A DNA stretch of 64,000 nucleotides from Somniosus microcephalus (Eukaryota). The translations under genes were made by a program, and so were the position numbers. The notes below the pieces were generated by a model that had not been told where the DNA came from, ran no database searches, and worked only from the letters and a program-made list of their open reading frames with translations. Below, piece after piece: positions 1 through 64,000 of this stretch. Position 1 is the stretch's first letter. Each line of letters starts with the position of its first letter. The stretch lies in the NCBI GenBank assembly GCA_052327205.1, contig CM126206.1, positions 89,776,001-89,840,000 on the forward strand, in the 5' to 3' direction.

Positions 1-136
1 GGGCGGAGCCAAGAGCCAAGACCTGGAACCTCCCAGGTTAGTCGGGAAAGAGGAAGTGAAACTATACACAGTGGGGGAGGGTAATATACATGAGTGCAAA
101 ACGAATACAGGATCAAGACAAACAGATTTCATTACA
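1..136 (-). mobile_element. Outer end of an LTR (5' LTR or solo LTR), probably of the same Gypsy clade as elements A/B; truncated by the window edge
   Basis: Shares the GGGCGGAGCC box and ends ...ATTTCATTACA, like the LTR ends of B (...ATTTCATCACA) and A (...TTTACCACA). It is not followed by the TTCACCCC PPT complement, so this is an outer edge. Confidence 0.5.
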
Positions 137-149
137 TAGCATTAGTGGG

Positions 150-430
150 GGGGGGTCCCTCGTGCCGCTGAACGCACGTTCAGCTGTACGTGTTTAGGAG
201 AGGGCATTGATTGGAAAATGGCAGGTCGTGCGTCAAATCAGCGTTGCACGTTGACTGGCGTCATGATCTGCCTACTCTGCATACTGCTGGTGCATGCACG
301 TCCCGCCCACGCTATTGCCCTCACCAAGATGGCGACCAGCACGGGCCGTGCCTGAAGTGGGCGGAAGCGAGGCCATTTTTTTCTTCAAACCGGCCTTAAC
401 TGCCGACGCTAAGGTGCCGAATTTCACGGT
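150..430. mobile_element. Degenerate GC-rich Harbinger-type MITE end
   Basis: CpG-rich block ending ...GCCGAATTTCACGG, resembling the terminal motifs of other Harbinger relics in this window. The other end is not visible. Confidence 0.35.
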
Positions 431-990
431 GAGGATTTCTCTGCAGACTGCGTTTCTCTCTTCAACACAACTACTGCAGTGGCAGCAACAACAACTAGCA
501 AAAATGGACACCAGCCATAGAAGGTGGATGGCCAGGAGAGCATTGCTATAGTTGACTCTGGAGGTATCAAAGGCATGGATGAGGCATCGGGCAGCAGATG
601 GACTGAGCTAGTGGCGGAGCTGGAATTAGATGATAGAGAAGATATGGGGTCAGAATGATCTCTGGGTCAAATGGGATTACTAATGTAGAGCACAGGGTAT
701 GGTGTACATGGACGCTGCACCTTCATCATTTATATATGGATACAATGTCTGTATTTTGACATTCGGTCACACCTCTGTCCCTATGGCAAGTGCTGAAGAC
801 CTCTCTCCAACCTTCACTCCGCAGAAAGGAGGAGCGTCGTCAGGTGACACAGTGGAGTGGGGGTTTACCGCATGCCCAGTGCCGGTTGTCAGTGTCCTTA
901 GACTGACGTTCCATCGAGCTTCAGTACGACTGCTGCGAGACAAAGTCAACGGCAAATTCTGTGCTGCTCCTTTAAACTGCCTGCTCGCAA

Positions 991-1034
991 ATGGCCGCAC
1001 CCTTGAAAGTGTGCATTATTGGCTCTGGAAATTG
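991..1034 (+). CDS. GPD1L: GPD1L exon 1 (MAAPLKVCIIGSGNW)
   Basis: Strong Kozak context gcaaATGG; GTGAGT donor at 1035; phase 2 matches exon 2. Confidence 0.93.
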
Positions 1035-4000
1035 GTGAGTCAAGTGACGGAGTTGTTGTTCCGAACCGCTGCTTGCCTTAGAATGGGCGCCGGGAACTGT
1101 CAGTTACACTGCTGGGGAACCGAGGACATGCAATTACCGCATCGTTTAAATTCAGTTTACTTATTAATGTATCGACTTTTTCCAGTGTAGACTGCAAGGT
1201 TTATTTTTTACACATTATGTGAAATAACCTGTGGTCATAGTGTTGTCACTTAACTGCATTAGTTACAAGTTTCCCTGTTGCATGCCATATATGGGGATAA
1301 GATATTTTAATGTACTTGCCAACTTTGAATTGACATTTTGACATTTCAAGTGCAGGATCAGCCTTTCACTCGGGGTAATATTAGCAGAGGGTGATATTTA
1401 AATGAAGCCCTAACCCACCACGTCAGGGATATCTGAGAAGATCTTCAGTCAGTAGTTAAAATTTAATTTATACAGCGTAAAGGCTGGATTTATTTTCTCT
1501 AAGCCTATTTACATTTATACATTCAATGATTGCCGATATATCTTCCTCAAGTTCTTCCAGTATTTACTGTTCTGTGACTTAGTCAATTTACTGTTAGGTA
1601 CACAAGAATGTCTGAGTTTAATTTCCCCTTTTTGGTGTGTTGTAGTGATTGGGATCTTCACATGGGAAATTATGGGTGTGAACCTGCATTTCATTTCTGT
1701 TCTTGTTAGCTAATCAAATCTCACGAGACGATGCTCGGGTTCTCAATAATCCAGCTGTTCAGTGCATAACCTGTCATGCAGACTGATTTATCCAGTTTGA
1801 AACTCATTGGCACAAAGGCATATTTCTATTGGTGGGATCTGTGGTATGCTGGCAGGCGAGCTGGATTTAGCAGTCTTAAGCACTGGGAGCTGGCTCATGG
1901 ATACAGGTCTTCTGGAATTTGTGCCCATATAAAAGCAACTTAACGTTGATACAGTATTTTTCTGTTAACAGAATGCCTTACATTCTACAATTCTGGTAGC
2001 CACAAATACAATACATGAATGTCTGGGAATTCAAACATTTTTTTTCTAATTACCGAACACATTATTATTATAAATGTACTTGATAATATGAGTACCTGGT
2101 AGTTTGGTATCCATTTGATGCCAATTGTCAAATCCCCATTTCTCCATATTTGTTATTCCTCACGCTTTTCACACGAGCTGCCCCAGTGAATAGTTATTTT
2201 GCACCTCATCAGACTTATTATACAATACCAAATAGATTAATGATTCTACTATTGGAGCAAGGGAGCTGGACAGGTTTAGCAGTACAGTATAAAGATTGGG
2301 AGCTGCTCACAAATGTTGGGCTCTCAGAATCTGAATTAAAATAAATGGCGATATAAAAGCAGCTTTATTCCTAGCCGTGCCTAATACAGTTTTCCACCAC
2401 TTCAATTTTAGTAATAATTTGTTGACTTTTTTCCCCCAATATTTCTTTTGTGTTATTTATTGCGATGAAATCATTATTGACCAATATATCATTGAAATCA
2501 GAAGTGTTGGCAACATCGCTAAAGAAGAGGATAAACACCAACACAAATTGGTTAGGCCGAATCACCTGTTTCATATTGTAATCTCTATGTAATGAATATT
2601 CTGTTGTGAAAGTAATGTAGCAACGTCATTTACCATGTGAAATGTTCATGGGATCAACAAACAGCATAAATGTTTGTTGTCCGATCAATGGAAATATTTG
2701 ATAGACACAGTAACTGGTGTTAAATTTAACAACCTATACTATGCTCACTGGCACATTAAACCAGGTCAGTTAATTCTGTTCCAGTGTTCAACACACAGGT
2801 CAGCAGAAATCAGGAGACAAGCAGATGCTTGCTTACAACATTGTATCTCCCTAGTGTGGTGAGTGAAGTGCAAGGTTTTGAAGGTACCGTCAGCTGGCTA
2901 CTGTGTCTGTCAACATTACAAGCTCAGTTTACCCTGCTTTAAGCACATTAGGTGACCCAATACTGAAATAATGGTTTTATTGCCTTTAAATATTTTCCCT
3001 AAACAAATAGTGATGTATTTGAGAACTGCAAATTTAATAAAGTTTTGATTTATTTCAGTCGTGTTGCAATGATTTTGCCCTTTGAGAAAATTACCAATTT
3101 GGATAAGCCAGGTCTGACAATTATAAAGCTTGAATCTCTCCGCCAAATATCTCGAGTCAGTTATCAAATGAACAGTAGACACTATGCACACTTTGTTCAA
3201 GTCTATGATGTTCTGCATTGACTGTCTTGATTTTATATATGTATTCCTTCTAAAGGAAAATACCTTTGTGGTAAAGCAGGAAGAAGTGCTTTATATTTTT
3301 TAGGTTCTCGCATAAGGATTTGAAAGTTATCCAATCTGATTTACAGAAATCCTTGGTTATATTCCTTTCCACAACCTTTGTAGAGAGCTGGCATTCATAC
3401 TCTGTGTCCGGTAGAGCGACAGAGGCAGTTGTGAGCCAAAAGCATATGTCCCAGTGTTCACTTCATAGTGCTGCCTGTGAAAGTAGGTGGAATTACCCAG
3501 CTGTAGTTCTAATATTCTGTTTGTTTTTATCTTTTTTTATGGGATGCAAAATGTGTAACTTAATGTAGTAAATTGCTAACAGTATAATAACAATTCAACT
3601 ATCAAAGCCCTGGTTAAGGTGAAGTGCTCTTTTAAGACATCTAGTAACATAATCTCCCCCAAATCTAGCTTTTGCTTGTAGCCACTTAGTCCAAGCCACA
3701 GATTTTCAGAAGAAAAGTGTAGTATGTGACATGTGCTATCTTCTGCAAAGGACCATCATGACTGGGGTACACGTGACAGAGAATTTTTTTTAAATTAGTG
3801 TTTTTAACTCTTTAAAATGCAGGAAATTCGCAACACAACTGGTCTATTGGCATTTGAAAAGGGGTCAATAGCTCAAGTATGGACCCATCATCAGAACATG
3901 TAAAGATTCTGTAATTGAGAGCTAAACCTCTCTTCACTTTGCAGATGCAGGTGGACCTGCTGTTTTATTTCCAGTGTATTTGTTTCTTATTTCAGATTTC

Positions 4001-4313
4001 TAACATTTGCAGTTCTTTATTTTATCTTTTTTATCTGAGTTTTTTTAATGGATTTGCAAAATTATTTTTATCCCAGCTATTCCATTGATTATTGTAAACC
4101 GGGAGTTCTGTGATAAGTTAGTGCTAAAGGGATGAAGTTTGATGAGCTGAATGGCTGCTCTGGGCGTTTCTCATATTTAGCTGCAAGTTTGCAGTCAACA
4201 GACATACAAACACTACATGTTGACTGGCCCTTATTCCTACATCTAATTTCATATTACTGGTCATGTAAGTGGCTTTAATATCTGAGTACCACAGTGTAAC
4301 TAGTGTAAATATT

Positions 4314-4399
4314 GTCTTGACAATGGGTTTCGACCTGAAACGTTGACTCTATTTCTCTCCACGGATATTGCCTGGCCTGCTGAGTTTTTCCAGCATTTT
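4314..4399 (+). mobile_element. Short Penelope-derived insert (degenerate hammerhead + tail)
   Basis: Flanked by the 14-bp direct repeat CTAGTGTAAATATT (4300-4313, 4400-4413). Homologous to the Penelope tail starting at 47417. Confidence 0.7.
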
Positions 4400-6406
4400 C
4401 TAGTGTAAATATTCTCTATTTACATATTTTGCAGAAACAGCATTTTAATTTTTCTACTAAATCATCCCACAACATTATATCTCCCACTTCTTTTAATAAT
4501 TTCTGCCTCTTGGGCTCAACATTCAGTTCCCTAATTTGAGCCATGCAATTGTCGGAAAACAGAAACAAAGGCCAGGTGGTTTTAAACAGGGAAGGAAGCA
4601 GGCAAAATCAGTGAGGGTCAACCTGAGCTACCTTTGTGAGATCCAGAATGCTCTTGGCAAGAGCATGTCTTCAATATCTGGGTGCAGAAACCTAAATGAA
4701 GAAAAAGAAAAAGAGGTAACGGTATTTGCCCGAGAGCAGCCTTCATTTAGAAGCCATTGAAGTGTTCTCCATTGTGATTTGAGTATTTTGGATACAGGAA
4801 TTGTTTCCGCTGGCAGTTACAGGTGAATGAATTAAATGATTACATTTTAAACATTACCATGTGATAATTTTATGAACCTTCATTTTTCATTCAGCACAGA
4901 TACCCAGGTGTGTGGGTGTAGTCTGGGGTAACTGGCCCTCCTATTGCATACATGCCAACCTAGAAAATTAGCACCAGCTGACTACCAGCTTAACAAAAAC
5001 TAACTTTATTTGATGCATTTTCTGGTCATTTGGGAGCTCACCATAATTCTACCTTACAAGCCAAAAATAGCTTCTCCTGAAAGAGTTATAGATATTTTAA
5101 GCATGAAAATAGTTGTAGGGACGGCAATAAAATTTTATAGGGTAAAATAAATAGGTTAACACCCTTAGTTAAAATAATGGATAGTAGAATGTTAATGAAT
5201 ATGTTCAGCGTTTGTCTGTTATCACCAACAGTAATTTTTAGCTCCTGTTGCTCTTGATCCTGTCGAAAGGTGTTTATTTTATACTACAAATAGAAATGTA
5301 AACATGCTGCAAAATCAGTAATTGCTGTAATCTTTATTTAAAAGAAAGTAAATTACATAAGAAATATAGTTTGCAGGAGCTGGTAAGGGGAGGTGAACTT
5401 TGTGCTCTCGGCTAGACCTGACCTGTCTCTAGTCTGGCGTTTGCGACCTATTATCTTATTGGTGTCACTCCTCATGTTTCCTAATGGCTGTTGACAGCTC
5501 CAGTATGGACAGTCCCCAGTTGTTGCACAGTAACAAAAGGTCACTCGTGCATAAACAGCTGAAAACTGCTAAGTTACAGAACATAACCAGGCACTGACTC
5601 ACTCACAAATGAGCCACTGGTTTTTGCAGTACACTGACGTGAATGAGAACCTCAGCAGAGGTTTAACTTGATTTACAAAAATTGCCACCATTTCTACTGC
5701 ACTCTTGATTTTCAATTCCACAAATGCTCTGAAAAAATTGCTCAATAAAGCAGTTAATGACTTCATGCTAGGGAACATCCTCCTTACCTCAATAGGGGCT
5801 ACAACTAGTCTTGCAGAAAATAAAGCTTCACCAAAAACAACAGCTGTGCATGCTCCAGAAGTTCCTTTATTGAGAAAAATAAAAAGTTGAAAAATGTACA
5901 TTTTAGTAGCCTATTTGTTGCATAGAATTTTACAGCACAGAAACAGGCCATTCGACCCGACAGATCTATGCTGGTGTTTATGCTCCACACAATATACAAC
6001 TTTTTTGGGGGCCAACACTAAATAAAACCTCTTGTAACTGCATCTCCTTGATACCATCTTCAACCTTTTCTGCTCAAAGTTTGTGCACAATGAATTCTGA
6101 GAAAAAATTGGTTCTAATAATCTTCAGTTGCGCCCTCCAATTCATGTGATTGATCCTATTGGCCTCTGGCTGTGCCTTGCAACTGATCTGATTGGTTCTT
6201 TATGACAACCTTCAGTCCCAGTGAAAAAAGCAGATTTTTTTTCTTTTTGTGAAATGCTGAAAAGCTGACAGCTACCTTCCGCGTAGGAAAGATCCTTGTC
6301 TACAAGCAGCACAGCTAAGATGAGGATCGATGTTTATTGTGAAGGAGACCGTGTACAAGCCTGTTCTAGAAGTGTGTCCGAGGCAACTTCTGATTTTGGA
6401 TACTGA

Positions 6407-7140
6407 GGGCTAGATTTTCAGTTGCTTGCGCCAGCAGTTAGCGCCTTAAGAGAAGTGATTTTCGGGCGCTATGCGTGTAGCGCCCGGGCGCAGCGCAGTT
6501 TGCGCTCCGCCCCAAATTAAGTTGCCCGTTAGCGCCGGCGCAAAGTGTAGCGGCCGCCCGGATGCGCGCGCAGAAAATGACGTCACATCGTCGTGCAACG
6601 CCCTTTGGCCGCCCCGAATCCAAACTTCAGTAGGACCGCCCCATTGTGCGGCTGGCGTCCAGAGCGTTTGTAAAATGGAACGCAACACACCCTGGGGAGC
6701 GCAAATTAAAGGGCACTCCTCCTGCACTATATAAGGCAGTCTGCATGTGTTGTGTGGAAGGATCCAGTGTGCTGTTGTGAACGGTGTATTTATGTTTCCG
6801 GCCACCACCACCTCCTCCTCCTCCTCCTCCTCCTCCTCCTCCTCCTCCTCCTCCTCCTCCTCACTCTGCCTTTGAAAAACACACATGCACCCTTCCCCTT
6901 TAAGAGCTCACTGGCACCAGAGTGTCTGCCGTGCGCTGCGCCCGAGCTTGGGTGTTGCGCTCTGCACCGCCGGCTTAGCGCCTAAAGATAGTAGTGGAAC
7001 GCCTCTTTTAGCGCTCCACCAACCTCTTAGGGCGAAGCCACTGAATTTCCGGCAACGGGGCACTACTTTGGGGCGGGCGCTAACTTCGGGCGGGCGCTAA
7101 GGTTAGCGCCCCAAAACTGTCTATACTGAAAATCTAGCCC
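6407..7140 (+). mobile_element. Non-autonomous PIF/Harbinger MITE related to the element at 50502-54943
   Basis: 15-bp TIR GGGCTAGATTTTCAG / CTGAAAATCTAGCCC and 3-bp TSD TGA. Both subterminal arms are clearly homologous to the ends of the full-length Harbinger. Confidence 0.9.
6811..6861. repeat. (CCT)17 microsatellite inside the MITE
   Basis: Direct reading of the sequence. Confidence 0.95.
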
Positions 7141-7309
7141 TGAGAGTTTTATAGTTGACAATAAATATAGTGACATATGAGTAACTAGTACACAGTAGAA
7201 AATAGCATGCACATAGTTAGGGGCATTAGCCTTTATAAGAAATATTCCATTCTATAACTGTTACAAGATGCCATGTTTAATATCCCCTCTTATACACATA
7301 TAGGGGTGA

Positions 7310-7873
7310 GGGGGCAAAGGGACAAGTAGCAGAATGGATAGCTAGCTGGCTTCAAGACAGAAAGCAGAGAGATGGGGTAAAAGGGCAGCTATTCACAGTG
7401 ACAGAAGGTGGGTAGTGGTGTTCCACAAGGATCAGTGCTGGGACCACTGCGTTCACAATTTATATTTATATTATTAGACTTTGGAATTAAAAACACAATT
7501 TCTAAATTTGTGGATGACACCAAATTGGGGGGATAGTCAATACTGAGGAGGACTGCAACAAATTACAGAAAGACATTAATAAACTTGCAGAATGGACATA
7601 TAATTGGCAAATGAAGTTCAACACAGATAAATGTGAGGTATTACATTTTGGTAGGAAGGATAGGGAGGTCACTTATTACTTGGAGGGTGCGAGTCTAGGT
7701 GGGGTAGAGGAACAAAGGGATCTCGGAGTACAAATACACAAATCACTAAAAGTTGCGACACAGGTTAGCAAGGCCATAAAAAAGCAAACCAAGCACTAGG
7801 GTTTATTTCTAGAGGGATAGAATTGAAAAATAGGGAAGTTATGCTAAACCTGTATCGAACCTTGGTTAGACCA
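7310..7873 (+). mobile_element. CR1 LINE, 5'-truncated RT region (left part, split by Gypsy A)
   Basis: Degenerate [21 protein letters not shown] and MKFNTDKCEVLHFG motifs; continues in register at 12549. Confidence 0.9.
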
Positions 7874-8182
7874 TGATATACCTATCAATTCATTCCATGA
7901 AAAGCGACGAGTTAAGATAGTAACTATAGGTTTTTATTTGCTAAATAACAGAGCCCACCCTCGTGGGCGATCGGTTCCAACAAGGGAGAATACTAGCCAA
8001 GCGGTCACCTTTATACCTGGGCAAGCAGGCGGAGCCATGGGCGGAGTCAGCTGAGGTAAGCCCAGGCATAGCAGCGTGCGTGGCAAGAGGTAACCTTGTG
8101 TATCGATAACAACAGTGTAAACAGTGATAACAACAGTGTAACAATAGTGAACGGTTGTGAACGGTAACAGTGGTTTACCACA
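7874..8182 (-). repeat. 3' LTR of Gypsy A
   Basis: Direct repeat of 12240-12548; TATAAA and AATAAA on the minus strand. Confidence 0.96.
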
Positions 8183-8224
8183 TTCACCCCTTGTTTAAAA
8201 TTGAGTCCGGCGGGGTGAAGTGTA

Positions 8225-11200
8225 CTACCAGTTCGTGTATGTCAGTCTCTCAGGAGGCCTCGTAAGCCTTTCTGATCGGCGCAGCAGCGGCGGCGGTGGT
8301 GCAGTATCCGATGGTAATGCTGGTGTCTGCGTGGTCGACGAAGGCTCCTGGGGTTCCGGCATGCCATCTACAGTAGCTGGATTTGGGGGAGTGGTGGGGG
8401 GTAACGGAGGTATCTCGGGGGTGCCCGAGGGTGCGAGGTCTCGCAAGGAGACAGTGTCCTCCCGCCTGTCTGGGTATGCCACATAGGCGTACTGGGGGTT
8501 GGCGTGCAGGAGGTCCACCCTCTCGACCAGGGGGTCCATTTTATGGGCCCTCACGTGCTTCCGCAGCAAGACGGGCCCCGGAGAAGTCAGCCATGTTGGT
8601 AATGAGGTTCCCGTAGTCGACTTCCTGGGGAAAACAAACATTCATTCATGGGGGGTGGCGTTAATGACAGTGCAAAGCAGTGACCGGATGGAATGGAGTG
8701 CTGCCGGGAGGACTTCCTGCCAGCGAGAGATTGGGAGGCCCTTAGACTTTAGGGCTAAGAGGACGGCCTTCCAAACTGTCGCGTTTTCTCTTTCCACCTG
8801 GCCGTTCCCCCGGGGGTTGTAGCTGGTGGTCCTGCTCGCAGCAATACCTCTCGCGAGCAGGAACTGGCGAAGTTCCTCGCTCATGAAGGATGCGCCCCGG
8901 TCGCTATGTATATAGTTCGGGAATCCGAACAAGGCGAACAGGTCGTTCAGGCATTTGATGACCGTGGTACTGGTCATGTCTGGGCAGGGGATGGCAAAGG
9001 GGAAACGGGAGTACTCGTCAATAATGTTGAGGAAGTACACATTACGGTCAGAGGACGGGAGGGGCCCCTTAAAATCGATGCTCAAGCGCTCGAAGGGGCG
9101 GGTGGCCTTGATCAGGCTTGCTCTGTCCGGCCTATAGAAATGCGGTTTGCATTCGGCACAGGTTTGGCAGTTCCTGGTCATGGTCCTGACCTCCTCGATG
9201 GAGTAGGGCAGGTTGCGGGCCTTAATGAAGTGGTAAAGTCTGGTGACCCCAGGGTGGCAGAGGTCGTTGTGGAGGGTCCGTAGTCTATCAACTTGCGCGT
9301 TTGCGCAAGTACTTCGTGACAGAGCATCCGGGGGGTCGTTGAGTTTACCAGGCCGGTACAAGATATCGTAATTGTAGGTGGAGAGCTCAATTCTCCACCT
9401 CAAGATCTTGTCGTTCTTGATTTTGCCCTTCAGCTTGTTATTAAACATAAAAGCAACCGAACGCTGGTCGGTGAGGAGGGTAAATCGTTTGCCTGCCAGG
9501 TAATGCCTCCAGCATCATACCGCCTCCACAATCGCCTGGGCCTCCTTCTCGACCGACGAGTGTCGGATCTCAGGGCCCTGGAGGGTCCTTGAGAAGAAGG
9601 CCACAGGTCTCCCCGCCTGGTTAAGGGTTGCCGCTAGGGCGAAGTCGGAGGCATCGCTCTCCACTTGGAAAGGGATGGACTCATCCACCGCGTGCATTGT
9701 GGCCTTCGCAATGTCTCCTTTTATGAGGGAGACGGCTGCGCCTGCTTCTGCTGTCAGGGGGAAGGAGGTGGACTTCATGAGGGGTCTGGCTTTGTCCGCA
9801 TAATTCGGCACCCATTGGGCATAGTAAGCGAAGAGCCCCAGGGTTCTCTTCAGCGCCTTTGGACAGTGGGGGAGGGGAAGCTCCATGAGGGGGCGCATTC
9901 TTTCGGGGTCGGGGCCGATGACTCCGTTCTCTACTACGCAGCCGAGGATGGCCAGGCGCGAGGTATTAAACACACATTTATCCTTATTGTAAGTGAGATT
10001 CAGCTGTTGGGCCGTACGGAGGAATTTCTCCAGATTAACATCATGGTCCTGCTGGTCACGGCCGCAGATGGTGACGTTATCTAGATAAGGGAACGTGGCC
10101 TGAAGCGCATTCTGGTCGACCATCCGGTCCATCTCCCTTTGGAAGACCGAGACTCCGTTGGTGACGCCGAAGGGAACCCTAAGGAAGTGGTAGAGGCGGC
10201 CGTTCGCCTCGAAGGCGGTATACTGGCGGTCCTCAGGGCGGATAGGGAGTTGGTGATAGGCTGACTTGAGGTCGATGGTGGAGAATACCCGGTACTGTGC
10301 AATCTGGTTGACCATATCAGATATGCGGGGAAGGGGGTATGCGTCCAGCTGGGTGTACCGGTTTATGGTTTGGCTGTAGTCGATGACCAGGCGGTGTTTA
10401 TCGCCGGTCTTAACGACTACAACCTGGGCACGCCAGGGGCTGGTGCTCCCCTCGATGATGCCCTCCTTCAGGAGTCGCTGCACCTCAGAGCTAATAAAAG
10501 CTCTGTCCCCGGCGCTGTACCGCCTGCTCTTGGTAGCGATGGGTTTACAGTCATGGGTGAGGTTAGCAAACAAGGAGGGGGGCGGGACTTTGAGGGTGGA
10601 GAGGCCACAGGTGGTACGCGGTGGGCGGTTTAAAATTTGCTGGTTGTAGACTGTGAGTGGGGGGAGGGGTCCACCGTAAGCCAAAGTGACACTTTGAAGG
10701 TGGCATTGGAAATCCAGCCCTAGTAGGACGGCAGTGCAGAGCTGGGGCAGGACGAGAAGTTTAAAATTTTTATATTCCGTGCCCCTAACCAACAGGGTCA
10801 CTACACAGTAGCCGCTAATGTCTGTTGAATGGGACTTCGCCGCCATCGAGATCCGATGGCGCGCTGGCCAGACAGTGAGGGAGTAGCAGCTCACCGTGTC
10901 TGGATGAATAAAACTCTCCGTGCTTCCGCTGTCGAACAGGCAGGACATGGCGTGGCCGTTTACTTCGATGTCCATCATGGACTTGGACAGATGATGTGGG
11001 AGAGCTTGGTCAAGCGTGACGGAGGCCAGAGTATGGCTGAGCGAGCTGCTGTAGTCTGCAGGCGAGGCGGTGGTCGGGTCTGGAGACAGAACGGCGGTCG
11101 AGTGCGGCGAACAAAATGGCGGCGCCCATGACGCGGGTCCCCACGAAGTTGGACAAAATGGCGGAGAAGATGGCCGCCCCCACAACTCACATGAGGCACT

Positions 11201-12199
11201 GCTGGCGTCTGTGGCCTTGATCAAAGATGGCTGCCCCCACGACCCACCTGAGGCAATGCTGGCGTCTGTGGCCTTGATCAAAGATGGCCGCCCCCACAAC
11301 TCACATGAGGCAATGCTGGCATCTGTGGCTTTCCCCCTGCAGGCGTTTACAAAGTGGCCTTTCTTTTTACAGCCGGAGCAGGTCGCGTTCCTTGCAGGGC
11401 AGCGCGCCCTTTGATGTCTCGCCTGGCCACAGAAGAAGCAGCTGGCGGCCCGATCGCGGAGGTCCGCTGCCACAGTGGGTCCCGGGGGTGGCGGTCCCGA
11501 TCGATTCCGGGACACCGACGCCGTGGTGGGTCCCAGGGGTGGCGGTGCGAGGGGAATTGCGGCCGGAGTCGGGCCCGAGTCCCAGGGTCGCGCAGCACAG
11601 TACCTGGAGTACGCCTCGAGGTCCCGATGGGCCACTTCCAGAGAGCAAGTGAGGGCTGCAGTTGTATTCAAGTCGAGGTCCTTTGATTCGAGCAGTCTTT
11701 GCCATGAGTCGTCGGACTGAAGGCCTTTCATGAAGGCATCGCGGATATTCCCTTCAGTATTTTCTGCAGCCGTTACAGCTTTAAAGTCACAGTCCCTGCC
11801 GAGTGTTTGTAACGCCCGTAAAAATTCATCTACAGACTCTCCTGGCTGTTGCGAGCGGGATCTTAGGAGATGTCTGGCATACATAGAATTTACAGGGCTC
11901 CGGTACTGCTCTTTCAGCAGGTTGAGGGCGTCCTCGTATGTAGCAAGGTCCCGGATGAATGCAAATACTTTAGGGCTCACCTGGGCGGTCAGAACTCTTA
12001 GTTTGGATCCCGGAGGCACGCCGGATTCTCCCAGGTAGGATTCGAAACAGCTCAGCCAGTGTTCGAAGTCGAGGGCTGAGTTCGCTGCCTGTGGGTTTAG
12101 ATCCAGGTACGGCGGTCGGAGGGCTTGCAGCCAGGCCGGCTGCTGTGGCTGTTGTAGCTGGCTGTTTGGCTGGTCGTTTGGCTGCTCCGATCCACTCAT
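8225..12199 (-). pseudogene. gag-pol of Gypsy A: one reading frame broken by two TGA stops
   Basis: ORFs 9515-12199, 8642-9448 and 8225-8641 share one frame. Two zinc knuckles, protease LFDSGS, RT YLDN, RNase H ESDAS, integrase HHCC and D,D,E. Confidence 0.93.
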
Positions 12200-12239
12200 T
12201 TCAAAATTTAGCCAATAAATGTTATTTAGCCAATAAAAT

Positions 12240-12548
12240 TGATATACCTATCAATTCATTCCATGAAAAGCGACGAGTTAAGATAGTAACTATAGGTTTT
12301 TATTGGCTAAATAACAGAGCCCACCCTCGTGGGCGATCGGTTCCAACAAGGGAGAATACTAGCCAAGCGGTCACCTTTATACCTGGGCAAGCAGGCGGAG
12401 CCATGGGCGGAGTCAGTTGAGGTAAGCCCAGGTATAGCAGTGTGCGTGGCAAGAGGTAACCTTGTGTATCGATAACAACAGTGTAAACAGTGATAACAAC
12501 AGTGTAACAATAGTGAACGGTTGTGAACGGTAACAGTGGTTTACCACA
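12240..12548 (-). repeat. 5' LTR of Gypsy A
   Basis: TATAAA at 12381-12376 and AATAAA near 12304-12299 (minus strand); GC boxes upstream of the TATA. Confidence 0.96.
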
Positions 12549-13110
12549 GACCACACTTAGAGTATTACGTACCGTTCTGGTCGCCATATTATAAAAAGGA
12601 TATAGAGGCACTGGGGAGGGTGCAGAGAAGATTTACAAGGATGATACCAGAAATGCAAAGGTATACATATCAGGAAAGGATGAACAGGCTGGGTCTCTTT
12701 TCTCTTGAAAAAAGAAGGCTGAGGGGTGATCTAATGGAGGTCTTTAAAATTATGAAAGGTTTTGATAGCGTGGATACAGAGAGAATGTTTCCACTTGTGG
12801 GGAAGAGCATAACTAGAGGCCATCAATATAAGATAGTCACCAAGAAATCCAATAGGGAATTCAGAAGAAGCTTCTTTACCCAAAGAGTGGTGAGAATGTG
12901 GAACTCGCTACCACAGGGAGTGGTTGAAGCGAATAATATGGATGTATTTAAGGGGAGGCTGGACAAGCATATGAGGGAGAAGGGAATAGAGGGTTATGCT
13001 GATAGATTTAGATGAAGAAAGACGGGAGGAGGCTCATGTGGAGCATAAACTCTGGCATGGACTGGTTGGGCCAAATGGCCTGTTTCTGTGCCGTATCTCC
13101 TATGTATATC
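12549..13110 (+). mobile_element. CR1 LINE 3' end (right part)
   Basis: RPHLEY..FWSP..RVQRRFTR..FFTQRVVRMWNSLP followed by a CR1-type 3' UTR hairpin. Confidence 0.92.
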
Positions 13111-13976
13111 TTCCATCCCTCAACCTCAAAAGTACATTTACAAGTGAAGATGATTGAAGTATAATGAAAGGAGATGGCTATTTGCAGTGTGTGTACTATG
13201 GAAATACAGGGAATAGACATTGGTTACTATGTTCCTACTAGATTTAATTAAAAAGTTCTGTGAGCTTAACTGTTCCATGACTTTCTTTTCCCCCTTCTCC
13301 ACTTTTCCTTTGGTTTTCTCCCTTTACCCCATTTCTCTTGAAGGCAATGAATCATTGTGCAGTACAGTTCTACATGTGGCAGCAGCTCTTCAGTACCTTG
13401 CCCAAGTGGCCATTCATCGTGCGAGACTGGACAGTGAGTATTGCCAGACCATTTGACTGTGAGGATCATTGCAGTCAAGCTCCTTCTCGCCCAACGTCCA
13501 CACACTTAATAGCAGTCTGGAGTGAGCACCTGAGCTAGTTCTGTTTTTTTTCCCTCTCCCCCTGCACCCCCAGCAGTTTTGGGCACCAAAGCCAATTGTA
13601 GCTCCCCACTGCCAGCCTAGCCTATCACTGCCACAGTAAACTGGAATCTTTCTGGTCTATATGGCTCAATACTGCAATATGATGCTTTACTGCACTGAGC
13701 TAGGTCGGTGTGAGGGGGGCTGGAGAACGTTTGTGAATCACAAAGAAAAAAGGATCAATTAAAATCTAGAGTATAGATCACTCAATGTATATACATTCCT
13801 GTTCTCACATGACCTCTCTTTTGTGCACTAATTTTTCACTCACATTTGCATAGTCTGTGTATTGTTCAAATATCTCTAACGAATTGCGTTGAAGGGATAA
13901 GTAAATGTGTACTGCCCATGAAGCTGAAAAACGGGTTATGACTGTTTCCCTTTACACACTTTAAATGTTTCCTCAG

Positions 13977-14154
13977 GGGCTCTGCAATTGCGAAAATAGT
14001 TGGACACAATGTACAGAAGAGTCAGAGATTTGCAACAACGGTCAATATGTGGGTCTTTGAAGAGATGGTTAATGGAAGGAAGCTAACTGAAATTGTGAAC
14101 CAAGAACATGAGAATGTTAAGTATCTGCCGGGATACAAACTGCCTGAAAATGTG
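13977..14154 (+). CDS. GPD1L: GPD1L exon 2
   Basis: cctcag acceptor, GTAAGA donor; GSAIAKIVG...[16 protein letters not shown]. Confidence 0.96.
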
Positions 14155-15944
14155 GTAAGATAATAGTCAGAAAATATGTTGTTGATGAACTAAGGAGCAA
14201 TTGTCTTTCATTTAAGTCTGTTAAACCTTTGAAGTAGAGATTACTATTTTTCTTTACCCATTAAACTTACAATACTTTTGTTAAATTTTTAAAATTAAAA
14301 AAATAATTACGGCAGTCCTCCAGGCCCCTGTTTTCCCTTCATTACATCTAGGCAGAAGTTTTCGCCGTTTCTTCCACATGCTCTATTGGATGTAAATTGG
14401 AATTCTGGTGCAGAAATGCAGTCAAGTTTTTTTTAAAGAAAACATTTACCATGATAGATAAGTCAGAGGTGTAAGTGGCCATTTGTACTGTCCTAATTTA
14501 TGTGGAAGAACTCCTAATAAGCTGTTCAAAGCAGAATTTATCTGACGGGGGCAGGGGATGGGGGGTGGCGACATACTTCACATTTACTTCACAATTACTT
14601 ATTTACTTGCACCCACTTGAGTAGCTCTCTTTCATAGCAGAAACGTGTAAATGTCGAGGATGCTTTAATGTCTGCCATATCTTTTTGTTAACTGGCTCTC
14701 ACCTCTCTGCCATCTTGTTTTTATGTTTTTTTTCTTTCTTCTTGGTATCCCCACAGTCAAATAACAGGTTGGATAGGTGACCTGCTCTCTGGCCTTTAAT
14801 GTCAGGCAAAACAGGCCTGCTGAATGCTGCACTGACTTCTCTCCTTCCAGTGGGGAATCTCTGCCTCCATTCAGTTCCTCCTCGCGGTGTGACAGCCAAG
14901 ATTGAAGTGTGGTCACTGTGTCAGTGTATTAAAGCTATTGTATTATTCCATGAGCCATTGGGTTTGACATTTTCTGTAACTTTTTTTTGAGGAATCATGA
15001 GTTAAATTATTTTTCTTTGAATTTTGTGAGTAAACAATAGCTTAGACCACTTTGTGAAAAGTAAATGGGTAAAGTAAGATTTTCATTGTTCCCTGTTAAA
15101 TCAAGTACTTAAGCCATGCCATAAAAAGAAAGGCTTGAAAGACTTGCATTTATATAGCACCTTTCACGACCTCAGGACGTCCTAAAGTGCTTGAAGTGTA
15201 GTCACTGTTGTAATGTAAAGGTCAGTTTGGCCTTGGCATGTGTGAAATTTGCGTTCCTTAATTCAGTTCAGTGTCTGAACCCCTTGCCTCAGTCTATCTA
15301 ATCCCCATTCATGCTTTTGAAAATTAGATTTTTTAAATATCAATTTTTCTCCCTTCCTTTCTTGAAGTTTGACTTGTTTAGACTCTAGTGCTTCACCTGA
15401 GAAATCCTTCTTGTGTGAACATAGAGAAAGAGTCTTGGCAGGCTATTCATCAAGGAGGGTATCGCGGCCAAGGCCAATCCTGTTATCACACGATGCTCAG
15501 CCACATGCAGTTTTTAGAGGAGTTATTGAGCAGCGACAGTCTCGTTAGGCAGCGATTTCGGCCAGTTTTAGGGCTTCAACTGCTGCTGTAGCTAAGATTA
15601 GCTAACTTTGCCCAAATCAGGGTCAGTACTACACCACACTGACTGTAAGTTCCCAAACTCAGTCCCTGATACCTGATGCCAAGTTAGCTGATAACCATCA
15701 CAGTCAAGTTGCTCACTCATGGTGACTTAGGCAGAGTGCTGGAGGGCTGCAGATGAACTGTATCTCAAGGAATCCAAGCTTGGGGGGAGGGGAGAAGAAA
15801 AATTGATACTGTATTGTGATTTCAATGTTATTATAAGTAGAACCTATTGTGACTATGAGACAATTGTCAGAGCTTTTACATAGAATAAATATGCCTATTT
15901 ATTGAAACCTGAGGCACCATTATTTTTTTCCCTACAATCTCCTT

Positions 15945-17597
15945 GGCCGGAATTTCCCGGGGGGTCAGCGGGCGGGATCGGTGGAGGTTCGGATGGGAAA
16001 TTTGATTTTTTTGACCAGGTTGGGACTCTGCTGTCAACCCGCTGCAACGCGCCTTTCCCAATGTCGGGTCTGTCAGCACTGAGCAGACCCGACAAGCAGC
16101 GGCGGGCGACCCAATTAAACTCATTAGCATCTAATTGACAGATCATTAACAGGCTTTTTTAACTTCACGGCCATGGGAACCACACTGTTCGGAGACCACT
16201 GCTGTCAACCTGATGCGAGAGTTCAGTGACCATTGTTCCAGCTGATTACTTGACAGCTTCAAATGTACATTAAAAGCTCCCACCTGACAGATCATCACTT
16301 TCCACAGACACAAGCTGTTTCTCAGTCCATTTCCAGCACACATTCTGCAGGCTTTCCACTCTCCATTCACTCTTACCTTATTGGAAGAACTCTCTCACCA
16401 TTGATGGAATGCTTCTGTCATCTGTACTTCACCTGCCATCTATTCCATCAACATGGGTGCCATTTATACTGTCTCACCTTGGTCCTCAGAATCGGACCAC
16501 GATGAACCTTAACACCAGTAGCACCAACAACACCACCAACCTTTTCCGCAATCACCTGATGCTGCACAGGGCATCAGCACCCGAGCACGTTGCGGCCCGG
16601 GAGGCCATAGATGGTCTCACCATAGCCAGATTTACTTCACCTGACGCTGCACACCTTGGCTGCCACATGATGCGCCAGGTTGGCACCACCCTACACCAAC
16701 ACCATAAAGCATCCCTACAATGACCAAGCCAATCCTTTCACACTCATCACCATTGCGGGGGGTACCGTTATATCTCACCATTCACTGCAACTCACTAAGC
16801 CACTTCCAAAGGTGCACACAAATCTGTCCAAGAACGCAAAGTGTTGAAAATAAAGGTTTCAATGTTTGACACCACATTAACAGAAACTTTACATGAACAT
16901 TGGCTAAAAGACCCAAGTGGCTACCCTTGTGTGTTAGTTGGTATGATTGCACTAGGATGAGTGTGAGGGGTGGCTAATGAGATGGGGATGTGAAGATGTA
17001 GATAGAGAGAGAGGGCTGGGTGGAGGTGCAAGTAAGTGTGAGTAAGAATGTGCAGGAGTAGGGTGGGGAAGGCAGAGTGATGGGGATGTGATGAGAGGCA
17101 CAGCAGGATGAAGGTGAGTGTGACTTTGTACCAAAGTTTTGTGATCTAATGAGACCATTGCAAGGTTTGCACCACTGCACCCAGGTCCTCCTGACCGCAT
17201 CCCTGCATGTGACCTCCTCTGCAATGTGCAACCAGGCTGTGTTGGTCTCCTGGAGAGGTGTCTCCCATCCATGGAGGGAGTCAGGGGAGAACCTGGCTGC
17301 AACTCTGTGCAGTTCTTGTCAGTGTTTGCTGCACCTCAGTGCTGTAGAACACTGACAGCACAAATGTTAAAACAAAGTTGGCCATGGTCCCTTTAAGGAA
17401 ACCGGCAGATGATGCATTATGAATGACGTCACCAGACCCATTTCCTCTAATTGGCCCGACAAACGTGCTGGGTGGGCTTAACAAGCCCTAGCAATGGGAA
17501 AATCATTTTCCAGAGCGGGATGGAGCCAGCAGTGGGGTCGGGGCCCGCCACCAACGTCGCCCGCCACGGACCCGCCGAGCTAAGGAACATCTCGGCC
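15945..17597 (+). mobile_element. Internally deleted, decayed PIF/Harbinger element
   Basis: Imperfect TIRs GGCCGGAATTTCC / GGAACATCTCGGCC, 3-bp TSD CTT, and a minus-strand Myb/trihelix remnant (AWLHIAEEVTCRDAVRRTWVQW) at about 17140-17300. Confidence 0.75.
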
Positions 17598-17826
17598 CTT
17601 GACTTGTAACTGTTCTTTTAGACAGTGGAGCAATGGGTCTAATTGTCTCTATGATGAGCTGCATCAAGCAGAAAGCAAATGCGTGCTACTGATGGGCAGA
17701 TGCAGCTAGGATGTGATGAACACGGCTTCACAGGTTTAACATAAAAGCAATTATGGTGCTACCTGTAAATGAGCACCATCTGCTTCCTTGATGGTTACTT
17801 TCTAAATCTGTTGTGATTCATTACAG

Positions 17827-17967
17827 GTTGCTATTCCAGATGTGAAGGACGCTGTACGCGGTGCAGATCTGTTAATTTTTGTTGTACCCCACCAATTTAT
17901 CCATAAACTGTGTGATCAGATAGCTGATCAAGTGTCACAGAAAGCTCTTGGCATAAGTCTTATAAAG
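17827..17967 (+). CDS. GPD1L: GPD1L exon 3
   Basis: ttacag acceptor, GT donor; [24 protein letters not shown]...SLIK. Confidence 0.96.
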
Positions 17968-19356
17968 GTACTTCTATATTTACAAGTGATTGAATCACTT
18001 ACCATTTGCCACACCAGTGGGTTATTCTATTTTACTTGAGGTGAGGGGTGGTGTGGGGGTTGGACTGGGAGGGTTAGAATCTTGGGTGAGGTCCACTCGG
18101 TCTGCAGTGCTTATAAACCCCAACTGATTGACTCCCATTGTTGGTCATTTGTTCAGTTCATTACTGGCTCATTCTCCTCCAAACCTCCAACATCAGATGT
18201 GTGCTAACTCTTAGAATCTATAATTCAAGATAAAATTAGTGAATATTTAGAAATGTGTGGATTAATCAAGGGCAGCCAGCATGGATTTGTTAATCTTCTA
18301 AAGAAAAATTGGATAATTATTTGAAGCAGAGGAAAATACAAGACTAAGTGGAATTCGTTTTGGATTCCCCAAGCAAAGAGCTGACATATAAGCTGAATGG
18401 CTTCTTTCGGTGTAATAAACTTCTATGGTACTAAAAGCAAAGCAGGCAAAGTCACTCTGACCCTAGATAATGATGTGAGTATCAGTTAGACTCCCTGCCC
18501 TCTCCCACCTGCATCCTTCCATTTAGTTTTGCCATTGCCATTGCCTCTCCGCACTGCAGGTGTTTATTCAAGCACTATCTTAAAAAACCCAGAAAATGCT
18601 AGATATGCAACAAGCCAGTTAGCATCTGTGGAGAGAACACATCCAGCATTTTCTGTTTTTGTTTTGAACGGTTTCATGATTGAGTACTGTTTATACAGTT
18701 CAAAACCATGATTATCTGTCCTCTTGGACTTTGAACTTCTTGGGCTAAACCTGTATGTTGATTAGGTAACAGGCTATGCATGGGAGAGGTGGTGTTTGAT
18801 AAACTACACAAACTGGACAATTGGGTGGGGATGGGGAGTGGTGAAAATTTTCCCTTGGAGCTTTAAATTATTAAAGGTAGTATAAGTGTATGCTGAGTGT
18901 TGTGAGTGGCCCATTGATGTGGTAATTACCTATTGTAAAATTCTTGTCCTGAGAGTGGATCTGTTAGTAATCATTACCAAAGCAGCCCACAAGTTAATAT
19001 ATAAGAATTGAAACTTTAAATCTTGCATGTGAATGATATTAAACAGTTATTGAGCGAAGCATTATTTCAGAATACATTGATGCACAATCTGCATATAGGC
19101 ACAACCACATGATAAATAATAGAATCCAACCCCATGTTAATTTTTTATTCACTGCCTGACTTTAAAATGGATAGGGACTCATTTTGGGATGTTATTGAAA
19201 TCATGCAATTGTCATTAATGTATGACTTCATAGAGATTGCCAATACTGCAAATCTGTTGTAAAATATTTTAAAAGAATTGTTTTCAATCACTCTGTAAAG
19301 GCAGTATTATCTTTTTTCTTAATTTCTCTATTTTCTTCATTTACACTTGATTCCAG

Positions 19357-19495
19357 GGAATTGATGAAGGGCCTGAGGGACTAAAATTGATTTCTGATAT
19401 AATCAGGGAGAAAATGAAAATTGATGTCAGTGTATTAATGGGGGCCAATATAGCCAATGAGGTTGCAGCGGAGAAGTTCTGTGAAACTACAATAG
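19357..19495 (+). CDS. GPD1L: GPD1L exon 4
   Basis: ttccag acceptor, GTAAAT donor; GIDEGPEG...[19 protein letters not shown]. Confidence 0.96.
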
Positions 19496-19971
19496 GTAAA
19501 TCTGTTTATTTTATCAACAGCTATGCTTTTGGGTTGCAAAATTTAAAAAAGTGAATTCTGTGTGCTATGACTTGTGGTTCAGTGCATTAACCCTCCAGTT
19601 AAGGATATGCTATGAACTATGTTGCCATGTGATAACCCTTCAGTTAAGGATGTGCTGTGAATTGTGCTGCAGTGTATTAATTCTCCAGTTAAGGTTGTTG
19701 CTTGAAAGTTACATGATTTACTATTTTACTTATAACAGTGACTTATTCCTCTCAACGTCATTTACTCCCTGCCGGGAAGGTAGGGGATAATCAATGTCAA
19801 GGTTATGCCTAGCACTGCGGAGGCGTTAAAAAGGGTAGTTGAGGAAGGACTGGCAGAACCTAAGTGTAAAAAGCGAATGACCTGCATACCACACGCCATG
19901 CAGATGAGAAGTTCACTGGTTTGATTCTTGGTTTGTGCTGAGTTAGCTGATCTGAATTAGTTATTATTGTA

Positions 19972-20196
19972 ATAACAACAGAAAATGCTGGAAAAACTCA
20001 GCAGGCCAAGCAACATCCGTGGGGAGAGAAACAGTGTCGACGTTTCGGGTCGAAACCCTTCTACAGACTACAAACACTTCGACCCGAAATGTCGACTCTG
20101 TTTCTCTCTCCACGGATGTTGCCTGGCCTGCTGAGTTTTTCCAGCGTTTTCTGTTGTTATTTCAGATTTCCAGCATCCGCAGTATTTTGCTATTGT
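19972..20196. mobile_element. Penelope-derived insert made of two inverted tail copies
   Basis: About 80-bp inverted arms (19972-20053, 20078-20160), flanked by an imperfect 16-bp direct repeat ATTAGTTAyWATTGTA (19956-19971, 20197-20212). Confidence 0.75.
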
Positions 20197-22074
20197 ATTA
20201 GTTACAATTGTAGTACCTGTAGTGCTATAATTAGCTTTATGCCTCTCCGCTAGAGAGGGGGAAAATTAATCAGGGTTTCCACTCCTGATTGGCCAGATCT
20301 AGTGACCCCTGCAGGAAAATTGTACGTGTGTAACTGTTGGGTTAAAATAGCCAGCTGATGCTTTCAGTCAAAGCTCACATAGGAGAGATAACCAGGGCCT
20401 ATTGAACCTTACCCCAGCAGGACTCCGTGCCTTCATAAGAGATGGAGAGAGACTTGGCGGTAAAAGCAAATAAGTAAACAAAAAACAGAAATGTGAATGT
20501 TGCTCTGTGAGGCACTTGTGCGAGAAATTTTAAATAACCTTTATTTTTGTATTTTTTAATACTGAACAATAATTTTCTCTCTACCTCCTGAAGGTGTTAT
20601 CTTCTTCTTGCTTATGATTCTATCGGTCAGACTAGATATTCTGTCAGATTCCGCACCGCCAGTCACTTCTGCAAGCGGGCCTCATATCCCCTACAACCTG
20701 CGGAGTACCCTTAAAGGCCAATATTCAGTTACACAATTGCATGATCTGTGGGTTATATAACAATAAGACCACTCATTGTGTGCACTGGTTACTGTGATCT
20801 CACTTGTGTTTCTCCTATCGTTCGGAAGACAGACGGATCAGCACTGTAGTGAGACAAGGTCAATTGTAAACCAACAAACTGGTTTATTTTAGATGAATGA
20901 ACAGAATAACACGTTCACAGTGAGTTTTGACTTATTCCTATTGCAACTCGTAAGTAACAAATTGCAGAAACTTTGGCCTTGATAATTGCAGATTTCACTT
21001 TGCAGGTCCATATCGCTGACTGGCACTACATTTTTCTAATAGAGTCTGCATGTATTCATGCCCCAACCTAGAATGTTCAACAACCTTCCTCTGGCTGGAG
21101 AGAAAGTGAGACTCTCCTGCCCCTCTCACCGTTCCAAACTCAAACTGGCACGGACTCTTTTTTTATTCCCACACACGCAAAAGGGAAATCAAAACTTGGC
21201 CCCCCCTCCCTGGCCTTCTCCTGAAGATTGGCTTCTCAAGCTGCCGTTTTAAAAAACTATCGTCTTGTTCCTCTACCTGCTTCCCTTGATATCAGGGCCA
21301 TGGCATCTACTTTGTCTGTCTTGCTGGGACTCCTGCTGTGCTCAGTGAATGGAAGCCATTCTAACATTATAGATGCAAATACCTCTAGGAGATAGTAGGC
21401 TGGTCCCATTGTCTCAAACTATTCTGGGTTGCGAGAGAAACTATTCTGTTAACTACTTTGTATGCTACCCCAGTAAAGGTCCTAATCTACATCCTGAAGA
21501 ATGTGTGTGTTCCTGGGACTTAAACCCATGTAACCCAGTTTTAGTCTTATAGCCACATCATATAAATTAACCCCAAAATCTCGACTAGACCAAATGGCAA
21601 TAATCTCAAAATATGACAATTGGAGATCAAACCTTCGGCAGTCTACATGACTGGATTAACTAGCTATACCATTAGGGAAAGCCTTTTTTATTTGTTTGGA
21701 ACACAGGAACAGGAGTAGGCCATTCAGCCCCTCAAGCCTGTTCTGCCATTCAATTAGATCATGGCTGATCTGTATCTTAACTCCAGTTACCTGCCTTGGT
21801 TCCATCTATCGATCTCAGTTTTGCAATTTTCAATTGACCTAGCCTCAACAACTTTTTTGGGGAGAAAAAACACCTATACAGGATTTTTATATAAGAAATA
21901 ATGAGATAAATTCTCAAGTCCTGGTTTTGGTGTCAAAATTCTGTAAAACATGGGCTCTGTAGTGATGGGAACATTGCACACAGGCCATATTTTGCCAAGT
22001 TTGGTGGCTTCTATAGAAGCATTGATTATAAACTTCATGTTACCAATTGTCCAAATGACAGTTCCCTGCCTTGA

Positions 22075-23340
22075 CAACAACAACAGCAACTTGTATTTAT
22101 ATAGCGCCTTTAATGTAGTAAAATGGAGGAGATTAAAAAGATTGGGAGGGGTGAGGCCATGGAGGGATTTGAAAACAAGGACAAGAATTATAAAATCGAG
22201 GCATTGCTTAAACAGGAGCCAATGTAGGTCAGCAAGCACAGGGGTGATGGGTGAATGGGACTTGGTGCGAGTTAGGACACGGGCAGTTGAGTTTTGGATG
22301 AGCTCAAGCAATGTTCCCTTTTTTTTGGGTGCGCGGCCCATTCACTCGTCTGTGCATGTGCCGTTTTTCCATTGAGAAACCGGCAGGTGGCCTGCACAGG
22401 AGCCTCAGGCAGCTGCTAGGGCTGCGCAGCTAAACGGAAACATCGCCCTTCCCTATCTTTTTAATCTCTTCCAGCCCCACAACCCTCCAAGATATCTGCA
22501 CTCCTCTAATTCTGACCTCCTTGAGCATCCCTAATTTTAATCGCTCAACTATTGGTGGCCGTGCCTTCAGCTGTCAAGGCCCTAAGCTCTGGAATTCCCT
22601 CCCTAAACCTCTTCGTCTCTGTACCTCTCTTTCCTCGTTTACGTAGGGTGGAAAGTGGGAAGCCAGCCAGGAGTGTGTTGGAATAGTCAAGTCTAGAGGT
22701 AACAAAGTCATGGATGAGGGTTTCAGTAGCAGATGAGCTGAGACAGGGGCAGGGACGTGCGAGGTTATGGAAGTTGAAATAGGCGGTCTTAGTAAAGCTG
22801 CAGATATGTGGTCAGAAGCTCATTTCAGGGTCAAATATGACACCAAGGTTGCGAAGAGTCTGGTTCAGCCTCAGACAAATGCTAGGGAGAGGGATGGAGT
22901 CAATGGCTAGAGTTTGTGGCGGGGACTGAAGACAATGGCTTCAGTCTTCCCAGTATTTAGTTGGAGGAAATTTCTGCTCATCCAGAACTGGATGTCGGAC
23001 AAGCAGTCTGACAATTTAGAGACCGTGGAGGGGGTCGAGAGAAGTGGTGGTGAGGTAGAGCTGGGTGTCGTCAGCGTACATGTGGAAACTGACAATGTGT
23101 TTTCGGATGATGTCGCCAAGGGGCAGCATGTAGATGAGAAATAGGAGGGGGGCAAGGATAGATCCTTGGGGGACACAGAGGTAACGATGTGGGAGCGGGA
23201 AGAGAAGCCATTGCAGGTGATTCTCTGGTTACAATTAGATAGATAAGAATGGAACCAGGCGAGTGCAGTCCCACCCAGCTGGACGACGGTGGAGAGGCGT
23301 AGGAGGAGGATGGAGTGTCAAAGGCTGCAGACAAGTCAAG
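22075..23340 (-). mobile_element. L2-clade LINE fragments (rearranged, partly inverted)
   Basis: Minus-strand RT pieces SAAFDT, CLSDIQFWMSRNFLQLNTGKTE and PITPVLADLHWL; a plus-strand L2 3' piece at about 22450-22640. Confidence 0.75.
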
Positions 23341-23550
23341 AAGTGGGTCAGCAGCACTAGGTCATGCATTGTTGTGGAAAAACTTAAAAGTAATATTGAA
23401 TTTGTTTATTGTAGGAGAGTTCTGTGAACTGATTAAATGTTCAGTATTTGCAGGTGTTGTTTTTGCTGTTCATGACCAGTTGTGTGACTTGCAGTAGAAA
23501 TTAAATTCCGGTAATTAGACTAATTAAGTAACAGTCATTTCCTCCATCAG

Positions 23551-23663
23551 GTAGCAAAAATGTGCAAAATGGAAACATCTTCAAAGAGCTCCTGCAGACA
23601 TCCAATTTTCGGATAACTGTGGTGGAGGATACAGATACTGTGGAACTATGTGGAGCACTAAAG
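23551..23663 (+). CDS. GPD1L: GPD1L exon 5
   Basis: catcag acceptor, GTAAGA donor; [37 protein letters not shown]. Confidence 0.96.
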
Positions 23664-25199
23664 GTAAGAGGGCATATTGCAGTTTTTAATTTTTTTGTAA
23701 GAATTTGAATCCTCCTCCTTACTTCTAGCGTTGGTCTATTGATGGATTGGTGGCAAAATGTTCTGCTCTTGGGTCTCACCAATGCTACTTGAAAGCAAAC
23801 CACTAGGATGTACATGATAGTGACATGGCTATTTTTCATCTCTGTACAATCACGATGGGCAACTAGGTGGCATGGAGATTAAATCCATGACCCCCTCCCC
23901 CTGCCACAATAGGCCTTGGGTAACTATCCATATCTGAGGAGTGAGGGAGATAAACTGGGTCTTGCATTTGAAGTAACTTCCAGTTGACATGCCTGGTGAT
24001 GGAAGTTTGGAACTAAATCCACACTTTGTGGCACAATCAGTAATCTAATACCCAAACCAGGCAAGTCTGCAGTACTCCAGGGCACTGCTGATGATTGAGC
24101 AGTCGGTCTGTGTCATTAATGGGACCTGGGGGACAGGATTCTTCTCCCTTGGCTTCAGGTAACCCTACAAGCCAATGCCCTAATGAATCGGGCGGTCTTA
24201 GCTGAATGTACAGTGGAAAGCTTACTAAAGCTTTCTAGACTTGGATAAGTTGGATGTAAGTGCACTCCTATCAGGCAAACAGAAGAATAAAGATGTAGAT
24301 ATCTCTATGGCTTGGTTTTGAGACTCAAGAACATGGCGATGGGTTTCCACACATGTCAGATACCTAGCTGGTCAAAAAAAAGGGCTTGGGTGAATCAGAT
24401 TTTTTAAATTAAACGACTATATGGAAAAATAAATTACAGTGCAGTGTAAATTGCAATATTTTACAGCAACGGTCTTAACTTTCTTTTTCCTTTTGCAGAG
24501 ATTTTATCCAAAAATTGAATGCTGATGCTCAGTACATATACATAATTTTTAAAATTTCAGCTGCAGGAAATCCACAGCAGGTCCATCAGCATTTGAAAAA
24601 CCACTGGCTATATTTTACATGTAGACCCAATTCTGACTAAGGATCTCCACCCAAAATATTAACTTAGTGGGTTCAACAGTATCTGAAAAGATAAAATAAA
24701 GTTTTGAGAGTAGATCCTTTCTCAGAATTGGGTCTACGTGTGAAATATAATCTGTCTTTTTTCTTCAGACGCTGACTGAGCTGCTCTGTATTTTGAGCAT
24801 TTTCTGTTACCTGCTACCTTTTTGATATTACTGCTATTCCCATTCAGGTTGTGTCCACTCTTTGACATATTGGTGAGTCTTCCATGTTATTGCTGCATTA
24901 TTATCAAAGTACTTAGTGATATGTGAGAGCTAGTGTATTCAAAACCATTGCACATCTATCCTCATCTTAGACCTTTTTTAAACGTGAGGAAGTTAGGTGA
25001 CAACTTATCTAAGATTGATGGCATTTGTACAGCTGCCTCTGCCTCCTCTGACCCGCCAAGCCCCTGGTTTCCCACCTCTATACTGCCTAGAATCTCTCTG
25101 TGCCCTTCATTAAACTCAACTTGGCCATGAAGCTGATTGTCAATCCCAGCGCTTAACTGCCTAACTTTGGCTGCAGTCCTATACTTCCTCAAGGTGACA

Positions 25200-25650
25200 G
25201 CTGTTCTGCTGTCCTATACCAAGTCATGCTCATTCATCAACCATGCCCTTGCTGACCTACATTGGGTCCCTATGTCCCAACATCTCAAATATAAAATTCT
25301 CATCCTTGTGTTGAAATTTCTCAATGGATTTGCTCTGTAACCTACTCCAGCTCCCTGACCCCCAGAAACTGCATTCAAATGACTGTGGTCTTTTGTACTT
25401 CTGTATCTCCCTTTGCACCACCACTGGTGCCCATATCTCAGCCATGTAGGTCCCACTCTGGAATTCCCTTCCTAAGCCTCTCTGCCTCTCCACCTCCCTC
25501 TCCTCCTTTAAGGAACCGCTTTAAAACCCATCTCTTTGACCAAGATTTTGATTACCCCTCCTAATCTATCCTCCTTTCACTTGGTGCCTGTTTTTCCTCG
25601 TGCTTCATGAAGTGCATTGTGATGCTTTTCTACTTTAAAAGCATTATACT
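25200..25650 (+). mobile_element. Old L2 LINE 3' end
   Basis: ALADLHWVP..KYKILIL..FKTHLFDQ remnants. Confidence 0.6.
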
Positions 25651-25709
25651 GTATAATTGTAAGCTCTTTGTTGCTATATAAAAGTTACTTCTTACAGGCA
25701 CTACAATTT

Positions 25710-26291
25710 GGGGCAATTACAACCCTGCCCATTTCTCGCATTAAAAACGGGTGGCTGGCTGTTGAGAATCAGGGCTGGTGGGGGGTGGGGGGGGGGGGGT
25801 GGAATCTCGACCACCCCATTGATGACCAAAGGCCACCTGATGTGATCTTCAGGCAGGCCAGCTGTTTCAGGCATAAGGCTGCCTAAATATGGAAATTAGG
25901 TTGTAGGACCCTGATTGCAATGTTCAGGTACAAATGGTCGGAGTGCATGCTTTGCCCATATCTACCAGGCAGTCAGTAGCCTAACCTGCAGCCCTTTAAG
26001 GGACCTCTAGTGGCCACTTAAGTAAAGGCCCAAAACCTTTTTGGGGAGAATTTTTGTGGTGCCAGGTGGAGCAGAGATGCTCTGCCTGGCTCCACAAACG
26101 TACTATGGCTCGCTGCCAGCCTGTGCCCGACCACCCCAAGCCCAACCTGTCCGGTAGCTAAGTATGGCAGGTGGCCAATTTGCTGCCTGTAGCTCGCCAG
26201 TGGCATTCAAATGAAGCCCAACTTCGAACACTGTTCTGGCCTCCCGTTGCTCGCCTTGCGCCCATCTTGGGCGGTAGTCGAATTTCTCCCC
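25710..26291. mobile_element. Degenerate Harbinger-type MITE
   Basis: GGGG(C)AATT... and ...AATTTCTCCCC termini around a GC-rich interior; TSD not resolved. Confidence 0.4.
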
Positions 26292-26674
26292 AAAATACTG
26301 AGGAATTAGCAAAAGAATTGCATGGCTGAAGAAGCTGAGAAAACTGCGAGTGGGGGACCAAACTTCCTGAGAGAGGAACACCTTGAGGAGGTATGGGTCT
26401 GAAGCCAAAGTTAGCAGTTAAGAGCTGGGATTGACAGCCAGCTTCATGGCCAAGATGCATTTAGTGAGGGGCAGAGAGAGATTCTATTGGTGAGAGTGGT
26501 TTCTTTTTGAGTTGTGATTGCTCTTTTAAGGAATCAACATTGGTTGTAAGTGAGACTATTCACCATGCATTCATGTGCCACCTTAATAATGGATAATAAA
26601 ACTTAGAAAACATGATTGTTATCTTGGATGTGGAAACTGCATCTTCATAGAATGGCACTGTCACTCTTTGACAG

Positions 26675-26908
26675 AACATTGTTGCTGTTGGTGCTGGTTT
26701 CTGTGATGGTCTGCTCTGTGGAGATAACACTAAAGCTGCAGTGATTCGCCTGGGTTTGATGGAGATGATTGCGTTTTCCAAACTCTTTTGCAAAGGAACA
26801 GTGTCTGTTGCAACTTTCCTGGAAAGTTGTGGCATTGCAGACGTTATCACAACTTGCTATGGTGGACGAAATCGCAAGATTGCAGAAGCTTTTGTAAAAA
26901 CTGGAAAG
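26675..26908 (+). CDS. GPD1L: GPD1L exon 6
   Basis: tgacag acceptor, GTAAAG donor; [12 protein letters not shown]...[20 protein letters not shown]. Confidence 0.97.
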
Positions 26909-27004
26909 GTAAAGACGACTTTATTAACTGTATATTCTATTAAAGAAAACATAAATACGTACAGATTCTAGGTAGTTAAATGCAGCATATAACTGAGCCT
27001 AATT

Positions 27005-28245
27005 GAACTAACTGATCTAATTGAATTTTTTGATGAAGTAACAGGGAGGATTAATGAAGGGAATGCAGTGGATGTTGTCTACATGGATTTTAGGAAGGTG
27101 TTTGACAAAGTACCACATAGAAGGCTGGTTAACAAAATTGATGCTCATGGAATAGGTGGGTCAGTGGCAGCTTGGATAAGGAATTGGCTTAAGGACAGAA
27201 AACAGCAAATTGTGGTAAATGGCTGTTTTTCAGACTGGAGGATGGTAGACAGTGGTGTTCCCCAAGGGTCAGTGCTGGGGTCACTGCTTTTTTTGATATA
27301 TATATAAATGACCTGGATATTGGAATACAGAGTAGAATTTCTAAATTTGCTGATGACACCAACATTGGGGGTGTGGCAAACAATGAGGATGATACCAATC
27401 GACTGCAACAGGACATAGAAAGGCTAGCAGAATGGGCAGACAAGTGGCAGATGGAATTTAATACAGAAAAGTGTAAGATGATGCATTTTGGCCAAAGGAA
27501 CAGGGAGAGGCAATATACACTTAATGGCACAGTTTTAAAGAGTGTGCAGGGGCAGAGGGACCTGGAAGTTAATGTGCATAGGCCCCTGAAGGTGGCGGGA
27601 CATATTGAAAGAGTGGTTAGCAAAGCATTTGGGATCTTGGACTTCATAAATAGAGGTATTGAGTACAAAAGTAGAGAAGTTATGCTGAACCTTTATAAAG
27701 CGCTGGTTAGGCCACAACTGGAGTATTGCGACCTGTTCTGGTCACCACACTTTAGGAAGGCACTTGAGAGGGTGCAGAGATTTACCAGAATCGTTCCGGG
27801 GATGGGGGATCTTAGCTACAAGGACAGGTTGGAGAAGCTGGATTTGTTTTCATTAGAACAAAGGAGGTTGAGGGGTGATTTGATAGAGGTGTACAAGATT
27901 ATGACGGGTTTGGATAGGCTAGATGGGGAAAGGCTGTTCCCACTAATTGATGGTACAAGGACTAGGGGACACAGATTTAAGGTTTTGGGCAAGAGATAAC
28001 AGGGGGGATGTGAGGAAAAACCTTTTTACGCAGCGAGTGGTGAAGACCTGCAACTCGCTGCTGACGGAAGTGGTGGAAGCAGAGACACTCAATGTTTTCA
28101 AGGGGAGACTGGATAGGCACTTGAGGGAAATAAACTTGCAGGGCTACGGGGATAGAGCGGGGTAATGTGACTGATTGGATTGCTCTACAGAGAGCCGGCA
28201 CAGACTCGATGGGCCGAATGGCCTCCTCCTGTGCCGTTATGACTC
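27005..28245 (+). mobile_element. CR1 LINE, 5'-truncated (RT to 3' UTR), frameshifted
   Basis: [33 protein letters not shown] and LVRPQLEY motifs; CR1 tail. Confidence 0.92.
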
Positions 28246-28254
28246 TGTGAGCCA

Positions 28255-28570
28255 TATAGAACAGAAGATTCCAGGATTGATTCCCAGTCTTTGAGTTAGC
28301 TGATTCCCTGCTGGAGTGGCAGTAGGAATGCTGTAATTGCCCTTGGGCTAAGGAGGGAAAGTTGGCCAGGATTCCTTCTCCCAATTGGTATTCAGTGACC
28401 CCTGTGGGAAGTGCATGGATGTGGATGTTTGAATGTGGATAGGTTTGGGCTTGCCTATGGAGTCCATCCCCACAGTTCTGTAGCCTGTCTGTGCTCACCG
28501 TCTAGGCTCACGTGAAGAATGGCATGGACTGTACCCAAGCAAGAATTAACGCCTTCGGGAGGAGAGGCCG
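28255..28570 (+). repeat. Old dispersed SINE-like repeat (other copies at about 15620-15800, 19900-20450, 31320-31600, 48335-48620; minus-strand copies at about 13500-13700 and 47520-47800)
   Basis: Recurring blocks GAGTTAGCTGAT, GGGAGGGGAAAAT-AGCCAGGG-TTCC and CAGTGACCCCTG. Family not identified. Confidence 0.6.
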
Positions 28571-28858
28571 GTAGAAGAAAATACGTGAAACATTTGCAGT
28601 TTATTTATACACAACTATTGCTAGAATGTTCACTATGAAAACATCTACCATTTAGCTCTACTGGCACAGTAGAAAGGTCATAGAACAGTACAATAATTTA
28701 TATTCTATATATATATATTATATGAAGTATACCTTCATTTTAATAGAAAAAGAGGTGTGTAGATGAATAGATATCATCAGCCTGCAGTACTATTCAGTTG
28801 TTGCATAAGAGATGACATTACAACAATGTATAAAACTCTGGGATTATTTGCTCTGCAG

Positions 28859-28965
28859 ACTATTGAGCAGCTGGAACAGGAGATGTTGAATGGTCAGAAG
28901 CTCCAAGGTCCTCAGACTGCTGCAGAAGTCTACCAGATTCTCAAACAGAAGGCAATAGTGGATAA
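28859..28965 (+). CDS. GPD1L: GPD1L exon 7
   Basis: ctgcag acceptor, GTAAGT donor; [36 protein letters not shown]. Confidence 0.96.
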
Positions 28966-29147
28966 GTAAGTCGAATTTACTTGTTCCTTACTTACATATT
29001 AGACTTGTGTCCCTGATTTTTTTTCTCCGTTAGACGCTCCAGTGCTACTTCTTGCCACCTTTGCTATCACTGGGCTATTATCAAGATGCTGTGATTAGCT
29101 GATTTGAAGTGTTTTTTGAAGCACATTGACTGCACCAGTATGCACCA

Positions 29148-29757
29148 GACCCACCCTCCTGTATGCCTCAGAGACATGGACGATGTACAGCAGGCACCTC
29201 AAAGCACTGGAGAGGTACCACCAACGCTGCCTCCGCAAGATCCTGCAAATCCATTGGGAGGATAGGCGCACCAACGTCAGTGTTCTTGCTCAGGCCAACA
29301 TCCCCAGCATCGAAGCTTTGACCACGCTCGATCAGCTCTGATGGACGGGCCAGATCATCTGCATGCCCGATACGAGACTCCCAAAACAAGCGCTCTGCTC
29401 GGAGCTCCAACACGGCAAGAGAGCCCCAGGTGGGCAGAGGAAACGCTTCAAGGACACCCTCAAAGCCTCCTTGAAAAAGTGCAACATCCCCACTGACACC
29501 TGGGAATCCCTGGCCCAAGACCGCACAAAGTGAAGGAGAAGCATCCAGGAAGGCGCCGAACACCTCGAGTCTCTTCGATGGGAGCAAGCGCAAGGAGCGC
29601 ATGACAAACAAGCACCCCCACCCACCCGCCCCTTCAACCACTGTCTGCCCCACCTGTGACAGAGACTGTAGGTCCCGCATTGGACTCATCAGTCACCTGA
29701 GAACTCATTTTTAGTGTGGAAGCAAGTCATCCTCGGTTCCGAGGGACTGCCTTAAGA
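29148..29757 (+). mobile_element. RTE (BovB-like) LINE 3' fragment
   Basis: PTLLYASETWT..HQRCLRKIL.IHW, RLPKQ, GGQRKRFKDTLK, and a C-terminal CPTCDRDCRSRIGLISHLRTH zinc finger; in-frame stops. Confidence 0.88.
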
Positions 29758-31744
29758 AGATTTCTTTCTCCCAAGGGAATGCTGTACTGCTGTTCAGTAC
29801 TCCAGCTTCTGATCTAGTCAAGAATGGGACAGGTCAGTTCAATTGGTCCTGCTACTCATGAGTACGACTAAAATATTACCGTGCACAAACCATCAAGAAG
29901 AGAGAAACTGTTTAACTGTGTTAGGAGTCACTTAAATTTATACTGCAGAAGAAATATTTTTATAGTCTGAGTCACAACCAATTGTTATGCTTGCACTCCT
30001 TGAGTCAGAAGATGTGTAACCTTAGTGTACTGCTTGACACTGATCTCGGCTTCCTCCCCATGTCTGCTCCATTACTAAGACTGCTTTTTTCCACTTCTAC
30101 CCTTCCACTGTCAAACCCCTAATCCATGCCTTTATCAACTTGAGTGTCAACTTTTAAATGAGTTTCTAATTGGCCACCATGCCTTAACACTCCACAACCT
30201 AGGTCCTCACCTGGAAAAAGTGCTGCACACCATCATCCCAGCCTCTCCATTGGCTTCCCATGCCACAGCGAATTGATGGCTTTCAAATCCCTTCATGACC
30301 TCACCCACCCTACCTTGGGGATCTCCTGACTTATGTCCTTCATGGACTCTTTGCTGCTCCTTGACCTCCACTTCACCATTACTGGGTGCTCATTCAGCTA
30401 CTGTGCTTCTACTCTTGAAAGTGGCTGCCTAATTGCTTCTACCTTGCTATCGTTCTACCTGCTTTCAAAAACTGCCTCAAAACACTGGACTTTGACTGGT
30501 CTCCGATCTTAACTGTCTTCATTTTCCCCCTCATTTTCCCCCTCTGCTCAGGATCCTTGTTAATGCTCCTTAATGTAAAATGTTTGGAAACGTCTTCTTG
30601 CGAGTGAGGAACTCTATAGAAATGTTTTAATGGGCTGCATCTCGCAGCGTGCCCTATTAGTTAGACTTTTTTATGAACCCTTCAGCTTAAAAAATGTTCG
30701 CGTTGTAACTTGCTGGAAGTGCGTGGAAAGCTGATACCGGCGTGGTGAGGGCAATGGGGTATCTGGGACCTCTGAACAATGGGACCAACAGTGTATCTCC
30801 TTAACCAATGAGAGTTAAGGATTGCAAAATCAACAGAGGAAGGACTGAGAAGGAGGGTAATCAGATGCAGAAAAAGAAATAAAGAAAGGGAAAGAAAGAT
30901 TGGATTAAGAGAGCGGGGAAAAAAAAGAGACAGAAAGGAAATGTAAGAAAAAAATTAAAAACTAAAAATTTGGCATTTTAAAAATCTCGAACAATTTACC
31001 AGTTGAAGGAATGAGACTCCACAATTTAAATTGTTCAATTTTGGGGCAGAGAGGTTGATTAACCTCTCTGAAATGCAGAGAGGCATTGCATTAATAATTA
31101 TCACATTGTTATAAAGGTACTTACACAGTTAATGACCAGATTTAACTTCCTGCAGCGAGTTTAATGGCTTTCTGATCACCTTTGACAAAGCTTTTTTCAC
31201 ACTTTCAGAATAATATTGTCAATCTTTTTGTAAAATCTTGCAGAAAGCACTGTTTTAAACTGATTTTTTTTAAAAAGTAGATGGATAGGAAGGATTTTTA
31301 GCTCAAAATTCAGACTAATGAAATGTGCTCTCCAGTGTCTCAGCTGGTGAAGGCAGTGAGTAGCTGCTGCACACAGATCTGGGAAGATCTCAGTCTGTGT
31401 AATTAGCCTCAGTGCCTTGGATTAAGGAGGAGAAAATCAGCCAGAGTTCCTCTTCTGATCGCTGTCCAGTGAGCCATGTTGGAAGTAAATACCTGAACAG
31501 GACAGGAGTGAGCTCAGCCGTGATCACTGCACCTTTTCCTCCCACATCGCCACTCACCATGGTCAAATAGCCCATTGACAATTATTCTCTAGGCTTATAA
31601 ATGAAGAATGGCTTCTTGGACAAGGTGACACAGGAAACATTCCCAGGTGACTTTGGACTTATTGTTCCCAAAGCTCTCCACCACTGGGGTTTTGCTCAGC
31701 TCATGTCTGGATCTGTTGTAGACTAAATGATTGAGATTAGTTTT

Positions 31745-32215
31745 TTTTATTTGTTTATGGGATGTACGTGTCGCTGGCAAAGTCAACATTTATTGCCCAT
31801 CCCTAACTGCCCCTGAGAAGGTGGTGGTGAGCCGCTTTCTTGAACTACTGCAATCCGTGTGGTGAAGGTACTCCCACAGTGCTGTTAGGGAGGGAGTTCC
31901 AGGATTTTGACCCAACGACGATGAAGGAACGGCGATATACTTCTAAGTCAGGATGGTGTGTGACTTGGAGAGGAACTTGGAGGTGGTGGTGTTCCCATGC
32001 GCCTGCTGCCCTTGTCCTTCTAGGTGGAAGAGCTCGCGGGTTTGGGTGGTGCTGCCAAAGAAGCCTTGGCGAGTTGCTGCAGTGCATCTTGTAGATGGTA
32101 CACACTGCAGCCACGGTACGCCCGTGGTGGAGGGAGTGAATGTTTAAAGTGGTGGATGGGGTGCCAATCAAGCGGACTGCTTTGTCCTGGATAGTGTCGA
32201 TCTTCTTGAGTGTTA
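31745..32215 (-). mobile_element. 3' end of a CR1/L2-group LINE
   Basis: SLHH.RTVAA..IYKM...RRSF....KSWNSLP C-terminal motif and a tail GGGATGGGCAATAAATG. Confidence 0.75.
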
Positions 32216-32764
32216 ATTGCTATGATTGATCAACAACTCCATTATCATTGTAGCATGCGACTACGAGGATGGTTGAAGGCAAACTAGATTCACCTTGGTC
32301 TTTATCGTCTAGCAATTCCTACATTCCACAGATACTGCCTGACCTGTCATTTTTACTGCAAAAGTAAATCATCTCCCAATCACAAGATCAAGTTACATCT
32401 TTTTTTCTGGAAAGACTACTCGAGAGTAGTTTTATTGTACAGAGGTCAACTGTCACAGTTCTATTACGATACTCTCCAAAATTAAGTGTAGCTTTTGGAC
32501 AAATGGCTAGACTTCCTGCATGTTGGCTATGAATGGACAAAAAATCTAGACCAAAGTTGTTTTACCATGTTATTTAATGCTAATTTGGATTCAACTTGGA
32601 CAAAAGTTAGAGTATTTTGTCTTGGCACATGTAGAATTTGTTCATCTGTACATGTATGTATTTGTTATGTGTGCTCCTACTCAACCAACAGATGGCTTCC
32701 ATCCACCCCCCCTCACCTCCTTGTCCTGGCACAAACCCATACTTTTTTCACTTTCTTGTTATAG

Positions 32765-32861
32765 GTTCCCTTTGTTCACGGCAGTGTATCGGATTTGCTA
32801 TGAAGGCAAGCCAGTGACAGAATTGATAGCCTGTCTGCAGAGTCACCCAGAGCACATATAA
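32765..32861 (+). CDS. GPD1L: GPD1L exon 8 (to TAA)
   Basis: ttatag acceptor; [31 protein letters not shown]. Confidence 0.96.
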
Positions 32862-33569
32862 AACTGCATTATGATGGATTACACTCCGTGTTCCTCTTGC
32901 ATGGGGCTAATACTAAATATTGACGTGTGGATCACCAACTAGAAGAGATCATGCTTGACTAGCTATGAAGTAGATTGTGTGGCATCAAGTGAGCCTGACC
33001 TTCAGTGGAGGTTCCATTGAATTGTCAGTTAATGTTTGCAATATTCTGATGGACTGAGATGAAGTTACAGTTAAAAATGCCATAGTGGGCAAGGGGCTTA
33101 AAGTATTGTTAATCTGTGTGCCTATTCATGATGGAAATACTATAGCAGATGGTTTGCATGTACATTGGCATGAGGTTTGGGCAAACATTTATGCATAACC
33201 TTATTTAGTTATTAAATATTGTCGACAAACAAGTTAAAGCTTCAAGAAGCTCATGGAAGGTCTGATATCACTAACTGTATTGGTTAAGTACAGAATAGTG
33301 CCCAAGCCTTTTAAATTTTTTTCCAAAAATGTCAATTTTATTAGTTATTTTTAATACTACGATTTGTGAAAATCCATGATTTTAAGACATAGTTCTCTAT
33401 TATTACAGGCATGTTGATGTTTACTGTAATTAATTGCACACCTTGCTTATTCTAGGTTTTAGCCCAGAAGTAAAACCATTTGCCCAGGTGAGATTCAAAT
33501 CGACTTTCTCAGATGAGAGCAGTTTTGTCACTTGATGTTCTTGATGTGTTGGATGGCCTTGGAGTGTCT

Positions 33570-33775
33570 ATTCTTAGTGGTATCACTCTCGCTTCTGAAC
33601 CAGAAGGTCATGGGTTCAAGCCCCACTCCAGAGACTTGAGCACATAATCTAGGCTGACACTTCATTGCAGTACTGAGAGAATATTTTCCAGTGAGACTAT
33701 ATTTCAGAAGAGCACTTCATTGGCTGTAAAGCACGTTGGGACATCCTGAGTCATGAAAGGTGCTATATAAATGCA
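33570..33775 (+). mobile_element. tRNA-derived SINE with L2-type tail, internally deleted
   Basis: B-box GGTTCAAGCCC and tail TGTAAAGCAC..GGGACATCCTGAG..GAAAGGTGCTATATAAATGCA; the same tail is on the minus strand at about 15140-15195. Confidence 0.6.
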
Positions 33776-35244
33776 CATTCATTCGTTTGTTCTTTCGCCT
33801 CATCTGGCGCTTCTTTCAGGTGGCAAGGACCACATGCTTCAGCCAGTCTCTCTTCCAAATCCTCTTCCTCTTTGCTTTCTTCTGACCCCACCTCTCCTTC
33901 AAGTTTCCCCCTTGCTGTATTTTCATTATCCCCTCTGACCCCGAATGAGCCATCCTCAGCAAAGCCCTCGGCATCATCCTTGACATGATGTTGAGCTCTT
34001 TTATTGCCTCCGCACCTAATTTCTTTTCTAGGAGGCTTGCCCCCGCACATCAGACCCTCCTGTCTTCAACAACATCACCACCAACAACTTGCATTTATAT
34101 AGCGCCTTTAACGTAATAAAACATCCCAGGCGCTTCACAGGAGAGCTATCAACAACATTTGACACCGAGCCACATAACGTCTTAGAGGATAGAGAGACGG
34201 AGAGATTTAGGGAGGGAATTGCAGAGCCTCCTTTGTCTCCTGCTAATATCACTTCTGCCATTAAACCATCTTCTGTTCTCCATCCAAGCACTTCATACAA
34301 ATCATTCTATTTCTTTTCCTGTGTGTATGTTTTTTCCCTTCCCCTCTCACTTGTTCTGTCCCTTTTTTAAATGCTGCTCATCTGTAATATCTGCCAGTCC
34401 TGAGGAAGGGTCTTTAGACCGGAAACATCAACTGAATGACTTTTGTTTCCCCACACATGTGACCTCCTGAGTATATCCAACCGTTATTTTCTGTTTTAAT
34501 TTTCAGATTTCCAACATTTACACTAATTTGCTTTCTGCACCTAAGTGGGGTGTGCGCTCCCTACTGGACAAGCAGGAAAACTACTTGTGTAGATTTCTCA
34601 TTAGCTTGAATTCGAGACTCAAATAAGGTGATGGATTTTTTTATTAGGCCTGAATCGTCAACTGAATGATGATGGGTTTCTGTATGTGCCAGACACCCGG
34701 CTGACCAAACAAACACTTACATTTGCTCTCCTTTATTCCCCATTTACATTCTGCCCAGCCAGGATCTCCCAGCAACTCGATCCTTCTGATCCCACCCCCA
34801 CCCGACACCTCTGATCTTCCACCCCGGTCTTTCCGATCCCTCCCTCCAAACCACCCAATGTGTCTCTGCTCTGCACCCCCCCCCCCCGATCTCTTCGCCC
34901 CCCGATGTCTCCGACCCTCTGATCGATCCACCGCTCCCGACTCATGATCTCTCTCCATCCTCTCCGTTCCCCAGCTGCAGCCTGGTGCCGAAGGCCGATC
35001 CGCCCGACAGCCAGCCAGCCTCTTAATCTGGCTGGCTGTGGCTGGGAGACGGAGACAAATAATGGTAATCAGGCCCTGGCGTTAAATTCGGGGCTTGAGG
35101 GAAACCCGTTCTTCCGGGTTTACTGACCGCAAAGCAGCAACCACCCCCCCCCTCCCCACCTCCAAGTTAATATCGGGGCCACTGTGTTTCAATTGGTAGC
35201 TAAGTAACTCTGATGGTTTATTTTAAATAACCATTATGGAGCCT

Positions 35245-35872
35245 GGGGGCGATTTTAACCCTAGCCACCCAACGGTTAAAATTGCCCAGGTTACTTACTC
35301 AGCCTGGCGCTGCCAGTTTCCCAGTTTTATCCTGCAAGAAGACCTGCCCAAAGCTGGCAGGTTCCTCTTTTACATATGTATGTTTAGTCCTGATGACATC
35401 TTCGGGACCTGACTGCAATTTTAATTGGTGGCCTGAGCGGGGAAGCCACAGTGGCTTTCCCACCAGGTGAAGACAGTGGGGAAGAGGATCCAGGGTCAGA
35501 AGAGGCCCAAACAGGTACCTTTTTTTCAGCTTCCCTTGTTCCTGCAGAGTGCTCCTCCGGGCACCACAAGGAAAGTTTGGGCCTCCTCTGCGGTGGACTC
35601 ATTCCTCTCTTTCCCCTCCCCCCTTCCCGATCGTGAGATCTCCGCAAGTCAGGCCCAGCAACCGATCCCACCGCATACCTGCAGTCGGCAGGCGACCTCT
35701 ACGTGGCACGATTTTCCACTGTGCCCCGGAGCAGGTGGGAAGTTGGCTGGTGGGATTTAAATGAGGCCCGACAGTTAAAATAATCCGGACCTCATTTCTG
35801 GAGCAGCGTGTGAATTTCTAACTCACACCACTACCCATCTACCCAAAACTGGCCCGGAGTTAAAATCAGTCC
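35245..35872. mobile_element. Degenerate Harbinger-type MITE
   Basis: Imperfect TIR GGGGCGATTTTAAC / GTTAAAATCAGTCC around a GC-rich interior. Confidence 0.5.
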
Positions 35873-35964
35873 TTCTTTGTCCCTCAATTTGATACACTGA
35901 TTGGGCACGTCTGCATTGGGACTTCAAATTGCAACAACAGGAGTCTTGTTTGCATAACAGTTAA

Positions 35965-37005
35965 TGGTTGATGGTACCAGGGCTAGGGGACACAGATTTA
36001 AGGTTTTGGGCAAGAGATACAGGGGGAATGTGAGGAAGAACTTTTTTACGCAGTGAATGGTGAGGACCTGGAGCTCGCTGCCGACGGAAGTGGTGGAAGC
36101 AGAGACACTCAGGGCAGGATTTTCATTGGGCTGTGGAGGCGGGACTGGAGGCGTGCGGGGGGTTAAAATCCCAAAATCGGGGGGCACGAACCCATCCCAC
36201 TCCCAACCCGCCTCCATGCTAGTTTCAAAGGAGGCGGGTACCCGACCTGCACTGGGACCCGCCTCCCCAAGGCGGGAAGGGGATTAGTGCCAATTAACTG
36301 CCTGTTAACAGGTAGTTAACAGGCAGTTTTTAGCCTAATCCCTATTTTTATTCTTGAAGTGTGGGATTCCCGACAGCTCCAAACCACGCCATGTTAGCGA
36401 GGCGGGCCGTCGACTGAAGGGCTTGGAGGGGTCGAGATGTCCGGTGTTCAGGTGAGTGATGGGTGCATGAGTACAGAGGTAAGTGTGTTTGTGTTTGGTG
36501 TGTTTAAAGTGTTTAAAGAAGTTTTACTTACCTTTACAGCCTTCCATCCTTCAGGTCTCGGGAGTCCCTCATCTCAGCAGCACAGAAAGCAGAATGGCCG
36601 CGATCTGTCAAAAATTGCAGCATTCGGCTTTCTGTTCCGGAGAGATCTCTAAATCATCCTGAGAGGAAGGAATTAACTTAGAGTACAGATTGTCAGTGTT
36701 TGACAGCTTCAAACAGCTGTGAAATGCTGATATTTCATCTGTCAAAAGGTCTTGACAGATGAAATATCAATCTGTGACGTCACCTGTTGCTGGGTGGCCC
36801 TTAATTGCCCTGAAAGTTGTAGTCCCGCCTCCTCAATGAAAATCCAGCCCTCAATGTTTTCAAGGGGAGACTGGATAGGCACTTGAGGGAAATAAACTTG
36901 CAGGGCTACGGGGATAGAGCGGGGGAATGGGACTGACTGGATTGCTCTACAGAGAGCCGACACGAACTCAATGGGCCGAATGGCCTTCTTCTGTGCCGTT
37001 ATGAC
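35965..37005 (+). mobile_element. CR1 3' tail split by a MITE
   Basis: 35965-36111 plus 36851-37005 reconstitute a near-copy of 27945-28245. Confidence 0.85.
36112..36850. mobile_element. PIF/Harbinger MITE
   Basis: TIR GGGCAGGATTTTCATTG / CAATGAAAATCCAGCCC, 3-bp TSD TCA; the empty-site sequence is visible in the CR1 paralog at 28081-28100. Confidence 0.88.
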
Positions 37006-37956
37006 TCTAGGAACATGAAATCACAATACACCAGCAGCTTTGAGTCGAAGCAGGCCTGCAACAGTCTGCTGCTGCTGTAGACTTTGCAAGATTTACAGTG
37101 TGGCTCGGGTTCCACAGCACACAACAGACCAAGAGCTGATCAATTATGATGGAAAATAAAAAATGCTGAAAATGCACAGCAAACCTGTCAGCATTTGAAA
37201 GAGGCAAAAAATGGAAGGAGCATTTTGTTGAACTGGTTATAGGCAGGCATTAGAGGAAGAAAGAGAATACAAAAAGTACAGATATGCTAATTACTGTTAC
37301 AATGAGAGCTGAGAAGCTTAGTAGCTTGTAAACAAATTTTGAACTGCTGAAAGAAAGGTGAAAAGTACTTATACAATAGCAAAATACTGCGGATGCTGGA
37401 AATCTGAAACAACAACAGAAAATGCTGGAAACATATACTTAGTTGTTTGAAAATTGTGATTTGTGATTTCTGGCTGCATGATCTTCCCTGGTGGTCTGTA
37501 CAGGCAGGTGAGAAAATCTTTTTACAGTTGCCTCCTGAGGTGCTGGGGGAACACCTCACTGGATTACTTCTTTACAATTGACTGAGCCTTTCATTTTGAT
37601 TTGAAAATCCTTGGTACTGGGACTGATGTATTATTTCATGCGTTCAAATTAAATTATCTGAGGGGGAAGAGGTATCGTTTTCTTGAAAAATATACTGCTG
37701 TGGCGACACGCCACCACTGGACATAATCCGCTCACGGCGGCACGGACAGTTTAAGCAGACGCCCCCAGCCGGGGGCCCTTTCCTCCAGCAACTTGTTTCC
37801 CGCAGGGACAGGCTGCCGGGAGCGCTTCCTGTCTGGGAAGTATTTAAGTGGATGCGCGGGCTTTTCCAGTTCCTCTTTGTCATGAGGTAGAATAAAAGCA
37901 GTTGTGTTTTACTAGCTCTGGTCTCGACTCCCACGTTTGCCGCGGTATCTCAACAC

Positions 37957-37970
37957 TGGTGACCCCGACG
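37957..37970 (+). promoter_or_regulatory. Primer binding site, tRNA-Trp
   Basis: TGGTGACCCCGACG is the reverse complement of the vertebrate tRNA-Trp 3' end (CGUCGGGGUCACCA). Confidence 0.88.
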
Positions 37971-37993
37971 CTCAGGACGCATCCTAAGCTAGC

Positions 37994-40900
37994 ATGGCGG
38001 ATACAAACGCAGTCACGGTTAAATTACCGGACTTTTGGGAGAACCTGGCCGAAGCCTGGTTCGTTCAAGCTGAGTCCAGATTCCGGCTGAAACACATTAC
38101 AGTCGACGCCACAAAGTACGACTACCTCGTCTCCTCTCTCACCTATGCCACAGTCCCCAAGGTTTGGGCAGCGCTGCAGAATCCACCACCGGATGGCAAG
38201 TATGAACATCTGAAGGCTGCGCTCCTTAAAAAATTTCAAACGTCCTCTTACCAGCGCCACTGCCAACTCCTTGACCTCCCCGGCCTTGGTGACGCTTCAC
38301 CATCAGACCTGCTTTCCCACATGCTGTCCCTCTCGGACGACAAAAACCCCGGCGCCCTCTTTCGCACGCTTTTCATTCGGCAGCTCCCCGCCAGCATCCG
38401 CCCGCTCATTGTGGAGTCTGGCTCCACGGACCTGAATGACCTAGCCGAAAAGGCCGACCGGCTGCTCTCTGCACAGTCCGCTCGCGACGTCGCGCCCGAC
38501 CTCACAGCAACGACCACGCGGTCTTCCCGGCCCACTAGGCCCGGCCGCCCTACCACTCCGGGTCACTGCTACTACCACACCCGTTTTGGCGCTAGGGCCC
38601 AATGCTGCACGCCACCGTGTACTTTCAAACCCCCCCTGCACCAGCCCCCGCGATGGCCGCGGGGCAAAAGGGGCCTCGACTGTACGTCACCGACGACAGA
38701 ACCAACCGCCGATTTCTGTGCGACACAGGGGCCCAGCACAGCATCACCCCCGCCTCCGCCCTCGAAATCCAACGCGGCACACGGGGTATCACGCTGGCCG
38801 CAGCCAATGGCTCTGACATCCGCACATATGGCACCCGCATGGTCACACTCGACCTCGCGGGCCGCCGCTACCGCTGGGAGTTCCTCACAGCCAAGGTCCT
38901 CTGCCCACTCCTCGGCGCAGACTTCTTACGCGCCCACGGCCTCCTTGTCGACATTCCGAGGCACCGCCTCGTCGACATCAACACTATGGCCCCCATCCCC
39001 GGCGCATTTACCCTGGCCCGTTCGGCCGGCCTGACGACCTACTGCCTCGCCAGAGCCACGGACGACTACTTGGCACTCCTAGCCGAGTTTCCTGCCCTCA
39101 CTAACCCGACCTTTTCGGCAAAAGCCGCCAAACACGGTGTGGAGCACTATATCCCCACCACCGGCCCCCCAGTTTCTGCCCACGCCCGCAGACTCAACCC
39201 GGCCAAGCTGGAAATCGCGCGAACCGAGTTCACCACCATGGAACAACTCGGCATCATCCGCCGCTCCAGCAGCCCTTGGGCCTCGCCCCTCCACATCGCC
39301 CCCAAGCCCGGCGGAGGCTGGCGCCCTTGCGGGGACTACCGCCGCCTTAACGACGCCACCACCCCCAACCGATACCCGGTGCCACACATCCAGGACTTCT
39401 CGGCCCGACTGGCCGGACGAACCGTCTTTTCCAAAGTCGACCTGGTGCGCGGTTACCACCAAGTCCCCGTACACCCCGCGGACATCCCCAAAACGGCCGT
39501 CATCACCCCATTCGGCCTGTTCGAGTTCCTGAGGATGCCCTTCGGCCTCAAGAATGCAGCCCATGCTTTCCAGCGCCTGATGGACTCAGTCCTCAGGGAC
39601 CTAAACTTCCTATTCGTCTATCTAGACGACATTCTCGTGGCCAGCTCCTCCAAACAGGAACACCTCGAACACCTTCGCATCTTGTTTGGGCGCCTAGCCC
39701 AACACGGGCTCATCCTCAGCCCGGCGAAGTGCCAATTCGGCCTAACCGAGATCGATTTTCTCGGTCACCACATCACCCCTGCTGGGGCCGTCCCCCTGCC
39801 CAACAAGGTGCAGGCCGTCCAGCAATTCCCCCGCCCCACAACCATTAAGGGCCTCCAGGAGTTCCTCGGGATGGTGAACTTCTACAACAGGTTCATTCCC
39901 AGAGCAGCAGCCCTCATGAAGCCCCTATACGACTCCCTCCGAGGTAAATCCGGCAAGATGGACGTAGCCTGGACCACTGACACGTCAGCCGCCTTCGACG
40001 CCACCAAAAACGCGCTCGCCGACGCCACCCTGCTCACGCACCCGAGGGCCGATGCCCGGGTCGCGCTCACCACCGACGCCTCCGACCACGCGGTCGGCGC
40101 CGTGTTCGAGCAGTGGGTCAATGGCGCGTGGCAGCCACTTGCCTTCTACAGCCGCCAACTGCGCCCCCCGGAGGTCAAATACTCCACTTTAAACCGCTAG
40201 CTTCTCGCGCTCCACCTGTCGGTCCGCCATTTCAGGTTCCTCCTGGAAGGCCGCCCCTTCATCGCGTACGTGGACCACAAGCCGCTCACCTACGCGATGG
40301 CCAAGCACACCGAACCCTGGTCCGCTAGGCAGCAACGCCAGCTCGCGGCCGTGTCCGAGTTTACTACGGACATCCAGCACGTCTCCGGTAGAGACAACGT
40401 TGTCGCCGACTGCCTTTCCTGTCCCGCCATCGGCGCAAATCACCTCACGGTCGACTACGCGCAACTAGCAGCGGCCCAGCTCACGGACCCAGACCTCCCC
40501 TCGGCGGCTACCAGCCTGCCAGGGCTACGCCTAGTCAAGGTCGCGCACGGGCCCGAAGCCACGGCAGTCACTTGCGACGTCTCACTCGGCCAACCCAGGC
40601 CGGTCGTCCCTGCAACCTGGCGCCGCCGCATCTTCGACGCGCTCCACGGGCTCTCCCACCCTGGTTCCCGCGCATCCGTCAAACTCCTCTCCCAGCGTTT
40701 CATCTGGCGCGGCCTCAGCAGAGATGTTCGGACTTGGGCCACCTCCTGCCTCGCCTGCCAACGGGCTAAGGTACAGCTGCACACAAAAGCACCCCTGGGA
40801 GACTTCGAGGTACCCAGCCGCCGCTTCAACCACGTACACGTCGACATCGTCGATCCCCTGCCGCCATCGCAAGGCCAAACTTATCTCCTCACGATGGTCG

Positions 40901-41751
40901 ACCGCTACACACGCTGGCCTGAGGCAGTGCCGCTGACCTCCACCACCACAGCCGACATCGCCAGGGCGTTCGTTAACACCTGGGTTGCGAGGTTCGGCGT
41001 ACCGGCCGACATAACCTCTGACAGAGGCGCCCAGTTCACCTCCGAACTCTGGACGGCCACAGCACGCAACCTCGGGGTGACGCTCCACTGAACCACGGCG
41101 TACCACCAGCAGGCCAACGGGCTTTGTGAACGCTTCCACAGGTCACGCAAGGCCTCACTCTGCGCCGGCCTGCAGGACAGTACCTGGACTGACCGCCTAC
41201 CGTGGGTGCTACTAGGCTTACGCACCGCGGTCAAGGAAGACCTCCAGTCCTCGGCAGCGGAGTTAGTCTACGGACAACCGCTGCGCGTCCCAGGCGAATT
41301 CCTTCCGGAGGCTACCACGCCTTGGTCGGCCGAACAGCAGCGGCTCAACTCTTTCTCTTCCGCTCAGCAGTTCGTCCCACTTCCGGTCAACCGACACGGC
41401 GAACTCGCACCTCACGTCCCGCCAAATTTACAGCAGGCGCGCTTCGTCTTCGTGCGACACGACGCGCACCGCGGGCCCCTGCGACCCCCGTACGACGGAC
41501 CGTACGAGGTGCTACAAACCGGGGACAAGGTCTTCAAGCTGCGACTCGGCGACAGGGTCGACACAGTCTCCATCGACCGGCTCAAACCAGCACACACACA
41601 ACCAGGGGAACAGGTCCCCGTGGCACGGCCTCCAACTAGAGGCCGTCCCGCCAGCAAGCCAGCACAGCCGGCGGCGAACCGCCCGGCCCCACCAACTAGA
41701 CCGGTGACCACTCAGAGCCGCTGCGGCGGAACCATCAGACCACCGTCATGA
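37994..41751 (+). pseudogene. gag and pol of Gypsy C (pol in the -1 frame, two nonsense codons)
   Basis: Gag VKLPDFW..WFVQAE; PR FLCDTGA; RT YLDD; RH TTDAS; IN HVDIV..SDRG..CER. Stops at 40198-40200 and 41089-41091. Confidence 0.92.
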
Positions 41752-43078
41752 CTCGTCCACCCCTCCTAAGCGGATTCTGGGGGGAGCTCTGTGGCGACAC
41801 GCCACCACTGGACATAATCCGCTCACGGCGGCACGGACAGTTTAAGCAGACGCCCTCAGCCAGGGGCCCTTTCCTCCAGCAACTTGTTTCCCGCAGGGAC
41901 AGGCTGCCGGGAGCACTTCCTGTCTGGGAAGTATTTAAGTGGATGTGCGGGCTTTTCCAGTTCCTCTTTGTCATGAGGTAGAATAAAAGCAGTTGTGTTT
42001 TACTAGCTCTGGTCTCGACTCCCACGTTTGCTGCGGTATCTCAACACTGCATTGTTAGTGACTTGCTGCACCAGGGTGTGGAAAGATGCAGGTTATAGCA
42101 GTGTTCTTTGCTCCTCTCAGATGGGGCTTGTGGGGAGGCAGGGCAGAGGCCTGCTGTGAGGGAGGGAGGCGGTTAGAAAATGAGTCATCGAAAGCAACGC
42201 TTGCAACTTAACCAGGCTGAAGAGGCCTCCAAATCTTTCTCAGAAAAGGAATTGTATGATTTATGAGAGAGAAAAATAATTGTATAAATGGTAGAGATGA
42301 AGAAAATATTGCGCTACTTTTTTAAAAAACTTATTTTTGACTACCTCTCCTGCAAGAAGTTTCTCTTTGCTTTTTCTGGAGTACGGCTTTGATGAACCCC
42401 AGAGTCCCTTTTATAATAGCAAAATACTGCGGATGCTGGAAATCCGAAATAACATCTTTCGATTAGGCACTCTACAGCCCTCTGGACTCAACATAGAGTT
42501 CAACAATTTCAGATCATAACCTCGGCCCCTATCACATATATATATATTTTTTAAATTTTTATCCACACCTTTTGGTTGGCCTTTTTTCTTCCCTCCCACA
42601 TGGCAGCTGTCCTTCATTCTGCCAGCGCAATTATCACTTTGTAGGAATGTCTAGTTCCTATCAAGAGACTGAGGTCGACTCAGGCGATCAAACAAATGAT
42701 GTTTAATGTAAAACTAATTGAGTTTAACAAACAGATGCAAGAAAACTACGAATACAGGTCTAGTCAGTTCAGAGGCTCCACGAGGACTGCTTGGGCGGTC
42801 CCGTGGCTGGCGTCATGACGTCATCACGTTTTTCCCACCGGTGGGGGATCACGTGATGAACGGCATGATGTCATCGCGTTTGCCCACGCTCCCAAAGGGA
42901 CCGCGCTCTGTACATGCAAACAGTATATACAAAGATACAGACTCAGGCTGTAGCTAACATATTGTTAAAGGGAATTATATACATTTGATCGGAGTCCCTT
43001 AGTGGCTCTGCCACATGCGCCCCCCCAGAATTGTCTTTAACAGAAAAAGTGAAACAGCGAGGAGGCCTGACAAGCCTG

Positions 43079-46000
43079 TCAGAGCGACTTCTGTACACTT
43101 GGAGTGGAAGCTGCTGGACGGCTGGCGGGCAGCTGCGCTTGATCTGGTACGGCGACTGTGGGCGGTCGGCCACGTTTTGGCGGCTGTGCGGTCTCGACCG
43201 GGCGGTCAAGGTCCCAGTGTGCCGGTTTCAACCGGTCAACCGAAATGTGGTCCGGTTTACCTCCGATATCCACCGAGAAAGTTTTGTCTCCCGGCTCTAG
43301 CACGCGGAAAGGACCAGTGTAAGGGGCCTTGAGCGGATCCCGATGAGCGTCGTGGCGGATGAACACATATTCATCGTTCTTCAGCTCTGCTGGGACGTGG
43401 GAGCTCTGAAAGCCATGATGCGACGTTGGTACTGGTGCAAAACACCTGGCTGCCTCCTGGTGGCTGATGAGTTGATTGGATGCGGACCATGGCTCTGTTG
43501 GAGTCGGAAGGAAATCCCCTGGCACGCGTAGCGGCTGGCCATAGCCGAGCTCTGCCGAGGACGAGCGAAGATCTTCCTTGGGCGCCGTGCGAAGACCCAA
43601 CAGGACCCATGGTAGCCTGTCCACCCATCCAGTGCCTTGGAGGCTGGCCCTCAGTGCAGCTTTGAGCGACCTGTGAAACCGTTCACACAAGCCGTTCGCC
43701 TGTGGATGGTATGCTGTGGTGCGATGTAGCTTGATGCCGAGCCCCTGAGCCACTGCATTCCAGAGCTCAGAGGAAAATTGCGGTCCACGATCAGAAGAGA
43801 TGTCCGCCGGTACCCCGAAACGGGCAACCCAAGAGGAGATGAATGCCCTGGCTACGTCTGCCGAAGCGGTGGATGACAAGGGAGCTGCCTCCGGCCATCT
43901 AGTGGTGCGGTCTACCATCGTAAGGATATGTATAAACCCATGAGAAGGTGGAAGTGGCCCCACCAGGTCCACATTCACGTGATCGAACCGTCGCTCCAGA
44001 ACAGCGATGGTGGCCAATGGAGCTTTGACGTGACGCTGCACCTTGGCCTTTTGGCAGACCACGCAGGTGTTGGCCCAGTCGCGGACATCATATGCATGCC
44101 TCGCCAAACGAACTTGGACGACATCAGCCTTTGCGAGGCCTTCATGCCAGGGTGTGACAACCCGTGTATGGCGTCAAACACTTTTCGGCGCTAGGCGACC
44201 GGCACGATAGGGTGAGGATCTCCTACGGAGACGTCACAAAGTAGCGTGGTGCCTGCGGCGTGGAACTTGATGTCGGCCGCTTGGAGGCTAGAGGGGCTGG
44301 TTCGGTAAGCTTGCACTTCTGGATCCGAGGCTTGATCCGCAGCCATGAGGGCATAGTCAATGCCGAGCTGGACTGCCTGAACGGTCGCGCGGGAGAGGCA
44401 ATCCGCCACCAGGTTGTCTTTACCGGCCACGTGCTGAATATCAGTAGTGAATTCAGAGATAAACGTTAAGTGACGCTGTTGTCGGGCTGACCACGGTTCG
44501 GCAGTCTTGGCCATGGCGAACGTTAGTGGCTTATGGTCTACAAAAGCAGTGAAAGGACGTCCTTCCAGCAAGAACCGGAAATGGCGGATGGCCAGAAAAA
44601 GAGCCAGCAACTCCCAGTCGAAGGTACTGTACTTCCGCTCGTTTCACCGTAGTTGACGGCTGAAGAATGCCAGCGGTTGCCACGTCCCATTTACCCACTG
44701 TTCCTGCACTGCACCAATGGCGTAGTCGGATGCGTCGGTGGTGAGGGCGATGGTGGCACCTGGCAGCGGGTGCGCCAGCATGGTCGCGTTGGCGAGGGCA
44801 CTTTTTGTGTCAACGAACGCCCGTTCCATGTCGACCATCCAGCTTACCGGGTCCTTGCCAGACTTGCCCTTGAGGGCCTCGTACAGGGGCTGCATGAGCA
44901 GAGCTGCCTTAAGCACGAAGCGGTGGTAATCCCAAGGAACTCCTGCAGGGCCTTGATGGTCTGCGGGCGCGGAAATGATGTCACCGCCTCTACCTTTGCT
45001 TGCAAAGGCACCGCTCCCTCCGATGTAATGCGATGTCCCAGGAAATCAATGTGGGGCAGACCAAACTGACACTTGGCCGGGTTGAGAATCAGGCCATGTT
45101 GGCTGAGGCGACGAAAGAGGGTGCGTAGGTGCGTGATGTGTTCCTCCTTATTTTGACTGGCCACGAGGATGTTGTCTAAATAGACGAAAAGGAACTTGAG
45201 GTCCCGCAGCACGGAGTCCATGAGGCGCTGGAAGGCCTGGGCAGCGTTCTTCAACCCAAAAGGCATCCTCAAAAATTCAAAAAGGCCGAATGGGGTGATG
45301 ACTGCGGTCTTCTGTACGTCTTGCGGGTGTACCGGGACCTGGTGGTAGCCTCGGACCAGATCCACCTTGGAAAACATGGTGTTCCCAGTCAAATGGGCAG
45401 AGAAATCCTGAATGTGGGGGATCGGGTATCGATCAGGAGTGGTAGCGTCGTTAAGTCGCTGATACTCGCCACATGGCTGCCATCCGCCGCCAGGTTTCGG
45501 TACTATGTGGAGAGGCGAAGACCAGGGACTATTGGACCAGCGAATAATCCCCAGGCGTTCCATCGTAGCGAACTCCGCTTTCGCGACCGCCAGCTTGCCG
45601 GGTTCGAGGCGCCGGGCCCGCGCGTGGGCTGGTGGTAGTGATGTGGTGTTCCACACCATGCTTCGTGGCCGTAGAGGAGAACGTAGGTCTGGTCAGGTCC
45701 GGAAATTCACCGAGCAGGCGAGGGAACTCGTCCGGAGTTGGGAAAGCGCAGGAGACGGTGCGCGACATGGTGGTACCACGGTGGCAAGGAATGGAGTGAA
45801 ACGTGGCCACGTTGATCAGCCGCCGGTTCCTCACATCGACCAGGAGGCCGTTGGCGCACAGGAAATCCGCGCTGAGGATGGCTTGTGAAACCCTGGCTGT
45901 AACAAATTCCCAAACAAATCGCTGGCCGCCGAAGCACACCTGGACCCGCCGTTTGCCGAAGGTCTGGATAGCTCCGCCATTAGCCACTTCGAGTGAGAGG

Positions 46001-46798
46001 CCGTGCCTCCCAGCTTGAACATCAATAGCGGACGCGGGTATAATGCTGCACTGTGCGCTGGTGTCGCATAGGAATCGCCGACCAGAGATGGAATCAATGA
46101 TGAACAACAGCTTGCCATCGCAGCCGCAGGGCACCCGTCAGACCCGTTCTTCTTTTGCCGGGGTTGCAGTTTTTTTTGGGGGGGGAGAAGCTGCAGGGAG
46201 GGCGGCTACATCTGGCTTTCGCGCCAAACCGCGCGTGGTAGGAGCACAGCCCCGAAGGTTGAGGAGCTGGGGTGGCGTCTGTGGGGGATGGGTGCCTCGT
46301 GGCAGTGCAGTACTGCTGCATCATCGCGAAAATCTTGTCCGCTTCGGCAGCAAGTGCTGCGCAGTCTGAGACTTCGGACCTGGCCAGGGCAGCTTGTACT
46401 TGCTCCGGTAACTGACTGAGGAAGAGCTCCCTAAAGAGGAAGCATTCCGGTTCGGAGCCAAGGAGCGTGAGCATTTGGCTCATGAGCTCAGACGGCTTGG
46501 AGTCCCCGAGGCCGGGCAAAGCGAGCAGTCGGCGGGCGCGCTCCGACTTCGTGAGCCCGAAGACCTGTAACAACCGCACCTTGATTGTTTCATACTTACG
46601 GTCGTCCGGGGGGTTCTCAAGCAGGCTGACAATCCACGACGCGGTGGAGCTGTCGAGTGCGGAGACCACGTAAAAATATCGGGTCTGATCCGCAACGATG
46701 TTCCGTAATGCAAAGTGGGCTTCGACCTGGATGAACCAGGCGGTCGCTTGTTGCTCCCAGAATTGCGGTAGCTTCAATGCAACGGCGTTCGTTTCCAT
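43079..46798 (-). pseudogene. gag-pol of Gypsy D with multiple frameshifts and stops
   Basis: Gag from METNAVALKLPQFW (46798); PR, RT, RH and IN pieces lie in different frames (45529-46134, 44844-45659, 44644-44916, 44191-44610, 43079-44107). Confidence 0.92.
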
Positions 46799-47014
46799 GG
46801 TTCGTTCCTTCTGCGAAAACCGTTCGCAAAAGTCAGGGTCACCAATGTAGGAATATCTAGTTCCTATCAAGAGACTGAGGTCGACTCAGGCAATTAAACA
46901 AACGATGTTTAATGTAAAACTAATTGAGTTTAACAAACAGATGCAAGAAAACTACGAATACAGGTCTAGTCAGTTCGGAGGCTCCACGAGGACTGCTTGG
47001 GCGGTCCCGTGGCT

Positions 47015-47082
47015 GGCGTCATGACGTCATCACGTTTTTCCCACCGGTGGAGGATCACGTGATGAACGGCATGACGTCATCG
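47015..47082. promoter_or_regulatory. CRE (TGACGTCA x2) and E-box (CACGTG) cluster in LTR D
   Basis: Motif match only; one CRE is mutated in the other LTR copy. Confidence 0.4.
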
Positions 47083-47416
47083 CGTTTGCCCACGCTCCCA
47101 AAGGGACCGCGCTCTGTACATGCAAACAGTATATACAAAGATACAGACTCAGGCTGTAGCTAACATATTGTTAAAGGGAATTATATACATTTGATCGGAG
47201 TCCCTTAGTGGCTCCGCCACAACTTAATCTAGAGCCATCCTTTGTTCCTTAACCTATCCCATTACCACCTCCTCTTGCCTTGAATATCTCTTAATGTCTC
47301 TTAATCTCTCCTGCTTTCTATCCTATCACTGACCTTCCCTTTTGTTCTTTCATCCCCTCCCCCTTTTCTCAGCCCCTAACTTGCTTTAAAATCCATTCCT
47401 TTTCCTGCTTTTTTCT

Positions 47417-47453
47417 AGTTCTGACGAAAGGTTCTCGACCTGAAACGTTAACT
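47417..47453 (+). ncRNA. Minimal type I hammerhead ribozyme motif (Penelope-associated)
   Basis: AGTT-CTGACGA-A-AGGT(tctcg)ACCT-GAAA-CG-TT-AACT: both core boxes, helix I, helix II, and a palindromic helix III (AACGTT). Confidence 0.7.
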
Positions 47454-48220
47454 CTGTTTCTCTCTCCACGGATGCTGCCCTGGCCTACTGAGTTTTTCCA
47501 GCGTTTTCTGTTGTTATCCCAGAGACCCTTTGATGCCTTGCCCATGTGGCCATTATTCAACTTGAGTGTCAGCAGATACTTGACTGCGGAGGCATCATAG
47601 CTGAACCTGATCTTCTCTATACACAGTGTGTGCACATGCAGTTCCAGCAGAGATCACTGGTAGTGCCTTTTTTCTGTCTCACCGGCCCAAGGATTCTGAA
47701 ACCAATTATAGTGCCGACATTGCCAGCCTGGTTCAGGTTACAAGGCAACACAAACTAGGAAGCAAACCTGGGACCTTGTTTGTTCTGTATGATCAGCTAC
47801 TTCCTAGATAAACTTTGCAGATGATACAAAGCTAATGAAAGTGGTAGATTCCAAAGCTAAACAGGATAAGCTTCAGGAGCATTTGAATATGCTTGCTTTA
47901 AGAGGACTGAGTGACTCAGCAGGTTACAATACAGTTTTTTGTTTGTAGAACCATCGATCAAATCTTGCCCAGACTGATGGGATTACCGTCACTGATCGCC
48001 TCCAGTCTAACTGAAATTAGTTTATCCAGCCCAGTTCCTCATCTGTATGAATTATAAACATGGACATCCTCATATTGTTAAAACTTAACCTAAAAGAAAA
48101 GGTATTATAAAAGGGAGGAAAAACAATTCTGCCTTAAAATCCTGTTCCTTATAAAGACAAAATCATATTGCATAGAAATGCTACCTGGGGCTGCTTAATA
48201 GCTTAGTGGGTAAATGCAGT

Positions 48221-48320
48221 ATAACAACAGAAAATGCTGGAAAAACTCAGTAGGCCAGGCAACATCCATGGAGAGAGAAATAGAGTCAACGTTTCAGGTC
48301 GAAACCCCTTGTCAGGACAC
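48221..48320 (-). mobile_element. Short Penelope-derived insert (hammerhead + tail)
   Basis: Perfect 14-bp TSD TGGGTAAATGCAGT (48207-48220, 48321-48334). Confidence 0.78.
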
Positions 48321-48723
48321 TGGGTAAATGCAGTGATGGTGTGCTACTAAGCCATTTGGACCAGAAAGAACCCAAGGATGCTCATTGTTGAGTTAACAAC
48401 AATGACAACCAGAACTCCCCCTTCTGCTTGAGGTGGAAGTGGAAAGAGAACAATTTGCCTAGGGAGGGAAATAAAATTAGCCAAGGCACCTGCTTCCAAA
48501 CTCTATCCATTAACCCCTGTTAGAAAGGCCATGTGTGGGGACATTGAATAAGTACAGGCTTAGGCTCGGCTTGTTTTACCTTGCATATGAAAAGTGAACA
48601 CTTGGGTGAGTTAATGGAGCACTGCCCTTGAGCCTTCAGAAGAGCAGAAATTTGGGGGAGGGGGAATGAGTTGATAGTTTTAATGTAAAAAGCCATTCTA
48701 TTCACAACCCTTTTGCACAGAGC

Positions 48724-48814
48724 AAAAGCAAAATACTGCAGATCACTCAGCATCTGTGGGAGAGAGAAACCGTTAACATTTCAGGTCGATGACCTTTCAT
48801 CAGAACTGAAACTT
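48724..48814 (-). mobile_element. Short Penelope-derived insert (hammerhead + tail)
   Basis: 15-bp imperfect TSD CCTTTTGCAyAkAGC; minus-strand CTGATGA-A-AGGTC..GACCT-GAAA core. Confidence 0.68.
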
Positions 48815-50319
48815 CCTTTTGCATATAGCTTGTGTTATACTTTTAAAACAGTTTTGATTATGTTTTAAACACCCTTCTGATTCGTTAATTGGCACAAGAT
48901 TGCTTCTGTAGTGTATTTGAAAATTGTGATAATCAGACTTGTTTATGTAAAAACACTGCTCTGAAGAAGTGGCAAATGTCTGTAGATAAAGTGAGACCAA
49001 ATGCTACCATTGGAGAAAATGAATCTTGAAACACTGCCAAATAAGTAAGGTGTGCAATGAATTCTTGATACTGCTATAAATATATAGAAGTGAAATTGTG
49101 AAAAAATTAAATTATGAATGAAAATGTTTTGCAAATGTAATTTCTTAACTTTTTAACACTGCCAGGGAATGATAATGTAATCATGTAACTTTTCACCAAA
49201 TATGACCAGTACACTAACACCTGAAAATAAAGATTAAAAATGTGCTGACTTTTTTAAAGTGTATATTACAATAAATGGACAACAGGGGAAAAAATGTCAA
49301 AACCTCTCAAAAAATACATCTGATAACCCTTCGTTACAATCAGATATTGTCAAGACATGGAAAAGCACATCTGATCACCATTGCATATTCCCTGTTTAAA
49401 AAGATGGGATTTTCAATATATTTGCTTTGTTTCCACAAACTTTCAAAAGAATGAAAATAATGAAGGAATGAAACAAAGTAGGGTCTTAACTAAGAACATA
49501 AGAAATAGGAGCAGGAATAGGCCACTTGGCCCCTCGAGCCTGCTCCGCCATTCAATAGGATCGTGGCTGATCTTGGGCTCAAAGCCACTTCCCTGCCCGC
49601 TCCCCATAACCCTTCACTCCTTTATCTTGCTTCTGTGCTTTAAAAGAAAATGGATTCAAAGCTTTTAACAATGTCTAAAAAAAACCCCATCACTGGCTAA
49701 TGTGGTAATGCCAGACTGTTGCTTGCTATTGAGTGTCTCCTGCTGCAAGCTGTAGTTGTGTTAGCTGTGGACAAGATTATAATTGCCGGTGATGCCTCCT
49801 GCAGTCCAATAGCTTATCAATACTTGAGGCTGGATTTTTCTCTCTTATACTCTCTGAATTTTGGATGGGAAATGATGTTGGAACCCATTATTCTGAATCT
49901 CTGCCCATTTTCTATGTCTGCCAGGCTTTCTGGAGTAACATTCCGCTGATGCTGCCCAAAAAGAATATTTAAATGAGGTGGTAATGACGAGATGAGGTCA
50001 CATATTCCATTTGCCATTATACATGGAAATACATAGAAGTTACAACAGGGAAATGGGTCATTCAGGCCAACTAATCCATGTTAGTGTTTACCTTCCATGT
50101 GAGAAAATAGTTCTAATTACATTTACCCACCCTGTTCCCATATCCTTTCATCCCCTTTACTTTTGCCTGTCTACCTCATCTAACCTTGAAGGTCGACATA
50201 GCTTCTGCCTCAACAACTAAACCTGGATTCTACAGCCTCAACTCTCGAAAGGAGTTTCTCTTCCTCTGTTCTAAATCTCTTGCATTTAATCTTGTTTCTA
50301 TGGCCCCTTGTTCAACTAT

Positions 50320-50501
50320 GTTGGGGGTTGGGAACCTGAACGGAGAGACAGAGGAAAGGGAAACAAGGATAAAAGCAAAAGACAGGAAGGAGAAAAACAA
50401 AAGTGGCAGGCAGAGAAATCAAGGGTTTAAATCAAACATGGCCACAGTAAATAATAATTCTAAAAGATCTAAGAGCTTTAAAAAAACAACCTAAAGGCTT
50501 T
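50320..50501 (+). mobile_element. 5' part of a long CR1 copy (continues at 54944)
   Basis: ...CTAAAGGCTTT joins GTGTCTTAATGCAAGG to restore the endonuclease start LKALCLNARSIRNK. Confidence 0.75.
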
Positions 50502-51002
50502 GGCCTAGAAATTCAGTTGCTTGCGCCAGCCGGTAGCGCCTTAGGAGGAGGAGATGTTGGGCGCTAGGCGGCTAGCGGCCGGGCGCAGCGCGATCTGCGC
50601 CTCTCCCCAACTTCACTCACGATTTAGCGGTGGCGCAAAGTCTTTGCGCGCGCTCAGCTGCGCGCGCAGATCCTGACGTCATTTCCTCGTGCAACGCCCT
50701 TTGTGCGCCCCAAACCGGAAATTCAGTCGCAACGCCCTATTGTGCGCCTGGCGCCCCTAGCGACTGGTAGAGGGGAATGGTTCTCAGTCGATGTGGGGGG
50801 CGCAAATTAAAGGGCACACCTCCTGCAGTAGAAAAGGCTGCCATTTCGCAGCACTCCTTTTTGAGAGACGGATCTTTGCAGAGAGACAAAGGTAGAGAGC
50901 TTTCTGCTTTGGCTCAACACTCGGACAGGTACTTGTGGCTTCAGGCCACAGCTTTCCACTTGTCTTTGCCTTCAGTGTCATATCATTGTTTGCAAACATA
51001 TA

Positions 51003-52115
51003 ATGGGGGCTGCAATGGGTGCAAACGCTGGCCTTCTTCATTGCATCCAAAGGGCTCACAGACGCCGTGAGAGAGTGGCAGTCCTGGCTAGACGGAGAGG
51101 GGGCAACAGGTGTCGGGAAAGGAGGCCTTACCCACCCAGGCTATACCGCCAGCAGTTCTCCTATCTGAACATGTCTGACGAGCAGTGTGTTCGGAGGCTG
51201 CGGTTCCGAAGGGCGGTGGTCACTGAGATCTGCAACCTGCTTGGCGGTGATCTGCAGCCACATCTGAGGAGCAGGACGTCTCTGTCGGTGGCAGTGAAGG
51301 TGACGGTGGCTCTCAACTTCTATGCCACCGGCTCCTTCCAATCCACTACTGGGGACATTTCCAACATCTCCCAGTTCGCCGTGCATTGCTGCATCCGCCA
51401 GGTGACCAATGCCCTTTTCAAAAGGAGACGTCAGTTCATCTCCTTCTCCATGGCCCTTGTCAAGCAGCAACAGCGTGCAATGGGCTTTGCAGCATTCGCG
51501 GGCTTCCCCATCGTGCAGGGCGCCATTGACTGCACGCATGTGGCTTTGCGGGCACCTCTGGAGAATGCCGAGGATTACCGCAACCGGAAGGGCTACCATT
51601 CCCTCAACGTTCAGCTGGTGTGTGACCACAGGCAGCTCATCCTAGCTGTCAATGCCCGCTTTCCAGGCAGCAGCCACGATGCCTTCATCCTGCGCCAGAC
51701 TTCTGTGGCAGACATGTTCCAGGCCCAGCCTCGCCCACGAGGATGGCTTCTCGGGGACAAAGGCTATCCTTTGTGTACCTGGCTGATGACCCCGCTCCGT
51801 GCGCCCAGCACCCCTGCTGAAGAGGGATACAACGACAGCCATCAAGCGACCAGGAACATCATTGAGCAAACAATCGGCGTCCTGAAGCAATGGTTCCGCT
51901 GTCTGGATCGTTCCCGTGGAGCCCTACAATATTCGCCGGAGCGAGTCTCCCATTTCGTGGTCATGTGCTGCATGCTGCACAACCTGGCTATCCGCAGGAC
52001 TCAGCCACTGCCACCAGAGATTGGAGGACCACCTGAGGAGGAGGAGGACCAGCACAGGAGGGAGGCAGAAAGTGCAAGGGCCGCCCGTCGGCGGCTTATT
52101 GAACGTTGGTTCTAG
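51003..52115 (+). CDS. Harbinger (HARBI1-like) DDE transposase, 370 aa, open frame
   Basis: GAIDCTHV, NRKGYHSLNVQLVCD, PGSSHD, LLGDKGY and IIEQTIGVLK..FRCL motifs; N-terminal HTH region. Confidence 0.93.
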   Translation: MGAAMGANAGLLHCIQRAHRRRERVAVLARRRGGNRCRERRPYPPRLYRQQFSYLNMSDEQCVRRLRFRRAVVTEICNLLGGDLQPHLRSRTSLSVAVKVTVALNFYATGSFQSTTGDISNISQFAVHCCIRQVTNALFKRRRQFISFSMALVKQQQRAMGFAAFAGFPIVQGAIDCTHVALRAPLENAEDYRNRKGYHSLNVQLVCDHRQLILAVNARFPGSSHDAFILRQTSVADMFQAQPRPRGWLLGDKGYPLCTWLMTPLRAPSTPAEEGYNDSHQATRNIIEQTIGVLKQWFRCLDRSRGALQYSPERVSHFVVMCCMLHNLAIRRTQPLPPEIGGPPEEEEDQHRREAESARAARRRLIERWF

Positions 52116-52316
52116 GCCCCCTCTCAGGGAATGGCTTGTGCCAATGTCACCAGATGAATGTAGCCGCTCCACAAGCCCTCAGCCGAGCAGGGCAACCAGG
52201 ACTTCCAAAAGAAAGCATGCACAGTGCGATTTAAGAACATTTATTTATTGGAAACATCTGCCCTTCCCACATTACAACCTCATGGAGAGAAGCCCCCTCC
52301 AAAAACACAAAACGAA

Positions 52317-52465
52317 CAGTCTCGGCCTTACAAAACAAAGAAAGACACCAGTCTCGGCCTTACAAAACAAAGAAAGACACCAGTCTCGGCCTTACAAAAC
52401 AAAGAAAGACACCAGTCTCGGCCTTACAAAACCACAACTACACCAGTCTCGGCCTTTCAACAAAC
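52317..52465. repeat. 32-bp tandem repeat, about 4.5 copies
   Basis: Unit CAGTCTCGGCCTTACAAAACAAAGAAAGACAC, between the convergent ORF ends. Confidence 0.92.
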
Positions 52466-52487
52466 ACAAAGCATTTGGCCAGACCTT

Positions 52488-54582
52488 CTACTTTTTGCCC
52501 TGCGAGGGCGATGCCTTTCGCATCCGTGACTGGCCCCTGCCCGCCCTGCAGCTCCTCCTCAATGGGACCCCAGTGGCTGCAGCAAGGCTGGGGGAAGGCT
52601 GCTGAGGGTCAGGTGGCGAGACGCCAGATGCCCTTCGGGGTCGGCCTGCACCAGCTCTGGCCCTGGAGGGTCCGGCTGCTGACTGCTCCAACTCTGCTTG
52701 GGCGGCAGCAGTCTGTCCAGCGGCTCGTGGCAGCTGCAATGGCGGAGTGGCAGTGTCGGCTGCAGGAATGGTGCCAACCTGACAGATCGCAGATGCTCCC
52801 TGGTCGCCTGAGACATTGGCACTCGCACGGGCCAGCACTGCAGCATGCGCAGCAAACAGCTGAAGAACAGACTGCTGGGCTGCTGCTGCGCGGCGAGTGC
52901 CCTGGCGATGCCTGGCCGATCCAGCGAGGGTGGCAGCAGTTAGTGCCCGTGTGGCCCTGGTCTGTGTCCGCATGACACCAGCCAGTGAATGAACGGCATG
53001 ACTGAGCACTTGGCTCGAAGCCGCCTGTGCTGCCGCGAAGTCCTGCAGACTCCTGGCCTGTGCTGCACTGAATTGTTCCAGACTCCTGGCCTGTGCTGCA
53101 CTGAATTGTTGCAGACTCCTGGCCTGTGCTGCTCCGAATTCCTGCACACTCCTTGACAGAGACTCAATGGAGTCAGGCATCAGTGTGCCTGCGCTCAGCC
53201 TGGACGGCCATTTCCTCCAGGAGCCGCACCTCCTCTGCGCTCACCGTCGCAGGACTGGAGGCCGCACTCACCCTCTGGGGAGAAGTCCGCCGAGCTTCCC
53301 CACCCCTCCCGCGTTGCTGCAGGCCGCTGGGCCCCAGAGCTTCACTCTCCTCCGACCCTTCCCCCCGGCTCCCCTCCAGGGAAGACGTGTCCCCTTCATC
53401 GCCATGGGCTGGCGCGGCTGAGGGTGGCACTGATGGGCCGGCTTCCTCTTCCTCCTCCTCGAATTCGGAATCGCTGACAGTGGCAGCTTGAGGGCCCGCC
53501 TCCTCACCTGGCGATTCACCATCTGAAAGCAGGGAGGCACAAGAGTTGCTTTAGAGTGAGGACAGGGCGGCAGTGAGGGAGGCATGAGTGCTGCCATGCA
53601 CTGCATTGGTCGGACAGTGGCAAAGGATGCTGATCTGAGGCGCAAGTGGAAAGAGAGAGGTCAAAAAGGTGATGCCCTTACCATTGGTGCCCAGAACAGG
53701 GTCGGCATCTCCACTGGCGACGGGGCCAATCAGCCGTCCTGCCATAATGCGCTCCACACGCTGGTCGTGGTCGGAGAGCTCTTTGATGTCAGGACGGCCT
53801 CCCCTGGTCTCACGTTGCATCCTCCGGTTGTGCGCCACCTTGGCCTGCAAGAGAAAGGACGGTCTCTAAGTACAGTGTGAAGCCCTGATCTTGTCTGCAC
53901 TGCCTCCCATGGTGGACTGGCCCTGACAGTGTGAAACCCTGATCTTGTCTGCACTGCCTCCCATGCTGGACTGGCCCTGACAGTGTGAAGCCCTGATCTT
54001 GTCTGCACTGCCTCCCATGGTGGACTGGCCCTGACAGTGTGAAGCCCTGATCTTGTCTGCACTGCCTCCCATGGTGGACTGGCCCTGACAGTGTGAAGCC
54101 CTGATCTTGTCTGCACTGCCTCCCATGGTGGACTGGCCCTGACAGTGTGAAGCCCTGATCTTGGCTGTACTGCCTCCCATGGTCGAATAGCTTGTACAGT
54201 GTGTAAAGTGCTGAATGTGCAAGTGGGTTTCATGACAGTCCCATAGCTGCTGGATGAGGGCTGGCCCTTAGGGCTTTCAGGTCCCTTTGCCCATAAACTG
54301 AGGTGCACATGCAGGGATGAGGAGGACACTGGAAAGGGTACTCACCCTGACAACCCGAGTGAGGTCGTTGAACTTTTTCCGGCATTGCACAGGAGTCCTG
54401 GCAACCACGCTGTTGGAAGTCACCCTGTTTGAGACCTCCCTCCAGGCTTTCCGGTAGGCGCTGGGCAGCGGCCTTCTGCCACCTTCTGGGAACAGAACAT
54501 GGCGCCTGCGCTCCACTCCGCCAACCAGCACCCTCAGGTCACCCTCGCTGAAGCGCTGCGCTCTCTACCTGGCCTTCTCCAT
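52488..54582 (-). pseudogene. Harbinger Myb/SANT-like (trihelix) partner gene, 3 exons: 54582-54346, 53844-53682, 53522-52488
   Basis: RAQRFSEGDL..L...V...KAWREVS....RTPVQCRKKFNDL; consensus GT-AG introns in matching phase; TAG at codon 6 (54567-54565) and a frameshift near 53180. Confidence 0.82.
53872..54205. repeat. 54-bp minisatellite, about 6 copies, in intron 1 of the Myb-like gene
   Basis: Units start at 53872, 53926, 53980, 54034, 54088 and 54142. Confidence 0.95.
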
Positions 54583-54943
54583 AGCCCTGGGCGTTGCGCA
54601 GATGAAGCAGAAGTGGTCAGGCCTAGCTTGAGGGCTGCAGTGTGCAGGGCGTGGCAGGCAAACAAATCCACCCTCCCCCTTTAAGAGCTGACCGGCGCCA
54701 GAGTGTCTGCCGTCAATCAACAACTCTCTGCACCTGCGCTGCGCCCGGCCTCGGGGGTATCGCTCAGGACCGCCGGCTTAGCGCCTAAAGATAGTCGTGC
54801 ATCGCCTGTTTTAGCGCAGCAGCAACCTCTTGGGGCGATGCGACTGAATATCGGCGAAGGTGGCGCGAACTTGCGCCGGGCGCAAACTTTAGCGGCCGCC
54901 CGACTTTAGCGCCCCGAACGTGGCTATACTGAATTTCTAGGCC

Positions 54944-57820
54944 TTTGTGTCTTAATGCAAGGAGCATTCGTAATAAGGTGGATGAATTAGCTGCGCAAAT
55001 AGAGGTAAACGAATATGATTGGGATTACGGAAACATGGCTCCAGGGTGGCCAAGGCTGGATACTCAATATCCCGGGATAGTCAATATTCAGGAAAGATAG
55101 GCAAAAAGGAAAAGGAGGTGGGGTAGCATTGCTGGTTAAAGAGGGGATTAACACAATTGAAAGGAAGGATATTAGCTCTGATGATGTGGAATCTGTATGG
55201 GTAGAACTGAGAAATACCAAGGGGCAGAAAACGTTAGTGGGAGTGGTATATAGACCTCCAAACAGTAATGCGGAGGTCGGGGATGGCATCAAACGGGAAA
55301 TTAGAGAAGCGTGCAATAAGGGCACAGCAGTTATCATGGGTGACTTTAATCTATATATAGATTGGGCTAACCAAATTAGTAACAATACTGTGGAGGAGGA
55401 ATTCCTGGAGTGTATACGGGATGGTTTCCTAGACCAATATGTTGAGGAACCAACTAGAGATCAGGCCATCTTAGACTGGGTATTATGTAATGAGAAAGGA
55501 TTAATTAGCAATCTTGTTGTGCGAGGCCCCTTGGGTCAGAGCGATCATAATATGATAGAATTCTTCATTAAGATGGGGAGTGAAATAGTTGACTCGGAGA
55601 CTTGGTTCCTGAATTTAAATAAAGGAGACTACGATGGTATGAGGCGCGAGTTAGGTAGGATTGTTTGGGGAATGACACTCAAAGGGTTGATGGTGGATGG
55701 GCAATGGCAAACATTCAAAGATCGCATGGATGAACTACAAAATTTGTTCATCCCAATTTAGCATAGAAATAAAACAAAAAAGGTGACTCAACCGTGGCTA
55801 ACAAGGGAAATTAGGGATAGCATAAGATCCAAGGAGAGGACATATAAATTGGCCAGAAAAAGCAGTAAACCTGAGGATTGGAAGCAGTTTAGGATTCAAC
55901 AAAGGAGGAAAAAGGAATTAATCAAAAGGGGGAAAATAGAGTGTGAGAGTAAGCTTGCAGGGAACATAAAAACTGACTGTAAAAGCTTTTATAGATATGT
56001 GAAGAGAAAAAGATTGGTGAAGTCAAGCGTAGGTCCCTTGCAGTCAGAATCAGGGGAATTTATAATGGGGAACAAAGAAATGGCAGACCAATTAAATACA
56101 TACTTTGGTTCTGTCTTCACAAAGGAGAACACAAATAACCTCCCAAAGATGTCAGGGAACATAGGGTCTAATGACAGGGAGGAACTGATAGAAATCAGTA
56201 TTTGTAGGGAAATGGTGTTAGGGAAATTGATGGGATTGAGGGCTGATAAATCTCCAGGGCCTGATAATCTACATCCTAGGGTACTTAAGGAAGTGGCCCT
56301 AGAAATAGTAGATGCATTGCGGGTCATCTTCCAAAATTCGATAGACTCTGGAACAGTACCCATAGATTGGCGGGTAGCTAATGTTACCCCACTGTTCAAA
56401 AAGGGTGGTAGAGAGAAAACGGGGAATTACAGACCGGTAAGCCTGACATCGGTAGTGGGGAAAATGCTAGAGTCCAGTATAAAGGATGTAATAGCAGAAC
56501 ACTTGGAAAAAAGTGACCGGATCGGACAAAGTCAACATGGATTTACAAAAGGTAAATCGTGCTTGACTAATCTACTGGAATTTTTTGAGGATGTAACTGG
56601 TAAAATAGATAAGGGAGAACCAGTGGATGTGGTGTATTTGGATTTTCAAAAGGCTTTCGATAAGGTCCTGCATAAGAGATTAGCGTGTAAAATTAAGGCA
56701 CATGGGATTGGGGGCAAGGTATTGACTTGGATAGAGAACTGGTTGGCAGACAGAAAGCAAATAAACGGCTCTTTTTCCAAGTGGCAGGCAGTGACTAGTG
56801 GGGTACCACAGGGATCGGTCCTTGGACCCCAGCTATTCACAATATATATTAATGATCTGGATGAGTGAACTAGATGTAATATCTCCAAGTTTGCAGATGA
56901 CTCAAAGCTGGGTGGGCGTGTGTGCTGTGAGGAGGATACCGAGAAACTCCAGTATGATTTGGACAGGTTGGGTGATTGGGCAGAAGCATGGCAGATGCAA
57001 TATAACGTGGATAAATGCGAGGTTATCCACTTTGGTGTCAAAACAGGAAGGCAGATTATTATCTGAATGGCAATAGATTGGGAGAAGGGAAAGTGCAACG
57101 AGACCTGGGCGTCCTTGTGCACCAGTTGCTGAAAGTAAGCATGCAGGTGCAGCAGGCGGTTAAGAAGGCAAATGGTATGTTGGCCTTTGTAGCAAGAGGG
57201 TTTGAGTACAGGAACAAGGATGTCTTGCTGCAGTTGTACAGGGCCTTGGTGAGACCACATCTGGAGTATTGTGTGCAGTTTTGGTCGCCTTATCTGAGGA
57301 AGGATGTCCTTGCCATGGAAGGAGTGCAGCGAAGATTCACCAGGCTGATACCTGGGATGGCAGGAATGACGTGTGAGGAGAGATTGGGTCGATTGGGCTT
57401 GTACTTGCTGGAATTTAGAAGAATGAGAGGGGATCTCATCGAAACTTATAAAACTCTAACAGGACTAGACAGACTAGATGCTGGAAGGATGTTCCCGATG
57501 GTCGGGGAGTCCAGAACCAGGGGTCACAGTCTAAGGATAAGGGGTAAGCCATTTAGGACAGAGATGGGGAGGAATTTCTTCACCCAGAGAGTGGTGAACC
57601 TGTGGAATTCTCTACCAAAGAAGGCAGTAGTGGCCAATTCATTAAATATATTCAAGAAGGAGTTGGATATATTTCTTAAGGCTAGGGGGATCAAGGGATA
57701 TGGAGAGAAGACAGGAACAGGGTACTGAATTTGGACGATCAGCTATGATCTCATTGAATGGTGGAGCAGGCTCGAGGGGCCGAATGGCCTACTCCTCCTA
57801 TCTTCTATGATTCTATGTTT
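54944..57820 (+). mobile_element. CR1 LINE with near-complete but disrupted ORF2 (APE + RT) and 3' tail
   Basis: GVVYRPP, MGDFN, SDH (APE); [36 protein letters not shown] (RT); TTCTATGA/T terminal repeats; several stops and frameshifts. Confidence 0.95.
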
Positions 57821-57907
57821 CTATATGTTAATAATCTGCTTCTAGCTACCCTTTCATAAATTTAAACATTTCTATCTTATCACCTGGCAATCTGTAATGT
57901 TCTAATA

Positions 57908-58620
57908 GATAGAAACATAGAATCATAGAATGATATAGCACAGGAGGAGGCCATTCTGCCCATCGTGCCTGTCGAGGCTCCTTGGTAGAGCTATCCAAAT
58001 AGTCCTACTCACCTGTTCTTTCCCCATAGCTATGTAAATTTTTTCCCTTCAAGTATTTATCCAATTCTCTTTTGAATGTTACTATTGAATCTGCTTCCAC
58101 CACCCTTTCAGGCCGTGTAGTCCAGATCACAACGCCTCGCTGTGTAAAAAAAAAAGTTTCCTCATGTCGCCTCTGGTTCTTTTGCCAATCACCGTAAATC
58201 TGTGTCATTTGGTTACCGACCCTTTTGCCACAGGAAGCTGTTTCTCCTTATTAACCCTATCAAAACTGTTCATGATTTTAAACGCCTCTATCAAATCTCC
58301 TCTTAACCTTCACTGTTCTAAGGAGAACAACTCCAGCTTCTTTAGTCTCTCCATATAACTGAAGTCCCTCATTCCTGGTATCATTCTAGTAAATCTCTTC
58401 GGCACCCTCTCTAAGGACCTGACATCCTTCCTAATGTGTGGTACCCAGAATTGAACACAATGCTCGAGCTGAGCCAGTCTTTTATAAAGGTTTAGTATAA
58501 CTTCCTTGCTTTTGTACTTATTCATCTATTAATAAAGCCAAGGATACCATATTTTTAACAGCTTTCCTGTCACCTTCAAAGATTTGTGTACATACACCCC
58601 CAGGTCCCTCTGTTCCTGCA
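57908..58620 (-). mobile_element. CR1 LINE 3' part (split by Gypsy B; continues at 63048-63340)
   Basis: QLEHCVQFW.PH.RKDV..LERV..RFTR on the minus strand; CATAGAA tail repeats. Confidence 0.9.
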
Positions 58621-58767
58621 TGATGTGCCTCAATAAATCCGAGACTTGATGTTAGCGAAACAAAACAAGGCTTTTATTGACTTAGAAGGTAACACACAGG
58701 AGAGAGGTATCTTCCATCCAGAGCTCTGCCGTACTGAATGTGCTGCAGGCTGGGCCAGCTTACATAG

Positions 58768-58851
58768 GGGCCAGGTATGGGCGGAGCCCTACACATAGTA
58801 CAATACAATGGGCCAGGTATGGGCGGAGCCCTACACATAGTACAATACAAT
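58768..58851. repeat. 42-bp tandem duplication with a GC box in the U3 of LTR B (present in both LTRs)
   Basis: GGGCCAGGTATGGGCGGAGCCCTACACATAGTACAATACAAT x2. Confidence 0.9.
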
Positions 58852-58946
58852 GGTGAGGAAACGGAACAGAGGTAAGGGAAATGAAACTGAAACCAACCAC
58901 AGTCACAGGCAGTGATGAATGGAATATTTCATCACATTCACCCCTT

Positions 58947-61900
58947 CTATAGATTTAGTCTGTTCGGGGGTTTGATAATCCTCTGCGACCGACGTGGCTG
59001 TTGTGGTGCCGCGGGTGTCGGCTGGGTGTCCCCGGTGGCCTCCTGGGTCTCTGCCGGGGGTGCTGCCAGGGTTGTTGAAGGGGTAGTTGGTGGGGGTGCC
59101 GTTGGTCGATGTTCTTCCGGGGGTGATGAAAGAGTAGTGGGTGGGTAAGAGTTGCTGTGATCGTTGTTGCTGCTATTGTCGTGGTTGTTGTCGTTACCGG
59201 CTGGGGCGACGTCTTTTATGGACACGGTGTCCTCCCTTCCGTCGGCGTGCCGGACATACGCGTATTGGGGGTTGGCGTGGAGTAGGTGCACTGGCTCCAC
59301 GAGAGGGTCCGTCTTGCGGCCCCTCACATGCCTTCGCACGAATACTGGACCTGGGGTGGAGAGCCATGACGGCATGGATATGCCTGAGGTGGATTTCCGG
59401 GGAAAGACAAACATTCGTTCATGAGGCGTGGCATTAGTGGCAGTACACAATAGCGACCGTATCGAATGGAGCACATCTGGGAGGACTTCCTGCCAGCGGG
59501 AGATAGGGAGGCCCTTGGTCCTTAGAGCTAGAGTGACTGCTTTCCATACTGTCCCGTTCTCTCGCTCCACTTGACCGTTACCCCGGGGGTTGTAGCTGGT
59601 GGTACGGCTCGTGGCGATCCCCCTGGACAGTATGTACTGGCGTAGCTCTTCACTCATGAAGGACGCCCCCCTATCCGTATGGATGTAGCTCGGCATACCG
59701 AACAGGCAGAACAGGCTGTTGAGGCATTTAATGACCGTGGCACTGGTCATGTCTGGGCAGGGGAAGGCGAATGGGAACCGGGAGTATTCGTCCACAATGT
59801 TCAGGAAGTAAACATTGCGGTCGACGGACGGGAGGGGGCCCTTGACATCTAAGCTGAGCCGCTCAAAGGGCCGTGTAGCTTTGATTAAGTGGGCTCTATC
59901 TGGGCGGTAGAACCGAGGCTTGCACTCAGCGCAAGTGCGGCAGTTCCTGGTCAGAGACCGAACTTCCTCAATCGAGTAGGGTAAGTTGCGGGACTTTATG
60001 AAGTGGAACAGCCGCGTGACCCCTGGGTGGCAGAGGTCGTTGTGGAGGGTCTGTAGCCGATCCCCGGTGGCGCTGGCACATATCCCTCGTGAGAGGGCGT
60101 CAGGGGATTCGTTAAGGGCCCCTGGCCGGTAAATGATGTCATACTCGAAGGTGGAGAGCTCGATCCGCCACCTAAGAATCTTATCATTTTTGATCTTCCC
60201 CCTCTGTTTATTATTGAACATAAACGCTACCGACCGCTGGTCGGTAAGTAGGGTGAAGCATTTGCCGGCTAGGTAGTGGAGCCAGTGGCACACTGCCTCC
60301 ACGATGGCTTGGGCCTCCTTTTCCACGGAGGAGTGTCTGATCTCGGGCCCTTGGAGGGTCCTCGAGAAGAAAGCTACGGGCCGCCCCGCCTGGTTGAGGG
60401 TGGCCGCCAAGGCAAAGTCAGACACATCACTTTCCACTTGAAATGGAGTGTTCTCGTCCACTGCCTGTAGCGTGGCCCGCTCAATATCCTGCTTAATGCT
60501 TTTGAAGGCGGCGTGGGCCTCAGCAGAGAGCGGAAAAGAGGATGCTTTCAAGAGGGGGCGGGCTTTGTCGGAGTAGTTGGGGACCCATTGGGAATAATAA
60601 GAAAATAACCCCAGGCACCTTTTCAGGGCTTTGGGAGTGTTGGGCAGGGGCAGCTCCCGTAGGGGGCGCAATCGGTCGGGGTCTGGTCCGATTTCCCCAT
60701 TCTCCACCACGCTGCCTAGTATGCAGAGGCGCGTGGTGTTGAAAACGCACTTGTCCTCGTTGTAGGTGAGGTTGAGTTTTTGTGCGGTTTTCAGGAACCT
60801 CTCGAGGTTCGAGTCGTGATCCTGCTGGTTGTGACCGCAGATGGTGACGTTGTCGAGGTAGGGGAAGGTTGCCTGCAAGTGGTGGTCATCGACCATGCGG
60901 TCCATCTCCCTCTGGAAGACCAAGACCCCATTCGTCACCCCAAAGGGGACTCTGAGGAATTGGTAGAGGCGTCCGTTCGCCTCGAAGGCGGTGTACGGGC
61001 GGTCCTCTGGTCTGATAGGGAGCTGGTGGTACGCTGACTTGAGGTCGATGGTGGAGAACACCCGGTATTGGGCGATTTGGTTCACCATTTCTGATATGCG
61101 GGGTAGCGGGTAGGCGTCTAGTTGGGTGTACCTGTTGATCGTTTGGCTATAGTCGATCACCATCCGTTTCTTCTCGCTACCCCTTACCACTGCCACTTGG
61201 GCGCGCCATGGGCTGTTGCTGCGTTCAATAATGCGCTCTTTCAGGAGCCTGTCTACCTCGGTCGCGATAAACCGCCTGTCCTCCCAGCTGTACCTCCTGC
61301 TTTTGGTCGCTATTGGCCGGCAGTTAGGGGTAAGGTTCGCGAATAGCGAAGGCGACTTTACCTTCAGGGTAGCCAGACCGCACACTGTGAGGGGCGGCTG
61401 GGACCCACCGTACTTGAGCGTGATGCTTTGGTGGTTGCACTGGAAATCTAGGCCCAAGATCACGCTCGCACATAGATTCTTCATGATTAATACTTTAAAA
61501 TTATCGTATACAGTTCCGTTAACGGACAATTGTACCGTGCAGTAACCCATGATGGTCGATGTCTGGGTTTTATCAGCCATAGAGATGGTACCCCGAGTAG
61601 GGACCACCTTTAGGGAGAGTTGTTGTGCCAGTTCAGGGTGGATAAAACTCTCCGTGCTTCCACTGTCAATTAAACATTTAACCCTGCACCCGTTTACCTC
61701 GATGTCCACCATTGATTTGGATAGCGGGTGCGGCCTGGTCTGGTCCACTGTGACCGATGCCACTGTAAGGCCCTGATCGAGACAAGATGGCGTCCACGCT
61801 GTCTGCTCATAAGATGGCGGACCCCACGAGGTCGGGCAAGATGGCGTCCAAGATGGCCGCTCCCACGGCGCACATGCGGCGGTGGCGGGTTTTCCGGCGG

Positions 61901-62705
61901 GGTTCCCTCTGCACACCTTCCCGAAGTGCCCCTTCTTACCGCACTTAAAGCAGGTGGTGCCTTTCGCCGGGCACAGGTTTCTGGTGTGCTTCGGCTGCCC
62001 GCAGAAGTAGCAGTTGGGTCCCCGACGCGTCGCGGCTGTCGTAGGGCTTCTCGGGGGAGAGCGGTGCCCCGACGGTGTCGGGCTGCCGGGCGGGGAAGAT
62101 GCCTTCCAAGATGGCGGCGCCCTTGGTGCGCACGTGGCGGCGTGGATGGTGCGGGCTGAAGAGTAGGCGTCCGAGTTTCTCTGGGCCACATCCAGGGATC
62201 GCGCTGTGTCCGCAGCCTGTTTCAGGTCCAATCCCGTTTTTTCCAGCAATCTCTGCCGGATGTAAGTGGAGCTGAGGCCTGTGATAAAGGCATCGCGAAC
62301 AAGCTCGTCAGTGTACACTGCGGCTTTTACATCTTGGCACTTGCAGTCTTTGCCAAGCGTTTTCAGGGTGCCTAGGAACTCCTCCACCGATTCCCCAGGT
62401 CGCTGTGCGCGAGTAGTGAGCAGATGCCTAGCATACACCTCGTTCGTAGGCTGCTGGTAATGCGCCTTTAAGATGTCGCAGGCGGCCGGGTACGTGTCGG
62501 CGTCTTGGATGAGGGGGTAAACCCGGTGGCTTACCCAATTCCGCAGAATTCCGAGTTTCATACTCGCAGCGTCCGTAGCGCCTTTGACGGCTGCGGAATT
62601 GTCCAGGAAGAATTCCATACACATAAACCAGTGTCCGAAGCGTGCCGATGCGTCCGAAGCATGCTGGTCCAAATCCAAACGTTCGGGTTTCAAGAGTTGA
62701 TCCAT
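58947..62705 (-). CDS. Uninterrupted Gag-PR-RT-RH-IN polyprotein of Gypsy B, 1252 aa from the first ATG after the LTR
   Basis: Zinc knuckles, LIDSGS protease, YLDN RT, RNase H, HHCC and D,D,E integrase; the stop abuts the PPT. Confidence 0.95.
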   Translation of the reverse strand: MDQLLKPERLDLDQHASDASARFGHWFMCMEFFLDNSAAVKGATDAASMKLGILRNWVSHRVYPLIQDADTYPAACDILKAHYQQPTNEVYARHLLTTRAQRPGESVEEFLGTLKTLGKDCKCQDVKAAVYTDELVRDAFITGLSSTYIRQRLLEKTGLDLKQAADTARSLDVAQRNSDAYSSARTIHAATCAPRAPPSWKASSPPGSPTPSGHRSPPRSPTTAATRRGPNCYFCGQPKHTRNLCPAKGTTCFKCGKKGHFGKVCRGNPAGKPATAACAPWERPSWTPSCPTSWGPPSYEQTAWTPSCLDQGLTVASVTVDQTRPHPLSKSMVDIEVNGCRVKCLIDSGSTESFIHPELAQQLSLKVVPTRGTISMADKTQTSTIMGYCTVQLSVNGTVYDNFKVLIMKNLCASVILGLDFQCNHQSITLKYGGSQPPLTVCGLATLKVKSPSLFANLTPNCRPIATKSRRYSWEDRRFIATEVDRLLKERIIERSNSPWRAQVAVVRGSEKKRMVIDYSQTINRYTQLDAYPLPRISEMVNQIAQYRVFSTIDLKSAYHQLPIRPEDRPYTAFEANGRLYQFLRVPFGVTNGVLVFQREMDRMVDDHHLQATFPYLDNVTICGHNQQDHDSNLERFLKTAQKLNLTYNEDKCVFNTTRLCILGSVVENGEIGPDPDRLRPLRELPLPNTPKALKRCLGLFSYYSQWVPNYSDKARPLLKASSFPLSAEAHAAFKSIKQDIERATLQAVDENTPFQVESDVSDFALAATLNQAGRPVAFFSRTLQGPEIRHSSVEKEAQAIVEAVCHWLHYLAGKCFTLLTDQRSVAFMFNNKQRGKIKNDKILRWRIELSTFEYDIIYRPGALNESPDALSRGICASATGDRLQTLHNDLCHPGVTRLFHFIKSRNLPYSIEEVRSLTRNCRTCAECKPRFYRPDRAHLIKATRPFERLSLDVKGPLPSVDRNVYFLNIVDEYSRFPFAFPCPDMTSATVIKCLNSLFCLFGMPSYIHTDRGASFMSEELRQYILSRGIATSRTTSYNPRGNGQVERENGTVWKAVTLALRTKGLPISRWQEVLPDVLHSIRSLLCTATNATPHERMFVFPRKSTSGISMPSWLSTPGPVFVRRHVRGRKTDPLVEPVHLLHANPQYAYVRHADGREDTVSIKDVAPAGNDNNHDNSSNNDHSNSYPPTTLSSPPEEHRPTAPPPTTPSTTLAAPPAETQEATGDTQPTPAAPQQPRRSQRIIKPPNRLNL

Positions 62706-63047
62706 TGTGTTGAAAATTAAGTCAATAAAATTGATGTGCCTCAATAAATCTGAGACTCGATGTTAGCGAAACAAAACAAGGCTTTTATTGACTTAGAAGG
62801 TAACACACAGGAGAGAGGTATCTTCCATCCAGAGCTCTGCCGTACTGGATGTGCTGCAGGCTGGGCCAGCTTACATAGGGGCCAGGTATGGGCGGAGCCC
62901 TACACATAGTACAATACAATGGGCCAGGTATGGGCGGAGCCCTACACATAGTACAATACAATGGTGAGGAAACGGAACAGAGGTAAGGGAAATGAAACTG
63001 AAACCAACCACAGTCACAGGCAGTGATGAATGGAATATTTCATCACA

Positions 63048-63340
63048 CTGCACCCCCCTTTAAAATTGTACCGTTTAGTTTATGTTGCCTCTCCTCATTC
63101 TTCCTACCAAAATGTATCACTTCACACTTCTCTATTGTCTCTAACAGTTTCCCCAACATCGACACTAGGCTGACTGGCATGTCGTTGCCAGGTTTAACCC
63201 TCTCCCATTTTTTAAACAGGGGTGTAACATTTGCAATCCTACAGTCCTCTGGCACAACCTCCATATCCAAGGAGGATTGGAAGATTGTGGCTACAGCCTC
63301 TGCAATTTCCACCTTTACTTCCTTCAGTAATCTAGGATGT
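63048..63340 (-). mobile_element. CR1 LINE 5' part, with an internal deletion of the RT core
   Basis: [29 protein letters not shown] joined directly to EKCEVIHFGRKN. Confidence 0.85.
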
Positions 63341-63342
63341 AA

Positions 63343-64000
63343 GGGTGCGGTAGCATAGTGGTTACGTTACTAGACTAGTAATCCAGACGCCTGGATGAAT
63401 GATCTGGAGAGATGAGTTCAAATCCTACCACGACAGCTGGGTAATTTAAATCTGGAATAAAAAGCTAGTATCAGTAACGGTGACCATGAAACTACCGGAT
63501 TGTCGTAAAAACCCATCTGGTTCACTAATGACCCACAGCAATGTTGTTGACTCTTAACTGCCATCTGACATGACCTAGCAAGCCACTCAGTTGACCAAAC
63601 CGCTACTAAGAATAAAACCGGACGGCCCACCTGGCATCGACCTAGGCACTGGATTCGGACATGGCAAAGGTACACCCAGTCCAGTCAACCCTGCAAAGTC
63701 CTCCTCAATAACATCTGGGGACTTGTGCCAAAATTGGGAGAGCTGTCCCACAGACTAGTCAAGCAACAACCTGACATAGTCATACTCACAGAATCATACC
63801 TTTCAGCCAATGTCCCAGACCATCACCATCCCTGGGTATGACCTGCACAGTGGGAAGGAGTGGCTCTGGGAGTCCTCAACATTGACTGTGGACCCCATGA
63901 AGTCTCATGGCATCAGGTCAAACATGGGCAAGGAATCCTCCTGCTGATTACCACCTACCGCCCTCCCTCAGCTGATGAATCAGTACTCCTCCATGTTGAA
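63343..64000 (+). mobile_element. tRNA-derived head followed by a decayed APE endonuclease region (LINE 5' end), truncated by the window edge
   Basis: A-box TAGCATAGTGG at 63351-63361, B-box GAGTTCAAATCC at 63414-63425; from about 63710 NIWGL..KLGEL...PDIVILTESYL...TTYRPPS. Confidence 0.72.

Follow-up and report, generated by a model that had tools for sequence, protein, structure and literature searches.

Closest described systems

Reverse transcriptases (RTs) almost always need the second aspartate of their YxDD motif. A natural example of asparagine ending polymerase motif C is the GDN of negative-strand RNA virus polymerases. Ty3/Gypsy elements (Metaviridae) typically, though not by definition, carry the YxDD triad and a tRNA primer-binding site, and Ty3 of Saccharomyces primes with a tRNA. 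What the third RT aspartate contributes is a question of long standing: with Asn in its place the Ty1 and Ty3 enzymes still work in vitro, yet in the cell the change is not tolerated. In Ty3, D151N and D213N abolish activity and D214N retains it at lower processivity, and all of these mutants, D214N included, fail to transpose (available part of PMC5371799). In Ty1, the D211N enzyme keeps its in vitro activity with a 223-fold lower kpol and a preference for Mn; the chemistry can thus proceed without the third carboxylate, and second-site changes in RNase H restore 5-10% of transposition (available part of PMC2148107). A preliminary description of the DNA studied here had stated that D211N blocks Ty1 transposition and leaves polymerisation in vitro, in agreement with that source.

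Two compact LTR retrotransposons, A and B, in the 64,000-nucleotide stretch of DNA analysed here (the window) carry YLDN at this motif. Asn is the wild type of more than 30,000 copies in their families, whereas D214N is lethal for Ty3 transposition and D211N is a laboratory mutant of a Ty1/copia element without a natural lineage. The GDN polymerases share a natural motif C Asn with A and B but are RNA polymerases.

Natural YVDN enzymes are on record in nematode BEL/Pao elements (Belpaoviridae), namely Cer7-Cer12 of C. elegans and the Atlas virus of A. ceylanicum (available parts of PMC554778 and of PMC9094657 with its preprint); their activity, in the words available from PMC554778, remains to be determined. 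As in the families of A and B, the change of the second Asp to Asn is natural there and occurs in intact, young LTR elements, but these belong to another superfamily, and the clade of A and B extends across several animal phyla, including a vertebrate, with both D and N inside it. Because BEL/Pao and Ty3/Gypsy are different superfamilies, YxDN would have arisen independently in them, and the present clade would be a second natural origin, within the Ty3 superfamily itself. The lineage replicating naturally with YxDN that the preliminary description proposed very likely exists in Ty3/Gypsy, but natural YxDN is not without precedent. No report of natural YxDN in Ty3/Gypsy turned up in a literature search that took in few subscription journals and neither Repbase reports nor GyDB; an earlier description in print may therefore exist.

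Structure and classification of elements A and B

The features of both elements are collected in Table 1. Re-reading of the sequence confirmed YLDN at the positions given earlier, on the minus strand, and in both elements the motif is enclosed by the context FPYLDNVTICG. It aligned onto YLDD of Ty3 in a phmmer comparison with the Ty3 RT (PDB 4ol8), and the Asn therefore sits at the position of Ty3 D214. The elements are about 4.4 kb long, lack env and show two CCHC knuckles in translation. Pfam placed protease at residues 333-421 of B, RVT_1 at 511-664, RNase H at 751-853 and rve at 944-1040, which is the Gag-PR-RT-RH-IN order of Ty3/Gypsy. The LTR pairs are near-identical, as had been noted, with 4 mismatches in 309 bp in A and 3 in 316 bp in B, and each element is flanked by a 5-bp target duplication. 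The A copy itself is now broken by its two in-frame stops. The two RTs agree in 227 of 281 residues and differ by 121 synonymous codon changes (dN 0.13; dS 2.3, i.e. saturated). The preliminary description had noted that the codons next to the motif differ synonymously while the Asn is common to both.

Table 1. Positions of the features of elements A and B, of the control motif and of related loci
Feature	Position	Strand	Remarks
Element A, whole	7874-12548	-	LTR pair and target duplication
Element A 5' LTR	12240..12548	-	309 bp, TG..CA
Element A leader at primer-binding position	12220..12239	-	19 bp complementary to 12298-12316 in the poly(A)-signal region of its own LTR; no tRNA-type TGG
Element A gag-pol frame	8230..12199	-	two in-frame stops
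Element A RT domain	9701..10543	-	281 aa, 81% identical to B
Element A RT motif-A aspartate (IDLKS)	10271..10273	-	intact
Element A RT motif YLDN	10076..10087	-	TAT CTA GAT AAC; canonical YxDD position, by reading and Ty3 alignment
Element A 3' LTR	7874..8182	-	polypurine tract before it; target duplication TGGTC
Element B, whole	58621-63047	-	LTR pair and target duplication
Element B 5' LTR	62732..63047	-	316 bp
Element B leader	62715..62731	-	13 bp complementary to 62783-62795 in its own LTR
Element B gag-PR-RT-RH-IN frame	58947..62705	-	single frame, 1252 aa, no internal stop
Element B RT motif-A aspartate	61044..61046	-	intact
Element B RT motif YLDN	60849..60860	-	TAC CTC GAC AAC
Element B 3' LTR	58621..58936	-	target duplication TGCAG
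Control: YLDN of CsRn1-like element D	45171..45182	-	GAC AAC; outside the lineage, decayed copy of a YLDD family
Leader-LTR pairing sites	window 12220-12316, 62715-62795; loci L071-L090, L200-L219, L091-L170		pairing with AATAAA region
Family E, example copies (own genome, G000)	L201, L208-L211, L215-L217		

The RT type is that of Ty3/Gypsy. An AlphaFold model of the RT (pLDDT 93) had Ty3 RT 4ol8 as its best Foldseek match, and the same entry was the best sequence match in the PDB, so that Saccharomyces Ty3, which also has the same domain order, is the closest solved RT by sequence and by fold. The TG..CA LTR pair, the polypurine tract and the short target duplication are those of the superfamily as well; the YxDD triad and the tRNA primer-binding site, typical but not defining, are both missing.

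Several narrower identities were considered. Membership in BEL/Pao was rejected, because elements of that group have a triple Cys-His box, a BEL-type RT and frequently env, as against two CCHC knuckles, no env and an RT nearest to Ty3. The CsRn1 clade was rejected too: element C of the window, which like element D we take from its motifs to be CsRn1-like, falls outside the A/B clade (support 100), and C and D have leaders with TGG, whereas A and B do not. Cigr-1 elements, with short LTRs and a single ORF of about 1,200 codons, resemble A and B in architecture and are a candidate affiliation, as is a MolGy clade. Cigr-1 is a named clade of Ty3/Gypsy (available part of PMC6238403). The Saci2/lennie clade has a tRNA primer site and a 4-bp target duplication (available part of PMC12471100); A and B, with 5-bp duplications and no tRNA site, are set apart from it by that description.

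Distribution and phylogeny

Homologous proteins (n=266) read DN in 138 cases, DD in 120 and something else in 8. Those below 40% identity, which lie outside the clade, read DD in 46 of 46 cases and DN in none. DN was carried by proteins of Scyliorhinus (catshark), Mobula (ray), Plakobranchus (sea slug), Spirometra (tapeworm) and Trichinella (nematode), DD by proteins of Trichonephila and Petrolisthes. Judged by the closest named homologs, the host is likely a cartilaginous fish. Metagenome loci were similarly mixed (41 DN, 35 DD and 4 other among 80), and a search of viral contigs gave no relative. Single database proteins may be decayed, but the rate of false DN judged from the element D control, about 2%, is far too low to account for the observed proportions.

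A tree was built from the rows that spanned the region with either DN or DD (228 of 269); near-duplicates were removed, and 14 of 26 outgroup rows were retained. The 163 ingroup rows (97 DN, 66 DD) fell into a single clade (support 100), in which DD is basal and the state changes 17 times or more. A subset of 91 rows required 13 changes, of which 6 were forced by strong branches, as against 30 with shuffled labels. Monophyly of YLDN, which the preliminary description had put forward as a test of the lineage, was rejected: D and N interleave, and a tree holding DN together had a p-AU of 4.9e-117. YxDN is not monophyletic on this tree, and within the clade the site switches back and forth between D and N.

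The clade has the signature SPWRAQ and DYSQT in the fingers region (RT residues 36-60). Gln of SPWRAQ was present in 162 of 162 clade rows, where the outgroup mostly has Pro (43 of 47 rows). The usual Arg of DYR was replaced by Ser in 145 of 162 clade rows. No mention of the SPWRAQ signature was found in the literature searched.

Signs of replication by the Asn families

Twenty loci of the Asn families were fetched, and the 14 with a resolved LTR pair had LTR identities of 96.5-100%; three of the others had no LTR pair and three returned a flanking repeat. Selection was measured on 13 Asn copies from different families, chosen for Asn (78 pairs; dS window 0.15-1.5). Median dN/dS was 0.061 for RT (35 of the 78 pairs in the dS window), 0.022 for RNase H (43 of 78) and 0.087 for integrase (46 of 78), with 0.143 for protease and 0.268 for Gag in the same copies. 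By these ratios, purifying selection acts strongly on the Asn-family RTs. The motif-A Asp and the first Asp of YxDN were kept in all 13 copies, with both GAC and GAT in use, and the Asn codon appeared as AAC and AAT. On the tree of these copies, picked for Asn, comparable synonymous sites had changed 2.4 times on average, and 11 of 150 had, like the Asn, never changed; the Asn may be preferred or simply tolerated. All 13 also possessed the four RNase H acids (D-E-D-D), and the integrase D-D was kept.

No RNA data set was listed for the window itself; the two RNA-seq runs used came from a related organism and not from the individual of this genome. Their reads spanned element B end to end, with first mates mostly on the plus strand in most bins, an excess which in most stranded libraries corresponds to sense RNA; the RNA ends in the two runs pointed to no start site. 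At the Asn codon, where the depths were about 380 and 830, every change, Asp-type ones included, stayed below 2%, whereas neighbouring third positions varied.

With Asn family-wide (see below), young LTRs, a constrained RT, conserved catalytic residues and transcripts that carry the Asn codon, it is very likely that the A and B families replicate with YxDN, as the preliminary description had suggested. The substitution is genuine and shared across the lineage, and it is probably functional. We hold with considerable confidence that A and B belong to a widespread, compact clade of animal Ty3/Gypsy elements which mostly have Asn RTs and are likely to retrotranspose with their own, predicted active, YxDN enzyme.

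Alternatively, the Asn RT might be inactive or not strong enough, with a YLDD relative copying these families in trans. Ty1 and Ty3 are blocked in vivo by the same substitution, and a candidate is at hand in family E, a separate young family inside the clade on the tree. It has about 3,500 YLDD copies in this genome, its LTRs are 97.5-100% identical, and its RT shares about 61% of residues with that of B. Family E is active in this genome and a possible helper of the Asn families. However, help from family E would leave the selection on the Asn RTs unexplained: a dead RT would not be expected to stay as constrained as integrase, nor to keep both catalytic aspartates through synonymous change. 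The motif-A Asp is also kept in 94 of 97 DN homologs, DN recurs in several phyla, and Asn copies outnumber those of family E by about 11 to 1. We therefore regard copying in trans as quite improbable.

The self-complementary leader

At the primer-binding position all 14 resolved Asn loci (of the 20 fetched) possessed a leader that starts one base after the LTR and can form a stem of 10-19 bp with the poly(A) signal and its surroundings in the element's own LTR. In A and B this leader (ATTTTATT..) likewise pairs with the own LTR and lacks TGG, whereas elements C and D have primer sites of the TGG type. The stem sequence changes on both sides between families, among N and D members alike. In element A a short duplication of the leader (window 12221-12202) extends the stem to 19 bp, as compared with 15 bp in the sister copy L074. 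A tRNA-free, self-complementary leader is known from Tf1 of fission yeast, which primes itself; the leader of A and B resembles it, but its partner is the LTR's poly(A)-signal region and not the presumed 5' end of the transcript. Ty3, being primed by a tRNA, differs from A and B, which have no TGG site. The leader could serve as a tRNA-free primer site, as a mask of the 5' poly(A) signal, or as both.

The preliminary description had suggested a possible link of the Asn to this unusual priming, with co-occurrence of the two as a test; on the strongest version of that link, the Asn would have been an adaptation to self-priming by the hairpin of the leader. The leader is indeed present in every resolved Asn locus, DN was not seen outside the clade (0 of 46 homologs), and among metagenome loci with enough upstream DNA, many of them decayed or truncated, a stem of at least 11 bp was found in 14 of 29 DN loci, 3 of 19 YxDD loci and 0 of 51 control windows. 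Yet the YLDD family E has the leader too, in all 10 of the 20 fetched copies whose LTR pair could be resolved, and that family has spread to thousands of copies; the three YxDD metagenome loci (L131, L132 and L152) carry it as well, and D and N interleave on the tree. The leader thus does not need Asn, and the proposed link fails in that YLDD elements have it too. As a requirement the tie to priming, itself a putative route, is largely refuted, and an adaptive link is in our judgement very doubtful. The self-complementary leader appears instead to be a clade-wide trait that is independent of N or D, and its pairing may be a more novel trait of the clade than the Asn.

A possible role for the third position

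The explanation for natural YxDN enzymes may lie in the protein background. The two retained aspartates would bind the two metal ions and carry catalysis, and the Asn amide could fill the accessory role that the third carboxylate holds in Ty3 and Ty1. An early change of the background in the clade might then have made the third position permissive for either Asn or Asp. Such a permissive background is chemically plausible in view of the in vitro activity of Ty3 D214N and Ty1 D211N and of the Ty1 suppressors. Candidate compensating residues were sought in the palm. Thr two residues before the motif-A Asp occurred in 75 of 95 DN and 19 of 66 DD sequences, Lys being found there in 0 of 95 DN sequences, and Thr at YxDN+2 was enriched with N. 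In tests on independent pairs, corrected for kinship, both Thr positions gave p values of 0.25-1 with 7 pairs; the enrichment was not significant, and neither Thr stands as a compensating residue.

We lean slightly towards a further reading, namely that A and B represent an unnamed pan-animal clade of Ty3/Gypsy whose RT works at full strength on two aspartates, the third flipping freely between Asp and Asn. The Asn form would then be the dominant autonomous retrotransposon of this vertebrate genome, and its use of metals, its speed or its fidelity might not be those of the Asp form. If this is true, natural N and D sister families are available side by side for comparison. Since tens of thousands of young Asn copies share the genome with a YLDD sister, the question can be tested directly on unaltered enzymes. 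Annotation rules that score any YxDN RT as dead would misclassify one of the most abundant young LTR groups of this genome.

Asn as the family state

The genome from which the window comes was searched over 6.45 Gb with the pattern P-Y-L-D-x-V-T-I-C-G. This gave 32,377 matches with Asn, 46 with Asp and 40 with Ser, and the reversed control patterns gave 0 matches each genome-wide. The Asp count is close to the level of ordinary A-to-G drift, for which Ser is the control. A looser pattern returned 39,793 matches with N and 3,520 with D, the D matches coming mainly from one separate family (family E). A family B query without the motif yielded Asn at 29 of 30 loci, the other being unreadable, and a family A query that included the motif yielded Asn at 30 of 30. 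The family sequences thus do not read YLDD, the outcome that the preliminary description had named as fatal to its proposal.

What CpG-type decay looks like can be seen in the family of element D, with 5,126 DD and 101 DN among 5,227 copies genome-wide; the A and B families show the inverted ratio. That YLDN arose by decay after insertion (CpG transition), or as an assembly artefact, from YLDD families has practically no chance of being right, for although decay does occur, as in element D, A, B and their sister families stand at 32,377 N to 46 D, and independent sets of DNA and RNA reads show the Asn. The A and B families carry Asn as their own state, and decay is not its source. The earlier caveat that GAT AAC in A would need two hits was mistaken, GAT GAC to GAT AAC being a single transition, but the counts make the point moot.

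When 9 D and 40 N copies were placed on a tree, the Asp copies within the Asn families lay scattered: they required 8 changes, with a mean of 8.4 after shuffling, and they are thus sporadic mutations. An amplified sub-lineage of Asp revertants is ruled out by the scatter of these 9 copies. Sporadic Asp was somewhat enriched in the GAC AAC context, where, with 9 fetched copies to 1,123 with Asn, it is seemingly commoner than Ser in the genome-wide control (40 versus 32,377).

Other elements in the window

Element C (37698-42049, plus strand), which is CsRn1-like, reads YLDD, and the CsRn1-like element D (42640-47221, minus strand) has acquired its YLDN by decay. The frame at 50865-52115 (plus strand) presumably encodes a Harbinger-like transposase, to judge from its motifs. 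A second frame (52488-53240, minus strand) is convergent with it and holds 33-bp repeats. At 53818-54249, units of 54 bp form a tandem array within an open frame. The region 55081-57728, with endonuclease and RT, is by its motifs presumably a CR1-like LINE; it is near full-length but contains stops.

What the first reader, a model, noticed from the sequence alone, without database searches (positions are those of the whole stretch)
62718..62795. Gypsy B shows the same leader/poly(A)-signal duplex with two compensatory base-pair changes
Seen: LTR end ...CATCA, one A, then TTTTATTGACTTA (62730-62718), complementary to TAAGTCAATAAAA in the LTR (62795-62783); 13 bp with a 52-nt spacer. Compared with A, the LTR arm is TTAGCCAATAAAA vs TAAGTCAATAAAA and the leader arm TTTTATTGGCTAA vs TTTTATTGACTTA. 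Both differences are matched on the opposite arm, while the two LTRs otherwise share only short motifs. Inference: the pairing, not the sequence, is conserved, which supports a clade-wide mechanism.
Basis: partly seen in the sequence, partly recalled or inferred. Interest (0 to 1): 0.8.

Follow-up and report, generated by a model that had tools for sequence, protein, structure and literature searches.

The report
Self-priming Gypsy with long capped primer
This jumping gene and 21 related families have no tRNA landing site; the 13 bases there pair with their own terminal repeat, so they likely start copying themselves with a cut-off front piece of their own RNA, which faulty copies in the genome suggest is about 54 bases long.

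Summary
Confirmed and extended. The 13-bp match sits one base after the LTR-terminal CA, where the tRNA-primed neighbours C and D have their primer site; no leader of 152 copies starts with TGG. In 22 of 23 families the pairing holds, with at least 47 two-sided changes on the tree, no G·U in family-typical copies and a sharp end at 13 bp. So it is a primer-binding site, likely self-primed as in Tf1; masking the poly(A) signal is at most a second job. New evidence: 212 of 4,108 family-A junctions are faulty copies whose leader runs on as an inverted copy of the LTR upstream of the arm. Many carry target-site duplications, so they arose in reverse transcription. Their lengths pile up at 48-56 nt, about 30 nt below the TATA box, pointing to a primer running from cap to arm (about 54 nt), unlike Tf1's 11 nt. 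Against: a second family shows no such wall, 14 of 121 faulty copies run through the polypurine tract, no run-ons were found for B's own type (0 of 100), and no RNA data exist. The scan noted this self-priming clade before on other genomes; my look-ups found no note on the run-on evidence.

The parts
62732..63047 (-). Element B 5' LTR (TG...CA, 316 bp)
62783..62795 (-). LTR arm, overlapping AATAAA; inferred 3' end of the self-primer, predicted cut between 62783 and 62782 (before GCC)
   Evidence: GCC or ACC follows the arm in 25 of 27 arm types; the cut itself is inferred
62731..62782 (-). 52-nt loop: rest of R, U5 and the single spacer A; inferred first template of minus-strand DNA
62718..62730 (-). 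Leader arm = primer-binding site, starting one base after the LTR end
58947..62705 (-). Single gag-PR-RT-RNaseH-IN reading frame, RT motif YLDN, no chromodomain found
58937..58948 (-). Polypurine tract
58621..58936 (-). Element B 3' LTR; arm copy at 58672-58684, no leader arm behind it
63048..63052 (.). Target-site duplication CTGCA (other copy 58616-58620)
12240..12548 (-). Element A 5' LTR; TATAAA at 12376-12381, arm at 12298-12310, inferred transcription start near 12347-12353
   Evidence: start inferred from run-on wall
12206..12238 (-). Element A leader: 19-nt run-on copy of the LTR arm and upstream bases (12220-12238), then a restart of the normal primer site; one of the faulty copies

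Best explanation
The 13-base leader arm is the primer-binding site of this Gypsy group, and the primer is likely the element's own capped 5' RNA piece, cut free at the end of the LTR arm. Steps: (1) shown in sequence: the arm in R pairs with the leader one base past the LTR end, with the arm's 3' end facing U5; (2) inferred: RT's RNase H, as in Tf1, cuts after ...AAA(A), before GCC/ACC, and the new 3' OH primes minus-strand DNA; (3) inferred from faulty copies: the primer runs from the cap to the cut, about 54 nt in family A, of which only 13 pair; (4) inferred: plus-strand synthesis normally copies about 13 nt of this primer, a length near the polymerase-to-RNase H spacing of Ty3-type RT, which rewrites the primer site from the LTR arm and so keeps the arms strictly Watson-Crick; when it overruns, it leaves the inverted run-ons; (5) plausible, untested second job: the same duplex hides the 5' copy of the poly(A) signal.
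For: Register: best duplex starts at +1 in 64 of 70 copies whose LTR end was fixed by the 3' LTR and a TSD, and is 13 bp in 54 of 70; shuffled leaders give mean 5.7, at least 11 in 1 of 1,400; C and D give 5 and 4. TGG in 0 of 152 leaders; C and D carry TGGTGACCC after the same one-base spacer. Family-typical copies: Watson-Crick in 19-22 of 22 families at pairs 1-13, 11 of 22 at pair 14; G·U 0 of 286 cells inside, 22 of 154 outside. Tree of 28 rows: 48 changes on each side, 49 of the pair state, so at least 47 joint; flank control 69/70/111. Faulty copies: 212 of 4,108 family-A junctions, reversed-pattern controls 0. Of 80 measurable run-ons at 79 distinct sites, 67 stop at or before 56 nt and 23 at 48-56 nt (6 expected; after collapsing shared junctions 17 vs 6, P 1.6e-4), and stop rate then falls about tenfold; TATAAA lies 84 nt above the arm end, so 53-54 nt is where a Pol II start is expected (TATA spacing from general knowledge). 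14 of 26 with a second end nearby have an exact 5-bp TSD. Ty3 RT cuts 11-12 nt from the polymerase site (PMC11363490, passages) and Ty3 plus-strand DNA copies 12 nt of its primer (PMC5371799, section 2.2).
Against: No RNA evidence: no RNA run listed, so start site, cut and poly(A) site are unobserved. 13 of 80 family-A run-ons pass 56 nt. 5 of 91 family-A and 9 of 30 family-F21 faulty copies run through U3 and the polypurine tract, some into pol, so their template was a 3'-type or read-through RNA. F21 shows no wall (15 measurable). No run-on of 16 nt or more in 100 unselected junctions of B's type and F21, so the primer length is not shown for B. The 48-56 window was chosen after seeing the data. 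Any plus-strand end carrying the primer site could switch onto an intact RNA 5' end and give the same wall. In Ty1/Ty3 the primer sequence is not inherited, so step 4 is not general.
Confidence: 0.66

Rival explanations
1. Self-priming, but by the 3' copy of R: the arm near the RNA's 3' end pairs with the primer site 4 kb away (or on the co-packaged RNA), the poly(A) tail is cut off, and the whole genomic RNA is the primer.
For: 14 of 121 faulty copies continue through U3, the polypurine tract and in some cases hundreds of bases of pol; TSD-flanked LTR/inverted-LTR mini-elements L256, L272, L289. It would give a longer first-transfer overlap, helpful where the spacer is only 23 nt.
Against: 67 of 80 family-A run-ons stop at or before the predicted start site, with a wall there, which a 3' primer would not produce by default. 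The 5' arm is only 23-79 nt from the site and pairs with mean predicted probability 0.95 in local folds. Tandem units sharing a middle LTR exist (4 of 4 looked at) and could supply long 5' pieces by read-through.
Confidence: 0.17
2. The duplex only masks the poly(A) signal in the 5' LTR, as the HIV-1 polyA hairpin does; priming uses something else.
For: AATAAA or ATTAAA lies in the arm in 23 of 27 arm types, swapping between the two common signals; only the 5' LTR has the leader partner; precedent in HIV-1 (PMC2645353, abstract).
Against: 4 of 27 types lack the hexamer yet keep the duplex; 2 keep an extra unpaired AATAAA. Masking needs neither a fixed +1 register, nor a 13-bp limit, nor zero G·U, and leaves no other primer site.
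Confidence: 0.07
3. The match is a by-product: DNA fold-back or template switching during reverse transcription keeps copying the LTR arm into the leader, and a tRNA fragment or other host RNA primes nearby.
For: Any inverted repeat allows such switches; simple inversions between the arms occur (L261) and the run-ons show that copying happens.
Against: The leader differs between families at 10 of 13 positions, so no one host RNA fits; a by-product would not keep the same register and length across families only 41-64% identical in protein. I did not compare leaders with the host's tRNA set.
Confidence: 0.06

Closest known systems
Tf1/Tf2 (S. pombe), Tj1 (S. japonicus) and the Tf1/sushi group of Ty3/gypsy chromoviruses
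   Same: No tRNA site; primer site pairs with the element's own R sequence so that a cut gives a primer facing U5 (PMC7175516, PMC4600332; passages).
   Different: [quoted passage not shown] Here the paired stretch is 13 nt, overlaps the poly(A) hexamer and, in family A, appears to lie about 40 nt inside the RNA, giving a primer of about 54 nt. No chromodomain was found; 4.4 kb, one frame.
Plant Tcn1 (gypsy) and TAR/Houba/Osr-1 (copia) lineages
   Same: Self-priming predicted from at least 10 bp of LTR complementarity starting 0-5 bp after the 5' LTR (PMC6317226, passages); B meets that rule.
   Different: Plant hosts, other lineages; no poly(A)-signal overlap or primer length given in the passages seen.
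Conserved Hairpin Site of fungal GalEa copia elements
   Same: No tRNA site; a conserved pairing at the primer-site position (PMC5445492, passages).
   Different: There both arms lie downstream of the LTR and are conserved in sequence; here one arm is in the LTR and the letters vary.
HIV-1 polyA hairpin
   Same: AAUAAA held in a helix at the 5' LTR (PMC2645353, abstract).
   Different: HIV's hairpin is present at both RNA ends and HIV is tRNA-primed; here the partner is the primer site and exists only at the 5' end.
Ty3
   Same: Closest solved RT (E 6.5e-39); 12 nt of primer copied on the plus strand.
   Different: tRNA-primed, and its primer sequence is not inherited.

Membership tests
Ty3/gypsy LTR retrotransposon | Two LTRs, TSD, PPT, gag then PR-RT-RNaseH-IN order | tested here: met
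tRNA-primed LTR element | Primer site complementary to a tRNA 3' end (TGG) just after the 5' LTR | tested here: not met
   0 of 152 leaders; C and D in the window do have it
tRNA-primed LTR element | Complementarity to an internal tRNA stretch (half-tRNA priming) | not tested
   No host tRNA set fetched; leader letters vary with the LTR arm at 10 of 13 positions
Tf1-type self-priming (works like) | Primer site perfectly complementary to own 5' LTR, starting 0-5 bp after it | tested here: met
Tf1-type self-priming (works like) | Paired stretch is the very 5' end of the RNA | tested here: not met
   Indirect, family A only: run-ons extend to about 54 nt and TATAAA lies 84-86 nt above the arm end in 4 arm types
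Tf1-type self-priming (works like) | RNase H cut of the RNA duplex makes the primer | not testable with these tools
   needs biochemistry
Tf1/sushi chromovirus (membership) | Chromodomain at the end of integrase | tested here: not met
   No Pfam hit in the last 217 residues at E 0.1
Tf1/sushi chromovirus (membership) | RT groups with Tf1/sushi | not testable with these tools
   No named Tf1 or sushi sequence was available; the 28 duplex-bearing rows form one side of a branch (SH-aLRT 100, quick tree) against C, D and two other host Gypsy elements
Mag lineage or a MolGy/PolGy clade | RT grouping with named references | not testable with these tools
   No sequences in the supplements that could be read; the double zinc knuckle resembles Mag from recall only; Culex Mag elements use tRNA Leu/Ser/Arg (PMC3286476, passages)
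Poly(A)-signal masking hairpin | Every 5' poly(A) hexamer lies inside the helix | tested here: inconclusive
   23 of 27 arm types hold one; 4 do not; 4 have a hexamer downstream of the arm

The most novel reading that the evidence does not exclude
A widespread, very active animal Gypsy clade primes reverse transcription with a capped piece of about 54 nt of its own RNA, cut exactly at the end of its poly(A) signal. One 13-bp helix serves as primer site and as mask for the 5' poly(A) signal, and each cycle rewrites one arm from the other, so compensatory changes arise by copying. Faulty integrated copies map the transcription start and primer end from genome sequence alone.
Probability: 0.5. 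Interest if true: 0.8.

Novelty: new variant of a known kind. Interest (0 to 1): 0.66.

Why it matters
Self-priming has been shown experimentally in Tf1 and predicted in a few lineages. This extends it to a non-chromovirus animal clade with thousands of young copies per genome (8,133 and 4,108 exact junctions), which would be out of reach of host control through tRNA supply or tRNA fragments (inference). The internal, poly(A)-signal-overlapping primer would be a different geometry from Tf1's and names an exact cut to test. It is also a caution for RNA covariation work: perfect compensation can come from templated copying. Reading primer ends from faulty proviral copies is a cheap method usable on other elements without a tRNA site.

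Tried and rejected
No RNA holder listed for the stretch; contigs of four runs showed no start, end or strand-changing joint; neither bears on expression. The tool for contigs of named proteins was closed, so the LTRs of the named nematode, sea-anemone, damselfly and ray relatives were not seen. No relatives among viral contigs. No tRNA gene in the window and no Rfam family above gathering score in B. My first pattern search was meant to count inverted junctions but equals the reverse complement of the normal junction; I used it as an unselected sample instead. The idea that an arm joined to the inverted LTR end (L130, L147) proves the cut position was rejected: any switch inside the arm gives the same letters. 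The idea that transcription starts at the arm (an initiator-like TWAGT) was dropped for family A because pairs 12-13 covary and run-ons reach 54 nt. Single-window folding z-scores are weak for B (-1.9) and strong only for the aberrant A (-4.9), so they were not used as evidence. The careful tree did not finish; the quick one is cited. Clade naming failed. Four primary Tf1 papers were not held. Five of 152 copies failed the 13-pair test (one truncated contig, one rearranged copy, one disrupted LTR, two degraded or mis-anchored).

Full report
OBSERVATION. The window lies in a 6.4-Gb genome, probably of a cartilaginous fish, since the nearest named proteins are from rays and catsharks at 72-79% identity (inference). 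It holds four LTR elements. B is nearly intact: 316-bp LTRs with 3 mismatches, a 5-bp TSD, a polypurine tract and one gag-pol frame of Ty3/gypsy order. The 13-bp match, the 52-nt spacer and the two matched differences from A are as described. The arm occurred in 0 of 200,000 shuffled LTRs.

WHERE THE LEADER ARM SITS. C and D have one spacer base and then TGGTGACCC, a tRNA site; A and B have one spacer base and then the arm. [quoted passage not shown]

ACROSS THE GROUP. I fetched 88 loci from metagenome and genome contigs by a protein alignment and host loci by eight protein queries and one junction pattern. Of 220 sequences, 161 had a gag start; in 152 an LTR end could be called, 70 by 3' LTR plus TSD and 82 by a short motif that presupposes the first leader letters. 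38 of the 70 were picked by protein only; the other 32 came from the pattern, which fixes seven leader bases but nothing in the LTR arm. The best duplex starts at +1 in 64 of 70 and is 13 bp in 54 of 70; shuffled leaders average 5.7; C and D give 5 and 4; no leader of 152 has TGG. All 13 pairs are Watson-Crick in 127 of 152 copies, 12 in 19, 11 in 1; 5 fail. The copies form 23 families at 80% gag identity, 14 from unnamed contigs and 9 from the host; one is a truncated contig. In the commonest copy of the other 22, pairs 1-13 are Watson-Crick in 19-22 families each and pair 14 in 11; G·U is 0 of 286 inside and 22 of 154 at positions 14-20. On an RT tree of 28 natural copies, chosen as fully paired where the family had such a copy (which favours the result), each arm needs 48 changes and the pair state 49, so at least 47 are joint; flanking positions give 69, 70 and 111. 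The 21 unpaired cells among 147 copies are scattered over 20 copies, 3 of them G·U. Contigs of four public runs carry both halves of one compensatory change (62723, 62790), a variant also common in the host. The hosts of the metagenome loci are unknown, so the cross-phylum reach of the duplex is inferred from protein relatives named from nematodes, a sea anemone and a damselfly, whose LTRs I could not see.

POLY(A) SIGNAL. AATAAA or ATTAAA lies in the arm in 23 of 27 arm types; 4 lack it, 2 of those having one downstream; 2 more have a second, unpaired AATAAA. The overlap is probably real and useful, since only the 5' LTR has the partner, but it does not explain the fixed register, fixed length or lack of G·U.

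FAULTY COPIES. The window's A leader continues for 19 nt as the reverse complement of the LTR arm and upstream bases, then restarts. An exact 24-nt pattern for this junction occurs 212 times against 4,108 for the shared 18-nt junction, 5.2%, with reversed controls at 0; the matching pattern in family F21 occurs 31 times. I examined 97 of the 212. In 80 a sense LTR lies upstream, at 79 distinct sites; 17 were inverted or rearranged and not measured. Run-on lengths: 44 stop at 19-47 nt, 23 at 48-56, 8 at 57-152 and 5 reach the LTR start. The stop rate is 0.026, 0.100, then below 0.009 per base; after collapsing 7 copies with shared junctions, 17 stops against 6 expected, P 1.6e-4, with the window chosen after seeing the data. 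TATAAA lies 84 nt above the arm end, so the wall is 28-36 nt below it, where a Pol II start is expected (general knowledge). The 48-56 stretch is mostly unpaired in a fold of window A. Of 26 copies with a second end within 330 nt, 14 have an exact TSD: these were made before integration. The simplest reading is that the plus strand, after copying U5 and the spacer A, ran on into an attached RNA that ended at the cap: the primer.

AGAINST. 5 of 91 family-A and 9 of 30 F21 faulty copies go on through the polypurine tract, up to more than 1 kb into pol; F21's 15 measurable run-ons show no wall. These need a 3'-type template: a switch to the 3' R of the second RNA, read-through from tandem units that share an LTR (4 of 4 examined), or a 3' primer. 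A plus-strand end could also switch onto an intact RNA 5' end and give the wall without a 5' primer. For B's own type and F21, 0 of 100 unselected junctions had a run-on of 16 nt or more. No RNA data were available.

MECHANISM. Most likely (0.66): the nascent RNA folds the 13-bp helix; RNase H cuts after the A-run, before GCC/ACC (25 of 27 types); the capped 5' piece primes; the short minus-strand DNA transfers to the 3' R below the arm; the plus strand copies about 13 nt of primer, near the 11-12 nt polymerase-to-RNase H spacing measured for Ty3 RT (PMC11363490, passages) and the 12 nt that Ty3 copies (PMC5371799, section 2.2), and so can rewrite the primer site. The cut, the enzyme and the rewriting are inferred; in Ty1 and Ty3 the primer is not inherited. 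Self-priming from either end together: about 0.83.

KNOWN SYSTEMS. It works like Tf1, whose first 11 bases pair with the primer site and are cut off by RNase H (PMC7175516, PMC4600332, passages), and meets the rule used to predict self-priming in plant Tcn1 and TAR elements (PMC6317226, passages). Passages of PMC12471100, PMC3601003, PMC6934838, PMC13524379, PMC3286476 and PMC5443660 gave no such case. Searches found no description of this arrangement; Repbase reports and most subscription journals were not searched, and four primary Tf1 papers were not held.

EARLIER NOTES. After forming this reading I found five notes of the scan on what appears to be this clade in other genomes and similar notes on BEL and copia elements, one mentioning a single aberrant 43-base copy. 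They are unchecked and not counted as support; none shown mentions run-on lengths or primer size.

VERDICT. Real, clade-wide, a new variant of a known kind. Interest 0.66.

Noticed in passing
L375-L378 (G000): Head-to-tail tandem elements sharing one middle LTR (PPT before it, primer site after it) in 4 of 4 pairs picked for their spacing; several such pairs appear in the hit lists.
   Followed up: partly
L228, L230, L231, L234, L281, L293, L295, L296, L316, L319, L321, L336: Mini-insertions of about 350-400 bp: one LTR, primer site, short run-on, then a second LTR end, with exact TSD. They would be mistaken for solo LTRs but are direct products of reverse transcription.
   Followed up: partly
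window 37698-42049 (+) and 42640-47221 (-): Elements C and D: tRNA-primed Gypsy elements with DUF7041 gag, broken frames; D's RT motif reads YLDN in this copy.
   Followed up: partly
window 62778-62782 and 62736-62745; other families: The GCC/ACC just past the arm is predicted to be paired in most families, with GCCT/AGGC in B against ACCT/AGGT in A: a possible second helix at the cut, not tested against controls.
   Followed up: partly
window 50865-53240: Harbinger-like DNA transposon: DDE_Tnp_4 frame facing a second frame with a 33-bp repeat; a related stretch lies near 6400-7100.
   Followed up: no
window 53818-54249: Tandem array of 54-bp units, 93-99% alike in the core.
   Followed up: no
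window 62880-62965: B's LTR holds a 42-bp tandem duplication in U3; LTR length varies widely among copies of the type (258-358 bp).
   Followed up: no
L081-L088: Animal-type Gypsy elements, some with both LTRs, inside assemblies labelled as bacterial genomes: likely host contamination of those bins.
   Followed up: no
L122: A divergent host family (about 39% identity) with the duplex but a leader of about 100 nt before gag.
   Followed up: partly
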